This document shows, piece by piece, positions 1 through 64,000 of a stretch of 64,000 nt of DNA. Position numbers and translations under genes: made by a program. The DNA is taken from contig OZ219917.1 in NCBI GenBank assembly GCA_964291415.2, forward strand, positions 1,056,001 to 1,120,000. Reading direction: 5' to 3'. Positions within the stretch are counted from its first letter, which is position 1, and each line of letters begins with the position of its first letter. Origin of the DNA: Alphaproteobacteria bacterium. Lineage in GTDB: Bacteria; Pseudomonadota; Alphaproteobacteria; SP197. Below the pieces are notes generated by a model. It had not been told where the DNA came from. It was given only the letters and a program-made list of their open reading frames with translations, and searched no databases.

Positions 1-83
1 CCGCTGCCGCCCTGCAGCACCCGGAACCGCGCATCCGCCGTCTCGTGGAACCGCACACTGGCCATGTCGGCAAACGTCGTCAT
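1..83 (-). CDS. N-terminus of a probable alpha/beta hydrolase (haloacetate dehalogenase-like), runs off the window
   Basis: Minus strand reads MTTFADMASVRFHETADARFRVLQGGSG from ATG at 83 with GGAGG upstream. GGSG typically precedes PPLLLLHG in this family. Only 28 codons are visible. Confidence 0.45.
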   Translation of the reverse strand, partial: MTTFADMASVRFHETADARFRVLQGGS

Positions 84-336
84 CCGCAACGCCTCCACCG
101 TGATGGCTGCGGACGGTAGAAGGCCCGGTTCTCTCCGGCAACCGAAAGACGGGTGAGCCGCCCACCTGGTGCTGTCGGCCAGTCTGACCTGCGATCAGGC
201 GAACGCCCCAAAGCAATCCCTGCGGCGTAACCTCGGAGTGACCGCCCGGGGTGGACCCCTCTGGAGCGCGCACCGGATCGACTGGCAGTGTTCCGGTGCG
301 CAAAGGCCGGTCGAACCTGGCGTCAACCCGCCGGGT

Positions 337-753
337 TCAACTCCAGGGGTTGATCACTTCGGCGCCCATGTCAAGAAAGGGGGCCGTGTCGCGGGTGGCG
401 ACGTGGAACCCGGCGGCGACTGCGATTGCCGCGATCGCCGCGTCGGCGAATCCGACCCGCCGACCGTTGCGCTGGGCGGTCGCCGCCCGGTCCGCGAAAG
501 CCCGAACCGCCGGTTCGTCGAGGTGCTTGATTCGGCCCCTGAACACCCGGTCCACAGTTTCATCGATGCCGTTCTCGAGAATTTGCCGACGCGCGCCCGG
601 CGCCAACAGGGCAGCGCCGAACCGGAGTTCCATGACGGTGATCACCGACAGCCAGAGCGACTCCAGATCCTGTTGGTTCAACCATTCCATGACTCCTGGA
701 TCCGGTTCCGGTCTCATGGTTTCAGAGACCACGTTCGTGTCCAGCAGGATCAT
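337..753 (-). CDS. vapC: PIN-domain toxin (VapC/FitB family)
   Basis: MILLDTNVVSE...E..G...DAAIAAIA...ATRD acidic PIN motifs; overlaps the antitoxin stop (ATGA). Confidence 0.92.
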   Translation of the reverse strand: MILLDTNVVSETMRPEPDPGVMEWLNQQDLESLWLSVITVMELRFGAALLAPGARRQILENGIDETVDRVFRGRIKHLDEPAVRAFADRAATAQRNGRRVGFADAAIAAIAVAAGFHVATRDTAPFLDMGAEVINPWS

Positions 754-989
754 TCGAACGAAGCCGGGTCGATCGGTGCACGATCGCGCTCAAAAGATAC
801 GTCAGCGAAGTGGGCGTCCTTCCAGATGGACCGGAGCAGGTCGCCCGGGCGCGCGCGGTCGGCGGGGAACAGCCCGCGCCGCAGGATGTTCCTCGCCAGC
901 GCCTCGGCGCTCTTCCCCTCGGCCCGGGCCTGTGCTTTCAGCGCCCGGTGGACCTCGTCGGGGATTTGCCGGATGGTGATTTGCGCCAT
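750..989 (-). CDS. Ribbon-helix-helix antitoxin (FitA-like)
   Basis: MAQITIRQIPDEVHRALKAQARAEGKSAEA RHH signature; ATG at 989 preceded by AGGAG; directly upstream of the PIN toxin. Confidence 0.88.
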   Translation of the reverse strand: MAQITIRQIPDEVHRALKAQARAEGKSAEALARNILRRGLFPADRARPGDLLRSIWKDAHFADVSFERDRAPIDPASFE

Positions 990-1028
990 GGCTGACTCCT
1001 TGGTGGCAAACCAGAAGCGTCGCCCAAG

Positions 1029-1055
1029 TGATAGCACTCGTTGAATTTGCTATCA
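1029..1055. promoter_or_regulatory. FitA-type operator inverted repeat TGATAGCA-N11-TGCTATCA
   Basis: Perfect 8-bp inverted repeat about 40 nt upstream of the antitoxin start; the half-site matches the TGCTATCA bound by Neisseria FitAB. Confidence 0.65.
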
Positions 1056-1331
1056 AGTACGGATTTGCAGCCGCAATGCTGAGTAGGCGAAAGGCATGCC
1101 CCCCTGTGAAGCCCCTCACATTGCCCGAGAATCTTGAGCACATCGGACCGATGTGTTGACTGCATGGAGGTCCGTCAACTTTCATGTGCAAGTCCCTGTT
1201 CATTCACGTGCGGTTCACATCAACTGTCGCAGGTTAAGAAGGCTCCGGCTCTCCGCGGCAACCGCTTGGACTTCCGCCGGGCCCGGCGATAGAGTGCCGC
1301 TCCGCAACGCATCCCGGGAGGACTGAGTGCC

Positions 1332-2636
1332 ATGGTCGCCGTATCGAAGATCGCCCGCGAGAAGGGTATCAGGTACTTCCTGATCAGCTTTTCGGACCTT
1401 GCTGGGGTGGCTCGCTCCAAGCTGGTGCCGGCCGCCGCGATCGATGGCATGGTGGCCGACGGCGCCGGGTTCGCCGGGTTCGCCACTCACCTCGACATGA
1501 CGCCGGCACATCCGGACATGTTTGCCGTGCCCGATCCCGGGTCTCTCATCCAGCTCCCCTGGAAGCCGGAGGTCGGCTGGATGGCGGGCAACCTCATGAT
1601 GGACGGCAACGAGGTCGACCATGGTCCGCGCAACGTGTTGCGGCGCATGATTGCGCGTGCCGGGGATCAGGGCATGCGGTTCCGGACCGGTGTGGAGTGC
1701 GAGTTCCACCTGATCAACGCCGACGGCAGCGACATCCACGATTCCCGCGACATCATGGACAAGCCTTGCTACGACCAGCAGGCGCTCATGCGCCGCTATG
1801 ACGTCATCGCCGAAATCTGCGACGCCATGCTGTCGCTGGGCTGGGGTCCCTACCAGAACGACCACGAAGACGCCAACGGCCAGTTCGAGATGAACTGGGA
1901 CTACGACGACGTCCTGGTGACCGCCGACCGCCACACTTTCTTCAAGTTCATGGTGAAATCGATCGCCGAGAACCACGGGCTGCGAGCCACGTTCATGCCC
2001 AAGCCGTTCTCGAACATCACCGGAAACGGCTGTCATACCCATGCCAGCATGTGGGATTCAGGGGGCGACACCAACCTGTTCCACGATCCGGACGGGGAAC
2101 TCGGCATCTCCCGGATGGGCTACCACTTCCTCGGGGGCGTGCTCAAGCATGCGCGGGCGCTGACCGCGATCTTCAATCCGGTGGTCAACAGCTACAAGCG
2201 GATCAACGCCCAGGTCACGGCATCGGGAGCGACATGGTCGCCCAACACGGTCTCCTACACGGGCAACAACCGCACGCACATGGTGCGGATTCCCGACGAG
2301 GGGCGGTTCGAGTTCCGCCTGATGGACGGGGCGACCAACCCCTATCTCGCCCAGGCCGCCCTGCTCGCCGCCGGACTTGACGGCATTGCCGGCGAGGTGG
2401 ATCCCGGCAAGCGTCTTGATGTCAACATGTACGAGACCGATCCCGAATCGCTGGATGTCGAGCGCCTGCCGCTCAATCTCCTCGACGCGGTTCGGGTGGC
2501 CGAATCCAACACGATGCTGCGTGACTACCTCGGCGACGAGACCGTCAATGCCTTCCTGTCCATGAAGAAGCGGGAATGGCTCGACTACACGCGTCACCTG
2601 ACCCAGTGGGAGCGCGACCACACCCTCGATTGCTGA
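1332..2636 (+). CDS. glnT: Type III glutamate-ammonia ligase / gamma-glutamylmethylamide synthetase (GlnT/GmaS)
   Basis: RSKLVPAAAID, GAGFAGFA, KPCYDQQALMRRYD, DHEDANGQFE, FMPKPF..TGNGCH and GNNRTH motifs. Confidence 0.9.
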   Translation: MVAVSKIAREKGIRYFLISFSDLAGVARSKLVPAAAIDGMVADGAGFAGFATHLDMTPAHPDMFAVPDPGSLIQLPWKPEVGWMAGNLMMDGNEVDHGPRNVLRRMIARAGDQGMRFRTGVECEFHLINADGSDIHDSRDIMDKPCYDQQALMRRYDVIAEICDAMLSLGWGPYQNDHEDANGQFEMNWDYDDVLVTADRHTFFKFMVKSIAENHGLRATFMPKPFSNITGNGCHTHASMWDSGGDTNLFHDPDGELGISRMGYHFLGGVLKHARALTAIFNPVVNSYKRINAQVTASGATWSPNTVSYTGNNRTHMVRIPDEGRFEFRLMDGATNPYLAQAALLAAGLDGIAGEVDPGKRLDVNMYETDPESLDVERLPLNLLDAVRVAESNTMLRDYLGDETVNAFLSMKKREWLDYTRHLTQWERDHTLDC

Positions 2637-2678
2637 ACGCGCCTCCCTCCCGTTCCCCTGACGAGGGAGTGTGAACCG

Positions 2679-3590
2679 GTGATTGTCGTCTTCGGCTCGC
2701 TCAACATGGACTTCATTCTTCAGGTGGAGCACCTGCCGGAGCCGGGGGAGACCGTGCTGACACCGGAACACGCCACGGCCCCTGGCGGCAAGGGAGCGAA
2801 TCAGGCCGTGGCCGCCGCCCGCGCCGGTGGAGACGTGGCCATGGCGGGCTGTGTCGGGCCGGACGAGTTTGGACGCGAACTGATCGCCGTCATGACCGGC
2901 GAAGGCATCGACATGACTCTTGTCGCCACGGCGACACGGCCGACGGCGCTGGCAATTGTCACGGTCGATCACGAAGGCGCCAACCAGATTGTCGTATCGA
3001 GCGGGGCCAACCGCGAGGCCCGGCAGGCATGTGTCGGGGATGGTGTGCTGAACGCCGCGACGACCCTGCTGCTGCAGCGTGAAGTGCCGGTTGACGAGTG
3101 CGTCGCCCTGGCCCGCCGGGCCCGGGACGCAGGTATGCGTGTCATTCTCAATGCCGCACCGGCGGGTCCGGTTGATTGCGATGCGCTTGATTTCCTGATC
3201 GTCAACGAGGTCGAGGCGGCAGCCGTGGCGAGGGAAACGGGCCTGGACGGCATGGCGCCGGTCGATCTTGCACACCACCTGGCGAGTCGCGATGGCGTGA
3301 CGACCGTGGTGACACTGGGTGAGCGCGGTGCAGTCGCCGTTGGCCCCGGAGAGACCTGGAGAATCGGCAGTCTCGCGATCCGGCCGGTTGACACCGTCGG
3401 GGCCGGTGACGCCTTTTGCGGCACCCTCGCCGCGGCTCTCGACATGGACATGCCGCTCCCCCGGGCCTTGCGCCGTGCCTGCGTCGCCGGCGCCCTTGCC
3501 TGTCTGGAACCGGGTGCCATGCCGGCACTGCCGCGTTCCGGGGCGATTGATGCCCGCCTGGAGGAACTGGCGCCGGCGGTTGCCGTGTGA
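2679..3590 (+). CDS. rbsK: Ribokinase (PfkB family)
   Basis: GSLNMD, PGGKGANQAVAAAR, NEVEA, DTVGAGDAF. Confidence 0.88.
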   Translation: MIVVFGSLNMDFILQVEHLPEPGETVLTPEHATAPGGKGANQAVAAARAGGDVAMAGCVGPDEFGRELIAVMTGEGIDMTLVATATRPTALAIVTVDHEGANQIVVSSGANREARQACVGDGVLNAATTLLLQREVPVDECVALARRARDAGMRVILNAAPAGPVDCDALDFLIVNEVEAAAVARETGLDGMAPVDLAHHLASRDGVTTVVTLGERGAVAVGPGETWRIGSLAIRPVDTVGAGDAFCGTLAAALDMDMPLPRALRRACVAGALACLEPGAMPALPRSGAIDARLEELAPAVAV

Positions 3591-4912
3591 TGGCCGGCCC
3601 GCCGGCTGACCGGCGACGAGCCGGCCTCCCGCGGCTGGTGGCTCTTGATGCCATCGTGGCATGTCTCGAGGACCGGTGTCCGCTCGATCGTGCGCTGGAG
3701 CGGGACAGGCGGTTCGACCTCCTCGAATTCCGCGACCGTGCGCTGGTTCATACAGTGACCACGGAGACCTGCCGCCGACTGGGCCAGATCGATGCGCTGA
3801 TCGCCGCCAGCCTCGAGCGCCCGCTGCCGGCGCGCGCGCGCAACGTGCGCGCCATCCTGCGCCTTGGCATTGCCCAACTTCTGTTTCTCGGATTTGCGCC
3901 CCATGCTGCCATCGACAGTTCGGTACGCCTTGCCCACGCCCGCGCCAAGGGCATGGCGCCTCTCGTCAACGCGGTTCTTCGGAGACTGCAGAGAGACGGA
4001 ACGAATATGGTCGCCAGTCAGGATCCACCGGCGTTGAACACTCCTTCCTGGCTCTACCGGTCATGGCTGGACGCCTGGGGAGGCACGACCGCGTCCGCCA
4101 TTGCAAAGGCGAACCTGGACCGTCCGGAGCTCGATGTCACCGTGGTGGACGATGCTGAAGCATGGGCGACACGGCTGGGCGGGCGCATCCTTTCGACCGG
4201 CAGCATCAGGGTACCTTCAGGCGGCGCCGTCAGGGATCTTCCCGGGTTTGAATGCGGACGCTGGTGGGTCCAGGACACGGCGGCCTCGTTTCCGGCCCGC
4301 CTGCTTGGCGACGTTGCCGGAAAGCGGGTTCTTGACCTGTGTGCGGCGCCGGGCGGCAAGACGGCGCAGCTTGCGCTCGCCGGGGCCCGTGTCACGGCTG
4401 TCGATATCTCCGGGCCACGCATGGAAAGATTGCAGGCCAACATGGAGCGCCTCGGCTGCACCATCGAGACCCGTATCGCAGATGCCTCCACCTGGCGTTC
4501 GGCGACGCCGTTCGACGCCGTGCTGCTCGATGCGCCGTGCAGTGGCACCGGCACCATACGGCGGCATCCTGACATACCGTGGATCAGGAACCGGGAGGAC
4601 GTCCGCCGTCTCGCCCGCCTGCAGCGGCAGATGATTGCCAATGCCCTCGCCAACCTTTCACGGCAGGGGGTCCTCGTCTACGCGGTATGTTCCCTGGAGC
4701 CGGAGGAAGGCGAAGCCCACCTGCGTGACCTGGAGCCGGGCTGCCACATCGATGCCGTCCATCCCGACGAGGTTCCCGGCCTGGCGGAGGCCCTGACTGA
4801 GGAGGGATGCCTGAGGATTCTGCCCACGCACCTCGCCCACGAGGGGGGGCTTGACGGCTTTTTCGTCATGCGCTTGCGACAGTCGGGTGAAGCTGGTACC
4901 TCAATCGTGTGA
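3587..4912 (+). CDS. rsmB: RsmB/NOP class RNA m5C methyltransferase with NusB-like N-terminus
   Basis: VNAVLR, WWVQD, DLCAAPGGKT, LLDAPCSGTGTIRRHPD, YAVCSL. Confidence 0.9.
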   Translation: MMAGPPADRRRAGLPRLVALDAIVACLEDRCPLDRALERDRRFDLLEFRDRALVHTVTTETCRRLGQIDALIAASLERPLPARARNVRAILRLGIAQLLFLGFAPHAAIDSSVRLAHARAKGMAPLVNAVLRRLQRDGTNMVASQDPPALNTPSWLYRSWLDAWGGTTASAIAKANLDRPELDVTVVDDAEAWATRLGGRILSTGSIRVPSGGAVRDLPGFECGRWWVQDTAASFPARLLGDVAGKRVLDLCAAPGGKTAQLALAGARVTAVDISGPRMERLQANMERLGCTIETRIADASTWRSATPFDAVLLDAPCSGTGTIRRHPDIPWIRNREDVRRLARLQRQMIANALANLSRQGVLVYAVCSLEPEEGEAHLRDLEPGCHIDAVHPDEVPGLAEALTEEGCLRILPTHLAHEGGLDGFFVMRLRQSGEAGTSIV

Positions 4913-5568
4913 AGCAGTCTCTCCGCATTGCTCCTTCCATCCTGTCGGCCGACTTTTCCAGGCTCGGCCAGGAAATCCGCGCCATTGACGATGCCGGGTG
5001 TGACCGTATCCACATCGACGTGATGGACGGTCACTTCGTGCCCAACCTGACACTGGGCGCTCCGATCATCGCGGCGTTGCGGGGATGCAGCACGAAGCCC
5101 TTCGACGTTCACCTGATGGTGAGCGCTCCTGATCATCTCATCGGGGATTTCATCAGTGCCGGCAGCGACATGGTGACCGTGCATGTCGAGGCGTCTCCGC
5201 ATGTCCATCGCACGCTGCAGGTCATCCGCGACTCAGGCATCAGTGCCGGTGTTTCCCTCAATCCCCAGACTCCCGCCGTTGCCGTCGCATCGCTCCTCGA
5301 TCAGGTTGATCTCATCCTTGTCATGACCGTCAATCCGGGATACGCCGGACAGACGTTCATCAAGGGTGTCCTGCCGAAGATCGCGGAACTGAGGGCGATG
5401 ATTGACACCGGGGGACATGACATCGATCTCGTGGTCGACGGTGGCATCACTCCAGCCACCGCGCGCCTCGCTGTGGCGGCCGGCGCCGACGTCCTGGTGG
5501 CCGGCACGGCCGTCTTTTCCGGCGGTCCCGAACTCTATGCCGACAACATCCAGGCGCTCCGGGTCTAG
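4909..5568 (+). CDS. rpe: Ribulose-phosphate 3-epimerase
   Basis: IAPSILSADF, HIDVMDGHFVPN, DVHLM, MTVNPG, VDGGI. Confidence 0.97.
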   Translation: MKQSLRIAPSILSADFSRLGQEIRAIDDAGCDRIHIDVMDGHFVPNLTLGAPIIAALRGCSTKPFDVHLMVSAPDHLIGDFISAGSDMVTVHVEASPHVHRTLQVIRDSGISAGVSLNPQTPAVAVASLLDQVDLILVMTVNPGYAGQTFIKGVLPKIAELRAMIDTGGHDIDLVVDGGITPATARLAVAAGADVLVAGTAVFSGGPELYADNIQALRV

Positions 5569-5570
5569 CG

Positions 5571-7268
5571 GTGGTGCATCAGGCGAGTGAACCACGTTTC
5601 GTGTCCGATCCGCTGGAAGGCCTTCGTTCCGCCCTCTTTACCAGCCGGCTCTATCGCTTCTTTCTGGCGCGGGAAGTACCGGACAATCTTCTGCAGAGCC
5701 TCAACGATCCGTGGCCAGGAGATGCCGGAAGGGGTCACGCCATCAGCGAGGGGCACTGGAAACTGGCAAACCAGACATTCGTCTTCGATCACCGGCTGGG
5801 GCCGCCCGAATGGTATCCTCCGGGAGCCTGGAACGGCTGGCTCGAGGAACTGCACGGCTTCACATGGTTGCGTGACCTCCAGGAAGCGGGAGGGCACGCC
5901 CGCCAGATCGCCCAGACCGCCCTCGCCGGGTGGATGTCGGATTGCGGGTCCTGGAACCGCTTTGCCTGGCGTCCCGACATTCTGGGACGGCGCCTTGCCT
6001 CGTGGCTGACACACCACGGATTTCTCATCGGCGATGCCGATCCCCGGTTCCGCCAGCAGTTCTTCAGGAGCCTCACGGAACAGACGCGGCACCTTGCCCG
6101 CGTGGCGACGCGCGGTTCTCCGGGCCTGGGCAGGATCGCGGTTCTGCGTGCCCTCATCTTCGCCGGGATCACCCTGCCGGGGTCGGCGCGGCGCATGCCC
6201 CAGGTCATGCGCCTGCTCAAGCAGGAACTGGATCACCAGATGTTGCCGGATGGCGGCCAGCGAGAACGCAATCCCAGCATCCAGTATCTCCTGCTGCGCG
6301 ATCTCGTGGACATTCGCCTGGCCTTGATCCAGGGCCGCCAGCCTGTTCCCGGCTGGCTCCAGCAGACCATCGATCGTGCCGCTCCGATGCTCCGTTTCTA
6401 TCGACACGGAGATGGCGGACTGGCGCTGTTCAACGGGTCACGGGAGGAATCGCCCCATCTGATCGACAATGTGCTGGCCATCGGTCAGGCCACCGGACGG
6501 CCGTTGCGGCGCACACCGTACACGGGCTTCGAACGTCTCGAAGCGGGCAGCACCGTCGTTCTCGTCGATGCAGCCTGGCCACCGGCGGCCGAATGGACCG
6601 CACGGGCCCATGCCGCCCCCCTTGCCTTCGAGATGAGCTACGGCAGGGAACGGCTGATAGTCTCGATGGGCTCCTGGCATGGCCCGGACAGCGACTGGCA
6701 ACAGGCTGCCCGCGAGACCGCGGCCCACTCGACCATCACGGTGGACGATCGAAGCCTGGCGGAGTTCAGAAAGGATGGATGCCTCGGCCGGGGACCGCGC
6801 GACGTGAGGGTGGAGCGACGCGAACAGCAGGGCAATGCAACCCTCGTCATGAGTCAAGATGGCTATCATGCGCCGTTCCGCCTGACCCATCACCGCACGC
6901 TCGCCCTCGCTGCAGATGGCCATGTGCTGAAGGGAGAGGATGTTCTCGACGGTCCTGGCGGTGAACGGTTTTCGCTGCGCTTCCACCTTCACCCGGATGT
7001 CCGGGCAGCGGTCGTGCACGACAGCCAGAGTGTTCTCCTGAGTCCGAAGTCCGGCAAGGGATGGCGGTTGAGCGTCAGGGGTGGTGTTCTGGAACTGGTG
7101 GGCAGTGTCTACCTGGGCTCGGGCGCCATGCGAGCGTCCCAGCAGGTGGTGGTATCCCGGGGACTGAATGGGGTCAGGAACGTCATCACGTGGGAACTCG
7201 AACGCATCGAGTCGAGACCGAAAAGGAAACGGAAGCGTTCGCACGGTGAAGAGCTGGCTCTCGTTTGA
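5571..7268 (+). CDS. Heparinase II/III family protein
   Basis: LHGFTWLRDL, RFYRHGDGGLALFNG, AHAAPLAFEMS, TAAHST, RFHLHP; usual alphaproteobacterial neighbour of rsmB/rpe. Confidence 0.85.
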   Translation: MVHQASEPRFVSDPLEGLRSALFTSRLYRFFLAREVPDNLLQSLNDPWPGDAGRGHAISEGHWKLANQTFVFDHRLGPPEWYPPGAWNGWLEELHGFTWLRDLQEAGGHARQIAQTALAGWMSDCGSWNRFAWRPDILGRRLASWLTHHGFLIGDADPRFRQQFFRSLTEQTRHLARVATRGSPGLGRIAVLRALIFAGITLPGSARRMPQVMRLLKQELDHQMLPDGGQRERNPSIQYLLLRDLVDIRLALIQGRQPVPGWLQQTIDRAAPMLRFYRHGDGGLALFNGSREESPHLIDNVLAIGQATGRPLRRTPYTGFERLEAGSTVVLVDAAWPPAAEWTARAHAAPLAFEMSYGRERLIVSMGSWHGPDSDWQQAARETAAHSTITVDDRSLAEFRKDGCLGRGPRDVRVERREQQGNATLVMSQDGYHAPFRLTHHRTLALAADGHVLKGEDVLDGPGGERFSLRFHLHPDVRAAVVHDSQSVLLSPKSGKGWRLSVRGGVLELVGSVYLGSGAMRASQQVVVSRGLNGVRNVITWELERIESRPKRKRKRSHGEELALV

Positions 7269-7305
7269 CGGCGGCGGCCCACCGCGAATCGCCGGGCGAA
7301 CACAT

Positions 7306-7400
7306 GGAGGGGGATCGGTTCCGGTGGACCGCCCGGTCTTCAAAACCGGTGAGGGGCGCAAGGCGTGCCTGGTGGGTTCGACTCCCGCCCCCTTCCGCCA
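7306..7400 (+). tRNA. selC: tRNA-Sec (anticodon UCA)
   Basis: 95 nt; 8-bp acceptor stem GGAGGGGG/CCCCTTCC, 6-bp D stem with CGGT loop, CT-TCA-AA anticodon loop, long variable arm, 5-bp T stem with TTCGACT loop, GCCA end. Confidence 0.97.
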
Positions 7401-7412
7401 TCGCGGGGACTC

Positions 7413-9602
7413 ATGGACATCGTTCTGATCGGCGGCGGCCATGCCCATGTCGAGGTTTTGCGCAGTGCCCTCATGACACCCGTGGCCGGCGTGCGCCTCA
7501 CCCTGGTCACGCGGGATGTCGCGACGCCCTATTCTGGAATGATCCCCGGATATCTCGCGGGTCACTACACCTGGGCCGAGGCACATATCGATCTTGTGCC
7601 CCTTGCCGCGCGGGCCGGAACCCGGCTGATCCATGCTGCCGCGACCGGCCTTGATCCCGAAGCGCGCCAGGTGCACTTCGAGGACCGTCCGCCCCTTGGT
7701 TTCGATGTCGTCTCGCTCGACATCGGTTCCCGCCCGGCGAGCGATGGAATCGCCGGAGCAGGGACGCATGGTCTGCCGGTCAAGCCGGTCGACCGCTTTC
7801 TCGAACGCTGGACGGACGTGGAGGCGGCGGCATGTGCGGCCACAGGGCCCTACCGGGTGACGATGGTCGGTGGTGGTGCCGCCGGAGTCGAAGTCACCCT
7901 GGCCCTCCATCGCCGACTCACCAACCACATGGTCGAGGCCGGTTGCGATCCGGCATCGCTCGTCTTCAGGGTCGTGACCGCGGATGCGGCCTTGCTGACA
8001 GATCACGCAGCCCGCACCGGCAGACGGCTTGGCCGGGTCCTCGCCGAGGCCGGAATCGGCGTTTGTCTGAATGCGCCTGTCGTCGCGCTTGAGGATGGAG
8101 AAGTCCGTCTGGCCGACGGCTCCGTTCTGGAAAGTGATGTCACTGTCCTCGCCACCGGGGCCGCGGCGCCGGAGTGGATTCGCCGGACCGGACTAGCCGT
8201 CGACGGGAATGGGTTCGTCGCCGTTGACGGTTGCCTGCGCTCGACATCCCATGCCTGCGTGTTCGCCGTTGGTGACATCGCCAGCTTTGCACCCAGGGAG
8301 CTGCCCAAGAACGGCGTCCACGCCGTGCGCCAGGGACCGGTTCTGGACAGCACACTCAGGCGCCTTGCGGAGGGTCGGGAACCGGTTCCCTACAGACCCC
8401 AGCAACGCACGCTGGCGATTGTCTCGACCGGCAGCGGGCACGCGGTGGCTTCACGAGGACCAGTCGCGATGTCCGGGCGCTGGGCGTGGTGGTGGAAGGA
8501 TCGCATCGACCGGCGGTGGATGCGCCGCTATCAGGACTTGCCGGGGATGGCTGAAACCCATCCCATGCGGTGCGGCGGGTGCGGCGCCAAGGTGCCGTCG
8601 CGGGTTCTGGAACGGGCTTTGGCCCGACTTGATGTTCCTGCCATGCCCGGTGTCCTGGTTGGTCTCGACGCAGCCGACGACGCGGCCGTTCTCGCACCGG
8701 TCCCGGGCAGTGTGATGGTGCAGACGGTCGATCAGTTCCCGGCGTTCGTGGACGATCCCTGGCTGTTTGGCCGCATTGCGGCCGTCCACGCGCTTTCCGA
8801 TATCCACGCCATGGGAGCCGAACCTCATGCCGCCATGGCGCTCGTTGGTCTGGTGCCCGGCGATGCCGATGCCATGGAAGACGACCTGGTGCACATGCTC
8901 GAGGGGATCCTTTCGATCCTTCGCGATGAAGGCTGCGCCCTGGTGGGCGGCCATACCGGCGAGTCGGACCGTGCCGCCCTGGGTCTGGCCGTCACCGGCC
9001 ATGCCGACGAATCGGCACTCATTCACCTGTCGGGCCTCGAAGAGGGCGACGTTCTTCTGCTGACCAGGCCGCTTGGCACCGGGGCGCTGCTGGCTGCCAA
9101 CATGCGTGGCGAGGCCGAGGGTGCATGGATCGGAACAATTCTTGACGCAATGCAGCGCAGCAACGGACCGGCTGCACGCCTTCTCGCCAACGCCGGCGCC
9201 CGGTCGATGACGGACGTAACCGGCTTCGGGCTTGCCGGACACCTGTGGGATATGGCGCGGGCCTCAGGGGTCACCATCGAGATTGGCAGGGTCCCTGCCT
9301 ATGCCGGGGCGGTGGAACTCCTCGCGCGGGGCCGGACCAGCACGCTTCATCCCGGCAACGTTGCAGCGTTGAAAGGCATCCTCGATGCCGATGCGGCCGA
9401 CCCGATTCTCTTCGATCCGCAGACAGCCGGAGGGCTTGTCGCCGGCCTTCCGGAGGACAGGGCGGACGAGGCGATCGCCCTCCTGCACGAAGCTGGCGAG
9501 ACCGGCGCCGCGCTGATCGGACGGGTGACCGGTTCGGGGAGCGCCGCCCTCTCGCTCGAGCCGCGTGCTCAGCCGTCCACGTATTCGGGCACGAACATGT
9601 AG
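7413..9602 (+). CDS. selD: Selenide, water dikinase SelD fused to an N-terminal FAD/NAD pyridine nucleotide-disulfide oxidoreductase domain
   Basis: N-half MDIVLIGGGHAH, YSGMIPG, VGGGAAGVE, FAVGD; C-half MRCGGCGAKV (Cys form), DDAAV, ALSDIHAMG, GGHT, TDVTGFGLAGHL, DPQTAGGL. Confidence 0.95.
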   Translation: MDIVLIGGGHAHVEVLRSALMTPVAGVRLTLVTRDVATPYSGMIPGYLAGHYTWAEAHIDLVPLAARAGTRLIHAAATGLDPEARQVHFEDRPPLGFDVVSLDIGSRPASDGIAGAGTHGLPVKPVDRFLERWTDVEAAACAATGPYRVTMVGGGAAGVEVTLALHRRLTNHMVEAGCDPASLVFRVVTADAALLTDHAARTGRRLGRVLAEAGIGVCLNAPVVALEDGEVRLADGSVLESDVTVLATGAAAPEWIRRTGLAVDGNGFVAVDGCLRSTSHACVFAVGDIASFAPRELPKNGVHAVRQGPVLDSTLRRLAEGREPVPYRPQQRTLAIVSTGSGHAVASRGPVAMSGRWAWWWKDRIDRRWMRRYQDLPGMAETHPMRCGGCGAKVPSRVLERALARLDVPAMPGVLVGLDAADDAAVLAPVPGSVMVQTVDQFPAFVDDPWLFGRIAAVHALSDIHAMGAEPHAAMALVGLVPGDADAMEDDLVHMLEGILSILRDEGCALVGGHTGESDRAALGLAVTGHADESALIHLSGLEEGDVLLLTRPLGTGALLAANMRGEAEGAWIGTILDAMQRSNGPAARLLANAGARSMTDVTGFGLAGHLWDMARASGVTIEIGRVPAYAGAVELLARGRTSTLHPGNVAALKGILDADAADPILFDPQTAGGLVAGLPEDRADEAIALLHEAGETGAALIGRVTGSGSAALSLEPRAQPSTYSGTNM

Positions 9603-10726
9603 GATCCGGCGTCGCGAAGCGCCGCATCGTCGCTGGCGAGACACTTCGAGCGAACATCCTGAATGATCCGGCCGGCCGCTGTCGCTGTCCAGAACCAGTT
9701 GGTCACGGCTCCGGTATCCGTGGCGCCGGTGTGCCCTGCGGCAGACTCCATGTAGTAGGTCTTCAGGTCTTCCGAAGCGAGGCGGAGCTGGTCGATTTCG
9801 GCGCCCTCAGCCATGGTGTCGCCATTGAGCCAGGCGGTGAGCAGCCGGGCGGCACCGGGGGCGTCCATGCCCGATCCACCCAGTGTGGTGCGGCCGCGCC
9901 GTGCGACGCTTGTTTCGTACCACGCGCGCAGGCCGTCAACTTCCTCGATGAGCGGGCCGTCGCGGTTGACGACAAGGCGGTCGAGAACATCCCGGTCCTC
10001 CCCCTCAGGCGGCGCCTCGTCGGTGAAGTCCTCCAGCACGGGTCCGGCGGGCCTGGCGAAGAGATCGAAGAGAGCCATGAGGACGCGCCGCTGGAACGAC
10101 GCATTGCCTGCAGCACCGAAGGGCCTGCCCAGCGGAAACGGCACCCAGAGGGAGCGTGGCGGCCTCACCTCTTCGGCCTGGCGTCGCACCAGTGCGATGA
10201 GTGCCGTCGCCAGTCCCTCGTCCTCCATGAACTTTGCCAGTCCGCTCACGGCGCACGTGCAAAGGGGTCATACGGGGGCGAGGATGACCGTGTTGACTCC
10301 CTCCGCCTTCATCCTGCCGGCAAGGTGGCGCGCCGAACTTTCCATGGCGAGGGGATCGGTCGCTCCCATGAACGAGTAATGGGTCTTCGCCACCGATCCA
10401 ATCGCGCCTTCATCGGCGATCTCCAGGAGCCTTTGCAACGGGAAGACGACATTGATGTCTTCCTGAAAGCCGGTCCGGTCGTGTGAGACCGAAACATGGT
10501 CCTGAACGACATCTGCCGCGCCCTCGACAGGAATACTCCGGTAGTCCGCCGAGCCTTCGCTGAACGCCTGGTCGCCGCGCAGCCGCAGTCCGGCCGAGGA
10601 TACGAGCGACACCCGTCGCATGGATGGTGGCGCCGGCTCCGTCCATGGTGAGCCTGGCACATCGGGACTGGTGAACTCAGTCAGAAACTCCGCCATGTCC
10701 GGGTTGAGGTCAGTTATGCGTACCAA
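9569..10726 (-). CDS. GrdB/PrdB-family (glycine/sarcosine/betaine/D-proline reductase selenoprotein B-like) selenoprotein, Sec at UGA 10268-10270, 385 aa
   Basis: Track ORFs 10268..10726 and 9569..10249 are in the same frame: VILAPV-TGA-PLCTCAVSGLA gives UxxC. Family motifs D.NVVFPL.RL, HYSFMG and RPPR...PFPLG.P lie on both sides of the stop. TTG start with GAGGAGG RBS; selC and selD are adjacent. Confidence 0.88.
10232..10264 (-). promoter_or_regulatory. Candidate bacterial SECIS hairpin just downstream of the Sec UGA
   Basis: mRNA after UGA: CCC CUUUGC ACGUGCG CC GUGAGC GG ACUG GCAAAG. Outer stem CUUUGC/GCAAAG; apical loop starting GU about 18 nt from the UGA. Confidence 0.6.
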
Positions 10727-10737
10727 GGCGCGCCTCC

Positions 10738-12189
10738 TCAGGGTCGGTCAACATCGTCAACGGTATCCAGCATCATCGGAGCAAGAGCATCGACCGTGCG
10801 TCCCGCCCAGTCAATCTGTGGCACCGCGGCCATCATCGCCTTCTGTCCTGCTTCCAGGCGATCCAGTTCGGCCGCAAGGTCGACTGTCACGATCTTTCCA
10901 TCGGCCACCACACGTTCTCCGTCCACCCAGACATCCCTGACCGCACGTTCGGCGGCGACGACGATGAGCGTACGCAAGGGTTCGCGGACCGGCCGCATCG
11001 ACGGGTGGGCGAGATCGATCGCCACCAGGTCCGCCTTGGCCCCGACGCTGATCCTCCCCAGGTCATCGCGCCCGAGGGCTGCGGCGCCGCCGACCGTGGC
11101 GGCATGAAAGATGTCGCTGTAGTCGAGATCGGCGACGCTGCCGGCCACGTGGCGGGCAGCGGCGGCGGCCGTGCGCATCTCGTCCAGCATGTTGTGCGGA
11201 TAGGTGTCCGTACCCATCCCCAGGGCCACCCCGTGCCGCAAGTAGCCGCCGATGGTGTTGAGAGCGATGCCGCGGCGCGAAAACACGGTCGGACAGTGGG
11301 CCACGGCGGCGCCGCTGTCGCGCATCAGATCGAGATCCCGGCGTGTGGTCCAGTGCAGCCACGGGTGATGGTCGAGGAAGATGCAATGGGCGATCGTGCT
11401 TCGTTCATCGAGCACCCCGATGTCGTGCATCCACTGGATCGGCGATGCGCCGTGGCGCCGTTGCATCTCGTGGAATTCGGTGACGGATTGCGCGGCGTGT
11501 ATTGTCCACGGGAGGTTGCGTTCCCTGGCGGCAGCGTGGCTGTCGCGCAGGGTTTCCTCGGTACAGGTGTCGACCTGGGAGGGGGCAACCATGCCCGAAA
11601 GCCGGCCCGAGGGATGCTGGCGCGCCAGCTCGATGACGGTCAGCGCCCGTTCCAGGCCCCGGGCGCCGGCACCGGGTGTCCAGTCGTAGTCAAGGCTGTG
11701 TCCGTCCGCCGTCGACCAGCGCGCATCGCGGAACATCGGGGCGGCGACTCCGCGGATGCCGCTCGCCGCAAGGGCGTCGAGCCAGCCGTCGTAGGGCATG
11801 GAGAGATCGACCGCCGTGGTGACACCCGACAGCAGCAATTCGGCGAGCGCCACCTTGAGACAGGCTTCACGCCCTTCTTCGTCCGTGGGATTGAAGACCG
11901 GCAGGTGTTCGTAGAGCGAGCTGTGCCAGAAGCCCGGGGAATGTGTCTCGTCGGTGATTCCCTTGCGCATCGCCTCGCTCTGGGCATGGGTGTGGATGTT
12001 GACGAGGCCGGGCATGACGAGGAGTCCCGAGCCGTCGATGCGTCGCCCTGCCGGAGCGTCCCGGCCCTTGCCCACATGGGTGATGCTGCCGTTCGCGAAG
12101 GCAAGGTCGGCATGCCGCAAATAGACATGCTTCGTCCCGTCCCAGGCCACGAGCCAGGCAATATCGTGGATGAGAGTTGTGTCATTCAT
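10738..12189 (-). CDS. Metal-dependent amidohydrolase (chlorohydrolase/deaminase family)
   Basis: MPGLVNIHTH, IHAAQS, IAHC, GMGTD, G.KADLV; its stop overlaps the RBS of the selenoprotein gene. Confidence 0.88.
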   Translation of the reverse strand: MNDTTLIHDIAWLVAWDGTKHVYLRHADLAFANGSITHVGKGRDAPAGRRIDGSGLLVMPGLVNIHTHAQSEAMRKGITDETHSPGFWHSSLYEHLPVFNPTDEEGREACLKVALAELLLSGVTTAVDLSMPYDGWLDALAASGIRGVAAPMFRDARWSTADGHSLDYDWTPGAGARGLERALTVIELARQHPSGRLSGMVAPSQVDTCTEETLRDSHAAARERNLPWTIHAAQSVTEFHEMQRRHGASPIQWMHDIGVLDERSTIAHCIFLDHHPWLHWTTRRDLDLMRDSGAAVAHCPTVFSRRGIALNTIGGYLRHGVALGMGTDTYPHNMLDEMRTAAAAARHVAGSVADLDYSDIFHAATVGGAAALGRDDLGRISVGAKADLVAIDLAHPSMRPVREPLRTLIVVAAERAVRDVWVDGERVVADGKIVTVDLAAELDRLEAGQKAMMAAVPQIDWAGRTVDALAPMMLDTVDDVDRP

Positions 12190-12241
12190 GGTTCTGAGCC
12201 GCCATCATAGAATAACCGTGACACGGGAACACCCGGCAGGC

Positions 12242-13300
12242 ATGCGCACACTTCACGAAGACGACATCACGCCGCTGGCCACCGGCGCCTGGATCCTGGG
12301 TTCCGGCGGTGGAGGCAGTCCCTATGACGGTTGGCTCAATCTCACTGCACTCTACCGTGATGGTGTCGCCATCGATCTCGTCGATCCCGGAGAGCTCGGC
12401 GATGACGATCTCGTTGCCGTGGTCTCGACCATGGGAGCGCCGCTGGCCGGCCAGGAGCGTCTCGCCGACCCCGAGCTCTCGGCGGCGCCCGTGCGAGCGC
12501 TCGAGGACTGGCTGGGACGCCGCTTCCAGGCGGTCATGGCCGTCGAGATCGGCGGCGGCAACGGGATCGAGCCTTTTCTGGTCGGCGCCACCCTGGACCT
12601 GCCGGTGGTCGACGCCGACGCCATGGGCCGGGCCTTCCCGGAAGCCCAGATGACCAGCTTCGCCATTCACGATCTTGCCATGTTTCCCCTGGCGCTGGGC
12701 GATGTGCGTGACAACACCGTCATCGTCGCCCGTGCGGCAAGCTGGCAGTGGATGGAACGACTGTCACGGGCCGTCACCACGGCGCTTGGCTCGACCGCGC
12801 CGACCGCCAAGGCGCCGCGCAGCGGCCGCGAGGTCAAGGCTTTCGCCATTCACGGTTCCGTGAGCCGGGCGATCAGGATCGGCCGCGCCGTTCACAATGC
12901 GCAGGAACAACTCGCCGACCCCGTGGCGGCCGTGATCGACAGCGAGGGTGGGCGGTTGCTCTTCACTGGCAAGGTGAACGATGTCAGGCGACGCACCAGC
13001 GAGGGGTTCTTGAGGGGCCGCGCCGTGCTGGAAGGAACGGGAGCTTTCGAGGTCGACTTTCAGAACGAGTACCTGACCGGCCGTCACGACGGTGTGCCGG
13101 TGGTGATGACGCCCGACATCATCTGTCTCATGGATGTCGAATCGGGTGAGGCCGTGGGCACCGAGACCCTGCGCTATGGTCAGAGAATCGCCGTCGTTGC
13201 CCTTCCCGTTCCGGCCATCCTGACCACGCGGCGCGGGCTTGAACTCGTCGGCCCCCGCGCCTTCGGCTATGACTTCGACTACAGGAGTGCCTTCGCCTGA
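12242..13300 (+). CDS. DUF917 family protein (S-methyl thiohydantoin desulfurase-like), copy 1
   Basis: LGSGGGGSP, MGAP, EIGGGN, DADAMGRAFPE, FQNE, PDII, TETLRYGQ, VGPRAFGY. Confidence 0.85.
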   Translation: MRTLHEDDITPLATGAWILGSGGGGSPYDGWLNLTALYRDGVAIDLVDPGELGDDDLVAVVSTMGAPLAGQERLADPELSAAPVRALEDWLGRRFQAVMAVEIGGGNGIEPFLVGATLDLPVVDADAMGRAFPEAQMTSFAIHDLAMFPLALGDVRDNTVIVARAASWQWMERLSRAVTTALGSTAPTAKAPRSGREVKAFAIHGSVSRAIRIGRAVHNAQEQLADPVAAVIDSEGGRLLFTGKVNDVRRRTSEGFLRGRAVLEGTGAFEVDFQNEYLTGRHDGVPVVMTPDIICLMDVESGEAVGTETLRYGQRIAVVALPVPAILTTRRGLELVGPRAFGYDFDYRSAFA

Positions 13301-13355
13301 TGCCCGCCCTTCACCCCAACAGAACCTCCCGGGCGGCCGTAGCGGGTAGATGGCG

Positions 13356-13440
13356 GGTCGGCATGCCGGAGAATGAAATGCTTCGTCCCGTCCCTGGCAA
13401 CGGGCCGGTCAACATCGTTGATGACCGTTGAGTCATTGTT
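13356..13440 (-). pseudogene. Decayed copy of the first ~28 codons of the amidohydrolase gene
   Basis: Reads NNDSTVINDVDRPVARDGTKHFILRHAD versus MNDTTLIHDIAWLVAWDGTKHVYLRHAD; start codon mutated. Confidence 0.85.
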
Positions 13441-13491
13441 GGTTCAGGCCGCCATCTTGGAGCAACCGCGACAAGGGAACACCCGGCAGAG

Positions 13492-14550
13492 ATGCGCACA
13501 CTTCATGAAGACGACATTACGCCGCTGGCTACCGGCGCCTGGATCCTGGGCTCCGGTGGTGGAGGCAGTCCCTATGACGGCTGGCTCAATCTCCAGGCGC
13601 TCTATCGTGACGGTGTCACCATCAATCTCGTCGATCCCGGAGAGCTCGGCGACGACGATCTCGTTGCCGTGGTCGCGACCATGGGAGCGCCGCTTGCCGG
13701 CCAGGAGCGTCTCGCCGACCCCGAACTCTCGGCGGTGCCGGTGCGGTCGCTCGAGGACTGGCTGGGACGCCGCTTCCAGGCGGTCATGGCCGTCGAGATC
13801 GGCGGCGGCAACGGAATCGAACCCTTTCTGGTCGGCGCTGCCCTGGACCTGCCGGTGGTCGATGCCGACACCATGGGCCGCGCGTTTCCGGAAGCCCAGA
13901 TGACGAGCTTCGCCATCCACGATCTTGCCGTGTTTCCCATGGCGCTGGGCGACGTGCGTGACAACACCGTCATCGTCGCCCGTGCGGCGAGCTGGCAGTG
14001 GATGGAGCGACTGTCACGTGTGGTCACCACGGCGCTGGGTTCGACCGCGCCGACAGCCGAGGCGCCGCGCAGTGGCAGCGAGGTGAAGGCCTTTGCCATT
14101 CACGGTTCCGTGAGCCGGGCGATCAGGATCGGCCGCGCAGTTCATAATGCGCAGGAACAACTCGCCGATCCCGTGGCGGCCGTGATCGACAGCGAGGGGG
14201 GACGGTGGCTCTTCACCGGCAAGGTGAACGACGTCAGGCGGCGCACCAGCGAGGGGTTCCTGAGAGGCCGCGCCGTGCTGGAGGGAGCGGGCACCTTCGA
14301 GGTCGACTTCCAGAACGAGTACCTGATTGGCCGTCACGACGGTGTGCCGGTGGTGATGACGCCCGACATCATCTGTCTCATGGATGTCGAATCGGGTGAG
14401 GCCGTAGGCACCGAGACCCTGCGCTATGGTCAGAGAATCGCCGTCGTCGCCCTTCCCGTTCCGGCCATCCTGACCACGCGGCGCGGACTTGAACTCGTCG
14501 GCCCCCGCGCCTTCGGCTACGACTTCGACTACAGAAGTGCCTTTGCGTGA
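13492..14550 (+). CDS. DUF917 family protein, copy 2
   Basis: 352 aa with the same motifs as copy 1 and scattered substitutions (e.g. DADTMGR, TAEAPR). Confidence 0.85.
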   Translation: MRTLHEDDITPLATGAWILGSGGGGSPYDGWLNLQALYRDGVTINLVDPGELGDDDLVAVVATMGAPLAGQERLADPELSAVPVRSLEDWLGRRFQAVMAVEIGGGNGIEPFLVGAALDLPVVDADTMGRAFPEAQMTSFAIHDLAVFPMALGDVRDNTVIVARAASWQWMERLSRVVTTALGSTAPTAEAPRSGSEVKAFAIHGSVSRAIRIGRAVHNAQEQLADPVAAVIDSEGGRWLFTGKVNDVRRRTSEGFLRGRAVLEGAGTFEVDFQNEYLIGRHDGVPVVMTPDIICLMDVESGEAVGTETLRYGQRIAVVALPVPAILTTRRGLELVGPRAFGYDFDYRSAFA

Positions 14551-14709
14551 CCCCAACAGCACCTCCCGGTCGGCCGCGACGGGTTGATGGCGGGTTGGTA
14601 CCGTAGGGTGACACTCAGCCACCAGCCGCGGCCGTTTCGTGCAGCCTGAGCGAGTCTGCCAAGTGAAGGAGTCGGGGCGTCGCGCGTCCGCGATGCACCG
14701 GGGCCGGGT

Positions 14710-15747
14710 TCAGTTCGTCTCGACCTTGCCGCCGGCCTCGCGCCAGGCGGCGATGCCGCCGATCATGTGGCAGACATTGCCGACGCCACTCTGGCGCGAG
14801 CTCTCCACCGCCATCGCCGAGCGCTCGCCGAAAGCGCAGTAGTAGACCAGCCGGTGGCCGGGACGGCCGGCGAGCGCGCGCAGCGCTCCGCCAGGCTCGA
14901 TCATCTCCGCGAGACGATCGTAGGGCGCATGCACCGAGCCGGGGATGGTGCCCTCGCGGGCCCGCTCGCCGGCCTCGCGCAGGTCGACGAGGATGTCGTC
15001 GGGCCGGTGGCCGTGCATCACTTCGCGTGCGCTCATCGCGCACTCAGGATGTGCCTCGTCCTCCTGGCCGCGGCCAACGCTCAGGTTCGCGGGCACGGCC
15101 ACGTCCATCATCTTGGGGTCGGCGAGATTCAGGCCGTCCATCAGCACCGCGTACTCTGCGGGCGAGGCGACCTGGAGGCGGGGATTGAAGCGCCTTTCCT
15201 CGCCGATGGTGCTCACCGTGTCGCCCTTGTAGTCGTGGCCGGGGTAGACCAGGGTCTCGTCGGGCAGGGTCAGCAACTTTCCGAAGAGCGAGTCGTACTG
15301 CTGCAGCGCGTCGCCGTTCTGGAAGTCGGTGCGGCCTGTGCCCCGGATCAGCAACGTGTCGCCGGTGAAGACGCGGTCCTCCATCACAAAGCTGTAGGAC
15401 TCCGCGGTGTGCCCCGGCGTGTAGAGCGCGCTCAGGCTCACGCCCTCGATCTCGATCAGGTCGCCGTCGCCGACGCGCATCGAGACCACGTCCACCGGCG
15501 CCTCCCGGCCCATCACGGTGACGCAGCGGGTGCGGTCGCGCAGTTCCGCCATGCCGCTGATGTGGTCGGCGTGGACATGGGTATCGAGCACCTTGGCAAG
15601 CGTGAGGTCGAGTTCGTCCAGCAGCGCGAGGTAGCGCTCCACCCGCTCCTCGACCGGGTCGATGATGAGCGCCTCGCCGCCGGCGCGTCCGCCCAGCAGA
15701 TAGGTGTAGGTGCCCGAATCCTGATGGTAGAGCTGGCGAAAGATCAT
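14710..15747 (-). CDS. Persulfide dioxygenase (ETHE1-like MBL fold) fused to rhodanese
   Basis: MIFRQLY..SGTYTY, DTHVHADH, TPGHT, GTGRTDFQ.G, YPGHDY; C-terminal VDLRE...GTIPG...YCAFGERS. Confidence 0.9.
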   Translation of the reverse strand: MIFRQLYHQDSGTYTYLLGGRAGGEALIIDPVEERVERYLALLDELDLTLAKVLDTHVHADHISGMAELRDRTRCVTVMGREAPVDVVSMRVGDGDLIEIEGVSLSALYTPGHTAESYSFVMEDRVFTGDTLLIRGTGRTDFQNGDALQQYDSLFGKLLTLPDETLVYPGHDYKGDTVSTIGEERRFNPRLQVASPAEYAVLMDGLNLADPKMMDVAVPANLSVGRGQEDEAHPECAMSAREVMHGHRPDDILVDLREAGERAREGTIPGSVHAPYDRLAEMIEPGGALRALAGRPGHRLVYYCAFGERSAMAVESSRQSGVGNVCHMIGGIAAWREAGGKVETN

Positions 15748-15948
15748 CGTCGGTCTCCGCCCTCTTGGTTTTCCGGACGCCATTGTAGAGCCTTGCGGCC
15801 GCGTCCGGCCAGCGTCATCCGGAGTTTCATCGCGCTGTTCCGGTCTCGCTGGTCCTTCGGCTACGATGGCGTTGGCAGGGGCCACCTGGCCTCCATCGCA
15901 ACGGCGCCCCGCGGGCGGTCGGAGCCCGTGGGTTGCGGGGGGCGGAAC

Positions 15949-17055
15949 ATGAAGATCAGGCGCATCAGCGTCTACCGGATCGATCTGCCACTGAAGGAAT
16001 CGTACGGCCTCTCGGGCGGGCGACTTGTGACCGAACGCCTTGACAGCACGTTTGTCAGAATTGACACCGACTGCGGTCTCGAAGGGTGGGGCGAGGGGTG
16101 TCCCTGGGGCCATACATACCTTCCGGCCCACGGCCAGGGGCTGAGGGCCTCGCTCGAGGTGCTGGCACCCTCTCTGCTGGGACGGGACCCGCGCGCTGTC
16201 GAAACCGTCAACCGGGCGATGGACGCCTGTCTCCCCGGTCACCTCTACGCCAAGTCGCCCATCGACATGGCCTGCTGGGATCTTGTAGGCAAGGCGACGG
16301 GTGAGCCGCTGTGGCGACTCTTCGGCGCAGAGGAGCCCGCTGCGGTCGAGATCAACTCATCGATTCCCACCGGCACGCCAGCGGCCATGGTGGCGGGAAT
16401 CGAACGGGCCCGCAGGGAAGGATACCGTACCCACTCGGCCAAGCTGGGCGGACATGATGCGGCAGCCGACATCGAGCGGATCGAAGCCATCGAAGATGCC
16501 CGGGTGGCAGGGGAACAGATCACCTGGGACATCAACCGGGCGTGGACGCCTGCGATTGCTTTCGAGGTGCTGAACACCGTCCCGTCCATGGCATGGGTGG
16601 AGCAGCCCTGCGAGACCCTCGAGGAGTGCGCCATGGTGGCACGCAAGGTCCGCCAGCCGGTGTTGCTGGACGAATGCCTGCATGACGTCAGGGATCATCT
16701 CCTGGCCTGGCGTGCCGGCGCCTTCGCCGGCATCAAGGTCAAGCCCAACCGCCTCGGCGGCCTGACGCGGGCGCGGCGCATCCGCGATCTCGCCATGGAC
16801 GTTGGCTGGAGGATGCACATCGAGGATGTTGGCGGCAGCGCGCTCGCCGACACCGCTGCGGTTCACCTCGCCGCCTCCACGCCACAGCCGTACCGCATGG
16901 CCAGCTGGCCGGCCCATGCCCACCTGGCTCGTGATCCCGTGCCCGGCCAGGGGGTACGCAATCGCGGCGGGTTCCTGGCGCCCACGGGGTGTCCCGGAAC
17001 CGGAGTGGTTCCCGATGAGGAGCACACGGGACCGCCGGTCGCTGTCTACGGTTGA
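15949..17055 (+). CDS. Mandelate racemase/enolase superfamily enzyme (HpbD proline-betaine epimerase / cis-3-hydroxyproline dehydratase-like)
   Basis: LSGGRL, GWGEGCPWGHTYLPAH, AKSPIDMACWD, HSAK, WDINR, EQPC, LDE, IED. Confidence 0.82.
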   Translation: MKIRRISVYRIDLPLKESYGLSGGRLVTERLDSTFVRIDTDCGLEGWGEGCPWGHTYLPAHGQGLRASLEVLAPSLLGRDPRAVETVNRAMDACLPGHLYAKSPIDMACWDLVGKATGEPLWRLFGAEEPAAVEINSSIPTGTPAAMVAGIERARREGYRTHSAKLGGHDAAADIERIEAIEDARVAGEQITWDINRAWTPAIAFEVLNTVPSMAWVEQPCETLEECAMVARKVRQPVLLDECLHDVRDHLLAWRAGAFAGIKVKPNRLGGLTRARRIRDLAMDVGWRMHIEDVGGSALADTAAVHLAASTPQPYRMASWPAHAHLARDPVPGQGVRNRGGFLAPTGCPGTGVVPDEEHTGPPVAVYG

Positions 17056-17099
17056 GGTCTGAATCAGCGGCACCGAACCGCAGGCCGCCGTTGCACCGC

Positions 17100-17127
17100 T
17101 TGACGGGTAGTCGCTGGGGCACACAAT
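17100..17127 (+). promoter_or_regulatory. Putative sigma70 promoter of the RiPP maturase operon
   Basis: TTGACG-N16-CACAAT just upstream of 17146. Confidence 0.45.
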
Positions 17128-17145
17128 GACGGGGTACTCCTTCGA

Positions 17146-19518
17146 ATGAGGGCGCCAGTCATGGCAACAATCGGGACCGAACCGGGAGGCGTGGGCGTTG
17201 CCGAGACGAACGTGATTCAACCGACGTTCTGGAATGCTCTTCCCCATTTTCTTCCCATCACCATCTTCCCCCTCATCATCGTGGCGGCGTTGCTGGGAGG
17301 CTGGTGGATCCTTGCCCCCTTCGTTTTCTTCGGGCTCGCCGGCCCGCTCGACCTTGCCTTCGGCATGGACGGGCGGAACATGGATCCGGCGAAGACACCC
17401 GAGCGGCGCCTTTTCTGGCACAATCTCCCGGTCTGGCTGTGGGCCGTTCTGTGGCCTGCAACCTTTGTCTTCACGGCCTGGCAGATTCTTGTTTCCGGCC
17501 ACCTGACCGACTTGGAAGGCGCGTTGATGGTGTTCGTCCTGGCCATGGAGGCCCAGGCGGTCTTCATCGTCGGCCACGAGCTCATCCATCGCCGACGGCA
17601 ATGGGAACGCCGCCTCGGCGAGTTCCTGCTCGCTTCGGCTTCCTATCCGCAGTACGCCACGGAACATGTCTACATTCACCATGCCTTTGTCGGAACACCG
17701 CTGGATGTGGGATCGGCTCCAAGGGGTGAAAGCCTGTGGCACTACTTCCCTCGCGAGGTTGCCAACAACCTTCTCGGTTCGTGGCGTGTGGCGCGCGAGC
17801 GTCTGGCGCGCAAGGGACTGCCGGTCTGGCACCGCAGCAACCCGTTCTGGCGCTATGGCCTGGCGACGGCGTTCTGGTATGCCGTCGTCTTCGCGTTGGG
17901 CGGACCATGGGCGATTCCGGTCTACATGGCGCTCTGTCTCGGCGTTGTCTTCTCGATGAAAGTGTCCAACTACATCCAGCACTATGGGTTGCGGCGCGTG
18001 CGTGTGGCCGGAGGGCGTTTCGAGAAGATCCTGCCCCGGCATTCGTGGAGTGTGGACTACAGGTTCAGCAACTGGATGTTCTTCAACATGCAGCGTCATG
18101 CGGATCATCATGCCGTCTGGGGGCGCCGCTATCCCCTCCTGCAGTTCCGTGGCGCCGACGAGTCGCCGCAGCTGCCCGGGAGCTACGGCAAGATGTTCGG
18201 GCTGGCCGTGCGACCGAAACGCTGGTTCGAGACGATGGATCCGCTGGTCGACGAGTGGCGGGCGCGGTTCTATCCGCACATCGACGACTGGAGTGCCTAC
18301 GACAGCCCGGTGTCCGCCACGCGACCGGAGTCCTTTGACGCAATCGTTGAAATCTACGCCGCGGCGCCGCGGCTTGCCGGCTGGATAGAACGTCAGCCGG
18401 ATCTTCTCGACGAGTTGCGCAGCAAGGAGTTCACCGATCTTGATCTCCCGAAGGGATTCGGCCCCGACGCCGGGGCCGAGACAATCGCCCGGCAGGGCCT
18501 GACACGCCTCTACTGGACCCACGAGTTCGGGGTCGCCGACATGAAGGAGGAAATTGCCGAAACACCGGTTCAGGATGCCGGAGACCTCGTGGAACTCGTC
18601 CGCGGCTGGTCGAACCGCAAGGCCTTCCAGGTCGGCATGCACACGTTGCGGGGCAACCTCACGCCGGTGGAGGCAGGCGGGGCACTGGCCAGCATCGCCG
18701 AAGCGGCGATCGCCGCGATTCTCCAGGCTGTCGTGATCGACACGACCGAGCGCACCGGCGCGCCTTTCGATGGCGGCATCGCCGCGCTGGTTCAGGGCGA
18801 CCTTGCCACCCGGGAGGTGGCGCCGGACACCCCGATGGAGGTCATGTTCGTCCGCGACGGGGATTCCAGGGCCAGTCACGAAACGCTCTGTCGGGAGTTC
18901 CGCGACGCTCTTGGGGAACTCGCGCAGGACAGCCTGCTGTTCGCACCCGCAGGGGCCGGCGACGCGGGGAAGGACGTGTGGTCCCTCGAGGAGTTTGTCG
19001 CGTGCCACAGTGAGCCGGGTGAGGACCTTGCGCGCCTCGCCCGTGCGCGGTGCGTGTTCACCGGCGGCGAAACGGACCTTGGCGAGCGAATCGCGGCAGC
19101 AAGACGGGAGCTTCACGTTCCGAAGGGCGCGGGCACCGATGATCCTGCCGACATCGAAGAGGCGGCGCTCATCCTGCAGCTGACCCTCGCCATGGAGGAA
19201 CCCGCGCCTGCGGCCGGTTCGGTCTTCCGGCGTGCCAGGGAAAAGGGACTGCTTGCGGCCGCGGCCGCCGATGATCTGTGTGAAGCCGCCGCTCTCTGGC
19301 GCAACCTGAATGGAATCCAGCGCCTGGTGATTGAGGGGGGTGTTGTGGACGACGCCGTGCCGGAAAGGGTCAGGGCCGTCATCGCGCGCTCCTGCGGCAT
19401 GGCGGGATACGATGCCCTTGAAGCCGCCATGGCCGACGTGACGTCAAGGGCAGGTCATGCCGTCGCGTCGCTCCCTTCTCTGGCCGATGGCGAAGCGCCC
19501 GCGGACGAGTCCGGCTGA
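17146..19518 (+). CDS. AlkB-like membrane diiron monooxygenase/desaturase fused to a degenerate GlnE adenylyltransferase-like domain
   Basis: His boxes HELIH, EHVYIHH, NYIQHYG, MQRHADHH. The C-half follows GlnE motifs (APRLA..I...PDLLD, GDLATREV..., ARAR, DIE...ILQL). Exact start uncertain (17146/17161). Confidence 0.8.
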   Translation: MRAPVMATIGTEPGGVGVAETNVIQPTFWNALPHFLPITIFPLIIVAALLGGWWILAPFVFFGLAGPLDLAFGMDGRNMDPAKTPERRLFWHNLPVWLWAVLWPATFVFTAWQILVSGHLTDLEGALMVFVLAMEAQAVFIVGHELIHRRRQWERRLGEFLLASASYPQYATEHVYIHHAFVGTPLDVGSAPRGESLWHYFPREVANNLLGSWRVARERLARKGLPVWHRSNPFWRYGLATAFWYAVVFALGGPWAIPVYMALCLGVVFSMKVSNYIQHYGLRRVRVAGGRFEKILPRHSWSVDYRFSNWMFFNMQRHADHHAVWGRRYPLLQFRGADESPQLPGSYGKMFGLAVRPKRWFETMDPLVDEWRARFYPHIDDWSAYDSPVSATRPESFDAIVEIYAAAPRLAGWIERQPDLLDELRSKEFTDLDLPKGFGPDAGAETIARQGLTRLYWTHEFGVADMKEEIAETPVQDAGDLVELVRGWSNRKAFQVGMHTLRGNLTPVEAGGALASIAEAAIAAILQAVVIDTTERTGAPFDGGIAALVQGDLATREVAPDTPMEVMFVRDGDSRASHETLCREFRDALGELAQDSLLFAPAGAGDAGKDVWSLEEFVACHSEPGEDLARLARARCVFTGGETDLGERIAAARRELHVPKGAGTDDPADIEEAALILQLTLAMEEPAPAAGSVFRRAREKGLLAAAAADDLCEAAALWRNLNGIQRLVIEGGVVDDAVPERVRAVIARSCGMAGYDALEAAMADVTSRAGHAVASLPSLADGEAPADESG

Positions 19519-19535
19519 CGCATCCCGCATGTCAC

Positions 19536-20864
19536 ATGGCCCGCGATACTGGATATCCCCTGCAGAGCCCCATCGACGCGACAGACAAGCTCGCGGCGCG
19601 GGCCGGCTCTGACAGGGACTTTCGCCAGCGTCTCCTGGCACATCCCAGGGAGACCATCGAATCGGAACTCGGTGTGACCCTCGACGCAGATCAGGAAATC
19701 CATGTGCACGAAGAGTCGTGCACGGCCACCCACGTGGTGCTGCCACCGCTGGACAGGTACTCCAGGGCTGAGCGCGAGGAAGCGAAGACCGGCGCCGGAT
19801 CGTTGGAGTTCCTCCGCAGGACACTCCATGATCCGGCGCCGCCCGCGCGCGCCGCTGCCCCTGACCCGGCGAGACGCCGCGGAACCACGGCCTCTCCCCG
19901 GGCGCTTGCAGGAGAGGGCCGGCAGAGCATCCGCCGGGGTCTCGCGTTTCTCGAGACGACCATGGACGAACGGGGGGCATGGCACTGCATCCGGTTCAAC
20001 ATCGCCGATCCGGCGATACCGCGGCACTTTGAACGGCCGCCCTTCATCTCGGCGCTGTGCGCACTCGCCCTCGAGGCGTGCACTGAAGAGCGGGCCAGTT
20101 CCATCCGCGCGGCGACCAGGAGATATCTCGTCCACTCCATGGAGTACCCGGGGCTGTGGCGCTACTACCGCCACCTTCCCGCGGATCTGGACAGCACGTC
20201 GCTGTGCTCCCTTGCCCTCTCCGGTCATTCGTGGATCGCTCTGGGCAGGAATGTTCCGCACATGCTGGCGAACCGCGACGCCGATGGCCTTTTCCAGACC
20301 TGGCTGCTGTCGGAAGACGAACCCGATGTCGCGTCGGACTTCCGTATCGAGGCCGACCCCGTTGTCAATGCGAATGTCATCGCCTGCCTTGGCTGTCACC
20401 CCGCGACCAGGGAAGCCCGGCACTGGCTGGAGAACAAGGTCGTCGAAGACCGGCTTGAGAACGCGTCCAAGTGGTATCCCGACACGATCACGGCCTACTA
20501 CGCGATCGGCCGCGCCATGGTCCGGGCCGCCCCGGCCCTTGAGGGACTGCGCCCGGTTCTCGTTGAACGCATCCTGGCGCTCTGCGATGACGAGGGGGGA
20601 TGCGGCAATCTCCTGCAGACCTCCCAGGCCGTCACGGCGCTTCACACCATCGGGGGTCTTGAAGCCATTGACGTGACGCGCCAGGTGGAACGCTTCGTCG
20701 ATGCGCAACGGGACGATGGCAGCTGGCCGGAGTATCTGGCGTTTGGCGATCAGTCGCTGCGGTGGGGTGCGATCGGGCAGATCGGTCACGGTTCCGAGTC
20801 CGTGACTTCCGCGTTCTGCATCGAGGCCCTGGGGCACATGATCAACATCCTCGAGGGACGATGA
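19536..20864 (+). CDS. NHLP leader domain fused to a class II terpene cyclase/prenyltransferase-like (alpha/alpha) barrel
   Basis: N-term A.SD.DFRQRLLAHP..TIE.ELG...IHVHEE....H.VLPP; C-term PADLDSTS, DPVVNAN, QRDDGSW (QW repeat). Confidence 0.75.
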   Translation: MARDTGYPLQSPIDATDKLAARAGSDRDFRQRLLAHPRETIESELGVTLDADQEIHVHEESCTATHVVLPPLDRYSRAEREEAKTGAGSLEFLRRTLHDPAPPARAAAPDPARRRGTTASPRALAGEGRQSIRRGLAFLETTMDERGAWHCIRFNIADPAIPRHFERPPFISALCALALEACTEERASSIRAATRRYLVHSMEYPGLWRYYRHLPADLDSTSLCSLALSGHSWIALGRNVPHMLANRDADGLFQTWLLSEDEPDVASDFRIEADPVVNANVIACLGCHPATREARHWLENKVVEDRLENASKWYPDTITAYYAIGRAMVRAAPALEGLRPVLVERILALCDDEGGCGNLLQTSQAVTALHTIGGLEAIDVTRQVERFVDAQRDDGSWPEYLAFGDQSLRWGAIGQIGHGSESVTSAFCIEALGHMINILEGR

Positions 20865-21024
20865 AGGGGAAGGGGCGCGTTTGGGCACCTGACGCCTGCC
20901 GGTTCTTCATGTTGCCGGCCATGCGGGCGAGTTCCTGCCTTGCGCCGGCGGCCCTGCTCGACAGACGGGTTCCGGCGCATGCAGGATCCCTGGAATCGAG
21001 TCGTTTCCGGGGACGTTCGCGGGT

Positions 21025-23346
21025 GTGGACGACAGCACCGTGACCGCAGGCACGACCCCACAGGGGATCCTGACCAGGTGGACTCCCGGGGATCGGGGTT
21101 CCGTCAGGACACCCTTGCTCACTCCGCACCTTGAGTTCCGCGCGATTGGTGACGATCGGGCGCTGCTGGTCTCCGAATCCTTCAACACCCTGCTGCATGG
21201 CAGACTGTGCTGCGATCTGATGCCTCTTCTCGACGGACGGCGCGAGGAGGATGGCATCATCGCGGCTCTCGACGGGATCCACGACGCCCGCGACGTTCGT
21301 TCCACCATCTCCTCGCTTTCCGAAAAGGGCTACGTTGTTTCAGGCGAACATGCGATGGACCGGCAGCGGGCGGCCTGGTGGACGTCGCTTGGTGCATCCC
21401 CACGCTGGGTCGAGGAACAGCTGGCGCTCTCGCGGGTTGTGGTCGAGGGAGATGAGGGAGAACTGGCCGCCTGCCTTGCCGTGTGCGGTGCCGTTTCGGG
21501 AGCCGAGGGGAAGGCCAGTCTCAGGATTGTTGTCTGCAACGATTATCTGGAACCGCGCCTCGAGGAGGTGAACCGGAGACAGCGCGAGGCGGACGAGCCG
21601 TGGATGCTTGCGCGGCCCCATGGCGTGCAGGCGCTCTTCGGTCCCGTCTTCCGGCGCCAGGGGCCCTGCTGGGAATGTCTGGCCAGCCGCATGCGCAGCC
21701 ACCAGGAAGTCCACGCGTTCCTTCGCAATGTGGCCGGAGAGGACGCCGCCTTCAGACCATTTGCCTCGGAAGGCGTGGTGCGGGACGGATTGTTGAGGCT
21801 GATTGCCGCAGAGATCGTCAAGTGGCTGGTCCTTGGCGAGACGGCTGCCGTCCATGATGAAGTGATCGCCGTCGATACCGGCGACTTTGCTGTTTCACGG
21901 CATCGGGTCATGCGCCGGCCGCAGTGCCGCGCCTGTGGAGACGATGGGTTGCACAGATCCGACCGTGCGCCGGTACCGGTGTGCCTGAACGCAAGTCCAA
22001 AGGCTGTTCGGACCAGTGGCGGTGCACGCTGCGTGGCGCCGGAAGCGACCCTGGCGACCTACCGGCACCTGGTCAGTCCGGTCAGTGGTGTCGTGACCTG
22101 GCTGTCGCGTACCACCGATGAAAGCGACCCGTGGCTTCATGTCGACTGGGCCGGAAGCAACCTGGGCATGAGGAGCCGCAGCCTGGCCTCCCTCAGGCGC
22201 AGTCTTCGCAGCAAGAGCGCCGGCAAGGGGAGCACGCCGGTGCAATCCAGGGTCTCTGCCCTTTGCGAGGCGATCGAGCGCCATAGCGGAACCCGGTCAG
22301 GTGACGAGATCCGCATTCGCAGGACATTCAACGGGTTCGACGGGAACGAAAGCGCGATTCACCCCAACGACGTGCAGTTGTTCAGCGACAACCAGCTCGA
22401 CAACGCAAAAGACATCAACGAGAAGGGTCACCCCTACAACATCGTGCCGGCCCGCTTCGACCCTGACGCGGCGGTCGACTGGACTCCGGTGTGGTCGCTG
22501 ACCCAGCGGCGACATCGCTATCTGCCGACGTCGATGCTTTACAGCATGGCGGCCGAGGAGCGTGGTCCGGCGGACCTGATCGCCGATTCCAACGGTTGCG
22601 CTGCCGGCAACACCCTGGAAGAGGCCATCCTGCAAGGCTTCTATGAACTCGTCGAACGCGATGCCTTCGCCATCTGGTGGTACAACCGGCTCAACATGCC
22701 GGCGGTCGATCCCTGCGCCTTCGATGACCCGTACCTTCTCGATGCAACGGCCGTCTACGCCCGCCACGGGAGGGAAGTGTGGATGCTCGACATCACGTCC
22801 GATTTCGGTATCCCAACCTTCGTGGCACTCTCTCGCAGAGTCGACGCCGCCAGCGAGGACATCATCTACGGCGCCGGGACCCATGCCGTTCCGCGACTGG
22901 CCGCCCTGCGGGCGGTGTGCGAACTGAACCAGTGTCTGACGTGGCTGCCGCGGCCCGGAAGCCGCGACGGCCGGCCGACGATCGATGACCCGTTTGTGCT
23001 GTCATGGTGGAGAACCGCGCGCCTTGCCGGATGCCCGTGGCTGGCGCCGGCAACCGAGGGGACGGCTGGCAGGGCGTCGCAGCCTTCCATCGCAGACTCG
23101 GCGGATACGCGCGACGATGTGGAAAGCTGCCGCGCGCTTGTGGAAGCCAGGGGCATGGAGTTCCTGGTGCTTGACCAGACCCGCCCCGACATCGGAATGC
23201 CGGTTGTCCGTGTCATCGTGCCGGGGATGCGCCACTTCTGGGAACGCTTTGCCCCGGGCCGTCTCTACGAGGTGCCTGTCAGCCTGGGATACCGGGCGCA
23301 TCCGCCTGGTGAATCCGACCTCAACACCGCGCCTGTCATTGCCTGA
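21025..23346 (+). CDS. srpC: Fused TOMM cyclodehydratase (RRE + E1/ocin-ThiF + YcaO)
   Basis: GP.F....PCWECL, RPQCRACG, SAGKG, SALCEAIER, SNGCAAGNTLEEA, ELVERDA, RVIVPG. The gene symbol is assigned by analogy to the srp clusters. Confidence 0.9.
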   Translation: MDDSTVTAGTTPQGILTRWTPGDRGSVRTPLLTPHLEFRAIGDDRALLVSESFNTLLHGRLCCDLMPLLDGRREEDGIIAALDGIHDARDVRSTISSLSEKGYVVSGEHAMDRQRAAWWTSLGASPRWVEEQLALSRVVVEGDEGELAACLAVCGAVSGAEGKASLRIVVCNDYLEPRLEEVNRRQREADEPWMLARPHGVQALFGPVFRRQGPCWECLASRMRSHQEVHAFLRNVAGEDAAFRPFASEGVVRDGLLRLIAAEIVKWLVLGETAAVHDEVIAVDTGDFAVSRHRVMRRPQCRACGDDGLHRSDRAPVPVCLNASPKAVRTSGGARCVAPEATLATYRHLVSPVSGVVTWLSRTTDESDPWLHVDWAGSNLGMRSRSLASLRRSLRSKSAGKGSTPVQSRVSALCEAIERHSGTRSGDEIRIRRTFNGFDGNESAIHPNDVQLFSDNQLDNAKDINEKGHPYNIVPARFDPDAAVDWTPVWSLTQRRHRYLPTSMLYSMAAEERGPADLIADSNGCAAGNTLEEAILQGFYELVERDAFAIWWYNRLNMPAVDPCAFDDPYLLDATAVYARHGREVWMLDITSDFGIPTFVALSRRVDAASEDIIYGAGTHAVPRLAALRAVCELNQCLTWLPRPGSRDGRPTIDDPFVLSWWRTARLAGCPWLAPATEGTAGRASQPSIADSADTRDDVESCRALVEARGMEFLVLDQTRPDIGMPVVRVIVPGMRHFWERFAPGRLYEVPVSLGYRAHPPGESDLNTAPVIA

Positions 23347-23355
23347 GGGAGTGTC

Positions 23356-24534
23356 ATGGACACAGACAAGGCCATCGCACTGACCCAGGACCTTCTGGCC
23401 CAGGAGGGCGGGACCATGGGCGACCTGCTCGGTCACTTCCGGAACAGGGTGTCGCCGACCCTCATCGATGACGCTGAATGGGATCGTGTCCTGGCATGCG
23501 CCCGAACCCTTCCCATCACGATGGGCGCGCTTCCCTTCGGTTTTGAACTGCCGCTGCATGTGCCGGAGCCACAGGCGGATCTAGGCGTATCCATGGCGAG
23601 TGGAACCAGATCGGCGGAGTTCTTCCGGGAGCGCGCCCGGGTTCACAGGACCGATGATACCCTCGGCACACTCATGCGACTCTTCGATCACATGGAAGGC
23701 GGGGTCTCACCCTTGCGCGACATTGTCGGCCGCAAGGTGATGCTGGAGTACGACATCGGCTCGGCTGAAGGCGGTACGCCTTCGCGTCCGGCCTTGTTCC
23801 TGAGGCCCGGTGAACGACCGATCGTCGGCGCGGGCGGCCAGGTCGATGATGTCCTGCTGGTGGGCGATGCCCTTGTTTCGAGTCACGGCTGGACGATGGG
23901 TGCAGGCCAGCGCAAGGCACTCTCGCAGGCCTACCTGGCGCAGCCGGAGGATACGCGCATGGACTCGTTCGGGATGTTCCCGTCCCGCTCACGCGCCGTC
24001 CGGCTGGCCATCATGGGGTTCGCAAACCGCCGGCAGATCGAAACCTACCTGGACAAGGCGGGGTGGCCAGGCGAAGCCGCGGCCGTCGATGCGGTCATGG
24101 CACGTTTCATGGAACGCGTGAACATCGTCAGGACCGGGGTGAACATTGACGTGACGGAAGAGGGGCTGGGCCCCGCCCTCGGTCTGACGCCGATCGTCCG
24201 GCAGAGGTACACCAAGGATTCACGGTACTGGCTCGATGGCCTGACCGACTGGGCGCCGTTCCTGGACGCCCTGAGTCACGAGGACATTGTCGTGCCCGGC
24301 AAGCTGGAAGCGCTGGCAGGCTGGGTCTCGAAACCGGAACACCTGTTCGCACGGTCCGGACGCTACGTGCTGCTGCGAGGCATCCACCATGTCAAGCTGG
24401 TCATTTCGGCGAACCGGCTCTGCAAGGCCAAGGCCTATGTCTTCATGGTGCTTGTCGGGCGCCGTGTCACTCTGACGCCGAACACAACGGCCCCCGATCC
24501 GGATCGAACCGGGGCAATCCTCGCAGGTTCTTGA
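23356..24534 (+). CDS. Conserved RiPP-associated protein, probable ABBA-like aromatic prenyltransferase
   Basis: FGFE.PL...ADLG, LEYD, SR...VRL, W..FLD.L, RGIHHVKL, KAYV; translationally close to YcaO (9-nt gap). The function is inferred. Confidence 0.45.
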   Translation: MDTDKAIALTQDLLAQEGGTMGDLLGHFRNRVSPTLIDDAEWDRVLACARTLPITMGALPFGFELPLHVPEPQADLGVSMASGTRSAEFFRERARVHRTDDTLGTLMRLFDHMEGGVSPLRDIVGRKVMLEYDIGSAEGGTPSRPALFLRPGERPIVGAGGQVDDVLLVGDALVSSHGWTMGAGQRKALSQAYLAQPEDTRMDSFGMFPSRSRAVRLAIMGFANRRQIETYLDKAGWPGEAAAVDAVMARFMERVNIVRTGVNIDVTEEGLGPALGLTPIVRQRYTKDSRYWLDGLTDWAPFLDALSHEDIVVPGKLEALAGWVSKPEHLFARSGRYVLLRGIHHVKLVISANRLCKAKAYVFMVLVGRRVTLTPNTTAPDPDRTGAILAGS

Positions 24535-24570
24535 GGGCGCGCCGCCGTCACGGCGCGCCGACAACGGCAG

Positions 24571-24822
24571 TTACCAGCAGCAGCACAGACCGGCCGAGAC
24601 CGCTTCGAGCTGCTCTTCGGTAATGTTCGGGTCGGGCGGCAGTGCAACATGCACCGTCTGCATGTCACTCTGATGAACCACGACGTTCATCGAGTCTGGA
24701 ATCGTGATTCCAAGTTCGTTGCAGATGGTCCCTTTCGGATCTGCAAGAAGCTCTTGCCTGAAACCGGCGTCGACAGCGGATTTGTCGACAATCTGCTGCA
24801 ACATCTCATTGCCGTTTCTCAT
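24571..24822 (-). CDS. srpE: Proteusin (NHLP) precursor peptide, 83 aa, core LCCCW after the AG cleavage motif
   Basis: MRNGNEMLQQIVDKSAVDAGFRQELLADPK...HVALPP...EEQLEAVSAG|LCCCW; GGAGAG RBS upstream of the ATG at 24822. Confidence 0.93.
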   Translation of the reverse strand: MRNGNEMLQQIVDKSAVDAGFRQELLADPKGTICNELGITIPDSMNVVVHQSDMQTVHVALPPDPNITEEQLEAVSAGLCCCW

Positions 24823-24884
24823 GGCCACTCTCCACTGATCTACCTTAATTGTGCCGGCGAGTATGCCGGAATCCTCATTGAAAA

Positions 24885-24912
24885 AGTGTACAGGCCGGAT
24901 TTGCCGGGTCAA
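24885..24912 (-). promoter_or_regulatory. Putative dedicated sigma70 promoter of the precursor gene
   Basis: Minus strand TTGACC-N16-TACACT; the -35 overlaps the MMPL stop codon. Confidence 0.5.
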
Positions 24913-27215
24913 GCATTTCCGTTCGTGTTGTTGCCGCGGTCAACCATCCGCAACAGTGCGGGCAGGAGCGTCAGGTCGGCAAGGAGTGCAAAGGCGATGA
25001 TCAACGCCGTCAGGATCCCCACCTGTGCGGTGGGAATGAAGGGAGAGAAGGCGAAGATCAAGAAGCCGGCCACCAGGACGAGAGTCGTCGTGAAGACGGC
25101 GCGGCCGGCAGTGTCGAAGGCGTAGCGCACGGACTCCCCGCTGTCCTTGCCATGGTCGAGGCGCGCTTTGCGGTACTTGCTGAGAAAGTGCACCGTATCG
25201 TCGACAACGATACCGACCGTCATGGCCACGACGACCGACAGGGAGAGTCCCACCTGCCCCACCGTCAATCCCCAGACGCCGAAACCCAGCACGGCCGGGA
25301 GCAGGTTGGGAATGATGCTGATCAGGCCCAGTCGCAAGGATCTGAGGGCGAAGAGGAGTATGGCGGAAATCGCGAGCAGCACGACCATGGTTCCGACCAG
25401 CATGGCCCGGATATTGCGTTGACCGATCCAGGCGAACAGCACCGCCGGTCCGGTGCTGTTGACGCCGGCCACGTTGGGTGCGTTGTCGCTCAGCCAGGCC
25501 CTGGCCCGTGCGTTCAGTTCAAGCAGTTCCTGAGAGCCGAGAGACTGGGCCTGGACCGATACGCGTGTTGCCGACTTTGACCAGTCGATCTGGTTGTTCA
25601 CGTCCAGGCCCTGAGGCAGGGAGAGCTCGTAGAGCAGCAGGTACTGTGCGGCCAGCTCCCGGCTTTCGGGGAGGCGGTAGGCATCAGGGTCGTCACCATG
25701 CATGGTCTGGTTGAGACGCCGGAAGGTATCGGTGATGACGGCGACGTGGCGCACTCGCGGCTGGTCGCGGTACCAGTCGGCGAACGCGGCGACATCGGTG
25801 AGGAACGCCGGGTCCGTGACGCCGCCTTCGGCGGGAGCTTCCAGCGAATACTCGAGCAGGGTGTTGCCGCTCAGCCGCTCGTCCATGAAGTCCGTGTCCT
25901 GGCGGAACTCGACACTCTCGTCGAAGAAGTGGACCAGGACATCGTTGAGCTCGTTTCGCGGGATCGCGAGGATCATCGCAATGACGAGCACCAGCCATCC
26001 AAGGATGATCAGCTTTCCGTGCTTGATCACAACGTCGGCCAGGTGGTGCATTGTCGGCGCCTGCGGCCGCCTGTTCCTTGGCGCGCGAACGGGGAGCAGC
26101 GACAGCATGGCCGGAAGAAAGGTCACGGACAGGATGAAGGACGTGACGATTCCGATGGCGACAAAGCAGCCGAGTTCACGATAGGGGGGCACCTCGGAAA
26201 AGTTCATGCCCAGGAATCCAAGGGCGGTCGTGAGGCTCGCAAGGAAGATCGGGTGCAGGTTGAGCCTGATGGCTTCGACGATGGCATCGTGTTTCGAATC
26301 GCCCGCGCGCAGACGTTGCTGCAGGGCAACCAGCAGGTGAACGCAGTTGGCCACGACAATCATGAGGATGATGGTTGGCGCCGGGGCGATGGGCGGAGAA
26401 AACTCCAGGCCGATCCAGGCCCCCAGGCCCATGGAGGCCAGTATGGAAAAGATGATGACAAGGCCGGTGGTCACCACGCCCGGCCAGCCCCGGACGAGAA
26501 TGCCGAGAATCAAGGCCATGAGAAGGAGGCTGGCCGGCAGGAAGATCATCTGGCTTTCAACCGAAGCCTCGAGAAAGGTCTGGTTGACCATCACCGTACC
26601 GACGATGCGAAGATCAACGCCGGGGAAACGCGTCTCTGCCTCGGCGGCTATCGTTCGGGCGAATTGCGCCACTTCGGCCACGGCTTCCAGCTGGTCGCCT
26701 TCAGGCATTTCCAGAGTGACATTGACAACGCTGACATCGCCATTGCGGGCCAGCATGCTGCCGGCGATGCGGGGGTCGAGGAGGGCAATGTCACGGATGC
26801 GTGACCGTGCTTCAACCCGCGTCAGTTCCTGCGGATCGACCAGGTCCTGAACCACCAGGTCATCGCCGTCGGCCGTCGTGTACTGGAAGTTGGCCAGGGA
26901 GTCGACGCGCCGTGACCAGGGTGTCTGCCAGGCAGCCTCGGTCAGCCAGACGGCGGCAGAGAGCGCCTCGGTGGAGGTCGCATCGCCGTCGTCGGGAACA
27001 ATCAGGAAGACGACATTCTCGTTCTTTCCATAGGTGTCTTCCAGGTCTTCCAGCGCCAGAAGCTGCGGATTGTCGTCATCAAAGAAAATGCGGTAGTCGG
27101 CGGAGAATTCCAGCAGGAGCATGCCGACGGAGGCAAGAGCGACCAGGATGGGCGCAACGAGGATGACCAGCCAGCGGTTGGCGAGCACCCGTTCCGCATA
27201 ACGTTCAGCCGTCAT
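24909..27215 (-). CDS. MMPL/RND family transporter
   Basis: Two repeats of TM-periplasmic-5TM; VHL, SLTTALGF, GIVVDDTVHF motifs; ATG at 27215 with GGAGAG. Confidence 0.9.
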   Translation of the reverse strand: MTAERYAERVLANRWLVILVAPILVALASVGMLLLEFSADYRIFFDDDNPQLLALEDLEDTYGKNENVVFLIVPDDGDATSTEALSAAVWLTEAAWQTPWSRRVDSLANFQYTTADGDDLVVQDLVDPQELTRVEARSRIRDIALLDPRIAGSMLARNGDVSVVNVTLEMPEGDQLEAVAEVAQFARTIAAEAETRFPGVDLRIVGTVMVNQTFLEASVESQMIFLPASLLLMALILGILVRGWPGVVTTGLVIIFSILASMGLGAWIGLEFSPPIAPAPTIILMIVVANCVHLLVALQQRLRAGDSKHDAIVEAIRLNLHPIFLASLTTALGFLGMNFSEVPPYRELGCFVAIGIVTSFILSVTFLPAMLSLLPVRAPRNRRPQAPTMHHLADVVIKHGKLIILGWLVLVIAMILAIPRNELNDVLVHFFDESVEFRQDTDFMDERLSGNTLLEYSLEAPAEGGVTDPAFLTDVAAFADWYRDQPRVRHVAVITDTFRRLNQTMHGDDPDAYRLPESRELAAQYLLLYELSLPQGLDVNNQIDWSKSATRVSVQAQSLGSQELLELNARARAWLSDNAPNVAGVNSTGPAVLFAWIGQRNIRAMLVGTMVVLLAISAILLFALRSLRLGLISIIPNLLPAVLGFGVWGLTVGQVGLSLSVVVAMTVGIVVDDTVHFLSKYRKARLDHGKDSGESVRYAFDTAGRAVFTTTLVLVAGFLIFAFSPFIPTAQVGILTALIIAFALLADLTLLPALLRMVDRGNNTNGNA

Positions 27216-27385
27216 GTGCCATCTCTCCACGGCTGTCCCTCACCACCGTGTCGGACACGACCACACTCGACGCTCGCGGACGGATCGTCGAAAGCAGGGA
27301 ATCATGGGGAAGGGCGCTCATTGCGGCAGGTCGCAAAACAAGGTTGGGCCGGCCCGAATGCCATGTCAACGGTCCGCTTCACGGG

Positions 27386-30306
27386 TCAGGCGATCTGGCG
27401 TCTGACCAGATTCCGGAAGACGCCATCGATGTCCATGAGTTCGCTGAAGGAGCCGCTCTCCACAATCTTCCCGGCTTTCAGCACATGGATGCAGTCAGCC
27501 TTCTCCAGCGTCGACAACCGGTGCGCGATGACAAGTCTCGTTGTGGTCAGAAGGGCGAGGTTCTGCATGACCTCGGCCTGGCTGTCGTTGTCGAGCCAGT
27601 TGGTTGCCTCGTCGAGGAGCATGATTCGCCGGTCGCCGATGAGGGAGCGGGCAATGGTGACACGCTGGCTCTCTCCGCCGGAGAGAACCGAACCGCTGCC
27701 CCCGACCATCGTCATCATTCCCATGGGCATGGCCTTGATTCCGCTTTCTATTCCGGCCGCCCGGGCAGCCTCCCAGACCTCTGCAGGCCCCACTCCCTCG
27801 TGGTGCGCGACAATGTTGTCCCAGATGTCCTGGGGGTGCAGCCGCACCGCCTGGGGTACGGTGCCTATCTTGCGGCGCACCTGCTTGAGATTGAGGTGCT
27901 TGAGGTCCCGTCCGTCGTAGTAGACGGCCCCGGACGTCGGCTGGTCGATACCAAGCGCCAACTGGAAGAGCGTGCTCTTTCCGGCACCGGATTCACCGGC
28001 AATCGCGACGAATTCGCCGGGACGGACATGGATTGTGACATCATCGAGAACCAGGGGCCCTTCGGGTTCGTATCGGAATGACACATGGTCGAACAGGATC
28101 TCGCCGCCGAGACGCTCGACCAGCGCACCCTCTTCCCCGGCTTCGGGAACCGCGGCAAGCAAGGGGCGCATCTGCCTGAATGCCGGCACCAGGGCAGCCA
28201 CGGCGCCGACCGATTCACCAAGACGGGCCACAGCCGATTGAGACGCGATGAACACCATGAAGACGACGAGGAAATCGCCGACCGGAAGCGTCCGCGTTTC
28301 GAATGCCGCCACCGCAAACAGCAGCACCGCTCCGGCGAAGAACGGAAGAGCGGCGCCAAAGGCACGGACGTGCTCCTCGATACGGTGGACTTCGAGCTCC
28401 GCGCGCTTTTGCTGGCGATAGTCCCCGGCCCATATGGCGAAAGCCGATCCTTCCGCACTTTCCACACGCAGCTTGGCGATGCCGCCGATGATCTGGAACA
28501 GCCGTCCGGTCACGCGTCTGGCCGCGCTGATCATTCGTCCCTGGGGTACGAGCTGGCGCAGCCCCAGCACGACGGTCACGAGAAGCGAGAGGAGGCTGAA
28601 AGCGAGAACGACAAGACCCAGAGAGGTATCGTAGAAGAAGGTGATCCCGAGAACCGGAACGAGAAACAGGATTGACAGCAGGCTGTCGGACACGACTCCC
28701 TGCAAGCCGTCACGAACATTCTGGAATGTCATGCCCGACATCGCCAGGTCACCGGTTGGCTGGCGACGCAGGACAGCGGGCGGAAGGCGCATGAGGCGGT
28801 CCCAGAAGGCTGCTTCGACCCGCGATGCCGAACGTCCTTCCAGGCGCATCAGAATCGTGCTTTGCAACAGCTGAAGCAAAGCGCCCAGAAGACCGAATCC
28901 CGCCAGTGTCACAGCCACGACATAGAGGATGCCGACGGTTCCGCCGGCCGTGGCCTGGTGAGCCACAAAACCAAGCGCCAGCACCGGCAACAGCTTGATC
29001 AGGCCGCCGAAGAACCCGGTTGCCAAGAGCCGGGCAAGATCGGCGCCCGACCCCTTGAAGGCGATGTCCAGGAGATCGGCCGGCTTGACGGACCTTGACG
29101 GCAATGGCCGATAGAACATCCAGGCTTCAGCCTTCAGCCGCCGGCGCGCTCGCCTGCGATCCGGACGCTGCGTCCGCTCGCCGGGTCGACCTCACGATAG
29201 TGCCCGAACAATCCCGGCAGCAGGACGACAGGCCTGTCGTCGTCGGACCGGAATGCCAGAATTGCGCTGCTGTCTCCACGCCACCATGCATTGTCCGGGG
29301 AGATCCTGAGGCGGCGGGCACGGACGCCGGACGCATCGAGAATGTCCGTGAGAGCGGGCGCGGAACCGGAGGCGTGGCGTGGCGGGATCCTGAAATCGAT
29401 TCCCTGGTGGCGGCCGATGATCTTCAGTGCGTCCGCAAGTGCCGTGTCGCCGATGTCCTCGCCGATCGGCATGTCGTACATGTTGAACAGCTTCTGGCGC
29501 GCGTCGCGCTCGGCCGTGCGCCGGCTGGCGATCCGCGCGCGTTCCAGGTTTGCCTCATCGACCACCGCCAGTTGCCGGTTGAGCCGCTCAAGCGCGAGAG
29601 CGGCAGCATGAAACGTGGCCAGTGCCGGCAACAGGGTGCCCTGTTCGGCCAGTGACCGGCTCGATGTGCCGGACACGGTGACCCCTGCATGGAAGGTGAG
29701 CCAGCTTGTCCGGGTCAGCGGCACCAGGGTTTCGCCGCGACCGCCTTCCTCCGGTTCGATCATGTCCATGTAGAGACCGGCGCCGTGCGAGGGAATGGAT
29801 ACCCACACAACGCCCTGGCGTACGGAAAGAATGCAGGACTCCAGGGACCGGGTCACACCGGGTTCGGCGAGGGCAGTGGCGTATGGAATGCTGCCGACGA
29901 ATCGCGACAGGGTTTCGGTGATGGCCTGCAACCACGTGTCCGTCTGTTGCGCCAGTTCAGCCGGATCGACTTCGTGGAGCAGGGACACCGGCAGACGCAT
30001 CAGAAGGGTGTCCGGCAGTCCCTTCGCCAGCAGGCCAAGTGTCGTCTCCTTGCCGTCGCCTTCAGAATCCGGCGCGACACCGGGCAACAGTTCACCTGCC
30101 TCGCGGCGAAGCAGGTGTTGTGGTGACGCCTGCTCCACTCCGTCCCTGAATTCCACCAGGAAGAGATCGACGCTGCCCCTGGCAATGAACCACACGTGAT
30201 CGGGTTCATCGAGCGGCACCGGCAGGTTACCGGCGCAGGGACAGGGCTTGCCGGCGCGTTGCGCGAGTTCGGCAATCGATGTGTATGGAGGCGACTGATC
30301 GCGCAT
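27386..30306 (-). pseudogene. NHLP bacteriocin export ABC transporter permease/ATPase, split by a -1 frameshift near 29140 (pieces 29134..30306 and 27386..29119)
   Basis: Upstream piece has the cNMP-like/inactive C39 region ending ERAGG*. The -1 frame continues RLKAEAWMFYRPLP into the TMD and ABC domain (GESGAGKS, LSGGE, LLDEAT). Could be a sequencing error. Confidence 0.8.
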
Positions 30307-32516
30307 CAGCCTGACCTGGTCAGTCGCGAGTAGACGCCATCGGCATTGGCGATCAGTTCGTCGTGGGTGCCCCGCTCCACTTCACGGCCCCCGTCGAGCA
30401 CGATGATCTCGTCGCAGTCACGCACCGCGCTCAACCGGTGCGCCACGATCAGGCACGTGACGCCACGCCGACGCAAGGCATCGTCGACATACTCTTCCGT
30501 TGCCGCGTCAAGGGCGCTGGTTGCCTCGTCGAGCACGAGCACGGTCGGATGACCCACCAGGGCACGGGCAATCTCCAACCGCTGGCGCTGGCCGCCGCTG
30601 AAGTTCATGCCGCCCTCCTCGACAAGGGTGGCGTACCCGAGAGGGCGTTTCAGAATGTCCTCATGGATGCAGGCGTCCCTTGTCGCATCGACGATGACCT
30701 CATCCGGAACGGCCGGGTTCCACAGGGTGATGTTGTCGCGCAAGGTTGCGGAAAAGAGCACGGTTTCCTGGTTCACCATGGAAATGGACCGCCGCAGCAC
30801 CTCCTCGGGAATCTCCTGGCGAGGGTGGCCGTCAAACAGGATCTCACCCGACCAGGGTTGATAGAGTCCCGCAACCAGATGCGCCAGGGTCGACTTGCCG
30901 GAACCGCTGGCTCCCACCAGAGCGACCCGCTGCCCGGGATTCAGGATGAGGTTGAAGTCAGAAATCAGGGGTGGCCGGCTCCTGTTGAAACCGAAGGTGA
31001 CGTTTCTCAGTTCGACCTTTCCTGCAAGCTGGAGGCGCCTGTTGAACGTCGTGATGGAAACCCGGTCCGGTTCCCGGCGGCTGAACACGGGATCCTCCGT
31101 GGCCCTGGCAACGTCTTCCAGCCTCTGCAAGTCGGTTTCGAGAGCCTGCCGCCTGTCGGCGAACTCCAGGAATCGCCCGACAGGCGCGAGAAACATCTCC
31201 GCCAGGATGTAGAAGGCGACCAGTGTCCCCAGGGTCATGGAGCCGGTCATGACCATGGTGCCGCCGATCAACAGGATTGTCGCGCTGCGCAGAGCGGCGA
31301 TCAGGTCCGGCAGGGCGCCATTGAGCGCACCCAGTTCGAAGTGGGCCTGGCGCGCACGAAGTTCGCGGGCCTGATGACCGCCCCAGCGTGCAAAGAACCG
31401 GTCGTCGGACCCGGTCATGCGCAGGTTGTCGGCATGGTTGAGCATCTGCATGCCGATGCCGAGCAGAAGTCCCTGTTCGCGCCGCATGGCCTGGCTGCGC
31501 ACGGCGCGCCGGATATTGAAGACGTGGGCGAGTCCCGCATGGATGAGAGCCAGCGACAGCACGACCAGTGCCAGCACGGGATCGTAGGCGAGCAACACCG
31601 CGAACAGCACGGCGCTCGTGGCCATGTCGATGATGAGCACCAGAAACTGCTCTGTCAGGGTTTTCGCCACCCGGTCGAAGGATGACACCCGGTCCGTCAG
31701 GTCGCCGGCAAGCCGGTGTTCGAAGAACTCGACGGGCAGGCGCAGCAGCTTCGTCAGTCCACGGCTGTAGCCGGTTACCGATATGCGGATGGCGAGCCGC
31801 TTGAGAAACCTGTGCTTGAGCAGGGTCAGCAGGTAGACGAGCACACCGCCGCCGATGAGCGCGGCCACAAGGCCAATCCAGGTTCCCTGGTTCAACAGGA
31901 CATGGTCGACGAAGGCGCCAAGGACTGCCGGCACAACCAGCGACAGCAGTGTCAGCATGAGCGCGCAGGCCGCCACTCCGGCAAGCGAACTCCACAGTCC
32001 GCTGACGACGGCGCCGAGTTGTGCGTAAAGGCTCTTGCGTGTGCCGCCGGGAACAAACTCATCGCCACGCGCAAACCGCAGGGCGACACCGCTGTAGCCG
32101 GCGGCAAACTCTTCGGCGGTTACCCGGCGGCGCCCCGTAGCCGGATCATTGAGGTAGTAGCCGTGTTCGTCGAAACCTTCGAGAACAACGAAGTGGCTGA
32201 ACTGCCAGAACAGAATCAGGGGTAGCTGCAGTTTCCTGAGCTGTTCGGCCCTGAGGCTCAGTCCGCTGCATTCAAGACCGTACTGTCGCGAGGCTCTCAG
32301 AATGCTGGCGGCGCTGCTGCCGTCCCGGCTCACCTCGCACTTTTCCCTGAGTTCGGTCAGCGGAACCCATCGCCCGAAGTGGCCGAGGACGCTGCCGAGG
32401 CAGGCAGCACCGCACTCGGACGCGTGCATCTGCAAGACGACCGGAGTGGCGACTCTTCGTCGCCGGACCTCGGATGCCGTCCGGCTTCCAGCCTCCCGGG
32501 AGGCGCGTACCGGCAT
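30306..32516 (-). CDS. NHLP bacteriocin ABC transporter, C39 peptidase/permease/ATPase
   Basis: QMHASECGAACL, HFVVLEG, LNDPA, GASGSGKS, FSGGQRQR, LDEATSALD. Confidence 0.93.
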   Translation of the reverse strand: MPVRASREAGSRTASEVRRRRVATPVVLQMHASECGAACLGSVLGHFGRWVPLTELREKCEVSRDGSSAASILRASRQYGLECSGLSLRAEQLRKLQLPLILFWQFSHFVVLEGFDEHGYYLNDPATGRRRVTAEEFAAGYSGVALRFARGDEFVPGGTRKSLYAQLGAVVSGLWSSLAGVAACALMLTLLSLVVPAVLGAFVDHVLLNQGTWIGLVAALIGGGVLVYLLTLLKHRFLKRLAIRISVTGYSRGLTKLLRLPVEFFEHRLAGDLTDRVSSFDRVAKTLTEQFLVLIIDMATSAVLFAVLLAYDPVLALVVLSLALIHAGLAHVFNIRRAVRSQAMRREQGLLLGIGMQMLNHADNLRMTGSDDRFFARWGGHQARELRARQAHFELGALNGALPDLIAALRSATILLIGGTMVMTGSMTLGTLVAFYILAEMFLAPVGRFLEFADRRQALETDLQRLEDVARATEDPVFSRREPDRVSITTFNRRLQLAGKVELRNVTFGFNRSRPPLISDFNLILNPGQRVALVGASGSGKSTLAHLVAGLYQPWSGEILFDGHPRQEIPEEVLRRSISMVNQETVLFSATLRDNITLWNPAVPDEVIVDATRDACIHEDILKRPLGYATLVEEGGMNFSGGQRQRLEIARALVGHPTVLVLDEATSALDAATEEYVDDALRRRGVTCLIVAHRLSAVRDCDEIIVLDGGREVERGTHDELIANADGVYSRLTRSG

Positions 32517-32517
32517 C

Positions 32518-33060
32518 TCAGGATGGCCTCATGCCCAACAGGGAGAACGGGGACTGCCTGGCGAGTTCGATGACGATCCGGCACCTGATGCCGGCGGGGA
32601 TGGGCGTTTCGAGAGTCCGATCGATCGCGACGTCAACAAGGTACATGGAAACCGGCACCGCGAGACCCTGGACGGGGAAGACGGCGGAAACCGACACAAT
32701 CTCCCCCTTGAGCGCAGGAGCGCTGCCGTCGGCCATGGTCAGTTCGACCGTTGCCGGCAGGCCGGGCCCGACAGTTGCCGTGTTGTCGTGTCCCGCCCAG
32801 ACGAACAATTGCAGACTGTCACCGCTGGCGGGCTCGGCCACGATCCCGTCCACTGCCCGACTGTGTGAGATGCTGCCAAGAAAGAGCCATGCGGCAAGGA
32901 GCGCCACGACGAGGGCGATGATGCCGACAACGAGCCGTTCCCGCGGCGTGGAAACGGTCAGCAACTGGTCGAGCTGCTCACGTTCTTCCTTCGCTTCGGC
33001 AACGGTGTTGTGAAAGGAATCAAATGGATTGTTGAACACGGCGGGGCACAACCTCCCCAT
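32518..33060 (-). CDS. Short NHLP bacteriocin secretion (HlyD-like) accessory protein
   Basis: EQLDQLLTVSTPRE + TM helix, C-terminal SPFSLL; lacks the long coiled-coil. The start may be GTG at 33039. Confidence 0.7.
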   Translation of the reverse strand: MGRLCPAVFNNPFDSFHNTVAEAKEEREQLDQLLTVSTPRERLVVGIIALVVALLAAWLFLGSISHSRAVDGIVAEPASGDSLQLFVWAGHDNTATVGPGLPATVELTMADGSAPALKGEIVSVSAVFPVQGLAVPVSMYLVDVAIDRTLETPIPAGIRCRIVIELARQSPFSLLGMRPS

Positions 33061-33158
33061 GGAATCGAGCCAACAAGGCCTGCCCCAGTTGACGTGATCG
33101 CGGCATAGATAACGAAGCTATGCATGTCCGCCCGGGGAAGGTCAAGGCTGACCAGCGG

Positions 33159-34430
33159 TTAGACGATGCCGAGACCCTGGGACACCTGGGCGTAACTGGT
33201 AAGGGGGACAGCGCACATCCGGTGCCAGTCCTCCCTGGCGATGACCGGCTGGTTCAGCAGGCCGATCATGTCGTCGAACTTGCTGAGTGCGGAGCATCCG
33301 ACAACCTCCGGGGCGGCGGCCTTGCGGTGTTGAGGCCAGGCATGACCGCGGGCGTATCGCCAGAAAGGCGTGTCATGCCGTGAGCCGCAGGAATAGTGCC
33401 AGCCGACAAAGAGTCCGTATCGCAGGACGGTGCTGACAAGGAAGCGATTGACCACCGGAGCATCGCGCTCGAGATACTCCGGTGCGCGACCGAGACGGAT
33501 GTGGAGCACCATGCCGATCTGCAATTGTGCGGAGACGATCGCCGTTGCCTCGAGGGGTTCCATGAAGGCCGCCGCGTTGCCGATGCGGGCGACAGCCCCG
33601 TCATAGATCCGGCGATGAACAAAGTTCGGGAAGGGGATGACGGCGCGCGGTTCGAACTCCGTGACGCCGTCGGCTTCCAGGAGAACGTCAAAGTCCGCAT
33701 TGACCTCGTCGACGCTGGAGAGGTTGCGATTGAAGATGTATCCGTAGGACGTGTGGACCGTCAGCGGAATCACGAATACCCAGCCGTGCGGACGGGCCAC
33801 CGCACGGGTGTAGGTCGGTTGCCGGACCGTTTCCCCGGGCCTTTCGCGAATGGTGGCCGGTGCGCGACGGATGATCGCCGTATTGGTCGGAATGAAGGGG
33901 ATTTCGATGTGCTGGTCTGCGTCCAGTTCTCCTGGAAATCCGCGGGCATCGAAGACGAGGTCGTAGCGTTCCGGTCCCATGCCCTCGAAGTTCACCTGCG
34001 CACCGCCGTCGACCCTGGTGATCCCGAGCACCCTGGCGTCGACATGACGCGCCTTTGTGCCTTCCTGCAGCAGGTCCGCCATCACATCGGCAGACAAGTG
34101 ATAGGCATAGGACACCTGTTGCGGGGTGAAGTAGTGGGTGAAGTCTCGTTGAAGCCGGCCCCATCCCTCGAAGGCGACGCCGTACTTGCGGGTTCCATTC
34201 AGGCGCTGCTGGACGGTTTCGTGCGGCAGGTTCGTCAGTTTCCGCAACTCGTCGACCAGGCTGGGCCAGCTTCCTTCGCCCACGCCGCTGATCGGGATGC
34301 CGGGGTCATGGATGTGATGCAGTTCGTGGTCGATGCCCTGCAGCTGGTTCGTCACACTGGCGGCTGCCAGGGATCCAGCGGTTCCCCGTCCAATCACCGC
34401 GATCCTGTTGAGGGTCGTGCTGCCAATCAT
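33159..34430 (-). CDS. srpI: Flavin-dependent (tryptophan-halogenase family) peptide halogenase
   Basis: IGRGTAG, GVGEGS, TRKYGV (catalytic Lys position), GWVFVIP, IGNAAAFMEPLEAT; located at the edge of a cluster whose core ends in Trp. Alternative start at 34469. The gene symbol is assigned by analogy to the srp clusters. Confidence 0.85.
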   Translation of the reverse strand: MIGSTTLNRIAVIGRGTAGSLAAASVTNQLQGIDHELHHIHDPGIPISGVGEGSWPSLVDELRKLTNLPHETVQQRLNGTRKYGVAFEGWGRLQRDFTHYFTPQQVSYAYHLSADVMADLLQEGTKARHVDARVLGITRVDGGAQVNFEGMGPERYDLVFDARGFPGELDADQHIEIPFIPTNTAIIRRAPATIRERPGETVRQPTYTRAVARPHGWVFVIPLTVHTSYGYIFNRNLSSVDEVNADFDVLLEADGVTEFEPRAVIPFPNFVHRRIYDGAVARIGNAAAFMEPLEATAIVSAQLQIGMVLHIRLGRAPEYLERDAPVVNRFLVSTVLRYGLFVGWHYSCGSRHDTPFWRYARGHAWPQHRKAAAPEVVGCSALSKFDDMIGLLNQPVIAREDWHRMCAVPLTSYAQVSQGLGIV

Positions 34431-34603
34431 CCTGATAGAGGCATCCACAGATTCCGGTTGCCACTCCATTAGCCGGGATGCACCGGTGAGACAACACGCT
34501 ACCATGGAACCGCGTCCTCGCCGGGCCCTCTTCGGCGAGGGTTCGGCACGTGACGATGCGCTCGATTGTGGCCAAGGTATCTTGAGGAACTGGGCATGAA
34601 CCG

Positions 34604-35908
34604 TTGAAGCCGCCAGCACATGCAGCCACCAATGGCTGGTACAACATCCTTCCCGCACCCGCCGTCGCGCGGCGGGTTGAGGGCGTGTTGCGTGTCCCCT
34701 GGGCCGTGGTCGGCGCCGGCTTCACCGGACTTGCGGCGGCGCGCACGCTCGCTTGCCACCTGCCCGACGAGACGATTGCCCTGATCGAGGCGGAACGGGT
34801 GGGTTTCGGCGCGTCGGGGAGAAACTCCGGCTTCGTCCTGGAGTCCCACTTCATGCCGCATCGGCTGCCGTTTGCCGATCTGGAGCGGACAAGGGCAGCG
34901 GCCCGGCTCGGCACCGGCGGCAGGGACATCCTGAAGAACCTGGTGCGGCAACACCGGATTGCCTGTCACTGGCGCGATTGGGGCAAGCTCTGGGTTGCCG
35001 TCTCGCGTGCCGGGGAGGAGGGTCTTCTTCTCCAGCGCCAGGGCAATGATGCCCTCGGAATCCGCCACGAGGCTCTCGACCGTGACGGGGTGGAGGCGCT
35101 CACCGGAACACGATTCTACAACGCCGGCCTCAAGGTCGAAGGCACGGCGCTGGTCAACCCTGCTGCCCTGTGCCGGGGCCTTGCCGATACCCTGCCGGCC
35201 AACGTCGCACTCCGCGAGGAGTCTCCCGTGCTGGAACATCACAAGAATGGACCGCACAGGCTGGTGACGCCACAGGGAGAGGTTGTCGCCGACGGGGTTC
35301 TTCTCTGCACGAACGTCTATTCGCCGTCCCTTGGCGTCGCCCGCCACGCGATGGCGCCCCTCGTTCTCTACGCCAGCCTGACCCGGCCCATGACGCCTGA
35401 CGAGGCCGGGGCCGCAGGCGGCGACCGCGGCGGATTTGGCCTGCTTCCGGCGGCGAGAGGCGGTTCGACGATCCAGCGCACGCCTGACGGGCGGCTGCTC
35501 ATTCGCAACACACTGGCATACGGTCCAGCTGCCGCGTCACAGCCGACGAGGCTGGAGGCGGCACGCTTGCGTCATGTCGATTCGATCCGCAGGCGCTGGC
35601 CGGCGATTGCGGACATCGACATCGAGCACACCTGGGGAGGGTGCGTCGGCATCACGCGCAACGAGGGCCACGTCTTCGGCGCCATCGGCGACAGGCTGTG
35701 GGCATCGATCGGCTGCAACGGTGCGGGGATATCGCGCGGCACCATGGCCGGTACACTCCTCGCCGATCTCGTGGTCGGCCGGGACTCGGAACTGCTGCGC
35801 GATCAGCGACGGATCCCCGCACCCGGCTGGATGCCGCCGGAACCCCTGCGCGGTCTGATCAGCCGGAGCCATATCCGCAAACACGCGGCCGACATTGCCG
35901 AACACTGA
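34604..35908 (+). CDS. FAD-dependent oxidoreductase (PuuB/DAO family)
   Basis: VVGAGFTGL, GASGRNSGF, TWGG, GCNGAG. Confidence 0.85.
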   Translation: MKPPAHAATNGWYNILPAPAVARRVEGVLRVPWAVVGAGFTGLAAARTLACHLPDETIALIEAERVGFGASGRNSGFVLESHFMPHRLPFADLERTRAAARLGTGGRDILKNLVRQHRIACHWRDWGKLWVAVSRAGEEGLLLQRQGNDALGIRHEALDRDGVEALTGTRFYNAGLKVEGTALVNPAALCRGLADTLPANVALREESPVLEHHKNGPHRLVTPQGEVVADGVLLCTNVYSPSLGVARHAMAPLVLYASLTRPMTPDEAGAAGGDRGGFGLLPAARGGSTIQRTPDGRLLIRNTLAYGPAAASQPTRLEAARLRHVDSIRRRWPAIADIDIEHTWGGCVGITRNEGHVFGAIGDRLWASIGCNGAGISRGTMAGTLLADLVVGRDSELLRDQRRIPAPGWMPPEPLRGLISRSHIRKHAADIAEH

Positions 35909-35953
35909 AGTGTCGAACCCGCTCGTGCCCTCGTTTCGGCACGGTACTCGAAG

Positions 35954-37630
35954 TCAGGTGTGGGCGGCGGCGTCGATATCAAAGAGGTCGCCGCGTTCGC
36001 GCAGCACCTCGTCGAGCCAGTCGGTGCGCATTTCCGGGGTCGAGGCGATGAGCTTGCGCGTGTAGGCCTCTTTCTGCGGCGGCGTGAAGATCTGTTCCGT
36101 GGTTCCCTGTTCCACCACCTCGCCCTGGTACATCACCACGGTCCGGTCGGCGATGTTGCGCACGATACCGAGATCGTGGGTGATGAACATGTAGGCAAGG
36201 CCCTTGTCCTGCTGCAGGCGATCAAGCAGTTTCAGGATGCCCGCGGCCACCACCTGGTCGAGGGCCGAGGTCACCTCGTCGCAGATGATGAGTTCGGGGT
36301 CGGCAGCAAGGGCCCGGGCGATGCAGACCCGCTGCTTCTGTCCGCCCGAAAGCTGGCCCGGGAAGCGGTCCGCGAACTCCCGGTCGAGATCGATTTCCTC
36401 GAGCAGGGCGAAGATCCGTTCCTCGCGTTCCTTGCCGGTGAGACCGAAGTAGAATGTGAGGGGACGGCCGATGATCTCCGAGACGCGCTGCCTCGGATTG
36501 ATGGCGACATCGGGCATCTGGTAGATCATCTGGATCTTGCGCAGTTCTTCCTTGTTGCGCTCCTTCAGGGCGAGCGACAGCTTCTTGCCGTCGAACTCGA
36601 CGTGCCCGTCGCGCGGCGGCAGGAGCCCCGTCACGACCCGGGCGAGGGTGGACTTCCCGCTCCCCGATTCTCCGACGATGGCGACGGTTTCGCCCCGTCC
36701 GATCTCGACGCCGACATCCTTCAGGACGTCGACCTGGCCATCATAGGTGGCCGTGACGTCCTTGATGGCGAGAACCGGGTTCTCGGGCATGCCGGTGAAG
36801 ATCTTGGTGTTGATGTCCTCGGTGCGCGCCGAAATCAGTTCCTTGGTGTAGGGTTCGTCAGGGTCGTGGAGGATCTTGGCGGTATCCCCCTGCTCGATCA
36901 GGTCGCCATAACGCAACACCATGATGCGGTCGGCAACCTGCGCCACCACGGCAAGGTCATGGGTGATGTAGAGTGCCGCCGTGTTGTTGTTGCGGATGAG
37001 GTCGCGCACCGTGGCCAGCACCTCGATCTGCGTGGTCACGTCGAGGGCCGTGGTCGGCTCGTCGAGAACCAGGAGATCCGGTCCGCAGGTCATGGCCATG
37101 GCCGACATGACGCGCTGCAGCTGGCCACCCGAAACCTGGTGGGGATAGCGTCTTCCGATGCGCGCCGGATCGGGAAGATCGAGCCTGGCATAGAGTTCCT
37201 CGGCGCGTTTCGTCGCATTGGACTGCGACATGACGCTGTGGCGCACCGCCGCTTCCGTCACCTGATCATTCAGCTGCTTGGCCGGATTGAAGGCGGCTGC
37301 GGCGCTTTGCGCGATGTAGGCCGCCCGCACGCCCCTGATCTGACGCACGTCGTCCTCGTCCTGCTGGCGCAGGTCGGTGCCGGCAAAGAGAATCTTGCCA
37401 CTGGTGATCAGGCAGCCCGGGCGGGCGAAACACATGGAGGCGAGACCGATGGTTGACTTGCCGGCGCCTGATTCTCCGATCAGGCCCAGGACCTCGCCCC
37501 GCCTCAGGTTGATGTCAATGTCGTTGACGATGCGGAACGGATTGCCGTCCGCTCCCAGCGCCTCGACACGCAGTGCCTGCATCTCCAGCAGAGTTTCGCC
37601 AAAGCCGGTGCGGGCCGTTTGCTGGTTCAC
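35954..37630 (-). CDS. Peptide/nickel ABC transporter, fused double ATP-binding protein
   Basis: GESGAGKS, YPHQVSGGQ, GESGSGKS, LSGGQKQR; probable GTG start at 37630. Confidence 0.9.
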   Translation of the reverse strand: MNQQTARTGFGETLLEMQALRVEALGADGNPFRIVNDIDINLRRGEVLGLIGESGAGKSTIGLASMCFARPGCLITSGKILFAGTDLRQQDEDDVRQIRGVRAAYIAQSAAAAFNPAKQLNDQVTEAAVRHSVMSQSNATKRAEELYARLDLPDPARIGRRYPHQVSGGQLQRVMSAMAMTCGPDLLVLDEPTTALDVTTQIEVLATVRDLIRNNNTAALYITHDLAVVAQVADRIMVLRYGDLIEQGDTAKILHDPDEPYTKELISARTEDINTKIFTGMPENPVLAIKDVTATYDGQVDVLKDVGVEIGRGETVAIVGESGSGKSTLARVVTGLLPPRDGHVEFDGKKLSLALKERNKEELRKIQMIYQMPDVAINPRQRVSEIIGRPLTFYFGLTGKEREERIFALLEEIDLDREFADRFPGQLSGGQKQRVCIARALAADPELIICDEVTSALDQVVAAGILKLLDRLQQDKGLAYMFITHDLGIVRNIADRTVVMYQGEVVEQGTTEQIFTPPQKEAYTRKLIASTPEMRTDWLDEVLRERGDLFDIDAAAHT

Positions 37631-37634
37631 GTGA

Positions 37635-38522
37635 CTATACCTCGAATTCAGTGGCCGCGGACCGGTTCGCCCAGGCCAGCACGTAGTCGACCAGGAGGTT
37701 GGTGCCCACGGCAAGGATGGCAATGGCGCCGGCCGGATAGAGCGGGGCGACGATGCCGTAGATGATGGCTGACGAGCTTTCCCGCACCATGCCGCCCCAG
37801 TCCGCCAGGGGTGGCTGGATGCCCAGGCCCAGGAAACTCAGGGCGGCGATGAAGAGGAAGGCAAAGACAAAGCGCAGGCCGAACTCCGCGATGAGCGGCA
37901 AGGTGGTGTTGGGCAGGATCTCGCGGGTCATGATCCACCACAGGCGCTCGCCGCGCAGTCTGGCCGCCTCGACATACTCCATGACCGCCACGTCCATCGC
38001 GATGGCCCGCGACAGCCGGAACACGCGGGTGGAGTCCAGCACGGCAATGACAGCCACGAGAACGACAAGATCGGAGCCGAGAACGGAGATGACCACGAGT
38101 GCCATGAGGAGTGTGGGAATGGCCATCAGCGTTTCCACGAAACGCGACAGGATACTGTCGAAGATACCCCCCAGCACGGCCGCCGCAAAGCCGGTGACGA
38201 TACCCATGAAGAAGGCAAGCACGGTGGCCACGAAGGCAATGGCAATGGTCGTGCGGGCGCCATAGATGATGCGCGAAAGCATGTCCCTGCCGATGTGATC
38301 GCCTCCCAGCCAGTGCTCGGCCGATGGCGGAGCCCAGACATCGGTCACGAGTTCCGTCTCGCCGTAGGGGGCGAGCCAGGGCGCGAAAACCACCACGAAG
38401 AGGTTGATCATGATGATGGCCAGACCGACACGCGCCGTCAGCGGCATGCCCCTGAGGAACTGTTTGACGACCATCATCTTGGTCGGGCGGATCCATTGTG
38501 CCGTTTCCGATGTCGTGACCAT
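37635..38522 (-). CDS. Peptide ABC permease (DppC-like)
   Basis: HWLG.D.IGRD, EYVEAARLRG, LSFLGLG.QPP..DWG. Confidence 0.9.
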   Translation of the reverse strand: MVTTSETAQWIRPTKMMVVKQFLRGMPLTARVGLAIIMINLFVVVFAPWLAPYGETELVTDVWAPPSAEHWLGGDHIGRDMLSRIIYGARTTIAIAFVATVLAFFMGIVTGFAAAVLGGIFDSILSRFVETLMAIPTLLMALVVISVLGSDLVVLVAVIAVLDSTRVFRLSRAIAMDVAVMEYVEAARLRGERLWWIMTREILPNTTLPLIAEFGLRFVFAFLFIAALSFLGLGIQPPLADWGGMVRESSSAIIYGIVAPLYPAGAIAILAVGTNLLVDYVLAWANRSAATEFEV

Positions 38523-38532
38523 GACCCGCCTC

Positions 38533-39480
38533 CTACTTGGGATGCCTGAGACGCGGATTGGAGAGAATCGACGAGATATCCGCAATGAGCGTGAGCAGGA
38601 TCCAGACACTGGCGAAGATCATGACGCAGGCCTGGACCACCGGAACGTCCCGCTTCGAGACGGAATCCACCATGTACTGGCCCATGCCCGGATAGGTGAA
38701 GACGACCTCCACGACGACCACGCCAACGATGAGATAGGCCATGTTGAGCATGATCACCGTGATGATCGGCGACCACACGTTGGGCAGGGCATGCTGGACG
38801 ACAATGCGCCAGTAGCGCACACCCTTGAGGTGCGCCATCTCGATGTAGGAACTCGACATGACCGCAATGACCGCGGCGCGGGTCATGCGCATCATGTGAG
38901 CCAGGGTGACGAGGGTGAGCGTCACCACAGGGAGCGCCACGGACTCGATGCGCATCCACAGGGACATCTGGTCACTCACGTTGGAGAGACTCGGAAACCA
39001 CTGGAAGGTAACCGCGAACAGGATGATCAGGACGTAGCCAATGAAGAACTCCGGCACGGAGATCGCCATCAGGCTGCCGACAGATATGCCCCTGTCGAGA
39101 GGTGTATCCTGGCGAATGGCGGAGATCAGACCCAGGGACACCGAAAGCGGAATGGCGATGATCGCAGCGAGTGCCGCCAGGAACAGCGTGTTCTCGAGAC
39201 GGAAACCCACTTGCGGTGCGATGGGCCGTCGATTTCCGAGCGACGTGCCGAGGTCGCCCTGGACGAATCCCACCAGCCAGTCGAGGTAACGTTCATGGGG
39301 AGGTCGGTCGAGGCCGAGTTGCGCGCGGATCGCCGCGGTGTTTTCCTCGGTTGCTGACTGGCCGAGAATGGCGGTGGCGACATCACCGGGAAGGATCTCC
39401 GTGGCGATGAAGATGATGATGGAAACGCCCAGCAGGGTTCCAATGCCGATGGCGAGCCGCCTTACCACCAGTGTCAGCAT
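38533..39480 (-). CDS. Peptide ABC permease (DppB-like)
   Basis: LPGD, LGLDRP, GDLGTS, YIEMA.LKG, HALPN, E.VF.YPGMG. Confidence 0.9.
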   Translation of the reverse strand: MLTLVVRRLAIGIGTLLGVSIIIFIATEILPGDVATAILGQSATEENTAAIRAQLGLDRPPHERYLDWLVGFVQGDLGTSLGNRRPIAPQVGFRLENTLFLAALAAIIAIPLSVSLGLISAIRQDTPLDRGISVGSLMAISVPEFFIGYVLIILFAVTFQWFPSLSNVSDQMSLWMRIESVALPVVTLTLVTLAHMMRMTRAAVIAVMSSSYIEMAHLKGVRYWRIVVQHALPNVWSPIITVIMLNMAYLIVGVVVVEVVFTYPGMGQYMVDSVSKRDVPVVQACVMIFASVWILLTLIADISSILSNPRLRHPK

Positions 39481-39609
39481 TCCCGAATCCCGTTTCCACC
39501 CCGGGCATTCAAGCGAACCCGGCGCGACTTTGCAAATGGCAAGGGAGTCCGGCAGTCCGCCGGTCTCCGTGTCTGCCGGTGCAGCAAGACCTTCAGCGCC
39601 GCCTCTCCC

Positions 39610-40185
39610 GTGATGTCCGGCATCTGGATATTCGGGTACGGGTCGCTTATCTGGCGACCCGCCATGTCCTTCCGGACGAGCCGTGTGGCCCGTCTTGCAG
39701 GGTGGACGCGGCGTTTCTGGCAGGGTTCACACGACCACCGCGGCCTGCCCCATGCCCCCGGACGCGTCGTCACCCTGGTTGCCGCGCCACGGGCCTCCTG
39801 TGATGGCATGGCCTATCTCGTCGACAGGGACGTGGTGGAGACGGTCTTCCGCAACCTCGACCATCGCGAGAAGAACGGCTACGAGCGTCATGCGGTCAGG
39901 CTGACGTTCCGCGACGGGGGTGTCGTCGACGCCATCGTCTACATCGCCGCTGTCGGCAACCATGCCTGGCTCGGTCCGGCTGGCGATGAGGAGATGGTGA
40001 GGCAGATCTGCCAGGCCGCCGGCCCAAGCGGCGCCAACATCGACTATCTCAACGATCTGGCAGCGGCCTTGCGGGACCTGGAGATCAAGGACCCGCATGT
40101 CTTCCGGCTCGAAAGCATGGCACGCGCCTTCATGGAGGAAGGCAGCGACGGTCACACGATACGGCAGGCCTCGTCAAAGCTGTAG
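39610..40185 (+). CDS. chaC: ChaC-family gamma-glutamylcyclotransferase
   Basis: WIFGYGSLIW, RRFWQGS.DHRG, PGRVVTL, LDHREK.GY, GPSG.N.DY. Confidence 0.92.
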   Translation: MMSGIWIFGYGSLIWRPAMSFRTSRVARLAGWTRRFWQGSHDHRGLPHAPGRVVTLVAAPRASCDGMAYLVDRDVVETVFRNLDHREKNGYERHAVRLTFRDGGVVDAIVYIAAVGNHAWLGPAGDEEMVRQICQAAGPSGANIDYLNDLAAALRDLEIKDPHVFRLESMARAFMEEGSDGHTIRQASSKL

Positions 40186-40805
40186 CGGTAGAAGCGCGGT
40201 CCGAGAATCCCCTCCAGGGCGCCGTATCCGATGTTGCACAGGAAGTTCGACTCCCAGGCCGTGCCGGCAAGAAAGGCCGCGTCCACCTTCTTGCCGTCGA
40301 ATCCCAGCATCGGCCCGGCGTCGAGGCCCACGGCACGGATGGCAAGAATGAGGTAGGCGCCCTGCAGCGTGCCCTGGTGGCGGGCGAAGGAACGCGCTGC
40401 ATCGGGATCGTCGGCCCACTGGTCCGCCATCTCCGGATAGATGGGGAACAGTCTCTCGAATCCGTCGAAGAAGCGGGTGTCGTGGGCAAGCAGTGCGGTG
40501 GCCGGCGCCGCTATCGTCTTCTTCACATTGCCCGGCGACAGGCACGCTCCCAGTTTCGCCTTCGCCTGTGGCGAACGGACGAAGACAATGCGCGCCGGCA
40601 AGGTGTTGGCGCTGGTGGCGCCGAACTTCATGATATCCCATATCTCGTGCAACTGTTGGTCGCTCACCTCCCTGTCCTGCCACGCGTTGTGGGTGCGGGC
40701 CTCCCGGAAAAGGAGATCGAGGGAGTCCTCGTCGAGCCGTGATATCTTCGCCCGGCATGCGGCGATCCGGTCTCGGGCTTCCTGAAGCAGGATATCCTCG
40801 GTCAT
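40152..40805 (-). CDS. rutE: Nitroreductase-family malonic semialdehyde reductase (RutE-like)
   Basis: LFREARTHN, GATSAN, LQGAYLI, GLDAGPMLGFD, NIGYG. Confidence 0.8.
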   Translation of the reverse strand: MTEDILLQEARDRIAACRAKISRLDEDSLDLLFREARTHNAWQDREVSDQQLHEIWDIMKFGATSANTLPARIVFVRSPQAKAKLGACLSPGNVKKTIAAPATALLAHDTRFFDGFERLFPIYPEMADQWADDPDAARSFARHQGTLQGAYLILAIRAVGLDAGPMLGFDGKKVDAAFLAGTAWESNFLCNIGYGALEGILGPRFYRYSFDEACRIV

Positions 40806-40930
40806 CCGCACACTCCTCGGTTCAGCGGCTCCCATCCTGCCATGCCGCCCCTTTTCCGGCATCTGCCAACTTGACGCCACGAAGGAGCGAGGGTCACCCT
40901 CCATCCGGTGATCGTGTCACGGGAGAGAAG

Positions 40931-41992
40931 ATGCGGAGCATACGGACCGTCCACGTCGTATCGGCGCATGCGGAAGGCGAGGTCGGGGATGTCGTCGTTG
41001 GCGGTGTCGAGCCGCCGCCCGGCGACACGCTGCGCGAGCAGGCAGAGTTTCTCGCCCGTGATCGCAGGCTCTGGACGTTCCTTCTCAACGAGCCCCGCGG
41101 CGGAGTGTTCCGTCACGTCAACCTCCTGGTGCCGGCGAAACATCCCGAGGCCCGCATGGGTTTCGTCATCATGGAGCCTGCGGACCTGCCGCCGATGTCG
41201 GGATCGAACACCATCTGCGTGGCAACGGTCCTCCTGGAGACGGGCATCATCGCAATGCAGGAGCCCGAGACCACCTTCATTCTCGAAGCGCCAGGCGGGC
41301 TGGTACGGATTCGTGCCGCCTGCCGTGAAGGCAGGGCACAGTCCATCACCCTCGAGAACCTGCCTTCGTTCGCGGTTCAGACGGACATCCGTCTGGAGGT
41401 TCCAGGCATCGGTTGCCTGACCGTGGATACCGCCTTCGGGGGCGACAGTTTCGTGGTCGTCGACGCAGCGGAACTTGGATTGTCCATCGCCGCATCCGAA
41501 GCGGGACGTCTGGCCGGTTGCGGCATGCGGATACTCGAGGCCGCCAACGACCGGATCGGCTTTAGTCACCCGCAGCTGGCAGAGAGGGACCGCCTTTCGT
41601 TCTGCCTCCTTGCCGGACCTCTCGACAGGACCGACGGCATCATCGAATCGCGCCAGGCCGTCGCCATCAGGCCCGGCAAGATCGACAGGTCGCCCACCGG
41701 CACCGCCGTGTCGGCCCGCATGGCCCTGCTGCATGCCCGGGGCATCATGGAGACCGGCGACATCTTTCGTGCCCGCTCGATCATCGACTCGCGGTTCGAG
41801 GGCAGGATCGTCCGCACCACGCGGGTGGGGTCGATTCCCGCCATCATCCCGGAAGTCACCGGACGGGCCTGGATCACCGGGATTCACCAGCACCTTCTCG
41901 ACCCCGACGACCCCTGGCCCGAGGGCTACAGGCTCGGCGACACGTGGGGCCACCCCCCTTCCGGATCATCCCGCTCCGGTCAATCCGAGTGA
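40931..41992 (+). CDS. Proline racemase family, Ser/Thr type (trans-3-hydroxy-L-proline dehydratase-like)
   Basis: HAEGEVGD, EPRGG, MSGSN, DRSPTGT. Confidence 0.85.
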   Translation: MRSIRTVHVVSAHAEGEVGDVVVGGVEPPPGDTLREQAEFLARDRRLWTFLLNEPRGGVFRHVNLLVPAKHPEARMGFVIMEPADLPPMSGSNTICVATVLLETGIIAMQEPETTFILEAPGGLVRIRAACREGRAQSITLENLPSFAVQTDIRLEVPGIGCLTVDTAFGGDSFVVVDAAELGLSIAASEAGRLAGCGMRILEAANDRIGFSHPQLAERDRLSFCLLAGPLDRTDGIIESRQAVAIRPGKIDRSPTGTAVSARMALLHARGIMETGDIFRARSIIDSRFEGRIVRTTRVGSIPAIIPEVTGRAWITGIHQHLLDPDDPWPEGYRLGDTWGHPPSGSSRSGQSE

Positions 41993-42117
41993 ACGGCCGG
42001 ACGGCGGCTCCCGGTTCAGGATCGAATACGCAGGGTCTGACTTCGTCGTGCGAGGCAAGCTCGAAGGACGTCGCCCCGCAGACCTTTCCAACCCATCACA
42101 CCAACCTTGCGCAGGAA

Positions 42118-42130
42118 AATTCGAGAGCAA
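42118..42130 (+). promoter_or_regulatory. Ada-box-like site AAT-N6-GCAA
   Basis: AATtcgagaGCAA about 105 nt upstream of ada, matching the E. coli Ada A-box/B-box spacing. Confidence 0.5.
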
Positions 42131-42233
42131 GATTCGGGCTGCGCGGCCGTGCTGGACCGGTCAGGGTATCCACCATCGCAATGCGCGGCTCGCAGGGGCG
42201 GCCAGTACCCAGATGACCCGGGGAGGAGATAAC

Positions 42234-43319
42234 ATGGCCGATGGTCAGACAATGCGAACGTCGATGGCAAGGCAGTTCAGCAGCGACGACGAGCGTTGGG
42301 CGGCCGTCGCAAACCGCAATCATGCCGCCGTTGGGGAGTTCGTCTACTGCGTCACGACGACCGGCGTCTATTGCCGTCCCGGCTGTGCGGCACGCCGCCC
42401 GCGGCGCGAGAACGTACGCTTCCACGCGTCCTGTGGGGATGCCGAGGCCGATGGTTTCCGGCCATGCCGGCGCTGCCGCCCGAACGAGCCGTCCCTCGCC
42501 GAACGGCACGCGCGGTCGGTGGCGGCCGCGTGCCGCCTCGTCGAGACGGCGGAAGAGGTGCCGGATCTCGACTCGCTCGCGCAGGCAGCCGGCATGAGCC
42601 GGTTCCACTTCCACCGGGTGTTCAAGGCCGTCACGGGTTTCACGCCGCGGGCCTATGCCGCCGCCTATCGCGCGGACAGGACCCGCGAGGCGCTGCGCAC
42701 GTCGCGAACGGTCACAGAAGCCATCTACGACTCCGGCTTCAACTCAAGCGGCCGGTTCTACGCGGCGTCGCCGAAGATGCTCGGAATGGCTCCCGCGGTA
42801 TTCCGGGGCGGTGGCGCGGGTGAAACGATCCGGTTTGCCGTCGGCGAGTGTTCGCTGGGCTCGATCCTGGTGGCCGCGACGGCCAAGGGAGTTTGCGCGG
42901 TCCTGCTTGGTGACGATCCGGCAGCCTTGGCGAACGAGTTGGAAGACCGTTTTCCGCGGGCTGAATTGATCGGGGCAGACAGGGAGTTCGAATTCCTCGT
43001 CGCTCGGATCGTCGGTCTTGTCGAAACCCCTCAATCCGGTCTCGATTTGCCGCTCGACATCCGCGGGACGACGTTTCAGCGGCGCGTCTGGCTGGCGCTT
43101 CGCGATGTACCGGCCGGCAAGACCGCCAGCTACAGCGAGATCGCCGATCGTGTCGGCTCGCCGAACGCTGCGCGAGCAGTCGCGCGCGCATGCGCCGCCA
43201 ACCCGATCGCCGTCGCCATTCCCTGCCACCGCGTGATCCGCAACGACAGCACGCTCGGCGGCTACCGCTGGGGCGTGGAACGCAAGCGGGCCCTGCTCGC
43301 CCGCGAGGGCACATACTGA
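42234..43319 (+). CDS. ada: Bifunctional Ada: methylphosphotriester sensor/AraC regulator + O6-methylguanine-DNA methyltransferase
   Basis: TTGVYCRPGC, FRPCRRC, SRFHFHRVFK, IPCHRV; GGAGGAG RBS before the ATG at 42234. Confidence 0.95.
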   Translation: MADGQTMRTSMARQFSSDDERWAAVANRNHAAVGEFVYCVTTTGVYCRPGCAARRPRRENVRFHASCGDAEADGFRPCRRCRPNEPSLAERHARSVAAACRLVETAEEVPDLDSLAQAAGMSRFHFHRVFKAVTGFTPRAYAAAYRADRTREALRTSRTVTEAIYDSGFNSSGRFYAASPKMLGMAPAVFRGGGAGETIRFAVGECSLGSILVAATAKGVCAVLLGDDPAALANELEDRFPRAELIGADREFEFLVARIVGLVETPQSGLDLPLDIRGTTFQRRVWLALRDVPAGKTASYSEIADRVGSPNAARAVARACAANPIAVAIPCHRVIRNDSTLGGYRWGVERKRALLAREGTY

Positions 43320-43427
43320 GCCCGGCTGCATGCCGGTCGAGCGTCACGCCGGAAACGGAACTCCGCCTCGCGGCGCTGGAGCGGAGTGCGATCACCTTGG
43401 CACGCACGGCTACGCCTTGATGTCATC

Positions 43428-43652
43428 GCTACTCACGCCCGGGGCACCATGAAGATCGGCGACATCTTCCGCGTGCGCTCGATCATCGGCTCGCGGGCGT
43501 GATCATCCGAGTCACACCACGGGGTAAGGCCGATCCCCCCATCATCCCGGAAACCACCGGTCGGGCCGGGCCTGAATGACCGGGATCCACCCGCATTTTC
43601 TGGACACCGACGAACCCGGGGCAGGGGGTGCAGCCCCGGCAACACGTGGGAC
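43428..43652 (+). pseudogene. Decayed direct-repeat copy of the 3' end of the proline racemase-family gene (41728-41951)
   Basis: GCCCGGGGCAcCATG..GA.CGGCGACATCTT.CG...CGCTCGATCATCG.CTCGCGG...CATCATCCCGGAA..CACCGG...ACACGTGGG align with the intact gene; contains indels and stops. Confidence 0.85.
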
Positions 43653-43773
43653 CGTGCCGCACGCGAATCGGCTCAGTGCGGTCCATGTGAATGAGCGACC
43701 GGATGGCGATCACAGTGCTGAATCCAGGCACTCGCGCCACCCGTGAATTGTGCGCCTCGTCCAGCAGCGCGGA

Positions 43774-44331
43774 TCAGGTGTCGAGCCAGACCTTCACAGC
43801 CTCGGCTAACTCCTGCGCCGCGTCATCCAGCATGTCGTTGCTTCCGGCATCGATCACGTTCTTGGTGATCTCGATTAGTATCCCGAGGTTTCCGGTGAAG
43901 GAAACATCCTTCTCCTGTTCCCGGAAGTAACGTTCAGCAATGACATCACCTGTGGTGGCGTCCAGGACGCTCACCGTCGCGCCGATGTAACTCTCGCTGC
44001 CGAGAAGAGCCCGGCCGGCGTCGCTGGCGATGTTCATTTCGTCCACGTGAACCGACATGTGGACCGGCTGATCACCGGAAAATGAGGATTCCAGCGTACC
44101 GTACATCGCGGTTTCGAGCTGCTGTTCGAACTGCTGTGCAAATTCCTTGTCGTCGATGTCGTCGAGTCTCTCGAAGACTCCTGTACGGACGTTCTCGTCC
44201 ACCGTGACGTCGACGCTCGCGAGCGTGTAGCCCCGAACCTGATCGCTGATTCCCGCCTGCGTGGTCATGCAACCGGTGAGAAGGACGGCAAACAAGACCG
44301 CCACCGTCAGGTTCAACCAATTCCGTGTCAT
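43774..44331 (-). CDS. Hypothetical lipoprotein
   Basis: Signal peptide with lipobox LLTGC; 185 aa; AAGGAG RBS. Confidence 0.7.
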   Translation of the reverse strand: MTRNWLNLTVAVLFAVLLTGCMTTQAGISDQVRGYTLASVDVTVDENVRTGVFERLDDIDDKEFAQQFEQQLETAMYGTLESSFSGDQPVHMSVHVDEMNIASDAGRALLGSESYIGATVSVLDATTGDVIAERYFREQEKDVSFTGNLGILIEITKNVIDAGSNDMLDDAAQELAEAVKVWLDT

Positions 44332-44644
44332 GTTGCACTCCTTGCGACTTCAGTCTTCGCGATGCGCCGGTTGCTGCACCTATTGCATCGCATGACACTT
44401 GCGTCCAGCAACCTTCTTCGACCTTGGGCCCGGAACACCGGTGACCTGCGCTGGAGTTTCGGACATAAGCCTTCAACGGGCTGTCCGCCAGGACTGGGAA
44501 AGTTGAAGGCGCGGCTGACCGGCAGCCGCGCCGCCGTGGAACGCGCCGGCTCCCCTTTCCGCGGTCGCTCAATCGCGCTTCATGGAAAACGCGCTCGAAG
44601 ACGCCACCAGCCCCCTTGTTTCACAAAGCGCCCATCCAGCCCGT

Positions 44645-44723
44645 CGTTCCGGACGTTGACGAGGCACACGGTCAAGAGGAGAAGGGTGACGGACCTCAGG
44701 TCCACGCGGCGTGCCGTTTGCCA
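44645..44723 (-). pseudogene. Decayed direct-repeat copy of the 3' end of the DMT transporter gene (49074-49153)
   Basis: About 80 nt aligning at roughly 80% by eye; encodes LLLLTVCLVNVRN versus LLLLSLCLVNVRN. Confidence 0.8.
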
Positions 44724-44830
44724 GAGTTGATCGGGTGGCCCGGCGCGGCTGTCTCCCGGGTCAGGGTTGTATCCGGGGAATGGAGGGTTACCGAGCGTGT
44801 CCTCGAGACAGCGGGCATTGAGAGAAAACA

Positions 44831-44844
44831 CCCTAATATTAGGG
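44831..44844. promoter_or_regulatory. Perfect 14-bp palindrome CCCTAATATTAGGG upstream of the TRAP operon
   Basis: AT-centred palindrome about 55 nt upstream of a TTGACA at 44900. Confidence 0.4.
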
Positions 44845-45039
44845 AGAAAGTCGATGATGTGCTCTGGCTGATGTTGCCGGCATCCAGGGTCGGTGACCAT
44901 TGACATCGGAAGTCCCCGCGGGATAAGAGTCAGGAGGCGGAAAAACAACGCTGCGCCCGGGTTTCGACACTGTGGTTTTCCTGAATATCCGGGCCGTATT
45001 CGGCGAACGATGTTTCAATCTGACCGGAAGGACACTCCC

Positions 45040-46194
45040 ATGAAAACCACCCCAACAGGACAGGAGACTGTCAAGGAAAGTGTTGCACAAGGACGCCGCA
45101 GGTTTCTCAGGCATGGCGTCCTTGCCGCAGGCGCCGCCGCAGCGGGCGCCAGTGGGCTCGCCACACCCTATATCCGCGATGCGCGCGCAGCCGAGACGAC
45201 GACCTGGCGCATCCAGACCTCGTGGCCCGGCGGCATCGGTCTCGACATCTTCAAGCACTGGTGCGGCACGATCATCGAGAAGACCGGCGGCGAACTCGCC
45301 TTTCAACCCTTCGGCGCCAAGGATGTCGTCGGCGACTTCCAGCTGTTCGACGCCGTCAAGAACGGTGTGATCGAGGCCATGAACCCGTTCACGCTCTACT
45401 GGGCGGGCCGTATCCCGGCATCGGTGTTCCTGAGCTCCTATCCGCTCGGCCTGCGCAATCCCCACGAATGGGATGTCTTCTATCTCGCGCTCGGCGGCAG
45501 GGAGATCGCGCGGGAGATCTTCGCCAGGCACGACATGTTCTATGTCGGCCATATCCACCATGGTCCGAACATCATCCACTCCAAGGTTCCGATCCTGTCG
45601 ATCGACGATTTCAGAGGGCGCAAGATGCGGCTTCCCGGAGGCATGGTGGCCGAAGTCTTCCAGGACGTCGGCGCCAAGACCACGCTGCTTCCCGGCTCGG
45701 AGATCTTCCCCGCCCTCGACAAGGGCACCATCGACGTGGCGGACTATGTCGGACCGGCGATCAACTATGCGCTGGGTTTCCACAAGGCGACGAACTACAT
45801 CTCCATGGGGCCTCCGGGCTTCATGTCGCTCTACCAGCCTGTCGACCTCATGGATCTCACCGTCGGCATGGATCACTGGAACGCGCTTTCCGACCAGATG
45901 AAGCAGTTCGTCGAGATGGAGGTCTGCGTCTATTCCGACCATCATCACGCCGGTATCCAGAAGGCCGACCAGGAGGCCTGGGCCAAGTTCGAGGAGGCCG
46001 GAACCGTGGTGACCCGGCTTTCCCAGGACGATGTCGAGGAGTTCACCAACTACGCGGTGCCCCGCTGGTTCCAGTGGGCCAACAAGGACAAGGATGCCGC
46101 CCGCGTGTTCAAGATCCAGCTGGACTACATGATGTCCGGCAGTCTGGGATACGTCACGCCCGAGATGATCGCCGGCCACACACTGGACCTGTGA
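45040..46194 (+). CDS. dctP: TRAP transporter substrate-binding protein (DctP/TakP-like), Tat signal
   Basis: RRRFL Tat motif, WRIQTSW, G.KMRLPG, EIFPALDKGTID. Confidence 0.9.
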   Translation: MKTTPTGQETVKESVAQGRRRFLRHGVLAAGAAAAGASGLATPYIRDARAAETTTWRIQTSWPGGIGLDIFKHWCGTIIEKTGGELAFQPFGAKDVVGDFQLFDAVKNGVIEAMNPFTLYWAGRIPASVFLSSYPLGLRNPHEWDVFYLALGGREIAREIFARHDMFYVGHIHHGPNIIHSKVPILSIDDFRGRKMRLPGGMVAEVFQDVGAKTTLLPGSEIFPALDKGTIDVADYVGPAINYALGFHKATNYISMGPPGFMSLYQPVDLMDLTVGMDHWNALSDQMKQFVEMEVCVYSDHHHAGIQKADQEAWAKFEEAGTVVTRLSQDDVEEFTNYAVPRWFQWANKDKDAARVFKIQLDYMMSGSLGYVTPEMIAGHTLDL

Positions 46195-46211
46195 TACCTT
46201 CGTAGCCACCT

Positions 46212-46246
46212 GCCGGGTTCCGCTCCATGACGGAGCGGAACCCGGC
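46212..46246 (+). terminator. 15-bp perfect stem-loop after dctP (attenuator or mRNA stabiliser)
   Basis: GCCGGGTTCCGCTCC-ATGAC-GGAGCGGAACCCGGC. Confidence 0.6.
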
Positions 46247-46278
46247 GACCCGAACCTTTTCCGGACACCCTGAGCGCC

Positions 46279-47454
46279 ATGGAGCCTGTGCTGTATCCGG
46301 TTGCGGCGCTGCTTCACGGCGCGGTGCCGCAGTGGCTCGCCCTGCCGAGCCTCACGCTGACGCTGCCCCATGTCGTTTACTGGGCGGGGCTGGCGCTCTT
46401 CCCGCTGGTCGCGATGGTCCTGGTGCGTCGGGCGGCGCGGGCGCCGCACCGCAGGATTTCCGCGCCGATCGCGTGGATGTTCTGGTTCTGGGGCGGAATT
46501 GTCGGACTGCATCGCTTTTACCTCAGGTCCGTCCGCGCCGGCCTGGTCTTCCTGCTACTCTTCGTGCTGCTCCTGATGGGCAACGGCTATTCATCGGACG
46601 CCCGGAATGCCCGGTCGCTCTTCGACAACGAGCTTCGCATCGCGGAGTTCACCATTACCCAGCGCCAGAAGGACGTCGACCGTCAGACCGAGGGTGCCGA
46701 GGACCGTCTTGCCGCGGCCGTCGAGGAACACGAGGCGGTCCGTATTGAGGCCGAAGCCGCGTCCCTGACGGAGGACGAATGGCGGGCCTTCGTCGGCTCC
46801 GTGTTCTGGTTGATCGTTGTGCTTCTGCTCTTCGACGCCTGGCGCCTTCGGCACCTGGTTCGGGAAGCCGAGGCACGCGAAACCGGTCTCGCCGATTCCG
46901 GGGACATCGACATCCTGCAAAGGGACGATGTCAGCGATGAGCGCAGCCTCGTCTCCAGCCCGGTCATCCGGACGATCGAGAAGATCAGCGACTGGTCCGG
47001 CACCTTCGTCGCCTACTGGATCGTGCTGGCGGTGTTCGTCTACTACTACGAAGTCATCGCGCGCTACGTCTTCAATTCGCCGACGAACTGGGCCCACGAG
47101 GCCATGTTCCTGATGTTCGGCGCGCAGTACCTCCTGTCCGGAGCGGCGACACTGCGGGACGGCAAGCACGTCAGGGTCGACGTGGTCTATGCCCGGTTTT
47201 CCGTTCGCACCCGCGCCTGGATCGATATCGTGACGTCGCTCGCCTTCTTCATCTTTGTCGTCACCCTGATCGTGACGGGGTTCTTTTTCGCCATGGACGC
47301 CGTCGAGGTCATGGAGGTGTCGTTCACCGAGTGGGCAATCCAGTACTGGCCGGTGAAGTTCGCCATCATGATCGGCGGAATCCTGATCCTGTTGCAGGGT
47401 ATCGCCGGACTGATGCGCAACGTGATCTTTCTTTCGCGATCCCGGGCGGACTGA
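46279..47454 (+). CDS. dctQ: TRAP small permease DctQ with N-terminal TM2-domain extension
   Basis: WFWGGIVGLHRFYL (TM2); YEVIARYVFNSPT.W, HVRVD (DctQ). Confidence 0.85.
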   Translation: MEPVLYPVAALLHGAVPQWLALPSLTLTLPHVVYWAGLALFPLVAMVLVRRAARAPHRRISAPIAWMFWFWGGIVGLHRFYLRSVRAGLVFLLLFVLLLMGNGYSSDARNARSLFDNELRIAEFTITQRQKDVDRQTEGAEDRLAAAVEEHEAVRIEAEAASLTEDEWRAFVGSVFWLIVVLLLFDAWRLRHLVREAEARETGLADSGDIDILQRDDVSDERSLVSSPVIRTIEKISDWSGTFVAYWIVLAVFVYYYEVIARYVFNSPTNWAHEAMFLMFGAQYLLSGAATLRDGKHVRVDVVYARFSVRTRAWIDIVTSLAFFIFVVTLIVTGFFFAMDAVEVMEVSFTEWAIQYWPVKFAIMIGGILILLQGIAGLMRNVIFLSRSRAD

Positions 47455-47457
47455 ACC

Positions 47458-48852
47458 ATGGGCCTGGAAATGGATCTCCTGTGGCTCACCGTGCTGATGT
47501 TCGGCTCGCTGGGCGTGCTGCTGATGGCGGGGCTTCCGCTGGCGTTCGTGACCGGCGGGCTGGGTTGCGTGTTCCTGTTCGTCTTCGGTTCGGTCAACGA
47601 ACTCAACATCCTGCCATCCCGCATCTTCCCGTTCATGACCGACTATCAGTTGTCGGCCATTCCACTGTTCATCTTCATGGCCGTGATGCTGGAGCGGGCG
47701 GGCATCATCCAGGAGCTGTTCGATGTCGTCTACAAGCTGCTCGGCGGCTTGAGGGGCGGCCTTGCATCGGCAACGATCGTTTCCTCGACGATCCTGGCCG
47801 CCATGGTCGGCGTGATCGGCGCGGCGGAGGTGGCCATGGGCATCCTGGCGCTTCCGGCCATGCTGAAGCGGCGCTACGACCCCCATCTCGCCTGCGGTTC
47901 CATCCTGGCCGGCGGCACGCTCGGCATTCTCATTCCGCCTTCGATCCTTGCCATCCTGTTCGCGGTGGTGGCGCAGCAATCGGTGGGCGACCTCTTCATC
48001 GGCGCGATCTTTCCCGGACTCCTGCTCTCCGGTCTCTATGTGATCTATGTCACCACGCGCTGCTACATCGATCCGGCGGCAGGTCCGGCCCTGCCGGTCG
48101 AGGAACGCGTCAGTTTCAGGGAAAAGCTGCTCCTCCTGCGCAGCATCATCACGCCCGTTCTCCTGATCGTCCTGGTTCTCGGCGTGATCTTCACCGGCGT
48201 CGCGACACCCGTCGAGGCCGCCGGAATTGGCACGTTCGGCGCTCTCTTTGTCGCGGCGATGCACCGCCGCCTGTCGTGGGCGAACATCAGGGAGGGCGCG
48301 CTCACGACGCTGAAGGCCTCGGCGATGGTGCTGTGGATCATCTTCGGCGCCAGCATCTTCGTCGGCTTCTACATCCTCCAGGGCGGGCAGCAGTTCGTGG
48401 CCGACGTTCTGATCGGCACGGGTCTGGGCCCGTACGGCATCCTGCTCATCATGATGATCATCCTGGTCATCCTCGGGATGTTTCTCGACTGGGTCGGCAT
48501 CCTCCTGCTGGCCGTGCCGATCTTCATGCCCATTCTCCTGCAGATGGAGTTCAACGGCCTCTTCGGCCTGCCCGGTCCGACACACGGGATCACCGATCCC
48601 GACAAGGCGAATGAGGCGCTGCGCCTGTGGTTCGGCGTCGTCTACATCGTCAACATGCAGATGTCGTTCCTGTCACCGCCATTCGGCTATGCGCTCTTCT
48701 ATCTCAAGAGTGTCGCGCCACCGGAGATCGGCATGGGCACGATCTTCAGGTCCGCCGTCCCCTTCCTGTTGCTCCAGGCGCTCGGTCTCTTCATCTGCAT
48801 CGCCTTCCCGCAGATCATCCTGTGGCTGCCGGCACAGGTCTACGGCAACTGA
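47458..48852 (+). CDS. dctM: TRAP large permease
   Basis: AIPLFIFM, GGTLGILIPPS, ATPVEAA, SPPFG.ALF. Confidence 0.93.
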   Translation: MGLEMDLLWLTVLMFGSLGVLLMAGLPLAFVTGGLGCVFLFVFGSVNELNILPSRIFPFMTDYQLSAIPLFIFMAVMLERAGIIQELFDVVYKLLGGLRGGLASATIVSSTILAAMVGVIGAAEVAMGILALPAMLKRRYDPHLACGSILAGGTLGILIPPSILAILFAVVAQQSVGDLFIGAIFPGLLLSGLYVIYVTTRCYIDPAAGPALPVEERVSFREKLLLLRSIITPVLLIVLVLGVIFTGVATPVEAAGIGTFGALFVAAMHRRLSWANIREGALTTLKASAMVLWIIFGASIFVGFYILQGGQQFVADVLIGTGLGPYGILLIMMIILVILGMFLDWVGILLLAVPIFMPILLQMEFNGLFGLPGPTHGITDPDKANEALRLWFGVVYIVNMQMSFLSPPFGYALFYLKSVAPPEIGMGTIFRSAVPFLLLQALGLFICIAFPQIILWLPAQVYGN

Positions 48853-49035
48853 CCTCCGGCACCATCGCGCGCCCGCGCCGGGAAACCGGCCATTGTCCGA
48901 AGCCAGGTGGCCGCACCGGCGGTTTCGGGCCTTCGTCGTCCCTGTCGGAATTGAATTGCCACGCGTGACGTCAAGAGCCCGACTGCCTCTCGCATGTCCC
49001 GTTCGTCCAGGCTGCCGCGACGCAGACGCAGGACG

Positions 49036-49962
49036 TCAAGTCCTGAACGTCGACACCGTCGATGATGCCTGACCGTTCCTGACGTTGACGAGGCACAGGC
49101 TCAGGAGGAGAAGGGCGAAGGCCGTCCAGATCCACGCGCTGTGCTGCTCGCCAAAGACGACGATTCCCGCACCGATGATCATCGGCGTGGCAGCGAAGGT
49201 CCAGGTGGCATAGAACACGGGCCCGGCAATGCGGATGGTCTCGAACGATGCGATCCAGAGCCAGACGTTCAGCGCGCCGAAAAGCGGGACGAGCCACCAG
49301 AGATGCAGGCGTTCGGCATCGAACCACCAGAACTGGTCCAGCCAGACGACAGGCGCCAGCAGGATTGCCGCGCCCCCGGCCATCATGGCAAACGAGATCG
49401 CCAGCGATTCTGTCTCGGGTGGCCAGTCACGGGCCATCCAGTTGGCCCAGAGTGCCCAGCCGACGGGGACGACCAGCGCGACCGCAACCCAGGGGACCAT
49501 GGCCCGCGACGGCAGGCTGGTTTCCGGCAACACGGTGAGCATCAGGCCTGCGACACCGATCAGGAGACCGACAAAGCGAATCCAGCGGTATCTCTCGAGC
49601 AGCAGCACGAGTGCGACCAGGTAGGTGAGGGCCGGCTCGATCGCCATTGCGAGACTCATGACGCCGACAGGCAGGTGAGGCGAGGCCAGGGTCATGGCGG
49701 CATAGGGGATCACGAGCCCGAAGAGCGCCGACACCGTGTAGTAGCGCAGGTGTGGCACGGTCAGCGGCACGGACTGTCGCCTCGCAAGGAGGGCGGCTCC
49801 GGTCATCACCGCACCGGCGAGGCACTGCCAGAACACGAAGCCGAGGAAGGGAACTCCTCCCTCGGTGGCAACCCGCAGAAAGACGAGAAAGACGGACGCG
49901 GGGACGGCAACCATCATCAGCAGGAACAGGCGCAGCGCAAGCGAGGGCTGGGCGATGGACAT
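49036..49962 (-). CDS. DMT/EamA family transporter
   Basis: About 10 TM helices in two EamA-like repeats; AGPVF..., G..VFGE; ATG at 49962 with GGGAGG. Confidence 0.85.
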   Translation of the reverse strand: MSIAQPSLALRLFLLMMVAVPASVFLVFLRVATEGGVPFLGFVFWQCLAGAVMTGAALLARRQSVPLTVPHLRYYTVSALFGLVIPYAAMTLASPHLPVGVMSLAMAIEPALTYLVALVLLLERYRWIRFVGLLIGVAGLMLTVLPETSLPSRAMVPWVAVALVVPVGWALWANWMARDWPPETESLAISFAMMAGGAAILLAPVVWLDQFWWFDAERLHLWWLVPLFGALNVWLWIASFETIRIAGPVFYATWTFAATPMIIGAGIVVFGEQHSAWIWTAFALLLLSLCLVNVRNGQASSTVSTFRT

Positions 49963-50323
49963 TACGGCCTCCCGGGCCTGAAGGCCGGACGGTTCCTGGC
50001 GCGGCCCTCGGGTCCGGCGGTCGCAAGCGGGATTGCGAGGATGGTGGAGGCGGGGTCGAACGGCAAAATCAGGGATCCGCTTCGTGTCACCGGTGCGACC
50101 GATGCGGCCTTGTATGCTCTGCTGCAGGCGAAATGTACAGCCATGGGCATCGGACGGCACGCCGCCCGACCGCCGCCTTGCCAATCGCGTCGGATCCTTC
50201 ATGATCCTCGTCCGCTCATGCGGGAGGAATGCACGCGGGCCCATTCGGTCGACAGCCCGCCCTTCAGACGCGAGCTGAGTGGAACTGTCGCCGGACTGGC
50301 CGTATCCGGTTTGGGAGACGACC

Positions 50324-52399
50324 ATGTCCCGTGATCCCCGTTACGACATTCTCTTCGAGCCCGTGGAGATCGGACCCGTTACGGCGAGGAACCGCTTCTA
50401 TCAGGTGCCCCATTGCAACGGCATGGGGCGCACCTTTCCGTCCAGCATGGCGGCGATGCGCGGTGTCAAGGCCGAGGGCGGCTGGGCCGTGGTGTCGACC
50501 GAACAGATCGACATCCACCCCTCGGCCGACGTCACTGGCGCCACCGAGGGTCGTCTGTGGTCGGACCAGGATATCCCGTACCACGCGCGCATGTGCGACG
50601 CGGTCCACGAACACGGCTCTCTCGCACTGATCGAGCTGACCCACAACGGCAAGTTCGCACCGGCGGCCTACAGCCGCGAGGTGCCGCTCTTCCCCTCCCA
50701 CATGCCCGTGGTCGGCAACGCGCCGGTGCAGGCCCGCGCCATGGACAGGACCGACATCAGGAACTACCGACGCTGGCATCTGGATGCCGTGAAACGCGCC
50801 AGACGGGCCGGCTTCGACATCGTCTGCTGCTATGCCGCCCACAACCTCTCGCTCGCCGGCCAGTTCATGCTGGCGCGCTACAACCGCCGCACCGACGAGT
50901 ACGGCGGCAGGCTGGAGAACCGGGTCCGCCTGTTCCGCGAGATCATCGAGGACGCGAAGGAGGCGGTCGGAGACACGATGGGCGTGGTCGCGCGCTTCGC
51001 TGTCGACGAGAGGCGCGGCGCCGAAGGCATGGAATTCGACAAGGAGGGGCGGGAGATTGTCGAGATGCTGGCCGAACTGCCCGATCTCTGGGACGTCAAC
51101 GTGGCCGAATGGGAGAACGACAGCATCACCAGCCGCTTCGCGGAAGAGGGATTCCAGGAACCCTTCATCTCCTTCGTCAAGCAGGTCACCACCAAGCCCG
51201 TGGTGGCCGTTGGTCGCTACACCACGCCCGACCGCATGGTGTCTCTCGTGAAGAACGGCGTGCTCGACATGATCGGCGCAGCCCGTCCCTCGATTGCCGA
51301 CCCCTTCCTGCCGAGGAAGATCGAGGAGGGCCGGATCGAGGACTTGAGGGAGTGCATCGGCTGCAACATCTGCGTTGGCTGGGACCACATGTTGTCGCCC
51401 ATGCGCTGCACCCAGAACCCGACCAAAGGCGAGGAGTGGCGCAAGGGCTGGCATCCGGAGCGCATCCCGCTGAAAGCGGGCGACGACAAGGTGCTCGTCA
51501 TCGGCGCGGGCCCTGCGGGTCTCGAAGCGGCGCGCGCTGCGGGTCAACGCGGCTACGACGTGACCCTGGCCGAAGCGGACGAGGAACTGGGCGGCCGGGT
51601 CGCCCGGGAAAGCCGCTTGCCGGGTCTCTCGGCCTGGGGGCGGGTGCGCGACCACCGGGTGCACCAGATCCGGCAGATGGCCAACGTCGAGGTCTATCCC
51701 GCCAGCCGGCTGACGGCCGCACAGGTGCTCGAGTTTGGCGCTGACCGCATCGCCGTTGCGACCGGCGCGCTCTGGCGCAAGGACGGTTTTGGCCGGGCGC
51801 ACCAGTTCCCGATCCCCGGCCTCTCCGGGGCGGGCGTGTTCACGCCCGACGACGTCATGTCCGGCGCGACGCCGGACGGCCCTGTCCTGGTCTACGACGA
51901 TGACCACTACTACATGGGTGGCGTGATCGCAGAGAAGCTGCGCGGCGGCGGAGTCGAGGTAACGCTGGTGACGCCCGATCCCGTCGTGTCGTCGTGGACC
52001 ACCTTGACGCTGGAGCAGCACCGCATCCAGGCGCGCCTGATCGAACTCGGCGTCGGCATCGAGGTGAACGCCAAACTCGCGGCTGTCGGCGACGGTGTGG
52101 CCACGCTTGCCTGTGTCTTCACCGGACGGCATCGCGAGATTGCCGCCGCCTCGGTCGTGATGGTGACGTCGCGCCTGCCCGACGATGGGCTCTACCGTGA
52201 GCTTGCCGGCGACGAGGAGCGGCTGTCGGACGCCGGCGTTGCCTCTCTCCACCGCATCGGCGACTGTCACGGCCCCGCCACCATCGCCGCGGCGGTCTAC
52301 GAAGGCCACCGCTTCGCCCGTGAACTGGGCGCGGAGCCCGAGGACATTCCCTTCAAGCGGGAACTCACCGAACTGGCGGCGGGGTTTGCGCTACCCTGA
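50324..52399 (+). CDS. Trimethylamine/histamine dehydrogenase-like flavoenzyme (6-S-cysteinyl-FMN, 4Fe-4S)
   Basis: NRFYQVPHCNG, YAAH, WD...W..D...SRF, RECIGCNIC, CTQNPT.GEE, IGAGPAG. Confidence 0.87.
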   Translation: MSRDPRYDILFEPVEIGPVTARNRFYQVPHCNGMGRTFPSSMAAMRGVKAEGGWAVVSTEQIDIHPSADVTGATEGRLWSDQDIPYHARMCDAVHEHGSLALIELTHNGKFAPAAYSREVPLFPSHMPVVGNAPVQARAMDRTDIRNYRRWHLDAVKRARRAGFDIVCCYAAHNLSLAGQFMLARYNRRTDEYGGRLENRVRLFREIIEDAKEAVGDTMGVVARFAVDERRGAEGMEFDKEGREIVEMLAELPDLWDVNVAEWENDSITSRFAEEGFQEPFISFVKQVTTKPVVAVGRYTTPDRMVSLVKNGVLDMIGAARPSIADPFLPRKIEEGRIEDLRECIGCNICVGWDHMLSPMRCTQNPTKGEEWRKGWHPERIPLKAGDDKVLVIGAGPAGLEAARAAGQRGYDVTLAEADEELGGRVARESRLPGLSAWGRVRDHRVHQIRQMANVEVYPASRLTAAQVLEFGADRIAVATGALWRKDGFGRAHQFPIPGLSGAGVFTPDDVMSGATPDGPVLVYDDDHYYMGGVIAEKLRGGGVEVTLVTPDPVVSSWTTLTLEQHRIQARLIELGVGIEVNAKLAAVGDGVATLACVFTGRHREIAAASVVMVTSRLPDDGLYRELAGDEERLSDAGVASLHRIGDCHGPATIAAAVYEGHRFARELGAEPEDIPFKRELTELAAGFALP

Positions 52400-52459
52400 T
52401 CCGAAGCCTCCTGCCGCAGCGTGCGCGGCGAGTCTCCCGGAACTGCGGCATTGGACGAA

Positions 52460-52489
52460 GAAAGGCCGGACGTTGCCGTCCGGCCTTTC
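52460..52489. terminator. Probable bidirectional intrinsic terminator
   Basis: GAAAGGCCGGACG-TTGC-CGTCCGGCCTTTC 13-bp stem between convergent genes. Confidence 0.75.
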
Positions 52490-52515
52490 GGTTGGTTCCC
52501 CTTGAGAGGGAGTGC

Positions 52516-53490
52516 TTACATCGTCGCGTGGTCGATCCAGCCCTGGAGCGTCTCGGAGTTGTTGTCGAGCCACTCGTTGATGACCTCGATGAGGTCGCGG
52601 CCCTTGTCGTCGATCTCCGACATCATCTGCGCCTGCTCGAGGTTGGTGATCGAATAGGCCTCGATCAGTCCCCAGGCGCCGGGGTGGCTGTCCTTGAGAC
52701 CCGGATTGGCAACCTTCCAGATCTCGGCGCCCGCCCAGTCGCAGTCATGGGTGGCGTCGGGGTTGATGCCCAGCGACGCGTCGGTCTCGCACCCCTCGAA
52801 GTACTCGGGCAGATAGATACGCTGCAGGTCGTACTGGGCGTGCATCCAGTGCGGTTCCCAGAACATGGTGATCAGCGGCGCCTGGCGCTCGTAGGCCGAC
52901 TTGATCTCGGCAATGATCGCACCCTCGCCGCCCGACGGGATGTTCACGAAGTCAAGCCCCAGCGCGGCAATGCGCGGCGCATTCTTGTCGCCCCATTCCG
53001 CCGGATAGTCCAGAAAACGTCCAGACGGCATCGTCTCGGGCGTCGCAAACATGTCGGCGCAGTCGTTGAGCGCCTCCCAGCTCGGCAGACCCGGACACAT
53101 GTCGACGACGTATCCCGGAACAAACCACGCCTCCTGCGGCTTCAGACCGGACAGCGCCACGATCTCGACCGCGCCGGAATCGAAGTGCTCGTCCCAGCCC
53201 TCGCCGATGTTGGAACTCCAGATCTCCAGGGTCGCGTGAATGTCGCCGTCCGCAACGGCCGAAACCTGCGGATAGTATCCCGCGGTCACGTATTCGACGT
53301 TGTAGCCCATGCGCTTGAGCGCCTCGCCGGCCACCGTCGTGCTGACGTGCTGGCCCGTCCACTCGTTCATCGCAAGCTTGATCGGCTCATCCGTCTCGGG
53401 AATTGACTGGGCGCTCGCTGTCGCCGCAACACCGGTAAGCAACGCGCCGGCGGTGACGGCCGACAGGAGTTTCCTTGACAGGTCCATCAT
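52516..53490 (-). CDS. Glycine betaine/proline betaine ABC substrate-binding protein (ProX-like)
   Basis: Signal peptide, NEWTGQ, LEIW, CPGLPSW, FATPET...GR, FWEPHW. Confidence 0.87.
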   Translation of the reverse strand: MMDLSRKLLSAVTAGALLTGVAATASAQSIPETDEPIKLAMNEWTGQHVSTTVAGEALKRMGYNVEYVTAGYYPQVSAVADGDIHATLEIWSSNIGEGWDEHFDSGAVEIVALSGLKPQEAWFVPGYVVDMCPGLPSWEALNDCADMFATPETMPSGRFLDYPAEWGDKNAPRIAALGLDFVNIPSGGEGAIIAEIKSAYERQAPLITMFWEPHWMHAQYDLQRIYLPEYFEGCETDASLGINPDATHDCDWAGAEIWKVANPGLKDSHPGAWGLIEAYSITNLEQAQMMSEIDDKGRDLIEVINEWLDNNSETLQGWIDHATM

Positions 53491-53830
53491 GTGTGTCCCC
53501 CTAGTTTGTCGTTCACAAAGCACCCGCGTCGGGTGTTCCGGTCCCATTCTATGCGACACGATGCGGCGGTGTGCAAGTCGCATGAACGACGCGTCTGGCG
53601 GATCCGCTTGGGTGACGGCCCTTCGAACCGTTTCAAGGCAAGGCGTCAGGGCGGTGCTGCCGGCGGGACCGGATTGCAGGCGATCAGACCCAATGTTCTC
53701 CTGACTTCCAGAGCAAGCCGTCGGGTCCGCGTGATGTGTCTGTCTATGTGGGCCTGCTCTGGAGACGGAATGGGATCACAGTCCGAAACGCGAGGAGTCC
53801 CGCGACAGGATGATTCGCCTGTCCCGGGCG

Positions 53831-54265
53831 CTATTGCGTGGCGACGGCAATTGCCTCGGCGAGTTCGTCGCGTTCCTCGCAGCCATCCGGGCATGCGATG
53901 TCGAGGGCTGCAAGGCGCTCCCTTGCCTTTGCGACGTCGCCGACTTCAAGCAGGAGTTCTCCCAGGTACTCATTGGCCCCTCGATGCAGCGGATCGATGT
54001 CCAGAGCCATCCCGTACCATGTGAAAGCGTCGTCAAACCTGCCGATCTGGCGAGATGCGTAACCCAGCATGTTCAGAGTATCCGGATTGCCGGATTCCCT
54101 GCGATTGAGATCCTCCAGGAGAACGAGCGCCTCCTCGTAGTCGCCGGACTCGACGAGGTCAATGGCGTCAGACAACGTTGCTGTGCTGCCCGTTGTGCCG
54201 CTGCCTGCTGCCAAGGCGCAGCCGGCAAACATCGTCAGGATCGCCATCACGCGAAGAACCATCAT
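53831..54265 (-). CDS. Secreted tetratricopeptide repeat protein
   Basis: Signal peptide; NMLGYA.R, ALDIDP.HRGANEYLGE, C..GCEE. Confidence 0.85.
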   Translation of the reverse strand: MMVLRVMAILTMFAGCALAAGSGTTGSTATLSDAIDLVESGDYEEALVLLEDLNRRESGNPDTLNMLGYASRQIGRFDDAFTWYGMALDIDPLHRGANEYLGELLLEVGDVAKARERLAALDIACPDGCEERDELAEAIAVATQ

Positions 54266-54520
54266 CGCTCATCCTCCTCATCCGGTGATACGGGACGGTC
54301 CTCGGGCCGCCGCACGGCCATGGCCGCAATTCCCCTTGTCGCCGCGTGATCCCTCGAACCCCTCTCAACGCATGAGAAGCTACAACGCGGCACGCGGAAC
54401 CGGCAAGGAGACCGGACGGGCATGACAGCAGGGCGATGCATGCGGTGCGCAACGCGAATCGTCTCGAAGGAGCTATGGCAGGCACCGGGCGAATCTGGCA
54501 GATTTGCCTGGTGAAGCGGG

Positions 54521-55696
54521 ATGGCGGCGATGCAGGATAACTCCCGGGATCTTGTTTCCGGCATGCTGGGGGAAGAGGCTCTGCAGCGCCTGCATGCCGG
54601 GGGTGCGCTTCCCAACGTGGCGTACACGAGCCGGGAATGGCTTGAGCTTGAGCGCACGCGCCTGATGTGGTCGATGTGGATGCTGGCGGGATTCGAGAGC
54701 CGAATTCCCGAGGCCGGCGATTGCCTGCCGGTGCAGGTCGCCGGCTGTCCGCTCGTTCTTGTGCGGGGCCACGACGGCGGTATCGCCGCCTTCCACAATG
54801 TCTGCCGGCACCGGGGTGCGGTCATCGTCACGGAGTGCCGCAGGAGACTGGGAGCCCTGACCTGTCCCTACCACGGGTGGAGCTATGGTCTCGATGGCCG
54901 GATCCGCACCCGTCCCCACTTCCACGGTGGCGGGTGTCACGACACGGCTCCGGACCAACGCGCCAGCCTTGCCAGAGTGCGCTGCGAAAGCTGGCGCGGC
55001 ATGCTGTTCGTCAACATCGATGGCCGCGCCGAACCTCTCGACCGCCACATGGCGCCGGTCGACGAACACCTCGCGGGATGGCGCGCGACAACCCTGGCAT
55101 GGGGTGGCAGCCTGGTCTTCGACATCGCCGCCAACTGGAAGCACGTCCACGAAAACTTCATCGACGTCTATCACAAGTTCGCCATCCACCCGGCGCTGTG
55201 CGCCTTCGCGCCCTTGGAAACCAGCAACCCGATGACCTTCATCGCCCCGCACCTGACGATGACCTGGCATGTGATTGCGCGCCCGGAGGAAGGCCGGGGC
55301 TTGGGCCTGCCTCGGTTCCGCGGGCTGCCTGACGCCCTTCACGAGGAGGGCCGCTCCTTCACCGTGATCCCCACATGCGACATCAATCTGTGGCCCGATC
55401 ACATCGCCGTTCTGGTGGCGGAACCGGAGGCCCCGGGGAGGACCCGGGAGACCATTCACTTCCTCTTCGATCCAGATGCCATGACGGAGACCTGCGACAG
55501 GGTTCGGGGCCGGGTTCTCGAGACCTGGGATGCTCTCAACCGCGAGGACATCGCCGTCCTCGAATCGATGCAGAGGGGACGCGACTCGCCGGGGTTCGAC
55601 GGCGGCTCGCTTTCGTCATTCTGGGATCCCGCCACCCACATGTTCTCCAGGAAGGTCGTGGAACTGATGATGAATCGAAGTGGGAGCGCGCCCTGA
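54521..55696 (+). CDS. Rieske non-heme iron oxygenase alpha subunit (choline monooxygenase/GbcA/Stc2-like), copy 1
   Basis: NVCRHRG, CPYHGWSY, NWK...ENFIDVYH....H, EDI. Confidence 0.9.
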   Translation: MAAMQDNSRDLVSGMLGEEALQRLHAGGALPNVAYTSREWLELERTRLMWSMWMLAGFESRIPEAGDCLPVQVAGCPLVLVRGHDGGIAAFHNVCRHRGAVIVTECRRRLGALTCPYHGWSYGLDGRIRTRPHFHGGGCHDTAPDQRASLARVRCESWRGMLFVNIDGRAEPLDRHMAPVDEHLAGWRATTLAWGGSLVFDIAANWKHVHENFIDVYHKFAIHPALCAFAPLETSNPMTFIAPHLTMTWHVIARPEEGRGLGLPRFRGLPDALHEEGRSFTVIPTCDINLWPDHIAVLVAEPEAPGRTRETIHFLFDPDAMTETCDRVRGRVLETWDALNREDIAVLESMQRGRDSPGFDGGSLSSFWDPATHMFSRKVVELMMNRSGSAP

Positions 55697-56832
55697 TGCT
55701 GGACCGCTACATCACCGAGGAGGTTGCCGACAATCTCCGCAGACCGCCCGGCGCGGGAGGGTCCTGCCTCCCCAACGCCTGCTATACCGATCCGGCGTGG
55801 CTGGAACTGGAGAACGAACGTCTCTTTGCCCGCTCCTGGATGTATGCCGGCTCGCTCGACAACATCCCCGATCCCGGCGACATCTTCCCGACCACGGTGG
55901 GGAACCGCCCGGTGGTTCTGGTGCATGGCCACGACGGCATGGTCAGGGCCTTTCACAATGTCTGCCGCCACCGGGGCGCCATCCTGGTTGAGCACCCGTG
56001 CCGTCACCGCAGGCACATCACCTGCCCCTACCACGCCTGGTCATACGGGCTCGACGGCGCCCTGGTGCAGCGTCCGCACTTCGACGGTGTCGGCCGCCAC
56101 GACAGGCCTGAGTCAGGCCCGGGGCTGGTGGAGATCCGCCTGGCGCGCTTTCACCGGGCGATCTTCATCAATCTGGACGGCCACGCCGAGCCATTCGCAG
56201 ACTACATCGGGCCACTGGCGCGCCGCCTTGCCGGTCACGATCTCGACGCGCTGCGCCTGGCGAGAACCCTGACCTGGGAGTTCAGGGCCAACTGGAAACT
56301 CGTCTTCGAGAACTACTTCGACACCTACCATGTCTTCGCCATTCATCCGCGTCTCGATGCCTTTGCCCCGTCCGAGGGACGTAAGGGATTCGGTTGGGAG
56401 GAGAAGCTCCTCCATATGGAGAGCACGTTCGATCAGCCGGAGGCCGGACGTGGTGTGGGCCTGCCGTACTATCCCGGTCTGGCGCCCGGACTCGAACGCC
56501 TCGAGGTGGCCTACCATCTCTTCCCGAGCTGCTGCTACCAGATATGGCCCGATCAGCTGACGGTCTTCCAGGTGTTCCCCGTGGCGCCGGACCACACGAT
56601 CGAGCACCTGCACGTCTTCCTCATCGGCGATGCGGCCCACGATCCCGAATGGGAGGTGGCGCGCCAGGGGGTCTACGACATGTGGGACGAGCTCAACCGG
56701 GAAGACATCAACGCCATCGAGTGGATGCAGAAAGGGCGGCAGTCGCCGGCCTTCGACGGGGGTGTGCTGGCGCCATGCTGGGATTCTTCGCACCAGCATT
56801 TTGCACGACTCGTGGTGGAGACCATGACGTGA
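55696..56832 (+). CDS. Rieske non-heme iron oxygenase alpha subunit, copy 2
   Basis: ATG overlapping the previous TGA; NVCRHRG, CPYHAWSY, NWKL..ENYFDTYH....H, EDI. Confidence 0.9.
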   Translation: MLDRYITEEVADNLRRPPGAGGSCLPNACYTDPAWLELENERLFARSWMYAGSLDNIPDPGDIFPTTVGNRPVVLVHGHDGMVRAFHNVCRHRGAILVEHPCRHRRHITCPYHAWSYGLDGALVQRPHFDGVGRHDRPESGPGLVEIRLARFHRAIFINLDGHAEPFADYIGPLARRLAGHDLDALRLARTLTWEFRANWKLVFENYFDTYHVFAIHPRLDAFAPSEGRKGFGWEEKLLHMESTFDQPEAGRGVGLPYYPGLAPGLERLEVAYHLFPSCCYQIWPDQLTVFQVFPVAPDHTIEHLHVFLIGDAAHDPEWEVARQGVYDMWDELNREDINAIEWMQKGRQSPAFDGGVLAPCWDSSHQHFARLVVETMT

Positions 56833-58793
56833 CCCATCCCGTTTTCCCGCATCTCTTCGCACCGATGGAGCTGAGGGGAAGGGAAATCAGGAACAGGGTC
56901 TTCGTGCCCGGCCACAACACGGCGCTTTCGGAAGGCGGCCGCATCGGCGATGCCATGCTCGCCTATCACGAAGCGCGCATGAAGGGTGGCGTCGGCATGG
57001 TCATGACCGAGGTCCATTGTGTCCACGAGACCTACATGCCGCTGGGGCGCGCCTGGGCGACGAGCGATGACTGCCTGCCGGGCCTTACCCGACTGGCGCG
57101 CCTGGGCCGCGATCACGGCGTGCGTGTGATCGGCCAGGTGTTTCACCCCGGCAGGGTTGCCGCAGCCTCCATCGACGGCACGAAGATGACGGCCTGGGCG
57201 CCCTCGGCGGTGCCCGACGAGATGTACAAGACCGTCCCGGCGCCGCTCACGCGCGACCTGATCCGCGACATCGTCAAGGCCCACGGTGACGGTGCGGCGC
57301 GCATGGCCGAAGCAGGACTCGACGGAATCGAGATCATTTCGTCGATGGGATATCTCGCCAGCCAGTTTCTCAACCCCCGGCTCAACCGGCGTGACGACGA
57401 GTATGGCGGCAGCTTCGCCAACCGCATGCGATTCGTGCGCGAGGTCGCCGCCGCCATCCGTTCCCAGGTCGGGGACGATCTCATTGTCGGTTTGCGGATC
57501 TCAGCCGATGAAATGGACGAGGAAGGGCTCACCATTGCGGAGACCCGCGAAGCCGCGGCCGCCCTCGATGCCGATGGTGTCCTCGACTACCTCAATGTCG
57601 TGTTGGGCTCGACAGCGACCTACACGGGCTGGCAGCACATCATTCCCCACATGCACTTCCAGGCGGGCTATCCGGGAGAGAAGTCGGCCGCGCTGAAGGA
57701 GGTGGTGAAGCGCATGCCGGTGCTGGTGGCCGGACGCATCAACCAACCGCAGGTCGCCGAGGACATTCTCGCAAGGGGCGGAGCCGACATGGTCGGCATC
57801 GTGCGAGGTCACATCGCCGATCCGGACTTCGTGAAGAAGGCCTTCGAGAACAGGGTCGACGACATCCGCGCCTGCATCGGCTGCGATCAGGCCTGTATCG
57901 GCCATCGCCTGAAAGGCTTTGCCATCTCCTGCATCCAGTTCCCCGAGACCGGGCGGGAACTCACCTACGGCACCAGGCACCGGGCGGCGCGGCCGCGCAG
58001 GGTCATCGTCGCCGGCGGCGGACCGGCGGGTCTCAAGGCCGCGGCGGTGGCGGCCGAACGCGGCCACGAGGTCATCCTCCTCGAGGCGGCGCGCCAGGCG
58101 GGAGGCCAGGCGCTGCTCGCCCAGGCCCTGCCGGGCAGGGCCGAGTTCGGCGGAATCGTCACGAACCTCGTGCGCGAGTGCGCGATCCACGGGGTCGACA
58201 TCAGAAGAGGCGTCAGGGCGACGCCCGAATCGCTGATGCCGCTGAAGCCGGACGTCGTGATCTGTGCCACCGGCGCGGTCGAGGAGCGCCCCGAACTCGA
58301 GGGCATGGACCAGGCGCACGTCGTCGGGGCCTGGTCGGTGGCCGCCGGGACGGCCAATGTCGGAACCAGGGTTGTGGTCTACGACTGGCATGCCAACTGG
58401 ATCGGACCCGGCGTGGCGGAAAAGCTGGCGCGTGACGGTTGCTCCGTGCGTCTTGCCGTCAACGGCCCCATGGTCGGGGAGCACCTGCCGATGATGGTGC
58501 GGGACGGCTGGATGGGCGAGCTTCACAAGCTCGGCGTCGACGTCATCACGTACGCCCGCCTCTACGGGTGCGACGAGGACAGCGTGTTCATGCAGCATGT
58601 CACGAGCGGCCAGCCGATCATCTGCGACGATGTCGAGACCCTTGTGCTCGCCACTCCCCACAAACGCGAGGCAGGATTGTGGGAAGAGTTGACCGACATG
58701 GGCATGGAGTGCCACCTCGTCGGTGACGCGCTGGCTCCCAGGACAGCCGAGGAGGCCGTCCTGGAAGGTCTCCAGGCGGCGTCCGGAATCTGA
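56829..58793 (+). CDS. NADH:flavin oxidoreductase (OYE + 4Fe-4S + FAD domain; N-methylproline/dimethylglycine demethylase-like), copy 1
   Basis: GTG at 56829; NR...PGH, N.RDDEYGGS..NR, RACIGCDQAC, GGGPAG. Confidence 0.85.
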   Translation: MTHPVFPHLFAPMELRGREIRNRVFVPGHNTALSEGGRIGDAMLAYHEARMKGGVGMVMTEVHCVHETYMPLGRAWATSDDCLPGLTRLARLGRDHGVRVIGQVFHPGRVAAASIDGTKMTAWAPSAVPDEMYKTVPAPLTRDLIRDIVKAHGDGAARMAEAGLDGIEIISSMGYLASQFLNPRLNRRDDEYGGSFANRMRFVREVAAAIRSQVGDDLIVGLRISADEMDEEGLTIAETREAAAALDADGVLDYLNVVLGSTATYTGWQHIIPHMHFQAGYPGEKSAALKEVVKRMPVLVAGRINQPQVAEDILARGGADMVGIVRGHIADPDFVKKAFENRVDDIRACIGCDQACIGHRLKGFAISCIQFPETGRELTYGTRHRAARPRRVIVAGGGPAGLKAAAVAAERGHEVILLEAARQAGGQALLAQALPGRAEFGGIVTNLVRECAIHGVDIRRGVRATPESLMPLKPDVVICATGAVEERPELEGMDQAHVVGAWSVAAGTANVGTRVVVYDWHANWIGPGVAEKLARDGCSVRLAVNGPMVGEHLPMMVRDGWMGELHKLGVDVITYARLYGCDEDSVFMQHVTSGQPIICDDVETLVLATPHKREAGLWEELTDMGMECHLVGDALAPRTAEEAVLEGLQAASGI

Positions 58794-58799
58794 TCCGGA

Positions 58800-60761
58800 A
58801 TGTCGTTTCCCAACCTCTTCCGGCCCATCGAACTGGGCGGCCTGGAGATTGCCAACCGAGTGGTCTTCGGCCCCCATGGCACCAGCCAGGGCCGCCAGCC
58901 CGGAACCATGGCCGACCTCGTCGCCTATCACGAGGCCCGTGCCCAGGGAGGGGTCGGCCTCATCATCACCGAGGCCCACACTGTCCACGAGAGCTACGAG
59001 GTGCGTCACAACCTGCTGGCCGTGAGCGATGACGATGCCATTCCCGACCTGAAGATGCTGGCCGATGCCGCACACCGCTACGGCGCCCGCATGTTCGGCC
59101 AGCTCTTCCACCCTGGCCGCGCGGTCGCCAACCGGAAGAACGGCGCGCTGCTGGCTGCCTGGGCGCCATCGGAAGTGCCCGATGAACGCCATCACGTCAT
59201 GCCCGCGCCGATGTCCCTCACCCTTATCCGCGACATCGTGAAAGCCTATGGCGACGGCGCCCGGCGCATGGCCGAGGCCGGTCTCGACGGAGTCGAGTAC
59301 ATGGTCTCCATGGGCTACCTGCCGGCACAGTTCGTCAACCCTCGGACCAATCGGCGCGAGGATGCCTATGGCGGCAGTTTCGAGAACCGCATGCGCTTCC
59401 TTGACGAGTCGCTCGGAGCCATCCGCGACGCTGTCGGCAGCGACCTGGTGGTGGGCATGCGCATCTCGGTCGACGAACTCGACCATGGCGGGCTGTCGCC
59501 CGAGGAATCACGGCAGGTGGCGCGGAGCCTGGCGCATGATGGCCTGGTCGACTACGTCAACGTGATCGGCGGATCGGGCGCGTCCGTCGGCGGCGCCATC
59601 CACATCGTGCCGCCCATGGCGGTGGAACCAGCCTACCTCTCCGAGGCGGCCGCAGACCTGCGGCGGGACCTCGGTGTGCCGACCATGCTGGGCGGGCGCA
59701 TCAACCAGCCCCATGCGGCCGAGCAGGTGATCGCCTCGGGTGCGGCAGACATGGTCTGCCTGGTGAGAGCCCTCATCGCCGACCCCCATTTCGCCCGGAA
59801 GGCGGCCACGGGCAAGGCCGACTCGATCCGCGCCTGCATCGCCTGCAACCAGGCCTGCATCGGTCACCGCCACATGGGTGCCGTTGTCTCGTGCATCCAG
59901 CACCCCGAGACCGGTCGCGAGCGCCGGTTCCCCCACGTCAGGACACCGTCGGCATCGACGCTGAAGGTTGTCGTGGCCGGAGGAGGCCCGGGGGGCATGA
60001 AGGCGGCCGCCACGGCCGCCGAGTGCGGGCACGACGTGACGCTCTTCGAAAAGGAAAGCGAACTCGGCGGACAGGCCCGTCTCGCGCAGATGCTCCCGGG
60101 GCGTGCCGAGTTCGGCGGCATCATCACCAATCTCTCCCGCGAGGTGGCGGAGGCCGGTGTCACGGTGGTGAAGGGAAGCGTTGCGAGCGCAGGCAGTATC
60201 AGGCGCCTTGCGGCCGACGCCGTGATCGTGGCGACAGGGGCGGTCCCCTACCGGCCCTCTCTCGAGGGGGACGTGCAGGGAATCGATGCGTGGTCGGTGA
60301 TCAGGGGTGAGGCCAATGTCGGTTCACGGGTTGTCATCGCCGACTGGCGCTGCGACTGGACCGGAATGGGTGTGGCCGAGTTGCTGGCGCGCCAGGGCTG
60401 CCATGTCCGCCTCTACTGCCAGGGCACGCAACCCGGCCAGAATCTCCAGTCCTATCTCAGGGATCACTGGATCGGCGTCCTGGATGGGCTCGGCGTCGAA
60501 ACCCGTGCCTACGCACGGCTGTTCGGCGCCGACGGAGATGTGGTCTACTTCCAGCACATGACCAATGGCGAACCGCTCATTGCCGACGAGGTCGATACCT
60601 TGGTGCTGGCCCAGGGACACCGCCGCGTGGCGACTCTGCACGAAGAACTCGAGAACGAGGGGCAGCGTGGTCTTCACATGATCGGTGATGCCCTTTCGCC
60701 GCGGACGGCCGAAGAAGCGGTTCTCGAGGGGCTTGAGGCCGCCATGACACTCGCTGCCTGA
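58800..60761 (+). CDS. NADH:flavin oxidoreductase, copy 2
   Basis: N.REDAYGGSFENR, RACIACNQAC, GGGPGG; paralog of the upstream gene. Confidence 0.85.
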   Translation: MSFPNLFRPIELGGLEIANRVVFGPHGTSQGRQPGTMADLVAYHEARAQGGVGLIITEAHTVHESYEVRHNLLAVSDDDAIPDLKMLADAAHRYGARMFGQLFHPGRAVANRKNGALLAAWAPSEVPDERHHVMPAPMSLTLIRDIVKAYGDGARRMAEAGLDGVEYMVSMGYLPAQFVNPRTNRREDAYGGSFENRMRFLDESLGAIRDAVGSDLVVGMRISVDELDHGGLSPEESRQVARSLAHDGLVDYVNVIGGSGASVGGAIHIVPPMAVEPAYLSEAAADLRRDLGVPTMLGGRINQPHAAEQVIASGAADMVCLVRALIADPHFARKAATGKADSIRACIACNQACIGHRHMGAVVSCIQHPETGRERRFPHVRTPSASTLKVVVAGGGPGGMKAAATAAECGHDVTLFEKESELGGQARLAQMLPGRAEFGGIITNLSREVAEAGVTVVKGSVASAGSIRRLAADAVIVATGAVPYRPSLEGDVQGIDAWSVIRGEANVGSRVVIADWRCDWTGMGVAELLARQGCHVRLYCQGTQPGQNLQSYLRDHWIGVLDGLGVETRAYARLFGADGDVVYFQHMTNGEPLIADEVDTLVLAQGHRRVATLHEELENEGQRGLHMIGDALSPRTAEEAVLEGLEAAMTLAA

Positions 60762-60764
60762 CCG

Positions 60765-61691
60765 ATGGCAGAGGGGCCCCTTCTCGTCACGGGTGCGGCC
60801 GGGTGTATCGGCGCCTGGATCGTGGCGCGGCTCAGCCAGGCGGGCCGCGAGGTGGTCGCACTCGACCGCATCGACGACCGCCGCCGCCTCTGCCTGGCGA
60901 TGGACGAACGGACGGCTCACGCCGTTGCCTGGCTGAGCGTCGACATCTGCGATGCGCCCGCGCTGGATGATGCCGTCATGCGCCTGCGTCCCCGGGCGAT
61001 CATCCACCTTGCCGCACTGCAGATTCCCTTCTGTGCGGCAGATCCGGTGGCCGGCGCCACCGTCAACGTGGCAGGACATGCCGCCCTCTTCGAGGCGGCC
61101 CGCAAGGCCGGTGTCCGTCACGTGGTCTATGCCAGTTCGGTGGCTTCCCTGCCGGCTGCGGGGAGGCAGGGACCCAACACCCTCTACGGAGTCTACAAGC
61201 GCGCCAACGAGGGCGTGGCGGCGATCTACTGGCAGGACTGGCAGGTTGCCAGCATTGGCGTCAGGCCGCACACGGTCTATGGCCCGGGACGCGATCAGGG
61301 CATGACGTCGTCGCCGACGAAGGCGATGCTGGCGGCGGCCAGTGGCCAGCCCTACCAGATCGCCTACGATACGACGATGATGATGCAGCACGTTCACGAA
61401 GTGGCCGACGCCTTCATCGCCTGCGCGGACGCCACCGTCTCCGGCCACCACGTCTGCAACCTCGGTGGTGAGAAGGCCTCAACTCCTGAGATCGCCGCCA
61501 TCATCAACCGGCTCGTTCCCGGCGCCCGGATCAGTGTCGCCGATACCCGGATCGATCTCCCGATGGACCAGGACGACAGCGCCCTGCGCGCCCTCGTAGG
61601 CGACTGGCCCGCCGTTCCCCTCGAGAACGGCATCCGCCACACGATTTCCGCCTTCCGCGACCTCGCCAAACGCGGCCTCGTGAGAGCTTGA
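60765..61691 (+). CDS. NAD-dependent epimerase/dehydratase (extended SDR)
   Basis: TGAAGCIG, HLAA, YASS, YGVYK, VYGPGRD. Confidence 0.9.
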   Translation: MAEGPLLVTGAAGCIGAWIVARLSQAGREVVALDRIDDRRRLCLAMDERTAHAVAWLSVDICDAPALDDAVMRLRPRAIIHLAALQIPFCAADPVAGATVNVAGHAALFEAARKAGVRHVVYASSVASLPAAGRQGPNTLYGVYKRANEGVAAIYWQDWQVASIGVRPHTVYGPGRDQGMTSSPTKAMLAAASGQPYQIAYDTTMMMQHVHEVADAFIACADATVSGHHVCNLGGEKASTPEIAAIINRLVPGARISVADTRIDLPMDQDDSALRALVGDWPAVPLENGIRHTISAFRDLAKRGLVRA

Positions 61692-61838
61692 GCGCTTCAA
61701 CCAACACAATGCGCGGCAAGCCTCACCAAGGCCGCCGCGCGCCCTTGCCGTCGGTGCCGGCACTCCTTTCCAGGTCGACACCTGTCGTCCTGATACGATC
61801 CGGTGGCCAGCCCTGGTTCGAATTCCGATGACTGAATG

Positions 61839-61910
61839 GTCCGAAAACTGCATACATTTTTCGGACTCGAGCTTCCAATTTGTCCGAAATCATGCTACAG
61901 ATTTCGGACA
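61839..61910. promoter_or_regulatory. Two tandem inverted-repeat operators of the abiE locus
   Basis: GTCCGAAAA-N10-TTTTCGGAC (61839-61866) and TGTCCGAAAT-N10-ATTTCGGACA (61881-61910) share the core TCCGAAA. Confidence 0.75.
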
Positions 61911-62566
61911 TGGGCAGAAACGCCTCTCATCTGAAGACCGATATCCTGACAAGGGTCGATCAGGGCGTGTCGCAGGGCGTTTGGACACCGCGCGATTTCC
62001 TCGATCTCGGTGCGCGCGGCGCCGTGGACAAGGCATTGCAACGCCTGACCAGCGCCGGGACTTTGCGTCGCATCGACCGTGGCCTCTACGACAGGCCTTC
62101 GCTCAACAGCCTCACCCGGAAGAATAGCCCGCCGGATCCTCGAGAGGTCATCGCTGCAATCGCCCGGAGAGATCAAATCCGCGTGCTCGTCGACGGCATG
62201 ACCGCGGCGAACGACCTTGGGTTCACCAATGCCGTTCCGGCCAGAATCGTCGTGCATACGGATTCCCGACTGAAATCGGTCTCTCTCGGCCGGCTCGACA
62301 TCACGTTCATGCCGACGGCCGCCAGCAAGCTCTACTGGGCCGGAAGGCCGGCCATGCGTGTCGTGCAGGCACTGCACTGGCTGCGGGATACGATTGCACA
62401 AGTGGACGATGATCGGGCAACAACGCGGCGCCTGACTGCGCTTCTCCATGATCCGAAACAAGGCAAGAGACTTCGCGATGATCTGACAGAGGGGCTATCG
62501 ACGTTACCGGCATGGATGCAGACTCTCTTGCGTCCCATGCTGAACGAACAGAAGAGCGCATCGTGA
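61910..62566 (+). CDS. DUF6088 / AbiEi-like type IV antitoxin (wHTH)
   Basis: VWTP.DFLDLG.R.AVDKALQRL...G.LRRIDRGLYD.P, DGMTAANDLG; probable start ATG at 61910. Confidence 0.85.
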   Translation: MGRNASHLKTDILTRVDQGVSQGVWTPRDFLDLGARGAVDKALQRLTSAGTLRRIDRGLYDRPSLNSLTRKNSPPDPREVIAAIARRDQIRVLVDGMTAANDLGFTNAVPARIVVHTDSRLKSVSLGRLDITFMPTAASKLYWAGRPAMRVVQALHWLRDTIAQVDDDRATTRRLTALLHDPKQGKRLRDDLTEGLSTLPAWMQTLLRPMLNEQKSAS

Positions 62567-62712
62567 ACCCCTCCTATGATCGCATCATGGCGGCCGACAA
62601 CGAAACTCTTCGCGACCTGTTCACGATGACGGCGCTGCGGCTGGGGGCCACACCCCAAAATGCGGAGAAGGACTTCTGGGTCTGCTGGACTCTCGACGCA
62701 CTCTTCAACGGA
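62563..62712 (+). pseudogene. Truncated AbiEii nucleotidyltransferase toxin
   Basis: GTG-NPSYD...F..TA.RLG....NAEKDFWVCWTLDALFNG, then unrelated sequence before the expected FKGGT motif. Confidence 0.8.
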
Positions 62713-62875
62713 TCGAAATGGCCCCGTCCTGCATTGATTCACAGCGCTCACGCCCTTCCAGGGCGGGGACGTTCGATGAGCAGATGCGGTTCACTGCACA
62801 GACCGTCGTTATCCTCGCTGACCCGCCCGTAGTAACGCCACGCTGTCGTCCGTCTCCACCGTGCCAGTCACGGGG

Positions 62876-63187
62876 TCAGCGGAAGAATTCGACGCGGAAC
62901 CTTGCCTTTCCCAGGGGCGCGATCTCGTGCTCCACTTCGGGCTCGACGATGCCGGGGGTGTCCGGGTCAAGGATGTGTTCCTCGGCGGGCGCGGTGTGGA
63001 TCCGGTAAAGCAGACGTCCCTCCAGGACGACGATCCGGCCCCAGGTTCCCGCCTTCGTGCGGTGAGCCCTGAGCAGGCCGGACGGCACCGTCTCGTCGGT
63101 GAAGACCGGGGTCGTGCGCTGGAGGCGCAGGTTGGCGGGAAGCGTCTTCACGAGTCGGGAGGGCTGTGGTAGCGGAGTGGTGGTCAT
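62876..63187 (-). CDS. DUF1971 / YeaR-TehB N-terminal cupin-like protein
   Basis: TPVFT.ETVP.GL..AH.TK.GTWGRI.VLEG.L, P...H.I.P. Confidence 0.85.
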   Translation of the reverse strand: MTTTPLPQPSRLVKTLPANLRLQRTTPVFTDETVPSGLLRAHRTKAGTWGRIVVLEGRLLYRIHTAPAEEHILDPDTPGIVEPEVEHEIAPLGKARFRVEFFR

Positions 63188-63237
63188 TTGACCACGAGGG
63201 CGTCGAGACTCAAGCGGAACGATCGGGGAGCGGGACC

Positions 63238-64000
63238 ATGGCCAGCAACGTACTTGTCATCTGTTCGGACCAGCACTGGCGCGATGCGGCGGGGTGCTAC
63301 GGGCATCCCCTGGTTCTCACGCCCAACATCGATGCTCTGGCCCGCCGCGGCACTGTCTTCGATGTCGCCTACGCGGCGGGGCCCATCTGTGTTTCGGCCC
63401 GCGCCGCCATGCAGACCGGCCGCTGGGTCCACCAGCTTGGCACATGGTCGAGCGCCGAGCCCTACGACGGATCACCCGGGGGCTGGGGACACCGGCTCCA
63501 GGAGGAGGGACGGCGGGTGGTGTCCATCGGCAAGCTCCACTTCCGTTCGAGCGACGACGACAACGGCTTCACCGAGGAGGTGATCCCGGTCCACATACTG
63601 AACGGGACCGGCTTCACCTCGTCCATGGTGCGCGACGGCCTCGAACCCTATGCCAGCAACGCGGACTTCGCCCTCGACATCGGCCGCGGGGAATCGCGCT
63701 ACACGCGCTACGACCGCAAGGTCACCGAGCTCGCCTGCGCATGGCTTGACGAGGTCGCTCCGGCGACCGACCAGCCGTGGACGCTTTTCTGTTCATTCGT
63801 GGCGCCGCACCACCCCATCGTGGCCCCCGACATGTTCCATGATCTCTATGACAGGCAAGAGGTCGACATGCCGCGTCTGCGCGCACCGGGAGAGCGGCCG
63901 GACCATCCGGTTCTCGATGTCTGCCAGGCGATCTGGGACTATGATCGGCACTTCCGGGACGATGACCACGTCATCGAGGCGCGGCATGCCTACTACGGCT
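63238..64000 (+). CDS. Sulfatase (choline-sulfatase-like), runs off the window
   Basis: MASNVLVICSDQH, TPNIDALA.RG, PICVSARA.MQTG, IGKLH, SFVAPHHP; missing from the ORF track because there is no stop inside the window. Confidence 0.88.
   Translation, partial: MASNVLVICSDQHWRDAAGCYGHPLVLTPNIDALARRGTVFDVAYAAGPICVSARAAMQTGRWVHQLGTWSSAEPYDGSPGGWGHRLQEEGRRVVSIGKLHFRSSDDDNGFTEEVIPVHILNGTGFTSSMVRDGLEPYASNADFALDIGRGESRYTRYDRKVTELACAWLDEVAPATDQPWTLFCSFVAPHHPIVAPDMFHDLYDRQEVDMPRLRAPGERPDHPVLDVCQAIWDYDRHFRDDDHVIEARHAYYG

Follow-up and report, generated by a model that had tools for sequence, protein, structure and literature searches.

This locus raises the question of whether two open reading frames on the minus strand of the 64-kb stretch of DNA analysed here (the window), 9569..10249 (226 aa) and 10268..10726 (152 aa), are separate genes or the two halves of one selenoprotein gene, and what the product of such a gene would do. 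Both lie in the same frame, and 9569-10726 forms a single 385-codon frame whose sole interruption is a TGA at 10268-10270. We consider it very probable that this region is one selenoprotein gene with a UGA read by means of a SECIS element, served by the selenocysteine (Sec) machinery and encoding an uncharacterised Sec/Cys reductase-type product. The features of the gene are the following:

9569..10726, minus strand: whole predicted selenoprotein gene, with TTG start, Sec in mid-gene, TGA stop and 385 residues; relatives have the same start and read-through length
10268..10270, minus strand: in-frame UGA, predicted to encode Sec, residue 153
10259..10261, minus strand: codon of Cys156, the invariant, putatively resolving Cys of the UxxC motif (alignments A1 and A5)
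10253-10255, minus strand: codon of Cys158, a clade-specific third Cys (residue U+5)
10733..10737, minus strand: ribosome-binding site GGAGG, 6 nt ahead of the TTG and directly after the amidohydrolase stop codon (10738-10740)

When the TGA is read through, the product is ...ILAPV-U-PLCTCAVSGLAK..., with 385 residues ending at the TGA at 9569-9571. This agrees with the sequence-only reading, in which the in-frame TGA gave APV-U-PLCTC. The start codon is TTG (10726-10724), and relatives use TTG, GTG or ATG at the identical position. As read from the sequence, the stop codon of the upstream amidohydrolase gene abuts the GGAGG.

Comparison with related genes was the main source of evidence for recoding. 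The 84 related gene copies, drawn from 80 loci/genomes of Alpha-, Beta- and Gammaproteobacteria and Desulfobacterota, all have TGA at the codon aligned with the window's (85 of 85 aligned copies with the window), and none has a TAA or TAG. The terminal stops of 83 of these genes comprise 47 TGA, 20 TAG and 16 TAA. The read-through ORFs of the relatives have 385-429 aa with exactly one U each; that of L040, whose 5' end lies at a contig edge, has 367 aa. Cys-containing homologues, which the sequence-only reading had proposed to look for, were found among more distant relatives: 14/14 full-length homologues have Cys in line with the U, and C156 does not vary. Every locus keeps an unbroken downstream frame, and codon differences between the window and L001-L005 indicate purifying selection on both halves (N half, 28-41 synonymous and 6-20 non-synonymous; C half, 19-51 synonymous and 21-47 non-synonymous). 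On these sequence comparisons, the Sec-encoding gene is genuine, and its division at the UGA is the work of gene callers. The predicted splitting in annotation was borne out: 54 of the best 120 database relatives are nameless or "hypothetical" fragments starting just after the UGA, and the best 150 matches to a query with the C-terminal domain were all 291 aa or shorter.

A hairpin resembling a bacterial SECIS element follows the UGA:

10240..10256, minus strand: core of the SECIS, an upper hairpin of 17 nt that follows an 11-nt spacer and fills positions 15-31, counting the U of UGA as 1
10232..10264, minus strand: full SECIS-like element of the window's clade, with lower stem, 2x2 internal loop and upper hairpin (minimum-energy fold)

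The core stem contains the pairs G15-C31, U16-A30, C18-G28, G19-C27 and C20-G26, with a G17/G29 mismatch and the loop CGUGA; a hairpin just past the UGA with a G in a small apical loop is present. The lower stem, CUUUGC/GCAAAG (positions 7-12 with 34-39), is kept only in the window's clade, and its pairs are 8-58% unpaired over all rows. The minimum-energy fold of the UGA plus 39 nt is a two-tier hairpin (-14.2 kcal/mol) with the lower stem starting 3 nt after the UGA, exactly where the sequence-only reading had placed a stem-loop. Its proposed folding check gave a divided answer, since this 42-nt piece folds SECIS-like but non-significantly against shuffles (z = -1.51; 17/200 shuffles fold as well) and a 71-nt piece prefers a different fold, also non-significant (z = -0.48). 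Folding energy was consequently dropped as evidence for a SECIS.

The comparative evidence, and not the single-sequence fold, supports the SECIS. The alignment column pairs 27:37, 28:36 and 29:35 are standard pairs in 83/83 distinct rows, pair 24:40 holds in 76/83, and pair 25:39 is CG in 51, UA in 27, AU in one and unpaired in four. When the 3' partners were slid by 1-3 columns, paired cells fell from 70% to 31-51%, and every aligned row has the G and U of the loop. The raw covariation count (27 U-A against 51 C-G) was rejected as proof, because the tree shows just 4 changes in column 25 and the count shrinks to about three independent pairs, two of which co-vary and one does not (sign test p = 0.5). 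With so few independent events, we relied on the contrast in synonymous-site variation. Of the conserved codons with four-fold degeneracy, 45 in this gene, T157 and A159 lie in the stem and show the lowest third-base entropy (0.46 and 0.45 bits), against 1.11 to 2.0 bits for the other 43. Hairpin conservation cannot be fully separated from that of the encoded peptide C-T-[RC]-A-V-[GS]. RNAalifold returned only 4 pairs from the 85-row alignment, and an Rfam search (E <= 10) gave no SECIS family, only tRNA-Sec and noise.

In E. coli the SECIS takes up nt 15-31, counted from the U of UGA, with a spacer of 11 nt before it (PMC8659212), and the window element resembles that of fdhF in its 17-nt stem-loop at nt 15-31, its 11-nt spacer and its apical-loop G-U (PMC8659212). 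It differs in that the hairpin of the window's clade sits on a longer lower stem, the upper stem has a G/G mismatch instead of a bulged U, and the loop G-U is at positions 22-23 and not 23-24.

Two genes of the Sec machinery adjoin the gene, as the sequence-only reading had recognised:

7305..7400, plus strand: selC, tRNA-Sec with anticodon UCA (ARAGORN; Rfam RF01852, 75.8 bits, gathering score 47)
7365..9602, plus strand: selD fused to an N-terminal pyridine-nucleotide-disulfide oxidoreductase domain (Pyr_redox_2 + AIRS + AIRS_C)

The fusion scored 420.7 bits with TIGR03169 (cut-off 310) and 266.9 bits with the selD model TIGR00476 (cut-off 125). Its ORF is given as listed, and the true start must come downstream of the tRNA. 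At its 3' end the ORF shares 34 nt with the selenoprotein gene. The tRNA-Sec gene is in the same place in L001-L007, L009-L011 and L027. Within 10 kb of the gene, tRNA-Sec was found in 17 of the 80 loci, selB in nine and selA in eight, and selD is near the gene in 19 loci (14 fusion, five stand-alone); the loci with nearby Sec-machinery genes include L009, L010, L011 and L027 of the window's clade. No match to selA or selB was detected within the 64-kb window by tblastn, nor within 10 kb of the gene in the closest relatives, L001-L007. SelA was found on contigs of the same sizes as those with the gene fragments of five clade members (4131610, 1034793, 3853775, 4200769 and 3752649 bp), and the contigs of L002, L004, L005 and L006 were absent among the 120 SelA matches listed.

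These observations bear on the simplest alternative, that the TGA is an ordinary stop and the locus a split gene or pseudogene with a 152-residue product and perhaps a second product started downstream. Gene callers do annotate it that way, the window holds neither selA nor selB, and the single-sequence fold after the UGA is non-significant. Nevertheless, an ordinary stop is scarcely credible when no copy has exchanged its TGA for TAA or TAG even though the terminal stops vary, the downstream frame is unbroken and under purifying selection, unsplit homologues carry Cys at the UGA position, the RNA is constrained immediately past the UGA, and tRNA-Sec and selD adjoin the gene. The sequence-only reading had named homologues always occurring as two proteins with non-UGA stops as the pattern that would speak against it, and that pattern was not seen. 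Its main claim, a selenoprotein made by UGA recoding, was upheld by the invariant TGA, the varied terminal stops, the Cys homologues and the conserved hairpin.

The predicted protein has two domains:

10079..10678, minus strand: PrdB/GrdB-type alpha/beta domain, residues 17-216, holding the U-P-L-C site (TIGR04483, PF07355; strands and helices alternate in the model)
9572..10078, minus strand: C-terminal domain, residues 217-385, predominantly helical, restricted to this family and with no known fold match

The first domain matched Pfam GRDB (PF07355) over residues 35-150 with 34.5 bits (gathering 22, E = 1.8e-8). The best NCBIfam match was the PrdB model TIGR04483, with residues 17-216 aligned to model positions 9-211 of 238 (203 positions); its score of 80.1 bits is below the cut-off of 300, and the 38.9 bits obtained with the selenoprotein B model TIGR01918 are below 65.45. 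These matches agree with the GrdB/PrdB-like motifs seen to run across the TGA in the sequence-only reading. The putative catalytic motif, U153-P-L-C156, matches the UxxC of PrdB, whose size is about 240 residues with no further domain; here there are 385 residues and a separate helical domain. The C-terminal extension, put at more than 100 aa by the sequence-only reading, measures 169 residues. It had no Pfam or NCBIfam match, is conserved in Sec and Cys forms and was matched by 437 representative proteins. The predicted structure has a pLDDT of 90.2, with helices from residue 259 on. A PDB sequence search with the family profile returned nothing beyond noise (ribosomal protein S7, E >= 0.15), and a search of the ESM Atlas with the downstream domain read under table 11 gave no usable match. 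A Foldseek comparison of the model with the PDB had no hit at E <= 0.001 (best E = 0.013, TM-score never above 0.28), suggesting that no GRDB-family structure is present in that PDB library.

The family is widespread and, according to the selenoproteome listings, not new, having been catalogued in 2005-2008 as proline reductase. The "Proline reductase (PrdB)" family is listed in the Sargasso Sea selenoproteome (Zhang, Fomenko & Gladyshev 2005, PMC1088965) and in the GOS selenoproteome (Zhang & Gladyshev 2008, PMC2398784), the latter giving pfam07355, UxxC, 235 Sec and 110 Cys sequences and ranking PrdB with the commonest families of surface-ocean samples. The "#Proline reductase" reads in supplementary file 3 of PMC2398784 show the pattern ...PVUPxCT...PPRALWVPF...GRPFG...CPVSF...RTTVG...DLKAFY...WFW..., which spans the PrdB-like and C-terminal domains, with PPRALWVPF occurring 21 times. 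Judged by eye against the translations and not by computed alignment, the window protein and the listed set belong to the same family (PF07355, UxxC with U, motifs running through the C-terminal domain), although the GOS list mixes it with other PF07355 subfamilies, such as reads with ...PNUPVCHQT... (PMC2398784). The description of the selenoprotein as hidden therefore holds for its split annotation and not for the literature, which had listed the family. The passages of these two papers on the family treat it simply as proline reductase, and the C-terminal domain is unmentioned there (PMC1088965, PMC2398784).

PrdB itself is a subunit of the D-proline reductase of Clostridium sticklandii (Kabisch et al. 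1999, cited in PMC13188914), with UxxC given for it in the motif table of PMC13188914. The window protein shares with it a homologous alpha/beta domain of about 200 residues and Sec in a UxxC at the same place; the scores, the extra domain, the lack of a nearby PrdA and the proteobacterial hosts with oxygenase genes, which are not Stickland fermenters, set it apart. Its Sec region also aligns to the C-terminal part of GrdB/GrdF/GrdH (PF07355, profile 224-345 of 347), whereas the N-terminal half of GrdB is missing and the scores reach only 35.6-39.8 bits against cut-offs of 602-800.

The surroundings of the gene were inspected for reductase partners:

10738..12189, minus strand: amidohydrolase of chlorohydrolase/deaminase type, upstream in the same operon (Amidohydro_1; NF004801, 352.5 bits, below the cut-off of 416)
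12170..13300, plus strand: S-Me-THD-like gene (formerly DUF917), divergent, first of two paralogues (PF06032 + PF20906)
13492..14550, plus strand: second S-Me-THD-like (formerly DUF917) paralogue, with the same profile and neighbourhood evidence

In 11 loci of the window's clade the amidohydrolase gene directly precedes the selenoprotein gene, which, from the gene arrangement, is translationally coupled to it. The first S-Me-THD-like gene is conserved in 10 loci of this clade and scored far under the cut-offs of the thiohydantoin desulfurase models. Outside the clade the neighbours are heterogeneous: metabolic genes vary between clades, an M20 peptidase or amidase is nearby in others, and only Sec-machinery genes recur across the 80 loci. 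A Pfam scan of 61 window ORFs detected no Gly_reductase (PrdA/GrdE) or GRDA match; there was no PrdA/GrdE-type partner among the 35 neighbour-cluster representatives scanned for the 80 loci, and no grdA, grdE or grdC nearby. Two claims of the sequence-only reading, that the window lacks a PrdA/GrdE partner and that the selenoenzyme stands alone, are in line with these neighbourhoods. The window also encodes several O2-dependent enzymes (Rieske oxygenases, a fatty-acid desaturase and a flavin halogenase), a proline-racemase-family protein (40739-41992), a DAO-type oxidase, a hydroxyproline-dehydratase-like enzyme and a betaine-type catabolic set.

Our preferred reading is that the protein is a stand-alone Sec/Cys (UxxC) redox enzyme, as its sequence indicates. 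A true PrdB of D-proline (or glycine, sarcosine or betaine) reductase, with PrdA/GrdE encoded elsewhere in the genome, would fit the alignment to most of the PrdB model, the name used in the literature and the proline-, hydroxyproline- and betaine-related genes of the window; it is highly improbable in view of scores far below the PrdB and wider selenoprotein-B cut-offs, a 169-residue domain missing from PrdB, the lack of PrdA/GrdE/GrdA-type proteins in the window or recurring at the 80 loci, and O2-dependent enzymes unlike those expected of Stickland fermenters. The failed PrdB/GrdB cut-offs, the family's own C-terminal domain and the lack of a PrdA/GrdE neighbour likewise make the name "proline reductase" look wrong. 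More room, though still an unlikely outcome, is left for a general selenol/thiol redox protein (acting on disulfides or peroxides, or in selenium trafficking, and tied to the Sec machinery) in place of a substrate-cleaving reductase. As a redox motif UxxC is generic, reviews describe the majority of predicted selenoproteins as resembling thiol oxidoreductases (PMC9312934), and selD, tRNA-Sec, selB and selA are the only neighbours recurring across clades while metabolic ones differ. Such clustering would, however, be seen with whichever gene uses most of the Sec in a genome; moreover, the fold family consists of substrate-specific reductase subunits, and both the coupling to the amidohydrolase and the M20 peptidase or amidase of other clades count against this reading.

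For the stand-alone enzyme, translation would begin at TTG 10726, and a SelB/Sec-tRNA(Sec) complex would be recruited at UGA 10268-10270 by the 17-nt hairpin 11 nt downstream (positions 15-31, loop CGUGA). Sec would be inserted and translation would continue to the stop at 9569, with the tRNA-Sec gene and the selD fusion, 0-3 kb away, supplying the recoding system. The resulting protein would carry a PrdB/GrdB-type alpha/beta domain with Sec153-x-x-Cys156, followed by the family-specific helical domain. By analogy with glycine and D-proline reductases, the selenolate most likely attacks a carbon or sulfur atom of the substrate, with reductive cleavage of a C-N or C-S bond; Cys156 would most likely resolve the adduct to a selenenylsulfide, most likely re-reduced by a dithiol such as thioredoxin. 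In this clade, the deaminase-type amidohydrolase probably makes or consumes the substrate of the selenoprotein.

A bolder version, which we regard as speculative and rather unlikely, is a self-sufficient, oxygen-tolerant selenoenzyme, not a proline reductase, whose helical C-terminal domain replaces the pyruvoyl partner and which could form, with the amidohydrolase and the two S-Me-THD-like proteins, a new aerobic C-N/C-S-cleaving pathway. Its substrate might be a nitrogen or sulfur heterocycle (hydantoin-, purine- or thiohydantoin-like) whose ring is opened. If true, it would account for the high abundance ranking of "PrdB" among the selenoproteins of oxic surface seawater.

The gene adds another member to a selenoprotein family that has been catalogued since 2005-2008. 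Public gene calls cut such genes at the UGA, and the selenoproteomes of such genomes are therefore under-counted; since the name "proline reductase" looks wrong, an abundant selenoprotein of oxic seawater is left without a known reaction. The conserved amidohydrolase operon, the adjoining S-Me-THD-like genes and the compact selC-selD island offer a concrete starting point, and a SECIS at the E. coli distance may permit heterologous expression.

The extra Cys (UxxCxC) pointed out by the sequence-only reading is present in the window, but only 23/83 relatives share it and 54/83 have Arg there. In the window's clade the cysteine of W-x-C-P-V is lost and the third Cys (UPLCTC) is present. The extra Cys is a trait of some clades and not of the whole family.

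The in-frame TGA at 10268-10270 was the sole interruption between two ORFs in the same frame of the reverse strand, so the proposal of the sequence-only reading that they form one gene held:

10268..10726, reverse strand, upstream half-ORF, 152 aa in the ORF listing
9569..10249, reverse strand, downstream half-ORF, 226 aa, same frame as 10268..10726

Translation of this TGA as selenocysteine (U) gave a product of 385 residues (...NTVILAPV-U-PLCTCAVSGLAKF...) with the terminal stop TGA at 9569-9571. Long spurious ORFs are common in other frames, since the window is ~65% G+C, and were disregarded. The start codon is a TTG at 10726 with a GGAGG 6 nt 5' of it, and the relatives start at the identical codon position with TTG, GTG or ATG. 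The GGAGG is immediately 3' of the stop codon of the amidohydrolase gene (10738-12189), which makes translation of both genes as one operon very probable.

The read-through product matched 372 relatives in a protein search, the best 120 of which were examined. Sixty-five were full-length (340-436 residues) and contained PF07355, one was an N-terminal piece with the end ...FCPV, and 54 were pieces of 214-267 residues covering only the post-UGA part, nameless or labelled 'hypothetical', as expected if annotation splits the gene in two. Homologues with Cys at the UGA position were also found: U153 aligned with an invariant Cys (PVCPNCTR) in all 14 full-length proteins of the alignment, in which Cys156 was invariant as well.

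The DNA around the relatives was taken from one genome per species, giving 569 relative-encoding stretches, of which the best 80 loci were used. The aligned codon was TGA in 80/80 loci and in four additional paralogues (one in L034 and one each in L014, L017 and L022, where the second copy is in tandem), that is, in 85/85 copies with the window counted. Non-UGA stops in homologues, named beforehand as evidence against recoding, were absent from these 85 aligned copies. The terminal stops served as a control and were, in 83 of these genes, 47 TGA, 20 TAG and 16 TAA. Each read-through ORF contained exactly one U and those of the relatives spanned 385-429 residues, except for L040 (367 residues, because its 5' end is at a contig edge) and L033, which runs off its contig. 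Relative to the five closest relatives, the N half showed 28-41 synonymous and 6-20 non-synonymous codon differences and the C half 19-51 and 21-47, respectively; both halves had a synonymous excess over non-synonymous changes relative to the unconstrained expectation. The excess in the C half shows that the post-UGA part is translated and constrained, less tightly than the first part.

Two Sec-containing paralogues were present in some genomes, with UGA at 10460 and about 11689 in L014, L017 and L022, and at 2173 and 10460 in L034. They form a direct tandem in three of those genomes, and a separate UGA and hairpin accompany every copy.

The alignment from UGA-9 to UGA+60 was ungapped and contained 83 distinct rows (U of the UGA numbered 1). 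The stem is formed by nucleotides 15-20 and 26-31 and closes a C-G-U-G-R loop, a placement identical to that of the E. coli SECIS described in the review PMC8659212, a 17-nt stem-loop that occupies nt 15-31 after an 11-nt gap from the UGA and has G23 and U24 in its loop. The three inner stem pairs were standard in 83/83 rows and pair 15:31 was present in 76/83; pair 16:30 was C-G in 51 rows, U-A in 27, A-U in one and unpaired in four, and pair 17:29 was unpaired in 38/83, including the window (G/G). Shifting the 3' partners by 1-3 columns lowered the paired cells from 70% to 31-51%. The C-G/U-A switch links a first codon position (Arg CGC to Cys UGC) with a synonymous third position. The raw counts overstate covariation, since column 25, which carries this switch, changes only four times on the tree, with two of three independent pairs co-varying and one not (p = 0.5). 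The synonymous-site contrast within the gene is a stronger test: among 45 codon columns with a conserved four-fold-degenerate amino acid, third-base entropy was 1.11-2.0 bits in 43, and 0.46 and 0.45 bits in the stem codons Thr157 ACG and Ala159 GCC. The value for Val160, the codon in the loop, was 1.17 bits. The loop G and U were invariant, but the same two bases open a conserved Val codon.

The stem-loop reported to begin 3 nt after the UGA was recovered as a lower stem (CUUUGC/GCAAAG) of the window's clade; this lower stem is not kept in other clades. The window UGA plus 39 nt folds as a two-tier hairpin (-14.2 kcal/mol), but 17/200 shuffles fold equally well and a 71-nt piece of the window adopts a different fold. 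The hairpin matched no family in the Rfam search.

The neighbouring selC and selD genes were both verified:

7305-7400, tRNA-Sec (selC)
7365-9602, ORF with a pyridine-nucleotide-disulfide oxidoreductase domain fused to SelD, TIGR03169 and TIGR00476 above cut-offs

The 'fusion_not_SelD' model was below its cut-off for this ORF. The selD fusion is convergent with the selenoprotein gene, and their 3' ends overlap by 34 nt (9569-9602), an arrangement kept in L001-L007. Its N-terminal oxidoreductase domain is of the TIGR03169 type. The longest ORF of the fusion begins inside the tRNA-Sec gene (7365-7400), therefore the true start codon must be further downstream.

No selA or selB was found in the 64-kb window by tblastn with the relatives' proteins. 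Within 10 kb of the gene, tRNA-Sec was present in 17 of the 80 loci, selB in nine and selA in eight. Four loci of the window's clade (L009, L010, L011 and L027; 51-54% identity) have the order selenoprotein gene, selD fusion, selC, selB, selA, a compact Sec island spanning about 11200-18100. The window and L001-L007 lack the selB-selA part of this island and have a heparinase II/III-like gene and housekeeping genes in its place.

In relatives lacking selA beside the gene, selA is elsewhere on the chromosome, since SelA proteins and fragments of the selenoprotein gene were on contigs of equal size: P0308 and P0012 (83% identity to the window's protein; both 4131610 bp), P0344 and P0013 (73%; 1034793 bp), P0293 and P0015 (66%; 3853775 bp), P0302 and P0022 (58%, the L007 contig; 4200769 bp), and P0279 and P0087 (50%; 3752649 bp). 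Among the 120 SelA matches listed, none was on a contig of L002, L004, L005 or L006.

The PrdB/GrdB-like motifs are indeed continuous across the UGA: the NCBIfam PrdB model aligned by positions 9-211 of 238 with residues 17-216, which include U153, at 80.1 bits (cut-off 300). Pfam GRDB scored 34.5 bits (cut-off 22), the broader selenoprotein-B model 38.9 (cut-off 65.45), and the GrdB, GrdF and GrdH models 35.6-39.8 (cut-offs 602-800). No Pfam or NCBIfam model matched residues 217-385, in agreement with the predicted C-terminal extension of >100 aa. A confident structure model from 61 sequences (pLDDT 90.2, pTM 0.90) predicts an alpha/beta domain and, from residue 259 onwards, helices. The model had no PDB match at E <= 0.001, the family profile found no relative by sequence among solved structures, and the C-terminal part found nothing in the Atlas. 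The C-terminal domain alone matched 437 representative proteins; the best 150 were all <=291 residues, with the domain at their end, and are downstream fragments of Sec forms. None of these 150 had the domain fused to another domain.

The extra Cys described as UxxCxC is present in the window, but at this position (U+5) only 23/83 relatives have Cys, the others having Arg (54), Ser (5) or Leu (1). The Cys of the C-terminal W-x-C-P-V motif is missing in the window and L001-L006 and nearly invariant in the other members, Sec and Cys forms alike; in the window's sub-clade it was lost through a deletion at residues about 245-255 (about 9962-9994).

No Gly_reductase (PrdA/GrdE-type) or GRDA family protein was found among the 61 window ORFs scanned (21 + 40), which agrees with the sequence-only reading, as does the richness of the window in oxygen-dependent enzymes (Rieske oxygenases, a fatty-acid desaturase, a flavin halogenase and a DAO-type oxidase). 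When every ORF lying up to 6.5 kb from the gene was clustered across the 80 loci, the largest clusters, frames overlapping the gene aside, were the selD fusion with 14 loci, the amidohydrolase with 11 (window's clade only), an SDR family with 10 and selB with eight. In the window's clade the selenoprotein gene has the amidohydrolase directly upstream, the S-Me-THD-like (formerly DUF917) genes in divergent orientation and the selD fusion in convergent orientation, a layout retained down to about 51% identity. For the amidohydrolase, the nearest matches were the 'chlorohydrolase family' model (352.5 bits against a cut-off of 416) and base deaminases; the two S-Me-THD-like proteins fell well short of the cut-offs of the thiohydantoin desulfurase models. 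In other clades the gene is accompanied by an M20 peptidase directly upstream (3 loci), an amidase (3), a HAD hydrolase (4), a family III CoA-transferase (3), MmgE/PrpD (3) or TctC (6).

What the data show is the UGA and its hairpin, selC and selD beside the gene, the UxxC in a PrdB/GrdB-type domain and the amidohydrolase operon. The most likely mechanism is modelled on the established chemistry of glycine and D-proline reductases (PMC13188914). By this analogy, the Sec153 selenolate would attack the substrate, Cys156 would resolve the adduct, and the selenenylsulfide so formed would be reduced again by a dithiol. Glycine and D-proline reductases require a pyruvoyl subunit holding the substrate amine. 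None is encoded near the selenoprotein gene; the substrate may need no pyruvoyl activation, or activation could be supplied by the C-terminal domain or another protein. The recurrence of C-N hydrolases beside the gene (amidohydrolase, M20 peptidase and amidase) is a weak hint that the substrate could be a nitrogen compound released or consumed by them.

The family is an already known predicted selenoprotein, with a name resting on homology, since it was listed as PrdB in marine surveys. The Sargasso Sea selenoproteome contained 42 'Proline reductase (PrdB)' sequences, the third most abundant family (PMC1088965). In the GOS survey (PMC2398784) the family (pfam07355, UxxC) comprised 235 Sec and 110 Cys sequences and ranked with the top families in many samples of the surface ocean. 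The '#Proline reductase' reads in supplementary file 3 of that survey contain PVUPxCT, PPRALWVPF (21 occurrences in the file), GRPFG, CPVSF, RTTVG, DLKAFY and WFW in an order identical to that of the window's family, and some are nearly identical, by eye, to the L038 and L049 translations; the set also contains reads of other PF07355 subfamilies. Text searches of an open-access library found no paper treating the family separately from PrdB. Overall, the observation of one frame with an in-frame UGA and a SECIS-like hairpin was confirmed, and its interpretation as a stand-alone selenoenzyme split by annotation was supported. The interest rests not on its existence but on the function of an abundant 'PrdB' family in oxic habitats and on the conserved local operon.

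Elsewhere, the region 21025-32516 looks like a RiPP/bacteriocin-type cluster:

21025-23346, YcaO gene with an N-terminal winged-helix domain
23356-24534, ORF without assigned family
24909-27230, reverse strand, MMPL transporter
27386-29119, reverse strand, ABC transporter
29134-30306, reverse strand, ORF without assigned family
30306-32516, reverse strand, C39-peptidase ABC exporter

The region 50279-60761 contains three OYE + Pyr_redox_2 flavoenzymes, an OpuAC betaine-binding protein and two Rieske oxygenase alpha subunits; a proline-racemase-family gene (40739-41992), a DAO-type oxidase (34604-35908) and a cis-3-hydroxy-L-proline-dehydratase-like enzyme (about 15949-17055) are found elsewhere. 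Together these suggest catabolism of betaine and proline derivatives, the substrate classes of GrdB/PrdB; as they lie 5-50 kb away, no link to the selenoprotein gene is shown. One 790-codon ORF (17146-19518) combines a fatty-acid desaturase domain (residues 129-351) with a short GlnE-like stretch (residues 466-577), and may be two genes or a fusion.

Follow-up and report, generated by a model that had tools for sequence, protein, structure and literature searches.

An AlkB-type membrane diiron domain fused to a degenerate GlnE-type module is encoded in the srp proteusin cluster of sponge-associated bacteria

A gene in the window (here, the whole 64,000-nucleotide stretch of alphaproteobacterial DNA that was analyzed) encodes a polypeptide that comprises, in its N-terminal part, an entire integral-membrane diiron domain of the AlkB type, in which all nine histidine ligands are retained. 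The C-terminal part corresponds to the whole adenylyltransferase half of GlnE but is, judged by its motifs, catalytically dead. The gene is a conserved member of the srp cluster, nearly always found beside genes for a YcaO protein, a toroid protein, a PT-fold protein, the precursor, and exporters. The fusion protein may, with a probability of roughly one half, oxidize a lipid-like (prenyl) moiety of the peptide, its pseudo-enzyme domain serving in docking or regulation.

Results

The ORF of the fusion occupies 17146..19518 on the forward strand and, from its ATG, encodes 790 aa. The likelier start is the ATG at 17161 (785 aa), with GAGGG 8 nt upstream; the database copy of the protein also comprises 785 aa. 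A promoter-like site (TTGACG-16-CACAAT; 17100..17127, forward strand), a match to the consensus only, lies 5′ of the gene; the search returned 2 sites in the region where 0.9 were expected. Since the stop codon ends at 19518 and the next ATG begins at 19536, 17 nt separate the fusion gene from the NHLP-cyclase-like gene downstream, exactly as given in the first-pass annotation. Contigs 92–95% identical to both halves of the gene were present in the sponge metatranscriptome library X19, which is a weak sign of its expression, DNA carry-over being possible. The same RNA library has no cover at 19403-19936, an observation that carries no evidential weight.

In the predicted model of the protein (pLDDT 83, pTM 0.80), the diiron domain (17215..18312, forward strand; residues 24–389), delimited by Pfam, PDB-profile, and fold matches, is followed by a complete GlnE-type module consisting of a helical lead-in, a nucleotidyltransferase (NTase) core, and a helical tail (18280..19491, forward strand; residues 379–782). 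The junction and lead-in region (18262..18675, forward strand; residues 373–510; mean column identity 0.78–0.88) is conserved as strongly as the catalytic AlkB domain in the 58-member family. Conservation within the fusion is lowest in the NTase core (column identity 0.49–0.73 across the 58 relatives), so the role of the module may be purely structural. Both halves, including the dead module, are under purifying selection (dN/dS over 14 pairs: 0.04–0.14 for AlkB, 0.03–0.28 for the junction, and 0.14–0.49 for the NTase core plus tail).

That the gene is an assembly chimera, a concern raised with the first-pass annotation, was rejected. Homologues numbered 836 at E ≤ 1e-3, the best 120 of which span 732–903 aa, and an independent contig from the sponge-metagenome run X2 (record 17) covers 17553-19233 at ∼95% identity, bridging the junction. 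A split or stand-alone form of the C-domain was rejected as well: the 390–566-aa matches all begin inside the AlkB C-terminus, which marks them as gene fragments and leaves the split form without evidence. The AlkB and GlnE-type parts always occur in one polypeptide. More distant fusions were represented by P0145, P0152, P0168, P0177, P0179, and P0214 (26–36% identity in the C-domain); a metagenome scan with an alignment of these representatives returned only main-family fusions and plain AlkBs. The FastTree tree of the family was used descriptively only.

The AlkB assignment of the N-terminal half is supported by Pfam, PDB-profile, and fold matches. The Pfam profile FA_desaturase (PF00487) matches residues 129–351 (E 1.2e-26), and the profile of the fusion family, when run against the PDB, matches the AlkB structures 8F6T (E 7e-61) and 8SBB (E 5e-50). 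The half shows the AlkB fold, a six-helix membrane domain with a cytoplasmic cap (8F6T: Z 33.5, rmsd 3.2, 353 aligned residues; 8SBB: Z 31.9; 353–358 aligned residues over the two; Foldseek E 1.4e-14), and hydrophobic segments lie near residues 37–65, 107–138, and 248–265. Sequence identity to the AlkB and AlkB-AlkG proteins of Fontimonas thermophila (8SBB, 8F6T) is 26–29%, and the fusion shares with AlkB its C-terminal helices as far as the MDPLVD motif. The four His boxes noted in the first-pass annotation were all recovered on the forward strand, namely HELIHR (box 1; 17575..17592, residues 144–149), EHVYIHH (box 2; 17662..17682, residues 173–179), NYIQHYG (17968..17988, residues 275–281), and QRHADHH (box 4; 18091..18111, residues 316–322). 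They align to those of 8F6T and 8SBB, and the fusion has the four motifs and the nine His ligands of F. thermophila AlkB; all nine (H144, H148, H174, H178, H179, H279, H318, H321, and H322) are invariant in the 58 family members.

The reading of NYIQHYG in place of the usual NYxEHYG proved correct. Q278, which corresponds to the conserved E281 of F. thermophila AlkB (FtAlkB) when the position is counted along the 8SBB alignment, is invariant (58/58 relatives); the conserved Glu of the motif is thus missing from the fusion, whereas the distant fusions P0145, P0168, and P0177 keep it. In the available text on the FtAlkB structure, E281 is placed near Fe1 and proposed as a tuner of reactivity, and a water is described at the same place in the desaturase SCD1 (PMC10110569).

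The first-pass annotation had described the C-terminal ∼400 aa as tracking the C-terminal half of GlnE in degenerate form; profile, BLASTP, and fold comparisons all bear out the fusion so described. Pfam GlnE (PF03710) matches just above the cut-off (25.7 versus 24 bits), the fusion-family profile matches the GlnE adenylylation domain 3K7D (E 2.6e-17), and residues 407–742 align by BLASTP to residues 578–966 of the host's GlnE (32% identity, E 2e-37). The fold of the module matches 1V4A (Z 29.2) and 3K7D_B (Z 26.6; model residues 384–782 to chain residues 524–946). The NCBIfam GlnE equivalog NF010706 gave 58.9 bits against a cut-off of 724. Identity with the housekeeping GlnE was rejected, because a 1000-aa GlnE of the genome's own, matched by PF03710 in two stretches, is encoded on another contig (L082:238-3240). 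Compared with GlnE (E. coli 3K7D and the host protein), the fusion contains one module instead of two in tandem, has ∼60 residues deleted in its NTase core, has lost the catalytic carboxylates as well as DxRLRP, and is joined to a membrane enzyme.

The nucleotidyltransferase motif, GKLGSREMTVSSDLDLLFLYD in the host's GlnE, reads GDLATREVAPDTPMEVMFVRD in the fusion; the degenerate stretch GDLATREVAPDTPMEV lies at 18796..18843 on the forward strand (residues 551–566). This sequence, GDLATRE...TPMEV, contains neither G-x-G-[GS] nor DxD, and DxRLRP is lacking too, the VDMRLRPSG of the host's GlnE having no counterpart. Loss of the DxD, as claimed earlier, is complete for the first acid, which is never D in the 58 relatives, but the second acidic position survives, being E in the fusion (residue 565) and D or E in 51/58 relatives. 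It is highly improbable that the module is still a nucleotidyltransferase that AMPylates the peptide or a partner protein via non-canonical residues. It keeps the full fold of GlnE and DrrA (Z 18.1 against this AMPylase), the motif still has a Ser and one acidic residue, and some distant fusions retain an acid-x-acid motif (SDVEL in P0145, SEVEL in P0152), because of which residual catalysis may persist in part of the fusion family. However, the first Asp is absent in 58/58 relatives, the third carboxylate and the RLRP element are deleted, and no other part of the protein evolves as fast as the NTase core.

Besides a scaffold, the first-pass annotation had suggested a glutamine/PII sensor; as a sensor, the dead module would bind glutamine, PII, or a nucleotide and switch the oxygenase according to the nitrogen or energy state. 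The module descends from that half of GlnE whose adenylyltransferase activity is regulated, its best-conserved stretch (residues 373–510) is the lead-in and not the catalytic core, and purifying selection on it has been maintained, all of which would fit such a sensor. Yet the phosphate-binding DxRLRP element is gone, and neither a PII gene nor a nitrogen-regulation gene is present in the conserved neighbourhood. A glutamine-synthetase-like gene in the window (1332-2636) is not among the clusters shared with other loci (window 5–32 kb and 8-kb flanks compared). Nothing in the data favours nitrogen sensing specifically by the GlnE module, and we regard the sensor as distinctly unlikely.

Rubredoxin (PF00301) was not found in the entire 4.44-Mb genome, which is stated to be 100% complete, nor in four of five other fusion-bearing genomes (absent from 5/6 in all). 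The first-pass annotation had found neither rubredoxin nor ferredoxin in the window; for rubredoxin the absence extends to the genome, and no ferredoxin family was detected among the Pfam-scanned window ORFs either, except for a Rieske domain at 54521-55696. Known AlkB fusions carry either a C-terminal rubredoxin or an N-terminal ferredoxin reductase/ferredoxin, and neither “GlnE” nor “adenylyl” occurs in the available text of the review that classifies them (PMC8918992). Going by the same text, the fusion resembles them in bearing an extra domain on an AlkB hydroxylase, attached C-terminally like the rubredoxins, but differs in that this domain is a pseudo-nucleotidyltransferase lacking a redox cofactor motif; a 400-aa GlnE-type module stands where rubredoxin would be in F. 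thermophila AlkB. The module could conceivably replace rubredoxin as the coupler, bringing a general ferredoxin, a flavodoxin, or a reductase to dock where the diiron domain faces the cytoplasm. Its attachment is that of natural AlkB-rubredoxin fusions, one of which is 8F6T (PMC8918992, available text), the junction is conserved like the catalytic domain, and rubredoxin is missing from five of the six genomes. Nonetheless, this is unlikely, since the module contains neither a Cys cluster nor a cofactor motif (only one of the five Cys in residues 373–790 is nearly invariant), and the conserved cluster genes include no candidate for the donor.

To link the fusion to its genomic surroundings, srp genes were searched by tblastn within 8 kb of each locus. 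They occurred near the fusion at 79/80 genome loci, with YcaO likewise at 79/80, and at least three core srp markers were present at 71/80. Among the metagenome loci, at least one srp marker accompanied 31/35 fusions but none of 45 plain AlkBs, 22 of which lay on loci of at least 9 kb. The architecture, whose confinement to srp-type clusters the first-pass annotation had put forward for checking, is therefore tied to them. The 80 loci belong to MAGs of Alpha- and Gammaproteobacteria, Acidobacteriota, Nitrospinota, and Candidatus Poriferihabitaceae, and the two compared runs labelled sponge metagenome (X2 and X3) hold related contigs; the hosts are thus sponge-associated bacteria of several phyla. 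This setting differs from the alkane-degradation context of F. thermophila AlkB.

Clusters with SrpE, SrpC, and SrpI were reportedly described by Nguyen et al. in J Am Chem Soc in 2021, and the window resembles them in its NHLP precursor with LCCCW and ITEEQL, its YcaO protein, its Trp halogenase, and its NHLP-type ABC exporters. The cluster in the window is the srp (sponge-derived RiPP proteusin) cluster itself, whole, and not merely a similar one. The precursor gene (24571..24822, reverse strand) encodes an 83-aa SrpE-type NHLP protein ending in ...ITEEQLEAVSAGLCCCW (TIGR03793: 60.2 bits, cut-off 50.9), with the LCCCW core and the ITEEQL motif; at 252 bp, it has the length given for the srp precursor gene in the available text of 10.1101/2023.06.09.544420. 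A complex prediction with the full fusion and the SrpE precursor scored 0.00; run without controls, it weighs neither way on binding. The YcaO cyclodehydratase with its leader-binding domain (SrpC-type) is encoded at 21025..23346 (forward strand), and the flavin-dependent Trp halogenase (SrpI-type) at 33159..34658 (reverse strand). Export genes, all on the reverse strand, comprise a C39-peptidase ABC exporter (30306..32516; TIGR03796, 852 bits), an NHLP-type ABC exporter subunit 2 (TIGR03797; 27386..30306, as two ORFs in different frames, 29134-30306 and 27386-29119), and a small HlyD-like secretion protein (32518..33060; weak match to TIGR03794).

Of ∼10 conserved srp genes, only SrpE, SrpC, and SrpI are functionally described in the available citing literature, which ascribes the thiazolines to SrpC and bromination to SrpI (PMC10286304, PMC10858898) and, in one case, refers to “several genes of unknown function” (PMC11832590). 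In the available text of the papers citing the 2021 study, no desaturase, AlkB, or GlnE-like gene is mentioned. Among the biosynthetic clusters of sponge microbiomes, srp is described as one of the most widespread and one of those with the highest transcription, its ecological role being elusive, and its products are called “azol(in)e-containing” (available text of 10.1101/2023.06.09.544420).

Two further genes lie downstream of the fusion. An NHLP-leader-like domain fused to an alpha/alpha-toroid (terpene-cyclase/prenyltransferase-beta-like) is encoded at 19536..20864 (forward strand); its likeness to squalene-hopene cyclase and to GGTase-beta/prenyltransferase-beta is weak and below the family cut-offs. 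The 392-aa protein encoded at 23356..24534 (forward strand) is predicted to fold as an ABBA (PT-barrel) prenyltransferase, at a TM of about 0.5 and with no match at the sequence level (model pLDDT 87; 69 PDB fold matches at E ≤ 1e-3, the top ones all aromatic or peptide prenyltransferases). By sequence it matched no Pfam family even at E 10 and no NCBIfam family, and a PDB profile search gave chance matches only (E 0.74). The first-pass annotation had guessed at a RiPP- or terpene-tailoring oxidase; the terpene side of this guess gains support from the predicted fold of the 392-aa protein and from the toroid, weak as the likeness of the latter is.

The cluster also contains envelope genes, namely one for an HpnN-like MMPL/HAE3 RND transporter with a sterol-sensing-type domain (24909..27230, reverse strand) as well as LolA-like and DUF1302-like genes. 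With these, and with AlkB-type enzymes described as acting on lipids that arrive from the membrane (PMC10110569, available text), the fusion enzyme might leave the peptide untouched and remodel membrane or hopanoid-like lipids of the producer, for self-protection or as an export/anchoring site. We consider this improbable, because the fusion gene lies inside the biosynthetic core, directly flanked by the NHLP-toroid gene at 40/70 loci and by YcaO at 40/70 loci, and not with the envelope genes, which vary more (MMPL at 34/80 loci).

Alternatively, the diiron domain could be a desaturase that turns the thiazolines made by SrpC into thiazoles, in place of the FMN-dependent azoline dehydrogenase usual in such clusters. 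Neither a nitroreductase nor a SagB-type dehydrogenase was found among the scanned cluster genes, AlkB is itself a member of the desaturase superfamily (PF00487), Gln substitutes for the Glu near Fe1 at the very place where SCD1 is described with water (PMC10110569, available text), and the term “azol(in)e-containing” (10.1101/2023.06.09.544420, available text) would accommodate such a product. Nevertheless, a leader-bound peptide is soluble, while the channel through which AlkB receives its substrates opens toward the membrane, and the PT-fold, toroid, and lipid-export genes would be left unexplained. Moreover, we know of no FA_desaturase-family enzyme that acts on a peptide heterocycle, and desaturation of the thiazolines is accordingly rather unlikely in our estimation.

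Discussion

The preferred reading, in which the fusion oxidizes a prenyl-like part of the peptide, would proceed as follows. The AlkB domain would use O2 and an electron donor other than rubredoxin and would, in the inner membrane, oxidize some hydrophobic portion of the product during its maturation. The likeliest target would be one of the methyl or methylene groups in an isoprenoid chain, which the ABBA prenyltransferase-like neighbour would have added to the thiazoline- and bromotryptophan-containing peptide derived from ...LCCCW. The invariant Glu-to-Gln exchange next to Fe1 suggests that reactivity has been adjusted to something other than ordinary alkane hydroxylation. The dead GlnE module would transfer no nucleotide; lying in the cytoplasm, on the side at which the redox partner ordinarily approaches AlkB, it may serve as a platform for docking or regulation, to which the substrate, the electron donor, or a partner enzyme could be bound. 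Substrate, reaction, and donor are here inferred from the neighbouring genes. The PT-fold and toroid genes, together with the HpnN-like MMPL, LolA-like, and DUF1302-like genes, provide a lipid context in keeping with this reading. Against an oxidase acting on a prenyl group stands the srp chemistry published so far, which needs, in the available texts, neither an oxygenase nor a prenyl group (PMC10286304, PMC10858898).

Tentatively, the proposal can be taken further. The mature srp product may be a prenylated, possibly cyclized, and oxidized lipopeptide, rather than the bare brominated tris-thiazoline pentapeptide, and the fusion possibly the first AlkB-type diiron oxygenase that matures a RiPP. 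The dead GlnE module might then dock a partner or the substrate in place of rubredoxin coupling, and the Glu-to-Gln exchange at Fe1 might mark a new reactivity class of AlkB.

If the fusion, PT-fold, and toroid proteins do act on the peptide, the real srp product would differ from the one made heterologously, and the mass shifts predicted from this difference could be searched for in sponge extracts. The fusion would also represent an AlkB-family enzyme that works without rubredoxin, has the surroundings of Fe1 altered, and carries a pseudo-enzyme domain. Because it unites these three unusual features, it would constitute a natural experiment on the coupling and tuning of membrane diiron enzymes.

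An AlkB-type diiron domain joined to a GlnE-type module

The ORF at 17146–19518 (+; likelier start 17161) comprises 790 open codons. Its N-terminal part matched Pfam FA_desaturase (residues 129–351, E 1.2e-26) and contains His motifs at four places (residues 144, 173, 275 and 316); all nine His are invariant in an alignment of 58 relatives. A profile of these relatives matched the solved AlkB structures 8F6T (E 7e-61) and 8SBB (E 5e-50) over profile positions 48–368, and in the AlphaFold2 model of the fusion (pLDDT 83, pTM 0.80) residues 24–389 are predicted to adopt the AlkB fold (Z 33.5). Hydrophobic segments are confined to the first 270 residues, except for an amphipathic helix near residue 520. 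FtAlkB has a Glu (E281) near Fe1, described in PMC10110569 as a conserved carboxylate that may tune reactivity, whereas the fusion motif reads NYIQHYG, with a Gln (Q278, in the place of E281 when counted along the 8SBB profile alignment) that is invariant in 58/58 relatives.

The C-terminal part scored 25.7 bits with Pfam GlnE, barely over the cut-off of 24, and E 2e-16 with the NCBIfam GlnE equivalogs, well under their cut-offs. The adenylylation domain of E. coli GlnE (3K7D) matched the family profile with E 2.6e-17 over 288 profile positions. The GlnE of the host itself (1000 aa) is encoded on a different contig of the same genome, and its residues 578–966 align with fusion residues 407–742 (32% identity, E 2e-37). 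In fold comparisons with the model, 1V4A matched residues 379–778 (Z 29.2), 3K7D (chain residues 524–946) matched residues 384–782 (Z 26.6), and the GlnE-like AMPylase DrrA scored Z 18.1. Because the 3K7D profile, the host GlnE alignment and the fold matches agree, the C-terminal 400 residues are a whole GlnE-type module that descends from, and corresponds to, the adenylyltransferase half of GlnE. The architecture read by the first-pass annotation, an AlkB-like enzyme with a degenerate GlnE domain, is thus borne out.

A word-indexed search returned 836 proteins with E≤1e-3 to the fusion. The best 120 of these are 732–903 aa long and 55–100% identical over 74–99% of the query; precomputed annotation assigns PF00487 to all of them and PF03710 to most as well. 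An exhaustive search with the C-domain alone gave 336 cluster representatives (E≤1e-3), including ∼15 full-length fusions down to 26–36% identity; true GlnE (∼1000 aa) first appeared at E 1e-44 and aligned with no more of the query than its first 200 residues. Shorter C-domain matches were rejected as separate proteins because they start within the AlkB C-terminus and are therefore fragments. An independently assembled contig (record 17 of run X2, labelled sponge metagenome) spans 17553–19233 at ∼95% identity and bridges the junction. The many full-length homologues and this contig rule out the assembly chimera against which the first-pass annotation had cautioned.

The GlnE-type module has lost its catalytic motifs but is not decaying

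In the pairwise alignment, the nucleotidyltransferase motif of host GlnE, GKLGSREMTVSSDLDLLFLYD, is replaced by GDLATREVAPDTPMEVMFVRD in the fusion, and VDMRLRPSG of host GlnE is without a counterpart. Among the 58 relatives, the first Asp position is occupied by A, P, E, T or S and by D in none; the second acidic position is D in 36, E in 15 and another residue in 7; and the DxRLRP element is missing from 58/58. The distant full-length fusions are graded in this respect: P0145 reads SDVEL and P0152 SEVEL, so that both retain the acid-x-acid motif, and DxRLRP is present in none of them. The Glu of the AlkB HYG motif is likewise retained by distant full-length fusions (P0145, P0168 and P0177). 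From these sequences, the losses of the acid-x-acid motif and of the AlkB Glu may have been stepwise. That the module retains residual AMPylation is a rival reading, to be set beside the acidic residues kept at the second position and the absence of the first Asp and of DxRLRP.

In 14 closely related pairs, dN/dS was 0.04–0.14 for the AlkB part, 0.03–0.28 for residues 373–510 and 0.14–0.49 for residues 511–780; from these values, the dead GlnE module is not decaying. Residues 361–510 match the catalytic domain in conservation (mean column identity 0.78–0.88). A module so maintained could alternatively be a sensor of glutamine, PII or nucleotide.

The fusion gene belongs to srp clusters

In the window, the fusion gene sits in a complete srp cluster, the sponge-derived proteusin type. 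Downstream on the same strand follow genes for a protein whose alpha/alpha-toroid body follows an NHLP-leader-like N-terminus (NHLP-toroid; 19536–20864), a YcaO/TOMM cyclodehydratase (21025–23346) and a 392-aa protein without a family match (23356–24534). Convergent to these lies the gene for an 83-aa precursor (24571–24822, −) with the C-terminal end ITEEQLEAVSAGLCCCW, in a group with an HpnN-like MMPL transporter, two NHLP-type ABC exporters, a small HlyD-like protein and a Trp halogenase (33159–34658). The precursor's LCCCW core and ITEEQL motif, together with its gene length of 252 bp, are described as hallmarks of published srp clusters (10.1101/2023.06.09.544420; PMC10286304; PMC10858898).

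Fusion relatives are encoded on 351 stretches of genome contigs, of which the best 80 (52–92% identity) were analyzed with 8-kb flanks, using window proteins as tblastn queries. Of the 80 loci, 79 contained a YcaO homologue, 67 the precursor, 65 the 392-aa protein, 62 the NHLP-toroid (counted at >100 bits), 59–60 the ABC exporters and 36 the halogenase; 71/80 had three or more core markers. The sole markerless locus (L075) stops right after the fusion gene. ORF clustering gave lower figures (at least one marker in 77/80, at least three in 63/80) owing to wrong-strand calls for some genes. Desaturation of thiazoline to thiazole by the fusion is a rival reading of its reaction. In a metagenome scan, at least one srp marker accompanied the fusion in 31/35 loci and YcaO in 26/35, the four markerless loci being contigs of 3.8–10 kb, versus 0/45 loci of plain AlkB without the C-domain, 22 of which are ≥9 kb. 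Across these genome loci and metagenome contigs the fusion is tied to srp-type clusters, a link that the first-pass annotation had put forward for checking.

The usual gene order is HlyD-like, two ABC exporters, NHLP-toroid, fusion, YcaO and 392-aa gene, with the precursor on the opposite strand. Loci of the window's clade have the fusion ahead of the toroid gene (window 17146–24534), versus toroid, fusion, YcaO in most other loci (L008–L080). The MAGs named in the record titles of the 80 loci belong to Alpha- and Gammaproteobacteria, Acidobacteriota, Nitrospinota and Candidatus Poriferihabitaceae; in a tree of 68 fusions (FastTree), which is descriptive only, these groups are intermixed.

The precursor is far better conserved than the enzymes (85% mean column identity across phyla versus 53–57% identity for the fusion). 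It ends in LCCCW in 51 of 54 distinct sequences from the 80 loci, the variants being LCCCGV (L023), LSCCM (L055) and LSCCA (L069). The TIGR03797 exporter, second of the NHLP-type ABC pair, is one ORF of ∼980 aa in ∼40 related loci; in the window (27386–30306, −) it is divided between ORFs of 390 aa (29134–30306) and 577 aa (27386–29119) whose frames differ by coordinates, which reflects a frameshift, an error of sequencing or a genuine split.

Farther out, at 1332–2636 (+), is a glutamine-synthetase-family gene (Gln-synt_C, E 1.5e-95), with 14.5 kb between it and the fusion downstream; the gene clusters shared with other loci do not include it, a weak comparison that covered only 5–32 kb of the window and the 8-kb locus flanks. 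Two tandem S-Me-THD-like (DUF917-type) paralogues adjoining an amidohydrolase (12170–14550, +) form a block that the closest relatives of the window also have upstream of the cluster. An MBL-fold/rhodanese ORF (14710–16242, −) overlaps a mandelate-racemase/enolase-family gene (15949–17055, +) by ∼290 nt, one of the two starts probably being called too far upstream. Three large Old-Yellow-Enzyme/pyridine-nucleotide-disulfide oxidoreductase fusion genes (50279–52399, 56394–58793 and 58800–60761, +) surround a Rieske ring-hydroxylating oxygenase (54521–55696).

Neighboring proteins suggest an isoprenoid part of the product

The 392-aa protein had no match in Pfam, NCBIfam or a PDB sequence search. 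Its model (pLDDT 87.2, pTM 0.86) shows five alpha-alpha-beta-beta repeats and gave 69 PDB structure matches at E≤1e-3; among the matches listed, all are ABBA prenyltransferases acting on aromatic substrates or peptides (TM ∼0.4–0.57), including DMATS1, 6-DMATS, IptA, EpzP, CloQ, PatF, PagF and LimF. A language-model atlas likewise pointed towards ABBA prenyltransferase. Thus the prediction for this conserved protein is a PT-barrel, the fold of ABBA prenyltransferases, and a comparison of 40 homologues shows numerous invariant Arg, Lys and Tyr residues.

The NHLP-toroid profile weakly matched squalene-hopene cyclase (E 0.0036) and geranylgeranyl-transferase beta (E 0.035), and its N-terminus clearly matched nitrile-hydratase-alpha/NHLP. 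Residues 18–86 are 33% identical to residues 10–78 of the precursor SrpE (E 1e-12), spanning the leader from its start up to the cleavage region, which reads ...EEAKTGAGSLEF versus ...EAVSAG immediately before LCCCW in SrpE. By sequence, the protein looks like a complete leader with a 355-aa folded “cargo”; the C39-ABC exporter may export or cleave it, or it may be a leader mimic.

The prenyltransferase fold, the toroid matches and the HpnN-like MMPL, LolA-like and DUF1302-like genes suggest that the srp product has an isoprenoid, lipid-like part. AlkB-type enzymes are described as drawing their substrate from the membrane (PMC10110569), and by analogy the fusion would fit as the oxidase of this part. 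Remodeling of the producer's own lipids is a rival reading here.

Electron supply, expression and proposed role

Rubredoxin (PF00301) was found neither in this genome nor in 4/5 other fusion-bearing genomes; the fifth has two copies, each ∼1 Mb or more away from the fusion locus. No cofactor motif was found in the C-domain by sequence and family alignment. In its treatment of partners, a review of AlkB (PMC8918992) names only rubredoxin and ferredoxin-reductase/ferredoxin fusions and never mentions GlnE. The module might alternatively be a donor-docking device.

Contigs of X19, recorded as a sponge metatranscriptome, are 92–95% identical to 17187–17552, 18279–18579 and 18984–19197 and represent both halves of a close relative's gene, although DNA in the library is possible. 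Promoter-like sites precede the fusion gene (17100–17127) and the precursor (24912–24885), their number in the region (two) being no excess over chance (0.9 ± 0.9).

No description of the fusion gene was found in full-text literature on sponge proteusins, RiPP desaturases/prenyltransferases or GlnE with AlkB, a coverage outside which Nguyen et al, 2021 lies; “fatty acid desaturase” occurred 0 times among the RiPP, YcaO and nitrile hydratase papers listed, and GlnE together with AlkB occurred in unrelated papers only. The srp clusters are said in PMC11832590 to hold “several genes of unknown function”.

The first-pass annotation, which proposed a tailoring oxidase with a repurposed pseudo-enzyme, was right in architecture and context. 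The architecture, the lost nucleotidyltransferase residues, the linkage to the cluster and the selection are seen in the data, whereas substrate, reaction, donor and the role of the module are inferred: the fusion would be a membrane-bound srp-pathway oxygenase acting on a hydrophobic and probably prenyl-derived moiety of the product, with the dead GlnE module as a putative docking or regulatory platform. The fusion combines known kinds, the AlkB family and a GlnE-derived pseudo-enzyme, within an already published srp cluster.

Follow-up and report, generated by a model that had tools for sequence, protein, structure and literature searches.

A diverged copy of the proteusin leader fused to a predicted class II terpene cyclase in the srp cluster of sponge symbionts

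The srp cluster of sponge symbionts contains, as one of its conserved core members, a gene in which—judging from the sequences—a diverged copy of the precursor's own leader is joined to a barrel with the profile and predicted fold of a class II terpene cyclase. We give about an even chance to the view that this fusion protein serves as terpene cyclase in an isoprenoid branch of the srp pathway that has gone unrecognised, and that its leader copy is a docking domain pairing with the leader of the precursor. Thiazoline formation and bromination are the sole modifications of srp peptides described in the accessible parts of the literature, which assign functions to SrpC, SrpE, and SrpI only (10.1101/2023.06.09.544420; PMC10858898; PMC10286304), and a 2025 survey, as far as its text was available, refers to the remaining genes of LCCC clusters as 'genes of unknown function' (PMC11832590). 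The available srp texts mention neither a cyclase or prenyltransferase reading nor the leader fusion, though the original cluster descriptions may annotate these genes.

A conserved fusion gene in the srp cluster

The window analyzed was a stretch of 64,000 nt from Alphaproteobacteria bacterium (SP197; assembly GCA_964291415.2, contig OZ219917.1, positions 1,056,001–1,120,000 of the forward strand). It harbors a cluster already known from sponge symbionts, the srp proteusin cluster, with its LCCCW core, YcaO protein, and Trp brominase (Table 1). Like other srp (sponge-derived RiPP proteusin) clusters, which go back to Nguyen et al. (JACS 2021), it combines an LCCCW core with an SrpC-like YcaO, an SrpI-like brominase, and exporters of the NHLP type. 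Two sources, in their available portions, give LCCCW as the core of srp (10.1101/2023.06.09.544420; PMC10858898), and the precursor of the window, SrpE, terminates in ...ITEEQLEAVSAG/LCCCW. A true precursor was present in 60 of 80 fusion loci, with an LCCCW end in 58 of these 60. All of the 50 fully flanked loci encoded SrpD, 49 YcaO, 46 the precursor, 38 the halogenase, and 23 the MMPL/HpnN-like transporter. The order of these genes was shuffled across loci, and the fusion gene and SrpD were separate genes.

The fusion gene is probably the published srpB. Its product consists of an NHLP-like N-terminal domain, a variable Pro/Ala linker, and a single (alpha/alpha)6 barrel. The best 120 of 1077 database matches were 427–503 aa long and covered 96–100% of the query, and the full-length fusion was encoded in all of the best 80 of 298 species genomes with a relative, which rules out a frameshift or assembly artefact. 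Fusion sequences formed a single clade (support 100) on a long stem branch (0.79), and on this tree the fusion event has a single origin. Some homologues had Pfam PF28380 attached; the cluster names of ten relatives held nothing informative. In metatranscriptome run X1, parts of 17146–24900 were covered by short contigs, mostly 90–95% alike, with low depth over the fusion gene. Such contigs, which stem from relatives and were present in an RNA library, do not demonstrate transcription.

Table 1 Features of the fusion gene and the surrounding srp cluster (positions in the window).
Feature	Position	Strand	Basis
SrpA: AlkB-type membrane di-iron monooxygenase (residues 28–369) fused to a GlnE-like nucleotidyltransferase region	17146..19518	+	alkane 1-monooxygenase 8f6t, E 2.7e-43
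Whole fusion gene, 442 aa plus stop	19536..20864	+	open ORF; core gene of srp cluster
NHLP-like structured core, residues 12–72	19569..19751	+	TIGR03793 match; hhalign against SrpE profile, 98.3%; AF2 secondary structure; dN/dS 0.22
Conserved post-leader segment, residues 73–103	19752..19844	+	(F/L/Y)SxAER..A..G(A/G)xSLEFL..T..DPAPP; identity 0.76; dN/dS 0.17
Variable Pro/Ala-rich linker, residues 104–124	19845..19907	+	identity 0.44; dN/dS 0.60
Monodomain class II terpene cyclase barrel (predicted), residues 125–442	19908..20861	+	profile against PDB; Foldseek 7.7e-12; VIA-align Z 30.8
DLDST, DxDD-type general-acid motif with Ser for the last Asp, residues 217–221	20184..20198	+	alignment
QRDDGSW, single QW motif, residues 391–397	20706..20726	+	alignment
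SrpC-like YcaO cyclodehydratase with winged-helix and E1-like leader-binding parts	21025..23346	+	profile matches
SrpD, predicted ABBA (alpha-beta-beta-alpha) indole prenyltransferase fold	23356..24534	+	AF2 pLDDT 84.3; Foldseek; VIA-align
SrpE, true precursor, 82 aa: NHLP leader, ITEEQL, SAG/LCCCW	24571..24819	-	sequence
MMPL/HpnN-like RND transporter	24909..27230	-	profile matches
NHLP-type export genes: ABC2 (27386–29119), 390-aa ORF (29134–30306), C39-peptidase ABC1 (30306–32516)	27386..32516	-	
SrpI-like flavin-dependent tryptophan halogenase	33159..34658	-	Pfam Trp_halogenase 1.5e-44

The barrel resembles class II terpene cyclases

The original prediction had read the C-terminal part as a class II terpene-cyclase-like enzyme, and both sequence profile and predicted fold strongly support this assignment. 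On its own, the fusion sequence matched Pfam SQHop_cyclase_C weakly (20.5 bits, with a cut-off of 26.1). A profile of the barrel family, searched against the PDB, recovered drimenol synthase (4.3e-30), squalene-hopene cyclase (1.7e-27), AstC (2.6e-21), and MstE (2.3e-5), and all 33 PDB sequences matched at E <= 0.01 were terpene cyclases or cyclase-like entries. Structural comparison of the AF2 model (pLDDT 87.9) with VIA-align gave Z 30.8 for drimenol synthase (rmsd 2.3 A over 282 residues), Z 28.2 for MstE, and Z 26.3 for squalene-hopene cyclase; class II cyclases filled ranks 1–33, with unrelated (alpha/alpha)6 hydrolases at about Z 18. LanC, named beforehand as the fold that would speak against a terpene cyclase, was absent from the 33 profile matches as well as from the Foldseek and VIA-align matches listed; the class II cyclase matches were far stronger, which makes LanC improbable. 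We also prefer the cyclase assignment to that of a protein prenyltransferase, of which GGTase3 beta appeared only at Foldseek rank 48 with E ~1e-3.

Residues expected of such an enzyme are retained. The general-acid Asp, D219, was constant in 125 of 125 alignment rows and in 80 of 80 fusion sequences, and aligns with a position reading N in a chain of entries titled AsDMS D333N. The acid motif register is common to the drimenol synthase AsDMS (DDLDTT) and the srp barrel (ADLDST), which also shares barrel fold and QW motif with AsDMS (PDB 9mhs, 9m7d) and MstE (6sbb). Within the QW motif, Q391, D394, G395, S396, and W397 were found in 80/80 fusion sequences, G395 being constant in all 125 rows. 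The Ser that replaces the last DxDD Asp in the fusion rows could mean altered or lost acid strength. Relatives of the barrel are also found in fusions with a Trp_DMAT-like region and with P450s.

SrpD and a proposed isoprenoid branch

SrpD, the product of a neighboring gene that carried no annotation, had no sequence match in Pfam, NCBIfam, or the PDB. Its AF2 model returned 88 Foldseek matches at E <= 1e-3, those listed being aromatic or indole prenyltransferases, and aligned with MpnD at Z 17.8 over 307 residues, one of 132 chains at Z >= 8 in VIA-align. By fold alone, SrpD is thus predicted to be an indole prenyltransferase-type protein. Neither BLASTP nor hhalign related the SrpD sequence to the Trp_DMAT-like region of P0203, a fusion relative. 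Since homologues of SrpD are 372 aa long, its start probably lies ~20 codons downstream of the one given in Table 1.

Given the ABBA fold of SrpD and its presence beside the fusion gene in 50 of 50 loci, the likeliest job of the barrel would be to cyclise an isoprenoid placed on the peptide. In the proposed pathway, SrpD would transfer a polyprenyl chain onto the core peptide, most likely onto the C-terminal Trp of LCCCW. The barrel would then cyclise the chain, with D219 protonating its distal double bond or, if the AlkB-like SrpA had produced one, an epoxide. This proposal draws on the analogy with the fused prenyltransferase-cyclases NctPC and ChrPC, which are reported to prenylate a RiPP Trp (C10–C20) and then to use an MstE-like monodomain class II cyclase for cyclisation of the chain (review PMC13290415, in its accessible part, citing Hubrich et al., Chem 2024). 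Similarly, the srp cluster co-encodes an MstE-like barrel (Z 28.2) and an ABBA-fold SrpD (Z 17.8). We further counted the AlkB-like oxygenase and the HpnN-like RND transporter of the cluster toward an isoprenoid branch. Against such a branch, no polyprenyl diphosphate synthase is encoded in the cluster, the two of the genome lying on other contigs.

The N-terminal domain is a copy of the precursor leader

That a precursor-like leader is fused in cis was borne out by three types of comparison. Residues 16–71 of the fusion matched TIGR03793, the NHLP leader model, with E 1.5e-11 (43.9 bits, below the curated cut-off of 50.9), and this model was matched by 34 of 34 aligned fusion homologues at E <= 1e-3. 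BLASTP aligned the fusion with SrpE over 69 aa (23/69 identical, 33%; E 1e-12), and profile-profile comparison by hhalign paired SrpE residues 9–78 with fusion residues 18–87 at 98.3% probability (E 1.9e-14). AF2 predicted helices at residues 12–25, 27–35, and 37–45 and strands at 56–59 and 65–68, in agreement with the alpha1–alpha3, beta1, and beta2 elements given for NHLP cores in the accessible text of PMC10858898; in the monomer model, certainty was low at residues 61–100 (pLDDT 57–67). With a dN/dS of 0.22 for the NHLP copy, compared with 0.17 for the post-leader segment, 0.16 for the barrel, and 0.60 for the linker, we regard the N-terminal 90 residues, on sequence grounds, as a diverged copy of the NHLP leader held by purifying selection.

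All strings quoted earlier from the sequence (DFRQRLLAHP, HVVLPP, YSRAEREEAKTGA, DLDS, and QRDDGSW) are present, and so is the Pro/Ala linker, residues 104–124 being the sole variable part of the protein (mean pairwise identity 0.44, dN/dS 0.60). The view that the leader ends in a degenerate cleavage motif did not hold: the stretch that follows it is as conserved as the enzyme (identity 0.76 vs. 0.78; dN/dS 0.17 vs. 0.16), with R80, A83, G86, S89, and L93 constant in 80/80 fusion sequences. This segment stands where the true leader has its L(X)4L motif and cleavage site. Its constant G86, aligned with the Gly before the cleavage site of the precursor and followed by Ala in 67/80 and Gly in 8/80 sequences, leads into a conserved helix, the linker, and the 320-residue enzyme; a Gly-Gly-type site with a short core is absent.

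Predicted pairing of leader copy and precursor leader

The idea that the fused leader pairs with the precursor, also raised in the original prediction, gained support from structure modeling. A three-chain prediction of SrpD and SrpE with the fusion protein as partner scored 0.64 (the best of three controls scored 0.33), with contact agreement of at least 82% between runs and a partner pLDDT of at least 80. In the calibration of the method, 116 of 157 solved complexes attain this score mark, as do 2 of 215 mismatched pairs; our setup, with own alignments and three chains, differs from that of the calibration. Confident contacts linked SrpE residues 7–28 and 43–65 with fusion residues 16–37 and 52–77, that is, NHLP core to NHLP core, as well as with barrel residues 199–236; none of the contacts listed involved SrpD confidently. 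The tightest predicted pairs ran strand to strand, for example SrpE 46–49 with fusion 65–68 and SrpE 56–59 with fusion 56–60.

The control in which the fusion was kept and SrpD swapped still scored 0.33, with 112 confident contacts, leaving part of the complex score unexplained. The model may also merely place two homologous domains side by side. MprE7-TH1, a related NHLP precursor, is given in the accessible part of PMC10858898 as a monomer by SAXS up to 523 uM, indicating that NHLP cores do not generally pair. A mirror-tree test of the NHLP copy against SrpC, SrpD, and SrpA (56 loci, 1540 pairs) gave no partner signal, with partial r ranging from -0.05 to 0.15.

In the mechanism that we propose, the leader copy would be neither substrate nor export tag, having instead been domesticated as a docking domain, and its structured core would pair with that of the precursor leader through beta-hairpins and helix 1, thereby holding the cyclase on its substrate. 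Since L(X)4L is missing from the copy, the motif of the precursor would remain available to YcaO, brominase, and C39 peptidase. The full picture—a domesticated leader, substrate recognition between two NHLP domains, and srp peptides that are brominated, thiazoline-bearing peptide-terpenoid hybrids—is one we put forward tentatively, as a possibility with the chances somewhat against it.

Alternative roles of the fusion protein

The foremost alternative, which we consider unlikely, is an intramolecular or non-specific role, in which the copy packs against the barrel of the same protein and serves as cis activator, lid, or solubility domain, with a leaderless peptide or free isoprenoid as the substrate. 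Engineered leader-enzyme fusions offer a parallel for a leader copy acting in cis. The AF2 model agrees with such packing in its whole-chain pTM of 0.81 and in the pLDDT of 89 at residues 101–110, from which this stretch probably lies on the barrel; moreover, barrel residues 199–236 share an interface with the NHLP copy in the complex model. Yet the inter-domain region has low pLDDT, selection on the variable linker is relaxed, and the complex prediction, in which the copy is engaged by SrpE, beat its controls. Stand-alone relatives of the barrel function without a domain of this kind, a point we count in favor of an intramolecular role.

Improbable in our view is that the leader copy is a maturase docking tag, binding the YcaO RRE or the brominase as a substrate would and so tethering the cyclase. 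In favor of docking, the copy is genuinely homologous to the leader recognized by both enzymes; according to the available text of PMC12455567, YcaO in a related system makes contact with helix 1 of the NHLP core as well, and the top partial distance correlation, though very weak (0.15), involved the N-terminal half of SrpC. However, L(X)4L is reported, in the parts of the sources at hand, to be necessary for the YcaO MprC and for SrpI (PMC12455567; PMC10858898; PMC12537861), and the motif is absent from the copy, whose aligned positions are F/L/Y75 (75/80 sequences) and, at the second Leu, an invariant Arg80 (80/80). With this loss, neither the YcaO RRE nor the brominase nor the C39 exporter is a likely docking partner. 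Helix 1 of the copy also differs from that of SrpE at most aligned positions, and a copy seated in the leader site would be in competition with the substrate. These sequence comparisons lend no support to the docking on the YcaO RRE or halogenase that the original prediction had suggested.

Still less probable is a barrel that is no longer a cyclase and uses its DxDS motif to bind an isoprenoid or modified peptide as a chaperone, immunity protein, or prenyl-transfer helper. Such a change would fit the long stem branch of the fusion clade (0.79) and the substitution of the last DxDD Asp, replaced by Ser220 in all 33 fusion rows and all 80 sequences, with Asp in 77/92 stand-alone relatives. Against it stand the invariant central Asp and QW motif, strong purifying selection (dN/dS 0.16), and the active drimenol synthase, which has Thr at the position of Ser220 and whose DDLDTTS motif aligns with DLDST.

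Export as a tagged protein is the least credible reading: even though a C39 exporter gene lies nearby and G86 with its following Ala or Gly could be taken for the site after which the C39 ABC transporter recognizes, cuts, and secretes the cyclase, C39 cleavage needs hydrophobic residues at -7 and -4, where the fusion has Arg and Ala (80/80 each) instead of the Leu and Val/Ile of the precursor, the residues after G86 (SLEFL...DPAPP) are conserved as a protein part, and the cargo would be a folded 320-residue barrel, so that routing of the fusion through this exporter seems unlikely from sequence.

Discussion

The preferred reading, a cyclase brought to its substrate by leader-to-leader pairing, has partial counterparts among known systems. 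Compared by description only, NctPC and ChrPC unite cyclase and prenyltransferase in one protein, whereas in srp the predicted cyclase carries a copy of the leader of its substrate and SrpD is encoded separately; the srp precursor further differs from theirs, as far as the accessible descriptions go, in being a proteusin of the NHLP type with thiazolines and bromine as additional modifications. AsDMS, whose substrate is farnesyl diphosphate, bears a HAD phosphatase at its N terminus, and MstE, which stands alone, takes a prenylated benzoate. A leader-like domain is absent from both, and neither works on a peptide.

Leader-enzyme fusions have reportedly been constructed in the laboratory for LctM and LynD, where the cis-activated enzyme is said to accept leaderless cores and the recognition motif was kept. 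The srp fusion likewise joins a leader covalently to a RiPP tailoring enzyme; in contrast to these constructs, it is natural, has lost the recognition motif, and is predicted from the complex model to bind the leader of the substrate. Closer in enzyme content is the mpp cluster of Moorena producens, with an SrpI-like halogenase, the leader-dependent ABBA prenyltransferase MppC, a terpene synthase, and an oxygenase (PMC11791876; PMC12715784, both in part). In the available descriptions, these enzymes modify, as would those of srp, a core that contains Trp and follows a long structured leader; in mpp this leader is of the Nif11 rather than the NHLP type and precedes a lanthipeptide core. The accessible parts of the same two papers report no leader-like domain on the mpp terpene synthase.

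The srp cluster is reported from many sponge-symbiont phyla, with a highly transcribed precursor (10.1101/2023.06.09.544420, accessible part), and both its final product and its ecological role are still described as elusive in the available sources. If SrpD and the fusion form a prenyltransferase/cyclase pair, the srp product would be a lipidated peptide, altering the targets of searches in sponge metabolomes; these widespread peptides would then have a lipid part that has so far been overlooked, and such a product would account for the AlkB-like oxygenase and HpnN-like transporter. Leader-to-leader pairing, if true, would be a recognition mode undescribed for RiPP enzymes in the accessible portions of the literature examined. 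A natural enzyme with a motif-less copy of its substrate's leader represents a testable new route of substrate recruitment, and the copy could serve as a portable handle for the engineering of NHLP pathways.

A scan of 401 genomes of the phylum for other NHLP-enzyme fusions gave matches in 47, mostly open frames of ~200–310 aa; the one match inspected, in the window's own genome, was a true nitrile hydratase alpha/beta pair. A protein atlas queried with fusion residues 1–110 returned small NHLP-like clusters alone (scores 0.76–0.81), which we note as a lead only.

The cyclase fusion belongs to an srp cluster

Sponge-derived RiPP proteusin (srp) clusters have been defined by an LCCCW core, in which the YcaO enzyme SrpC installs three thiazolines and the C-terminal Trp receives a bromine from the halogenase SrpI (10.1101/2023.06.09.544420, PMC10858898, PMC10286304). 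The locus carrying the fusion, an NHLP-leader-like N-terminus joined by a linker to a terpene cyclase barrel, is such a cluster, within a window of 65% G+C. Of 80 related loci, 60 contain a true precursor (SrpE in the window), which ends in LCCCW in 58; variant cores in the other two read LSCCW and LCCSW. We counted gene presence in the 50 of these loci with full 10-kb flanks, across which gene order varies with lineage.

Features in and beside the srp cluster, with presence in the 50 fully flanked related loci
Feature	Position	Strand	Product	Loci
S-Me-THD-like gene	12170-13300	+		
S-Me-THD-like gene	13492-14550	+		
Enolase-superfamily ORF	14767-17055			
AlkB-like monooxygenase + GlnE-like region	17146-19518	+	790 aa	44/50
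Fusion	19536-20864	+	442 residues on translation	
SrpC-like YcaO	21025-23346			49/50
SrpD	23356-24534	+	392-aa ORF, unannotated	50/50
True precursor (SrpE)	24571-24819	-	C-terminal end ...HVALPPDPNITEEQLEAVSAG, then LCCCW	46/50
MMPL/HpnN-like RND transporter	24909-27230	-		23/50
NHLP exporters	27386-32516			
Exporter ORF	27386-29119	-		
Exporter ORF	29134-30306	-	390 aa	
ABC2				44/50
SrpI-like halogenase	33159-34658			38/50

Since the halogenase was missing within 10 kb in 12/50 of these loci and SrpD in none, the fusion and SrpD are more constant than the brominase that led to the cluster's discovery. A 2025 survey refers to the extra genes of LCCC clusters as 'genes of unknown function' (PMC11832590). 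The RND transporter, whose best NCBIfam matches include the hopanoid-associated transporter HpnN (1.3e-39), fits a lipidated product when found inside a RiPP cluster. Residues 28–369 of the AlkB-like product match an AlkB-type alkane 1-monooxygenase (8f6t, E 2.7e-43) and residues ~464–660 resemble the GlnE nucleotidyltransferase—an unusual fusion. Two neighbouring ORFs share the NHLP exporter model TIGR03797, with positions 2–102 matched by the last 100 residues of one (29134-30306) and positions 111–686 by the other; as the pair recurs in related loci, this probably reflects a genuine two-gene or extended arrangement rather than a frameshift.

The barrel has the family and fold of a class II terpene cyclase

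Searched against the PDB, the family profile matched 33 sequences (E ≤ 0.01), all terpene cyclases or cyclase-like entries, among them drimenol synthase (4.3e-30), squalene-hopene cyclase (1.7e-27), and AstC (2.6e-21), as well as small myxobacterial cyclases, MstE, and copalyl diphosphate synthases. Drimenol synthase was also matched by Foldseek (7.7e-12) and by VIA-align (Z 30.8, rmsd 2.3 Å over 282 residues); MstE reached Z 28.2 and squalene-hopene cyclase Z 26.3, class II cyclases filled ranks 1–33, and generic (alpha/alpha)6 hydrolases appeared near Z 18. LanC was absent from the PDB profile matches and from the Foldseek and VIA-align rows listed. The DLDST stretch (residues 217–221) aligned to DDLDTT of drimenol synthase, with D219 over the position reading N in the chain of entries titled AsDMS D333N. 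D219 is kept in 125/125 aligned relatives and 80/80 fusion genes; the QW motif, QRDDGSW here, is likewise conserved in 80/80. The original prediction of a class II cyclase, with DLDS at the DxDD position and a QRDDGSW repeat, was thus borne out: profile and model confirm family and fold, and we infer catalysis. Ser replaces the final Asp of DxDD in 33/33 fusion rows, and 77/92 stand-alone relatives have Asp there; this Ser leaves room for altered chemistry.

A protein with a predicted prenyltransferase fold accompanies the cyclase

The most useful point to emerge beyond the original prediction is a cryptic prenyltransferase-fold protein, SrpD, that constantly accompanies the cyclase. Its sequence had no Pfam, NCBIfam, or PDB match; because its homologues are 372 aa long, translation probably starts ~20 codons downstream of the ORF start. 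The AF2 model (pLDDT 84.3, pTM 0.84) consists of repeated strand-strand-helix-helix units, and at E ≤ 1e-3 Foldseek matched 88 chains, of which the listed ones are aromatic or indole prenyltransferases (among them IptA, 5- and 6-DMATS enzymes, DMATS1, PriB, CymD, EpzP, AmbP3, and CloQ). VIA-align superposed 307 residues on the indole prenyltransferase MpnD (Z 17.8, rmsd 4.4 Å), with 132 chains at Z ≥ 8. SrpD is therefore predicted to adopt the ABBA indole prenyltransferase fold, a common fold being no proof of function. Such a fold beside a class II cyclase, in a cluster whose core ends in Trp, would make a coherent pair.

Similar pairings are described for other RiPPs. NctPC combines an ABBA prenyltransferase with an MstE-like cyclase (PMC13290415), and in NctPC and ChrPC a RiPP Trp is reported to be prenylated with C10–C20 donors before the chain is cyclised (PMC13290415, citing Hubrich et al. 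2024), a parallel to SrpD and the cyclase fusion. In the mpp cluster, another parallel, an SrpI-like halogenase occurs together with an ABBA prenyltransferase that depends on the leader, and with a terpene synthase and an oxygenase (PMC11791876, PMC12715784). Our literature search, which did not reach the 2021 discovery paper, found no text giving srp clusters cyclase or prenyltransferase functions. Given that SrpD always accompanies the cyclase, the srp product is probably a peptide-isoprenoid hybrid, all enzymatic steps of which we infer; no polyprenyl diphosphate synthase lies inside the cluster.

The leader copy is conserved and atypical

Residues 16–71 of the fusion match the NHLP leader model TIGR03793 (E 1.5e-11) at 43.9 bits, under the curated cut-off of 50.9, and the model is matched by 34/34 aligned homologues. 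BLASTP against the precursor gave 23/69 identities (E 1e-12), and profile-profile comparison placed precursor residues 9–78 over fusion residues 18–87 (98.3% probability, E 1.9e-14). From these matches, the fusion N-terminus is a homologue of the precursor leader, as the parallel originally drawn between them had implied. The AF2 model of the fusion (mean pLDDT 87.9, pTM 0.81) was built from 125 rows, comprising 31/34 rows of the homologue alignment and 94/104 representatives of suitable length; we excluded three rows whose N-termini were greatly extended, along with ten that were fragmentary or matched only in part. It predicts helices at residues 12–25, 27–35, and 37–45 and a hairpin at 56–59 and 65–68—the three helices and hairpin described for NHLP leaders (PMC10858898)—followed by short helices (77–84, 90–96), the linker, and a well-modelled barrel (121–442).

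Mean pairwise identity (34 rows) and dN/dS (2944 non-independent pairs from 81 coding sequences, with dS about 0.85–0.93, near saturation) were 0.69 and 0.22 in the NHLP core (residues 12–72), 0.76 and 0.17 in the post-leader segment (73–103), 0.44 and 0.60 in the linker (104–124), and 0.78 and 0.16 in the barrel (125–442 for identity, 125–440 for dN/dS). Judged by these values, the leader copy is under selection.

Of the roles first proposed for it, pairing with the precursor gained some computational support. When SrpD residues 21–372, SrpE, and the fusion were modelled together, with the fusion as scored partner, the complex scored 0.64 (runs 0.53, 0.67, 0.64). Of three controls, the one with SrpD replaced came highest at 0.33, and two unrelated partners scored 0.00. 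This score mark was reached by 116/157 solved complexes and 2/215 mismatched pairs, a calibration from which our own alignments and three-chain set-up depart. Runs agreed on at least 82% of contacts, partner pLDDT was at least 80, and the tool's verdict was that the model supports, and does not demonstrate, binding. All confident contacts join SrpE 7–28 and 43–65 to fusion 16–37 and 52–77 and to the barrel (199–236), the closest pairs running strand against strand; none of those listed involves SrpD. The two NHLP cores are thereby predicted to pair pseudo-symmetrically, and the precursor's recognition motif, L(X)4L, and core are unplaced in the model, so possibly free. However, a model may juxtapose homologous domains without biological reason, a related NHLP peptide was reported as monomeric by SAXS (PMC10858898), the SrpD-less control kept 112 confident contacts yet scored only 0.33, and no partner signal for the leader copy emerged from a mirror-tree test.

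Use of the leader copy as a docking tag for maturases or as a route through C39 export lost ground. Both a related YcaO and SrpI are reported to need L(X)4L, which reads ITEEQL in the precursor, and the motif is similar to the one that C39 proteases bind (PMC12455567, PMC10858898, PMC12537861). Its counterpart in the fusion is (F/L/Y)SxAER, with Arg80 and Ala83 each in 80/80 sequences, followed by G86, invariant in the same set, and a conserved SLEFL helix. The leader copy is thus not a normal leader, and docking is disfavoured by the replacement of L(X)4L, notably by Arg80, and export by Arg80, Ala83, and the helix after G86.

Distribution and origin of the fusion

Among 8000 candidates scored from a large protein collection, 1077 matched the fusion (E ≤ 1e-3); the best 120 are 427–503 aa long, with 63–91% identity and 96–100% query coverage, and their source names point to MAGs from several phyla. 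At the same threshold, 1189 of the 50%-identity representatives matched. Of the 150 listed, only 3 (P0122, P0123, and P0126) have the leader copy over most of their length, most others being stand-alone barrels of ~300–340 aa, and a Pfam scan of 27 found some barrels fused to P450, a Trp_DMAT-like region, DUF2332, sulfotransferase, or acyltransferase. When each species was represented by a single genome, a relative was encoded in 298 genomes, and the best 80 all encode the full fusion; record titles of these 80 span Alpha-, Gamma-, and Deltaproteobacteria, Binatia, Bryobacterales, Vicinamibacteria, Gemmatimonadota, Nitrospirales, and others. The window's own genome has one copy. In barrel-only trees (FastTree, 125 rows; IQ-TREE quick, 104 rows, made up of 12/33 fusions and all 92 stand-alone barrels), fusions form a single clade with support 100, nested among stand-alone DxDD barrels; these trees give the fusion one origin.

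Other genes nearby and elsewhere in the genome

Just upstream of the srp cluster lie two adjoining, paralogous genes of a thiohydantoin desulfurase-like family (S-Me-THD-like), followed by an enolase-superfamily ORF whose N-terminal ~390 residues are unmatched. Elsewhere in the genome, NHLP-like matches at C4:1350466-1350858 belong to a true nitrile hydratase, the ancestral enzyme, with an alpha subunit (metal site VCTLCSCYPW) beside a beta-subunit-like ORF, which rules out a RiPP reading there. A second NHLP precursor gene (C1:741295-741516; TIGR03793 61.2 bits, over the cut-off) lies on the same contig as the window, ~315 kb before its start.
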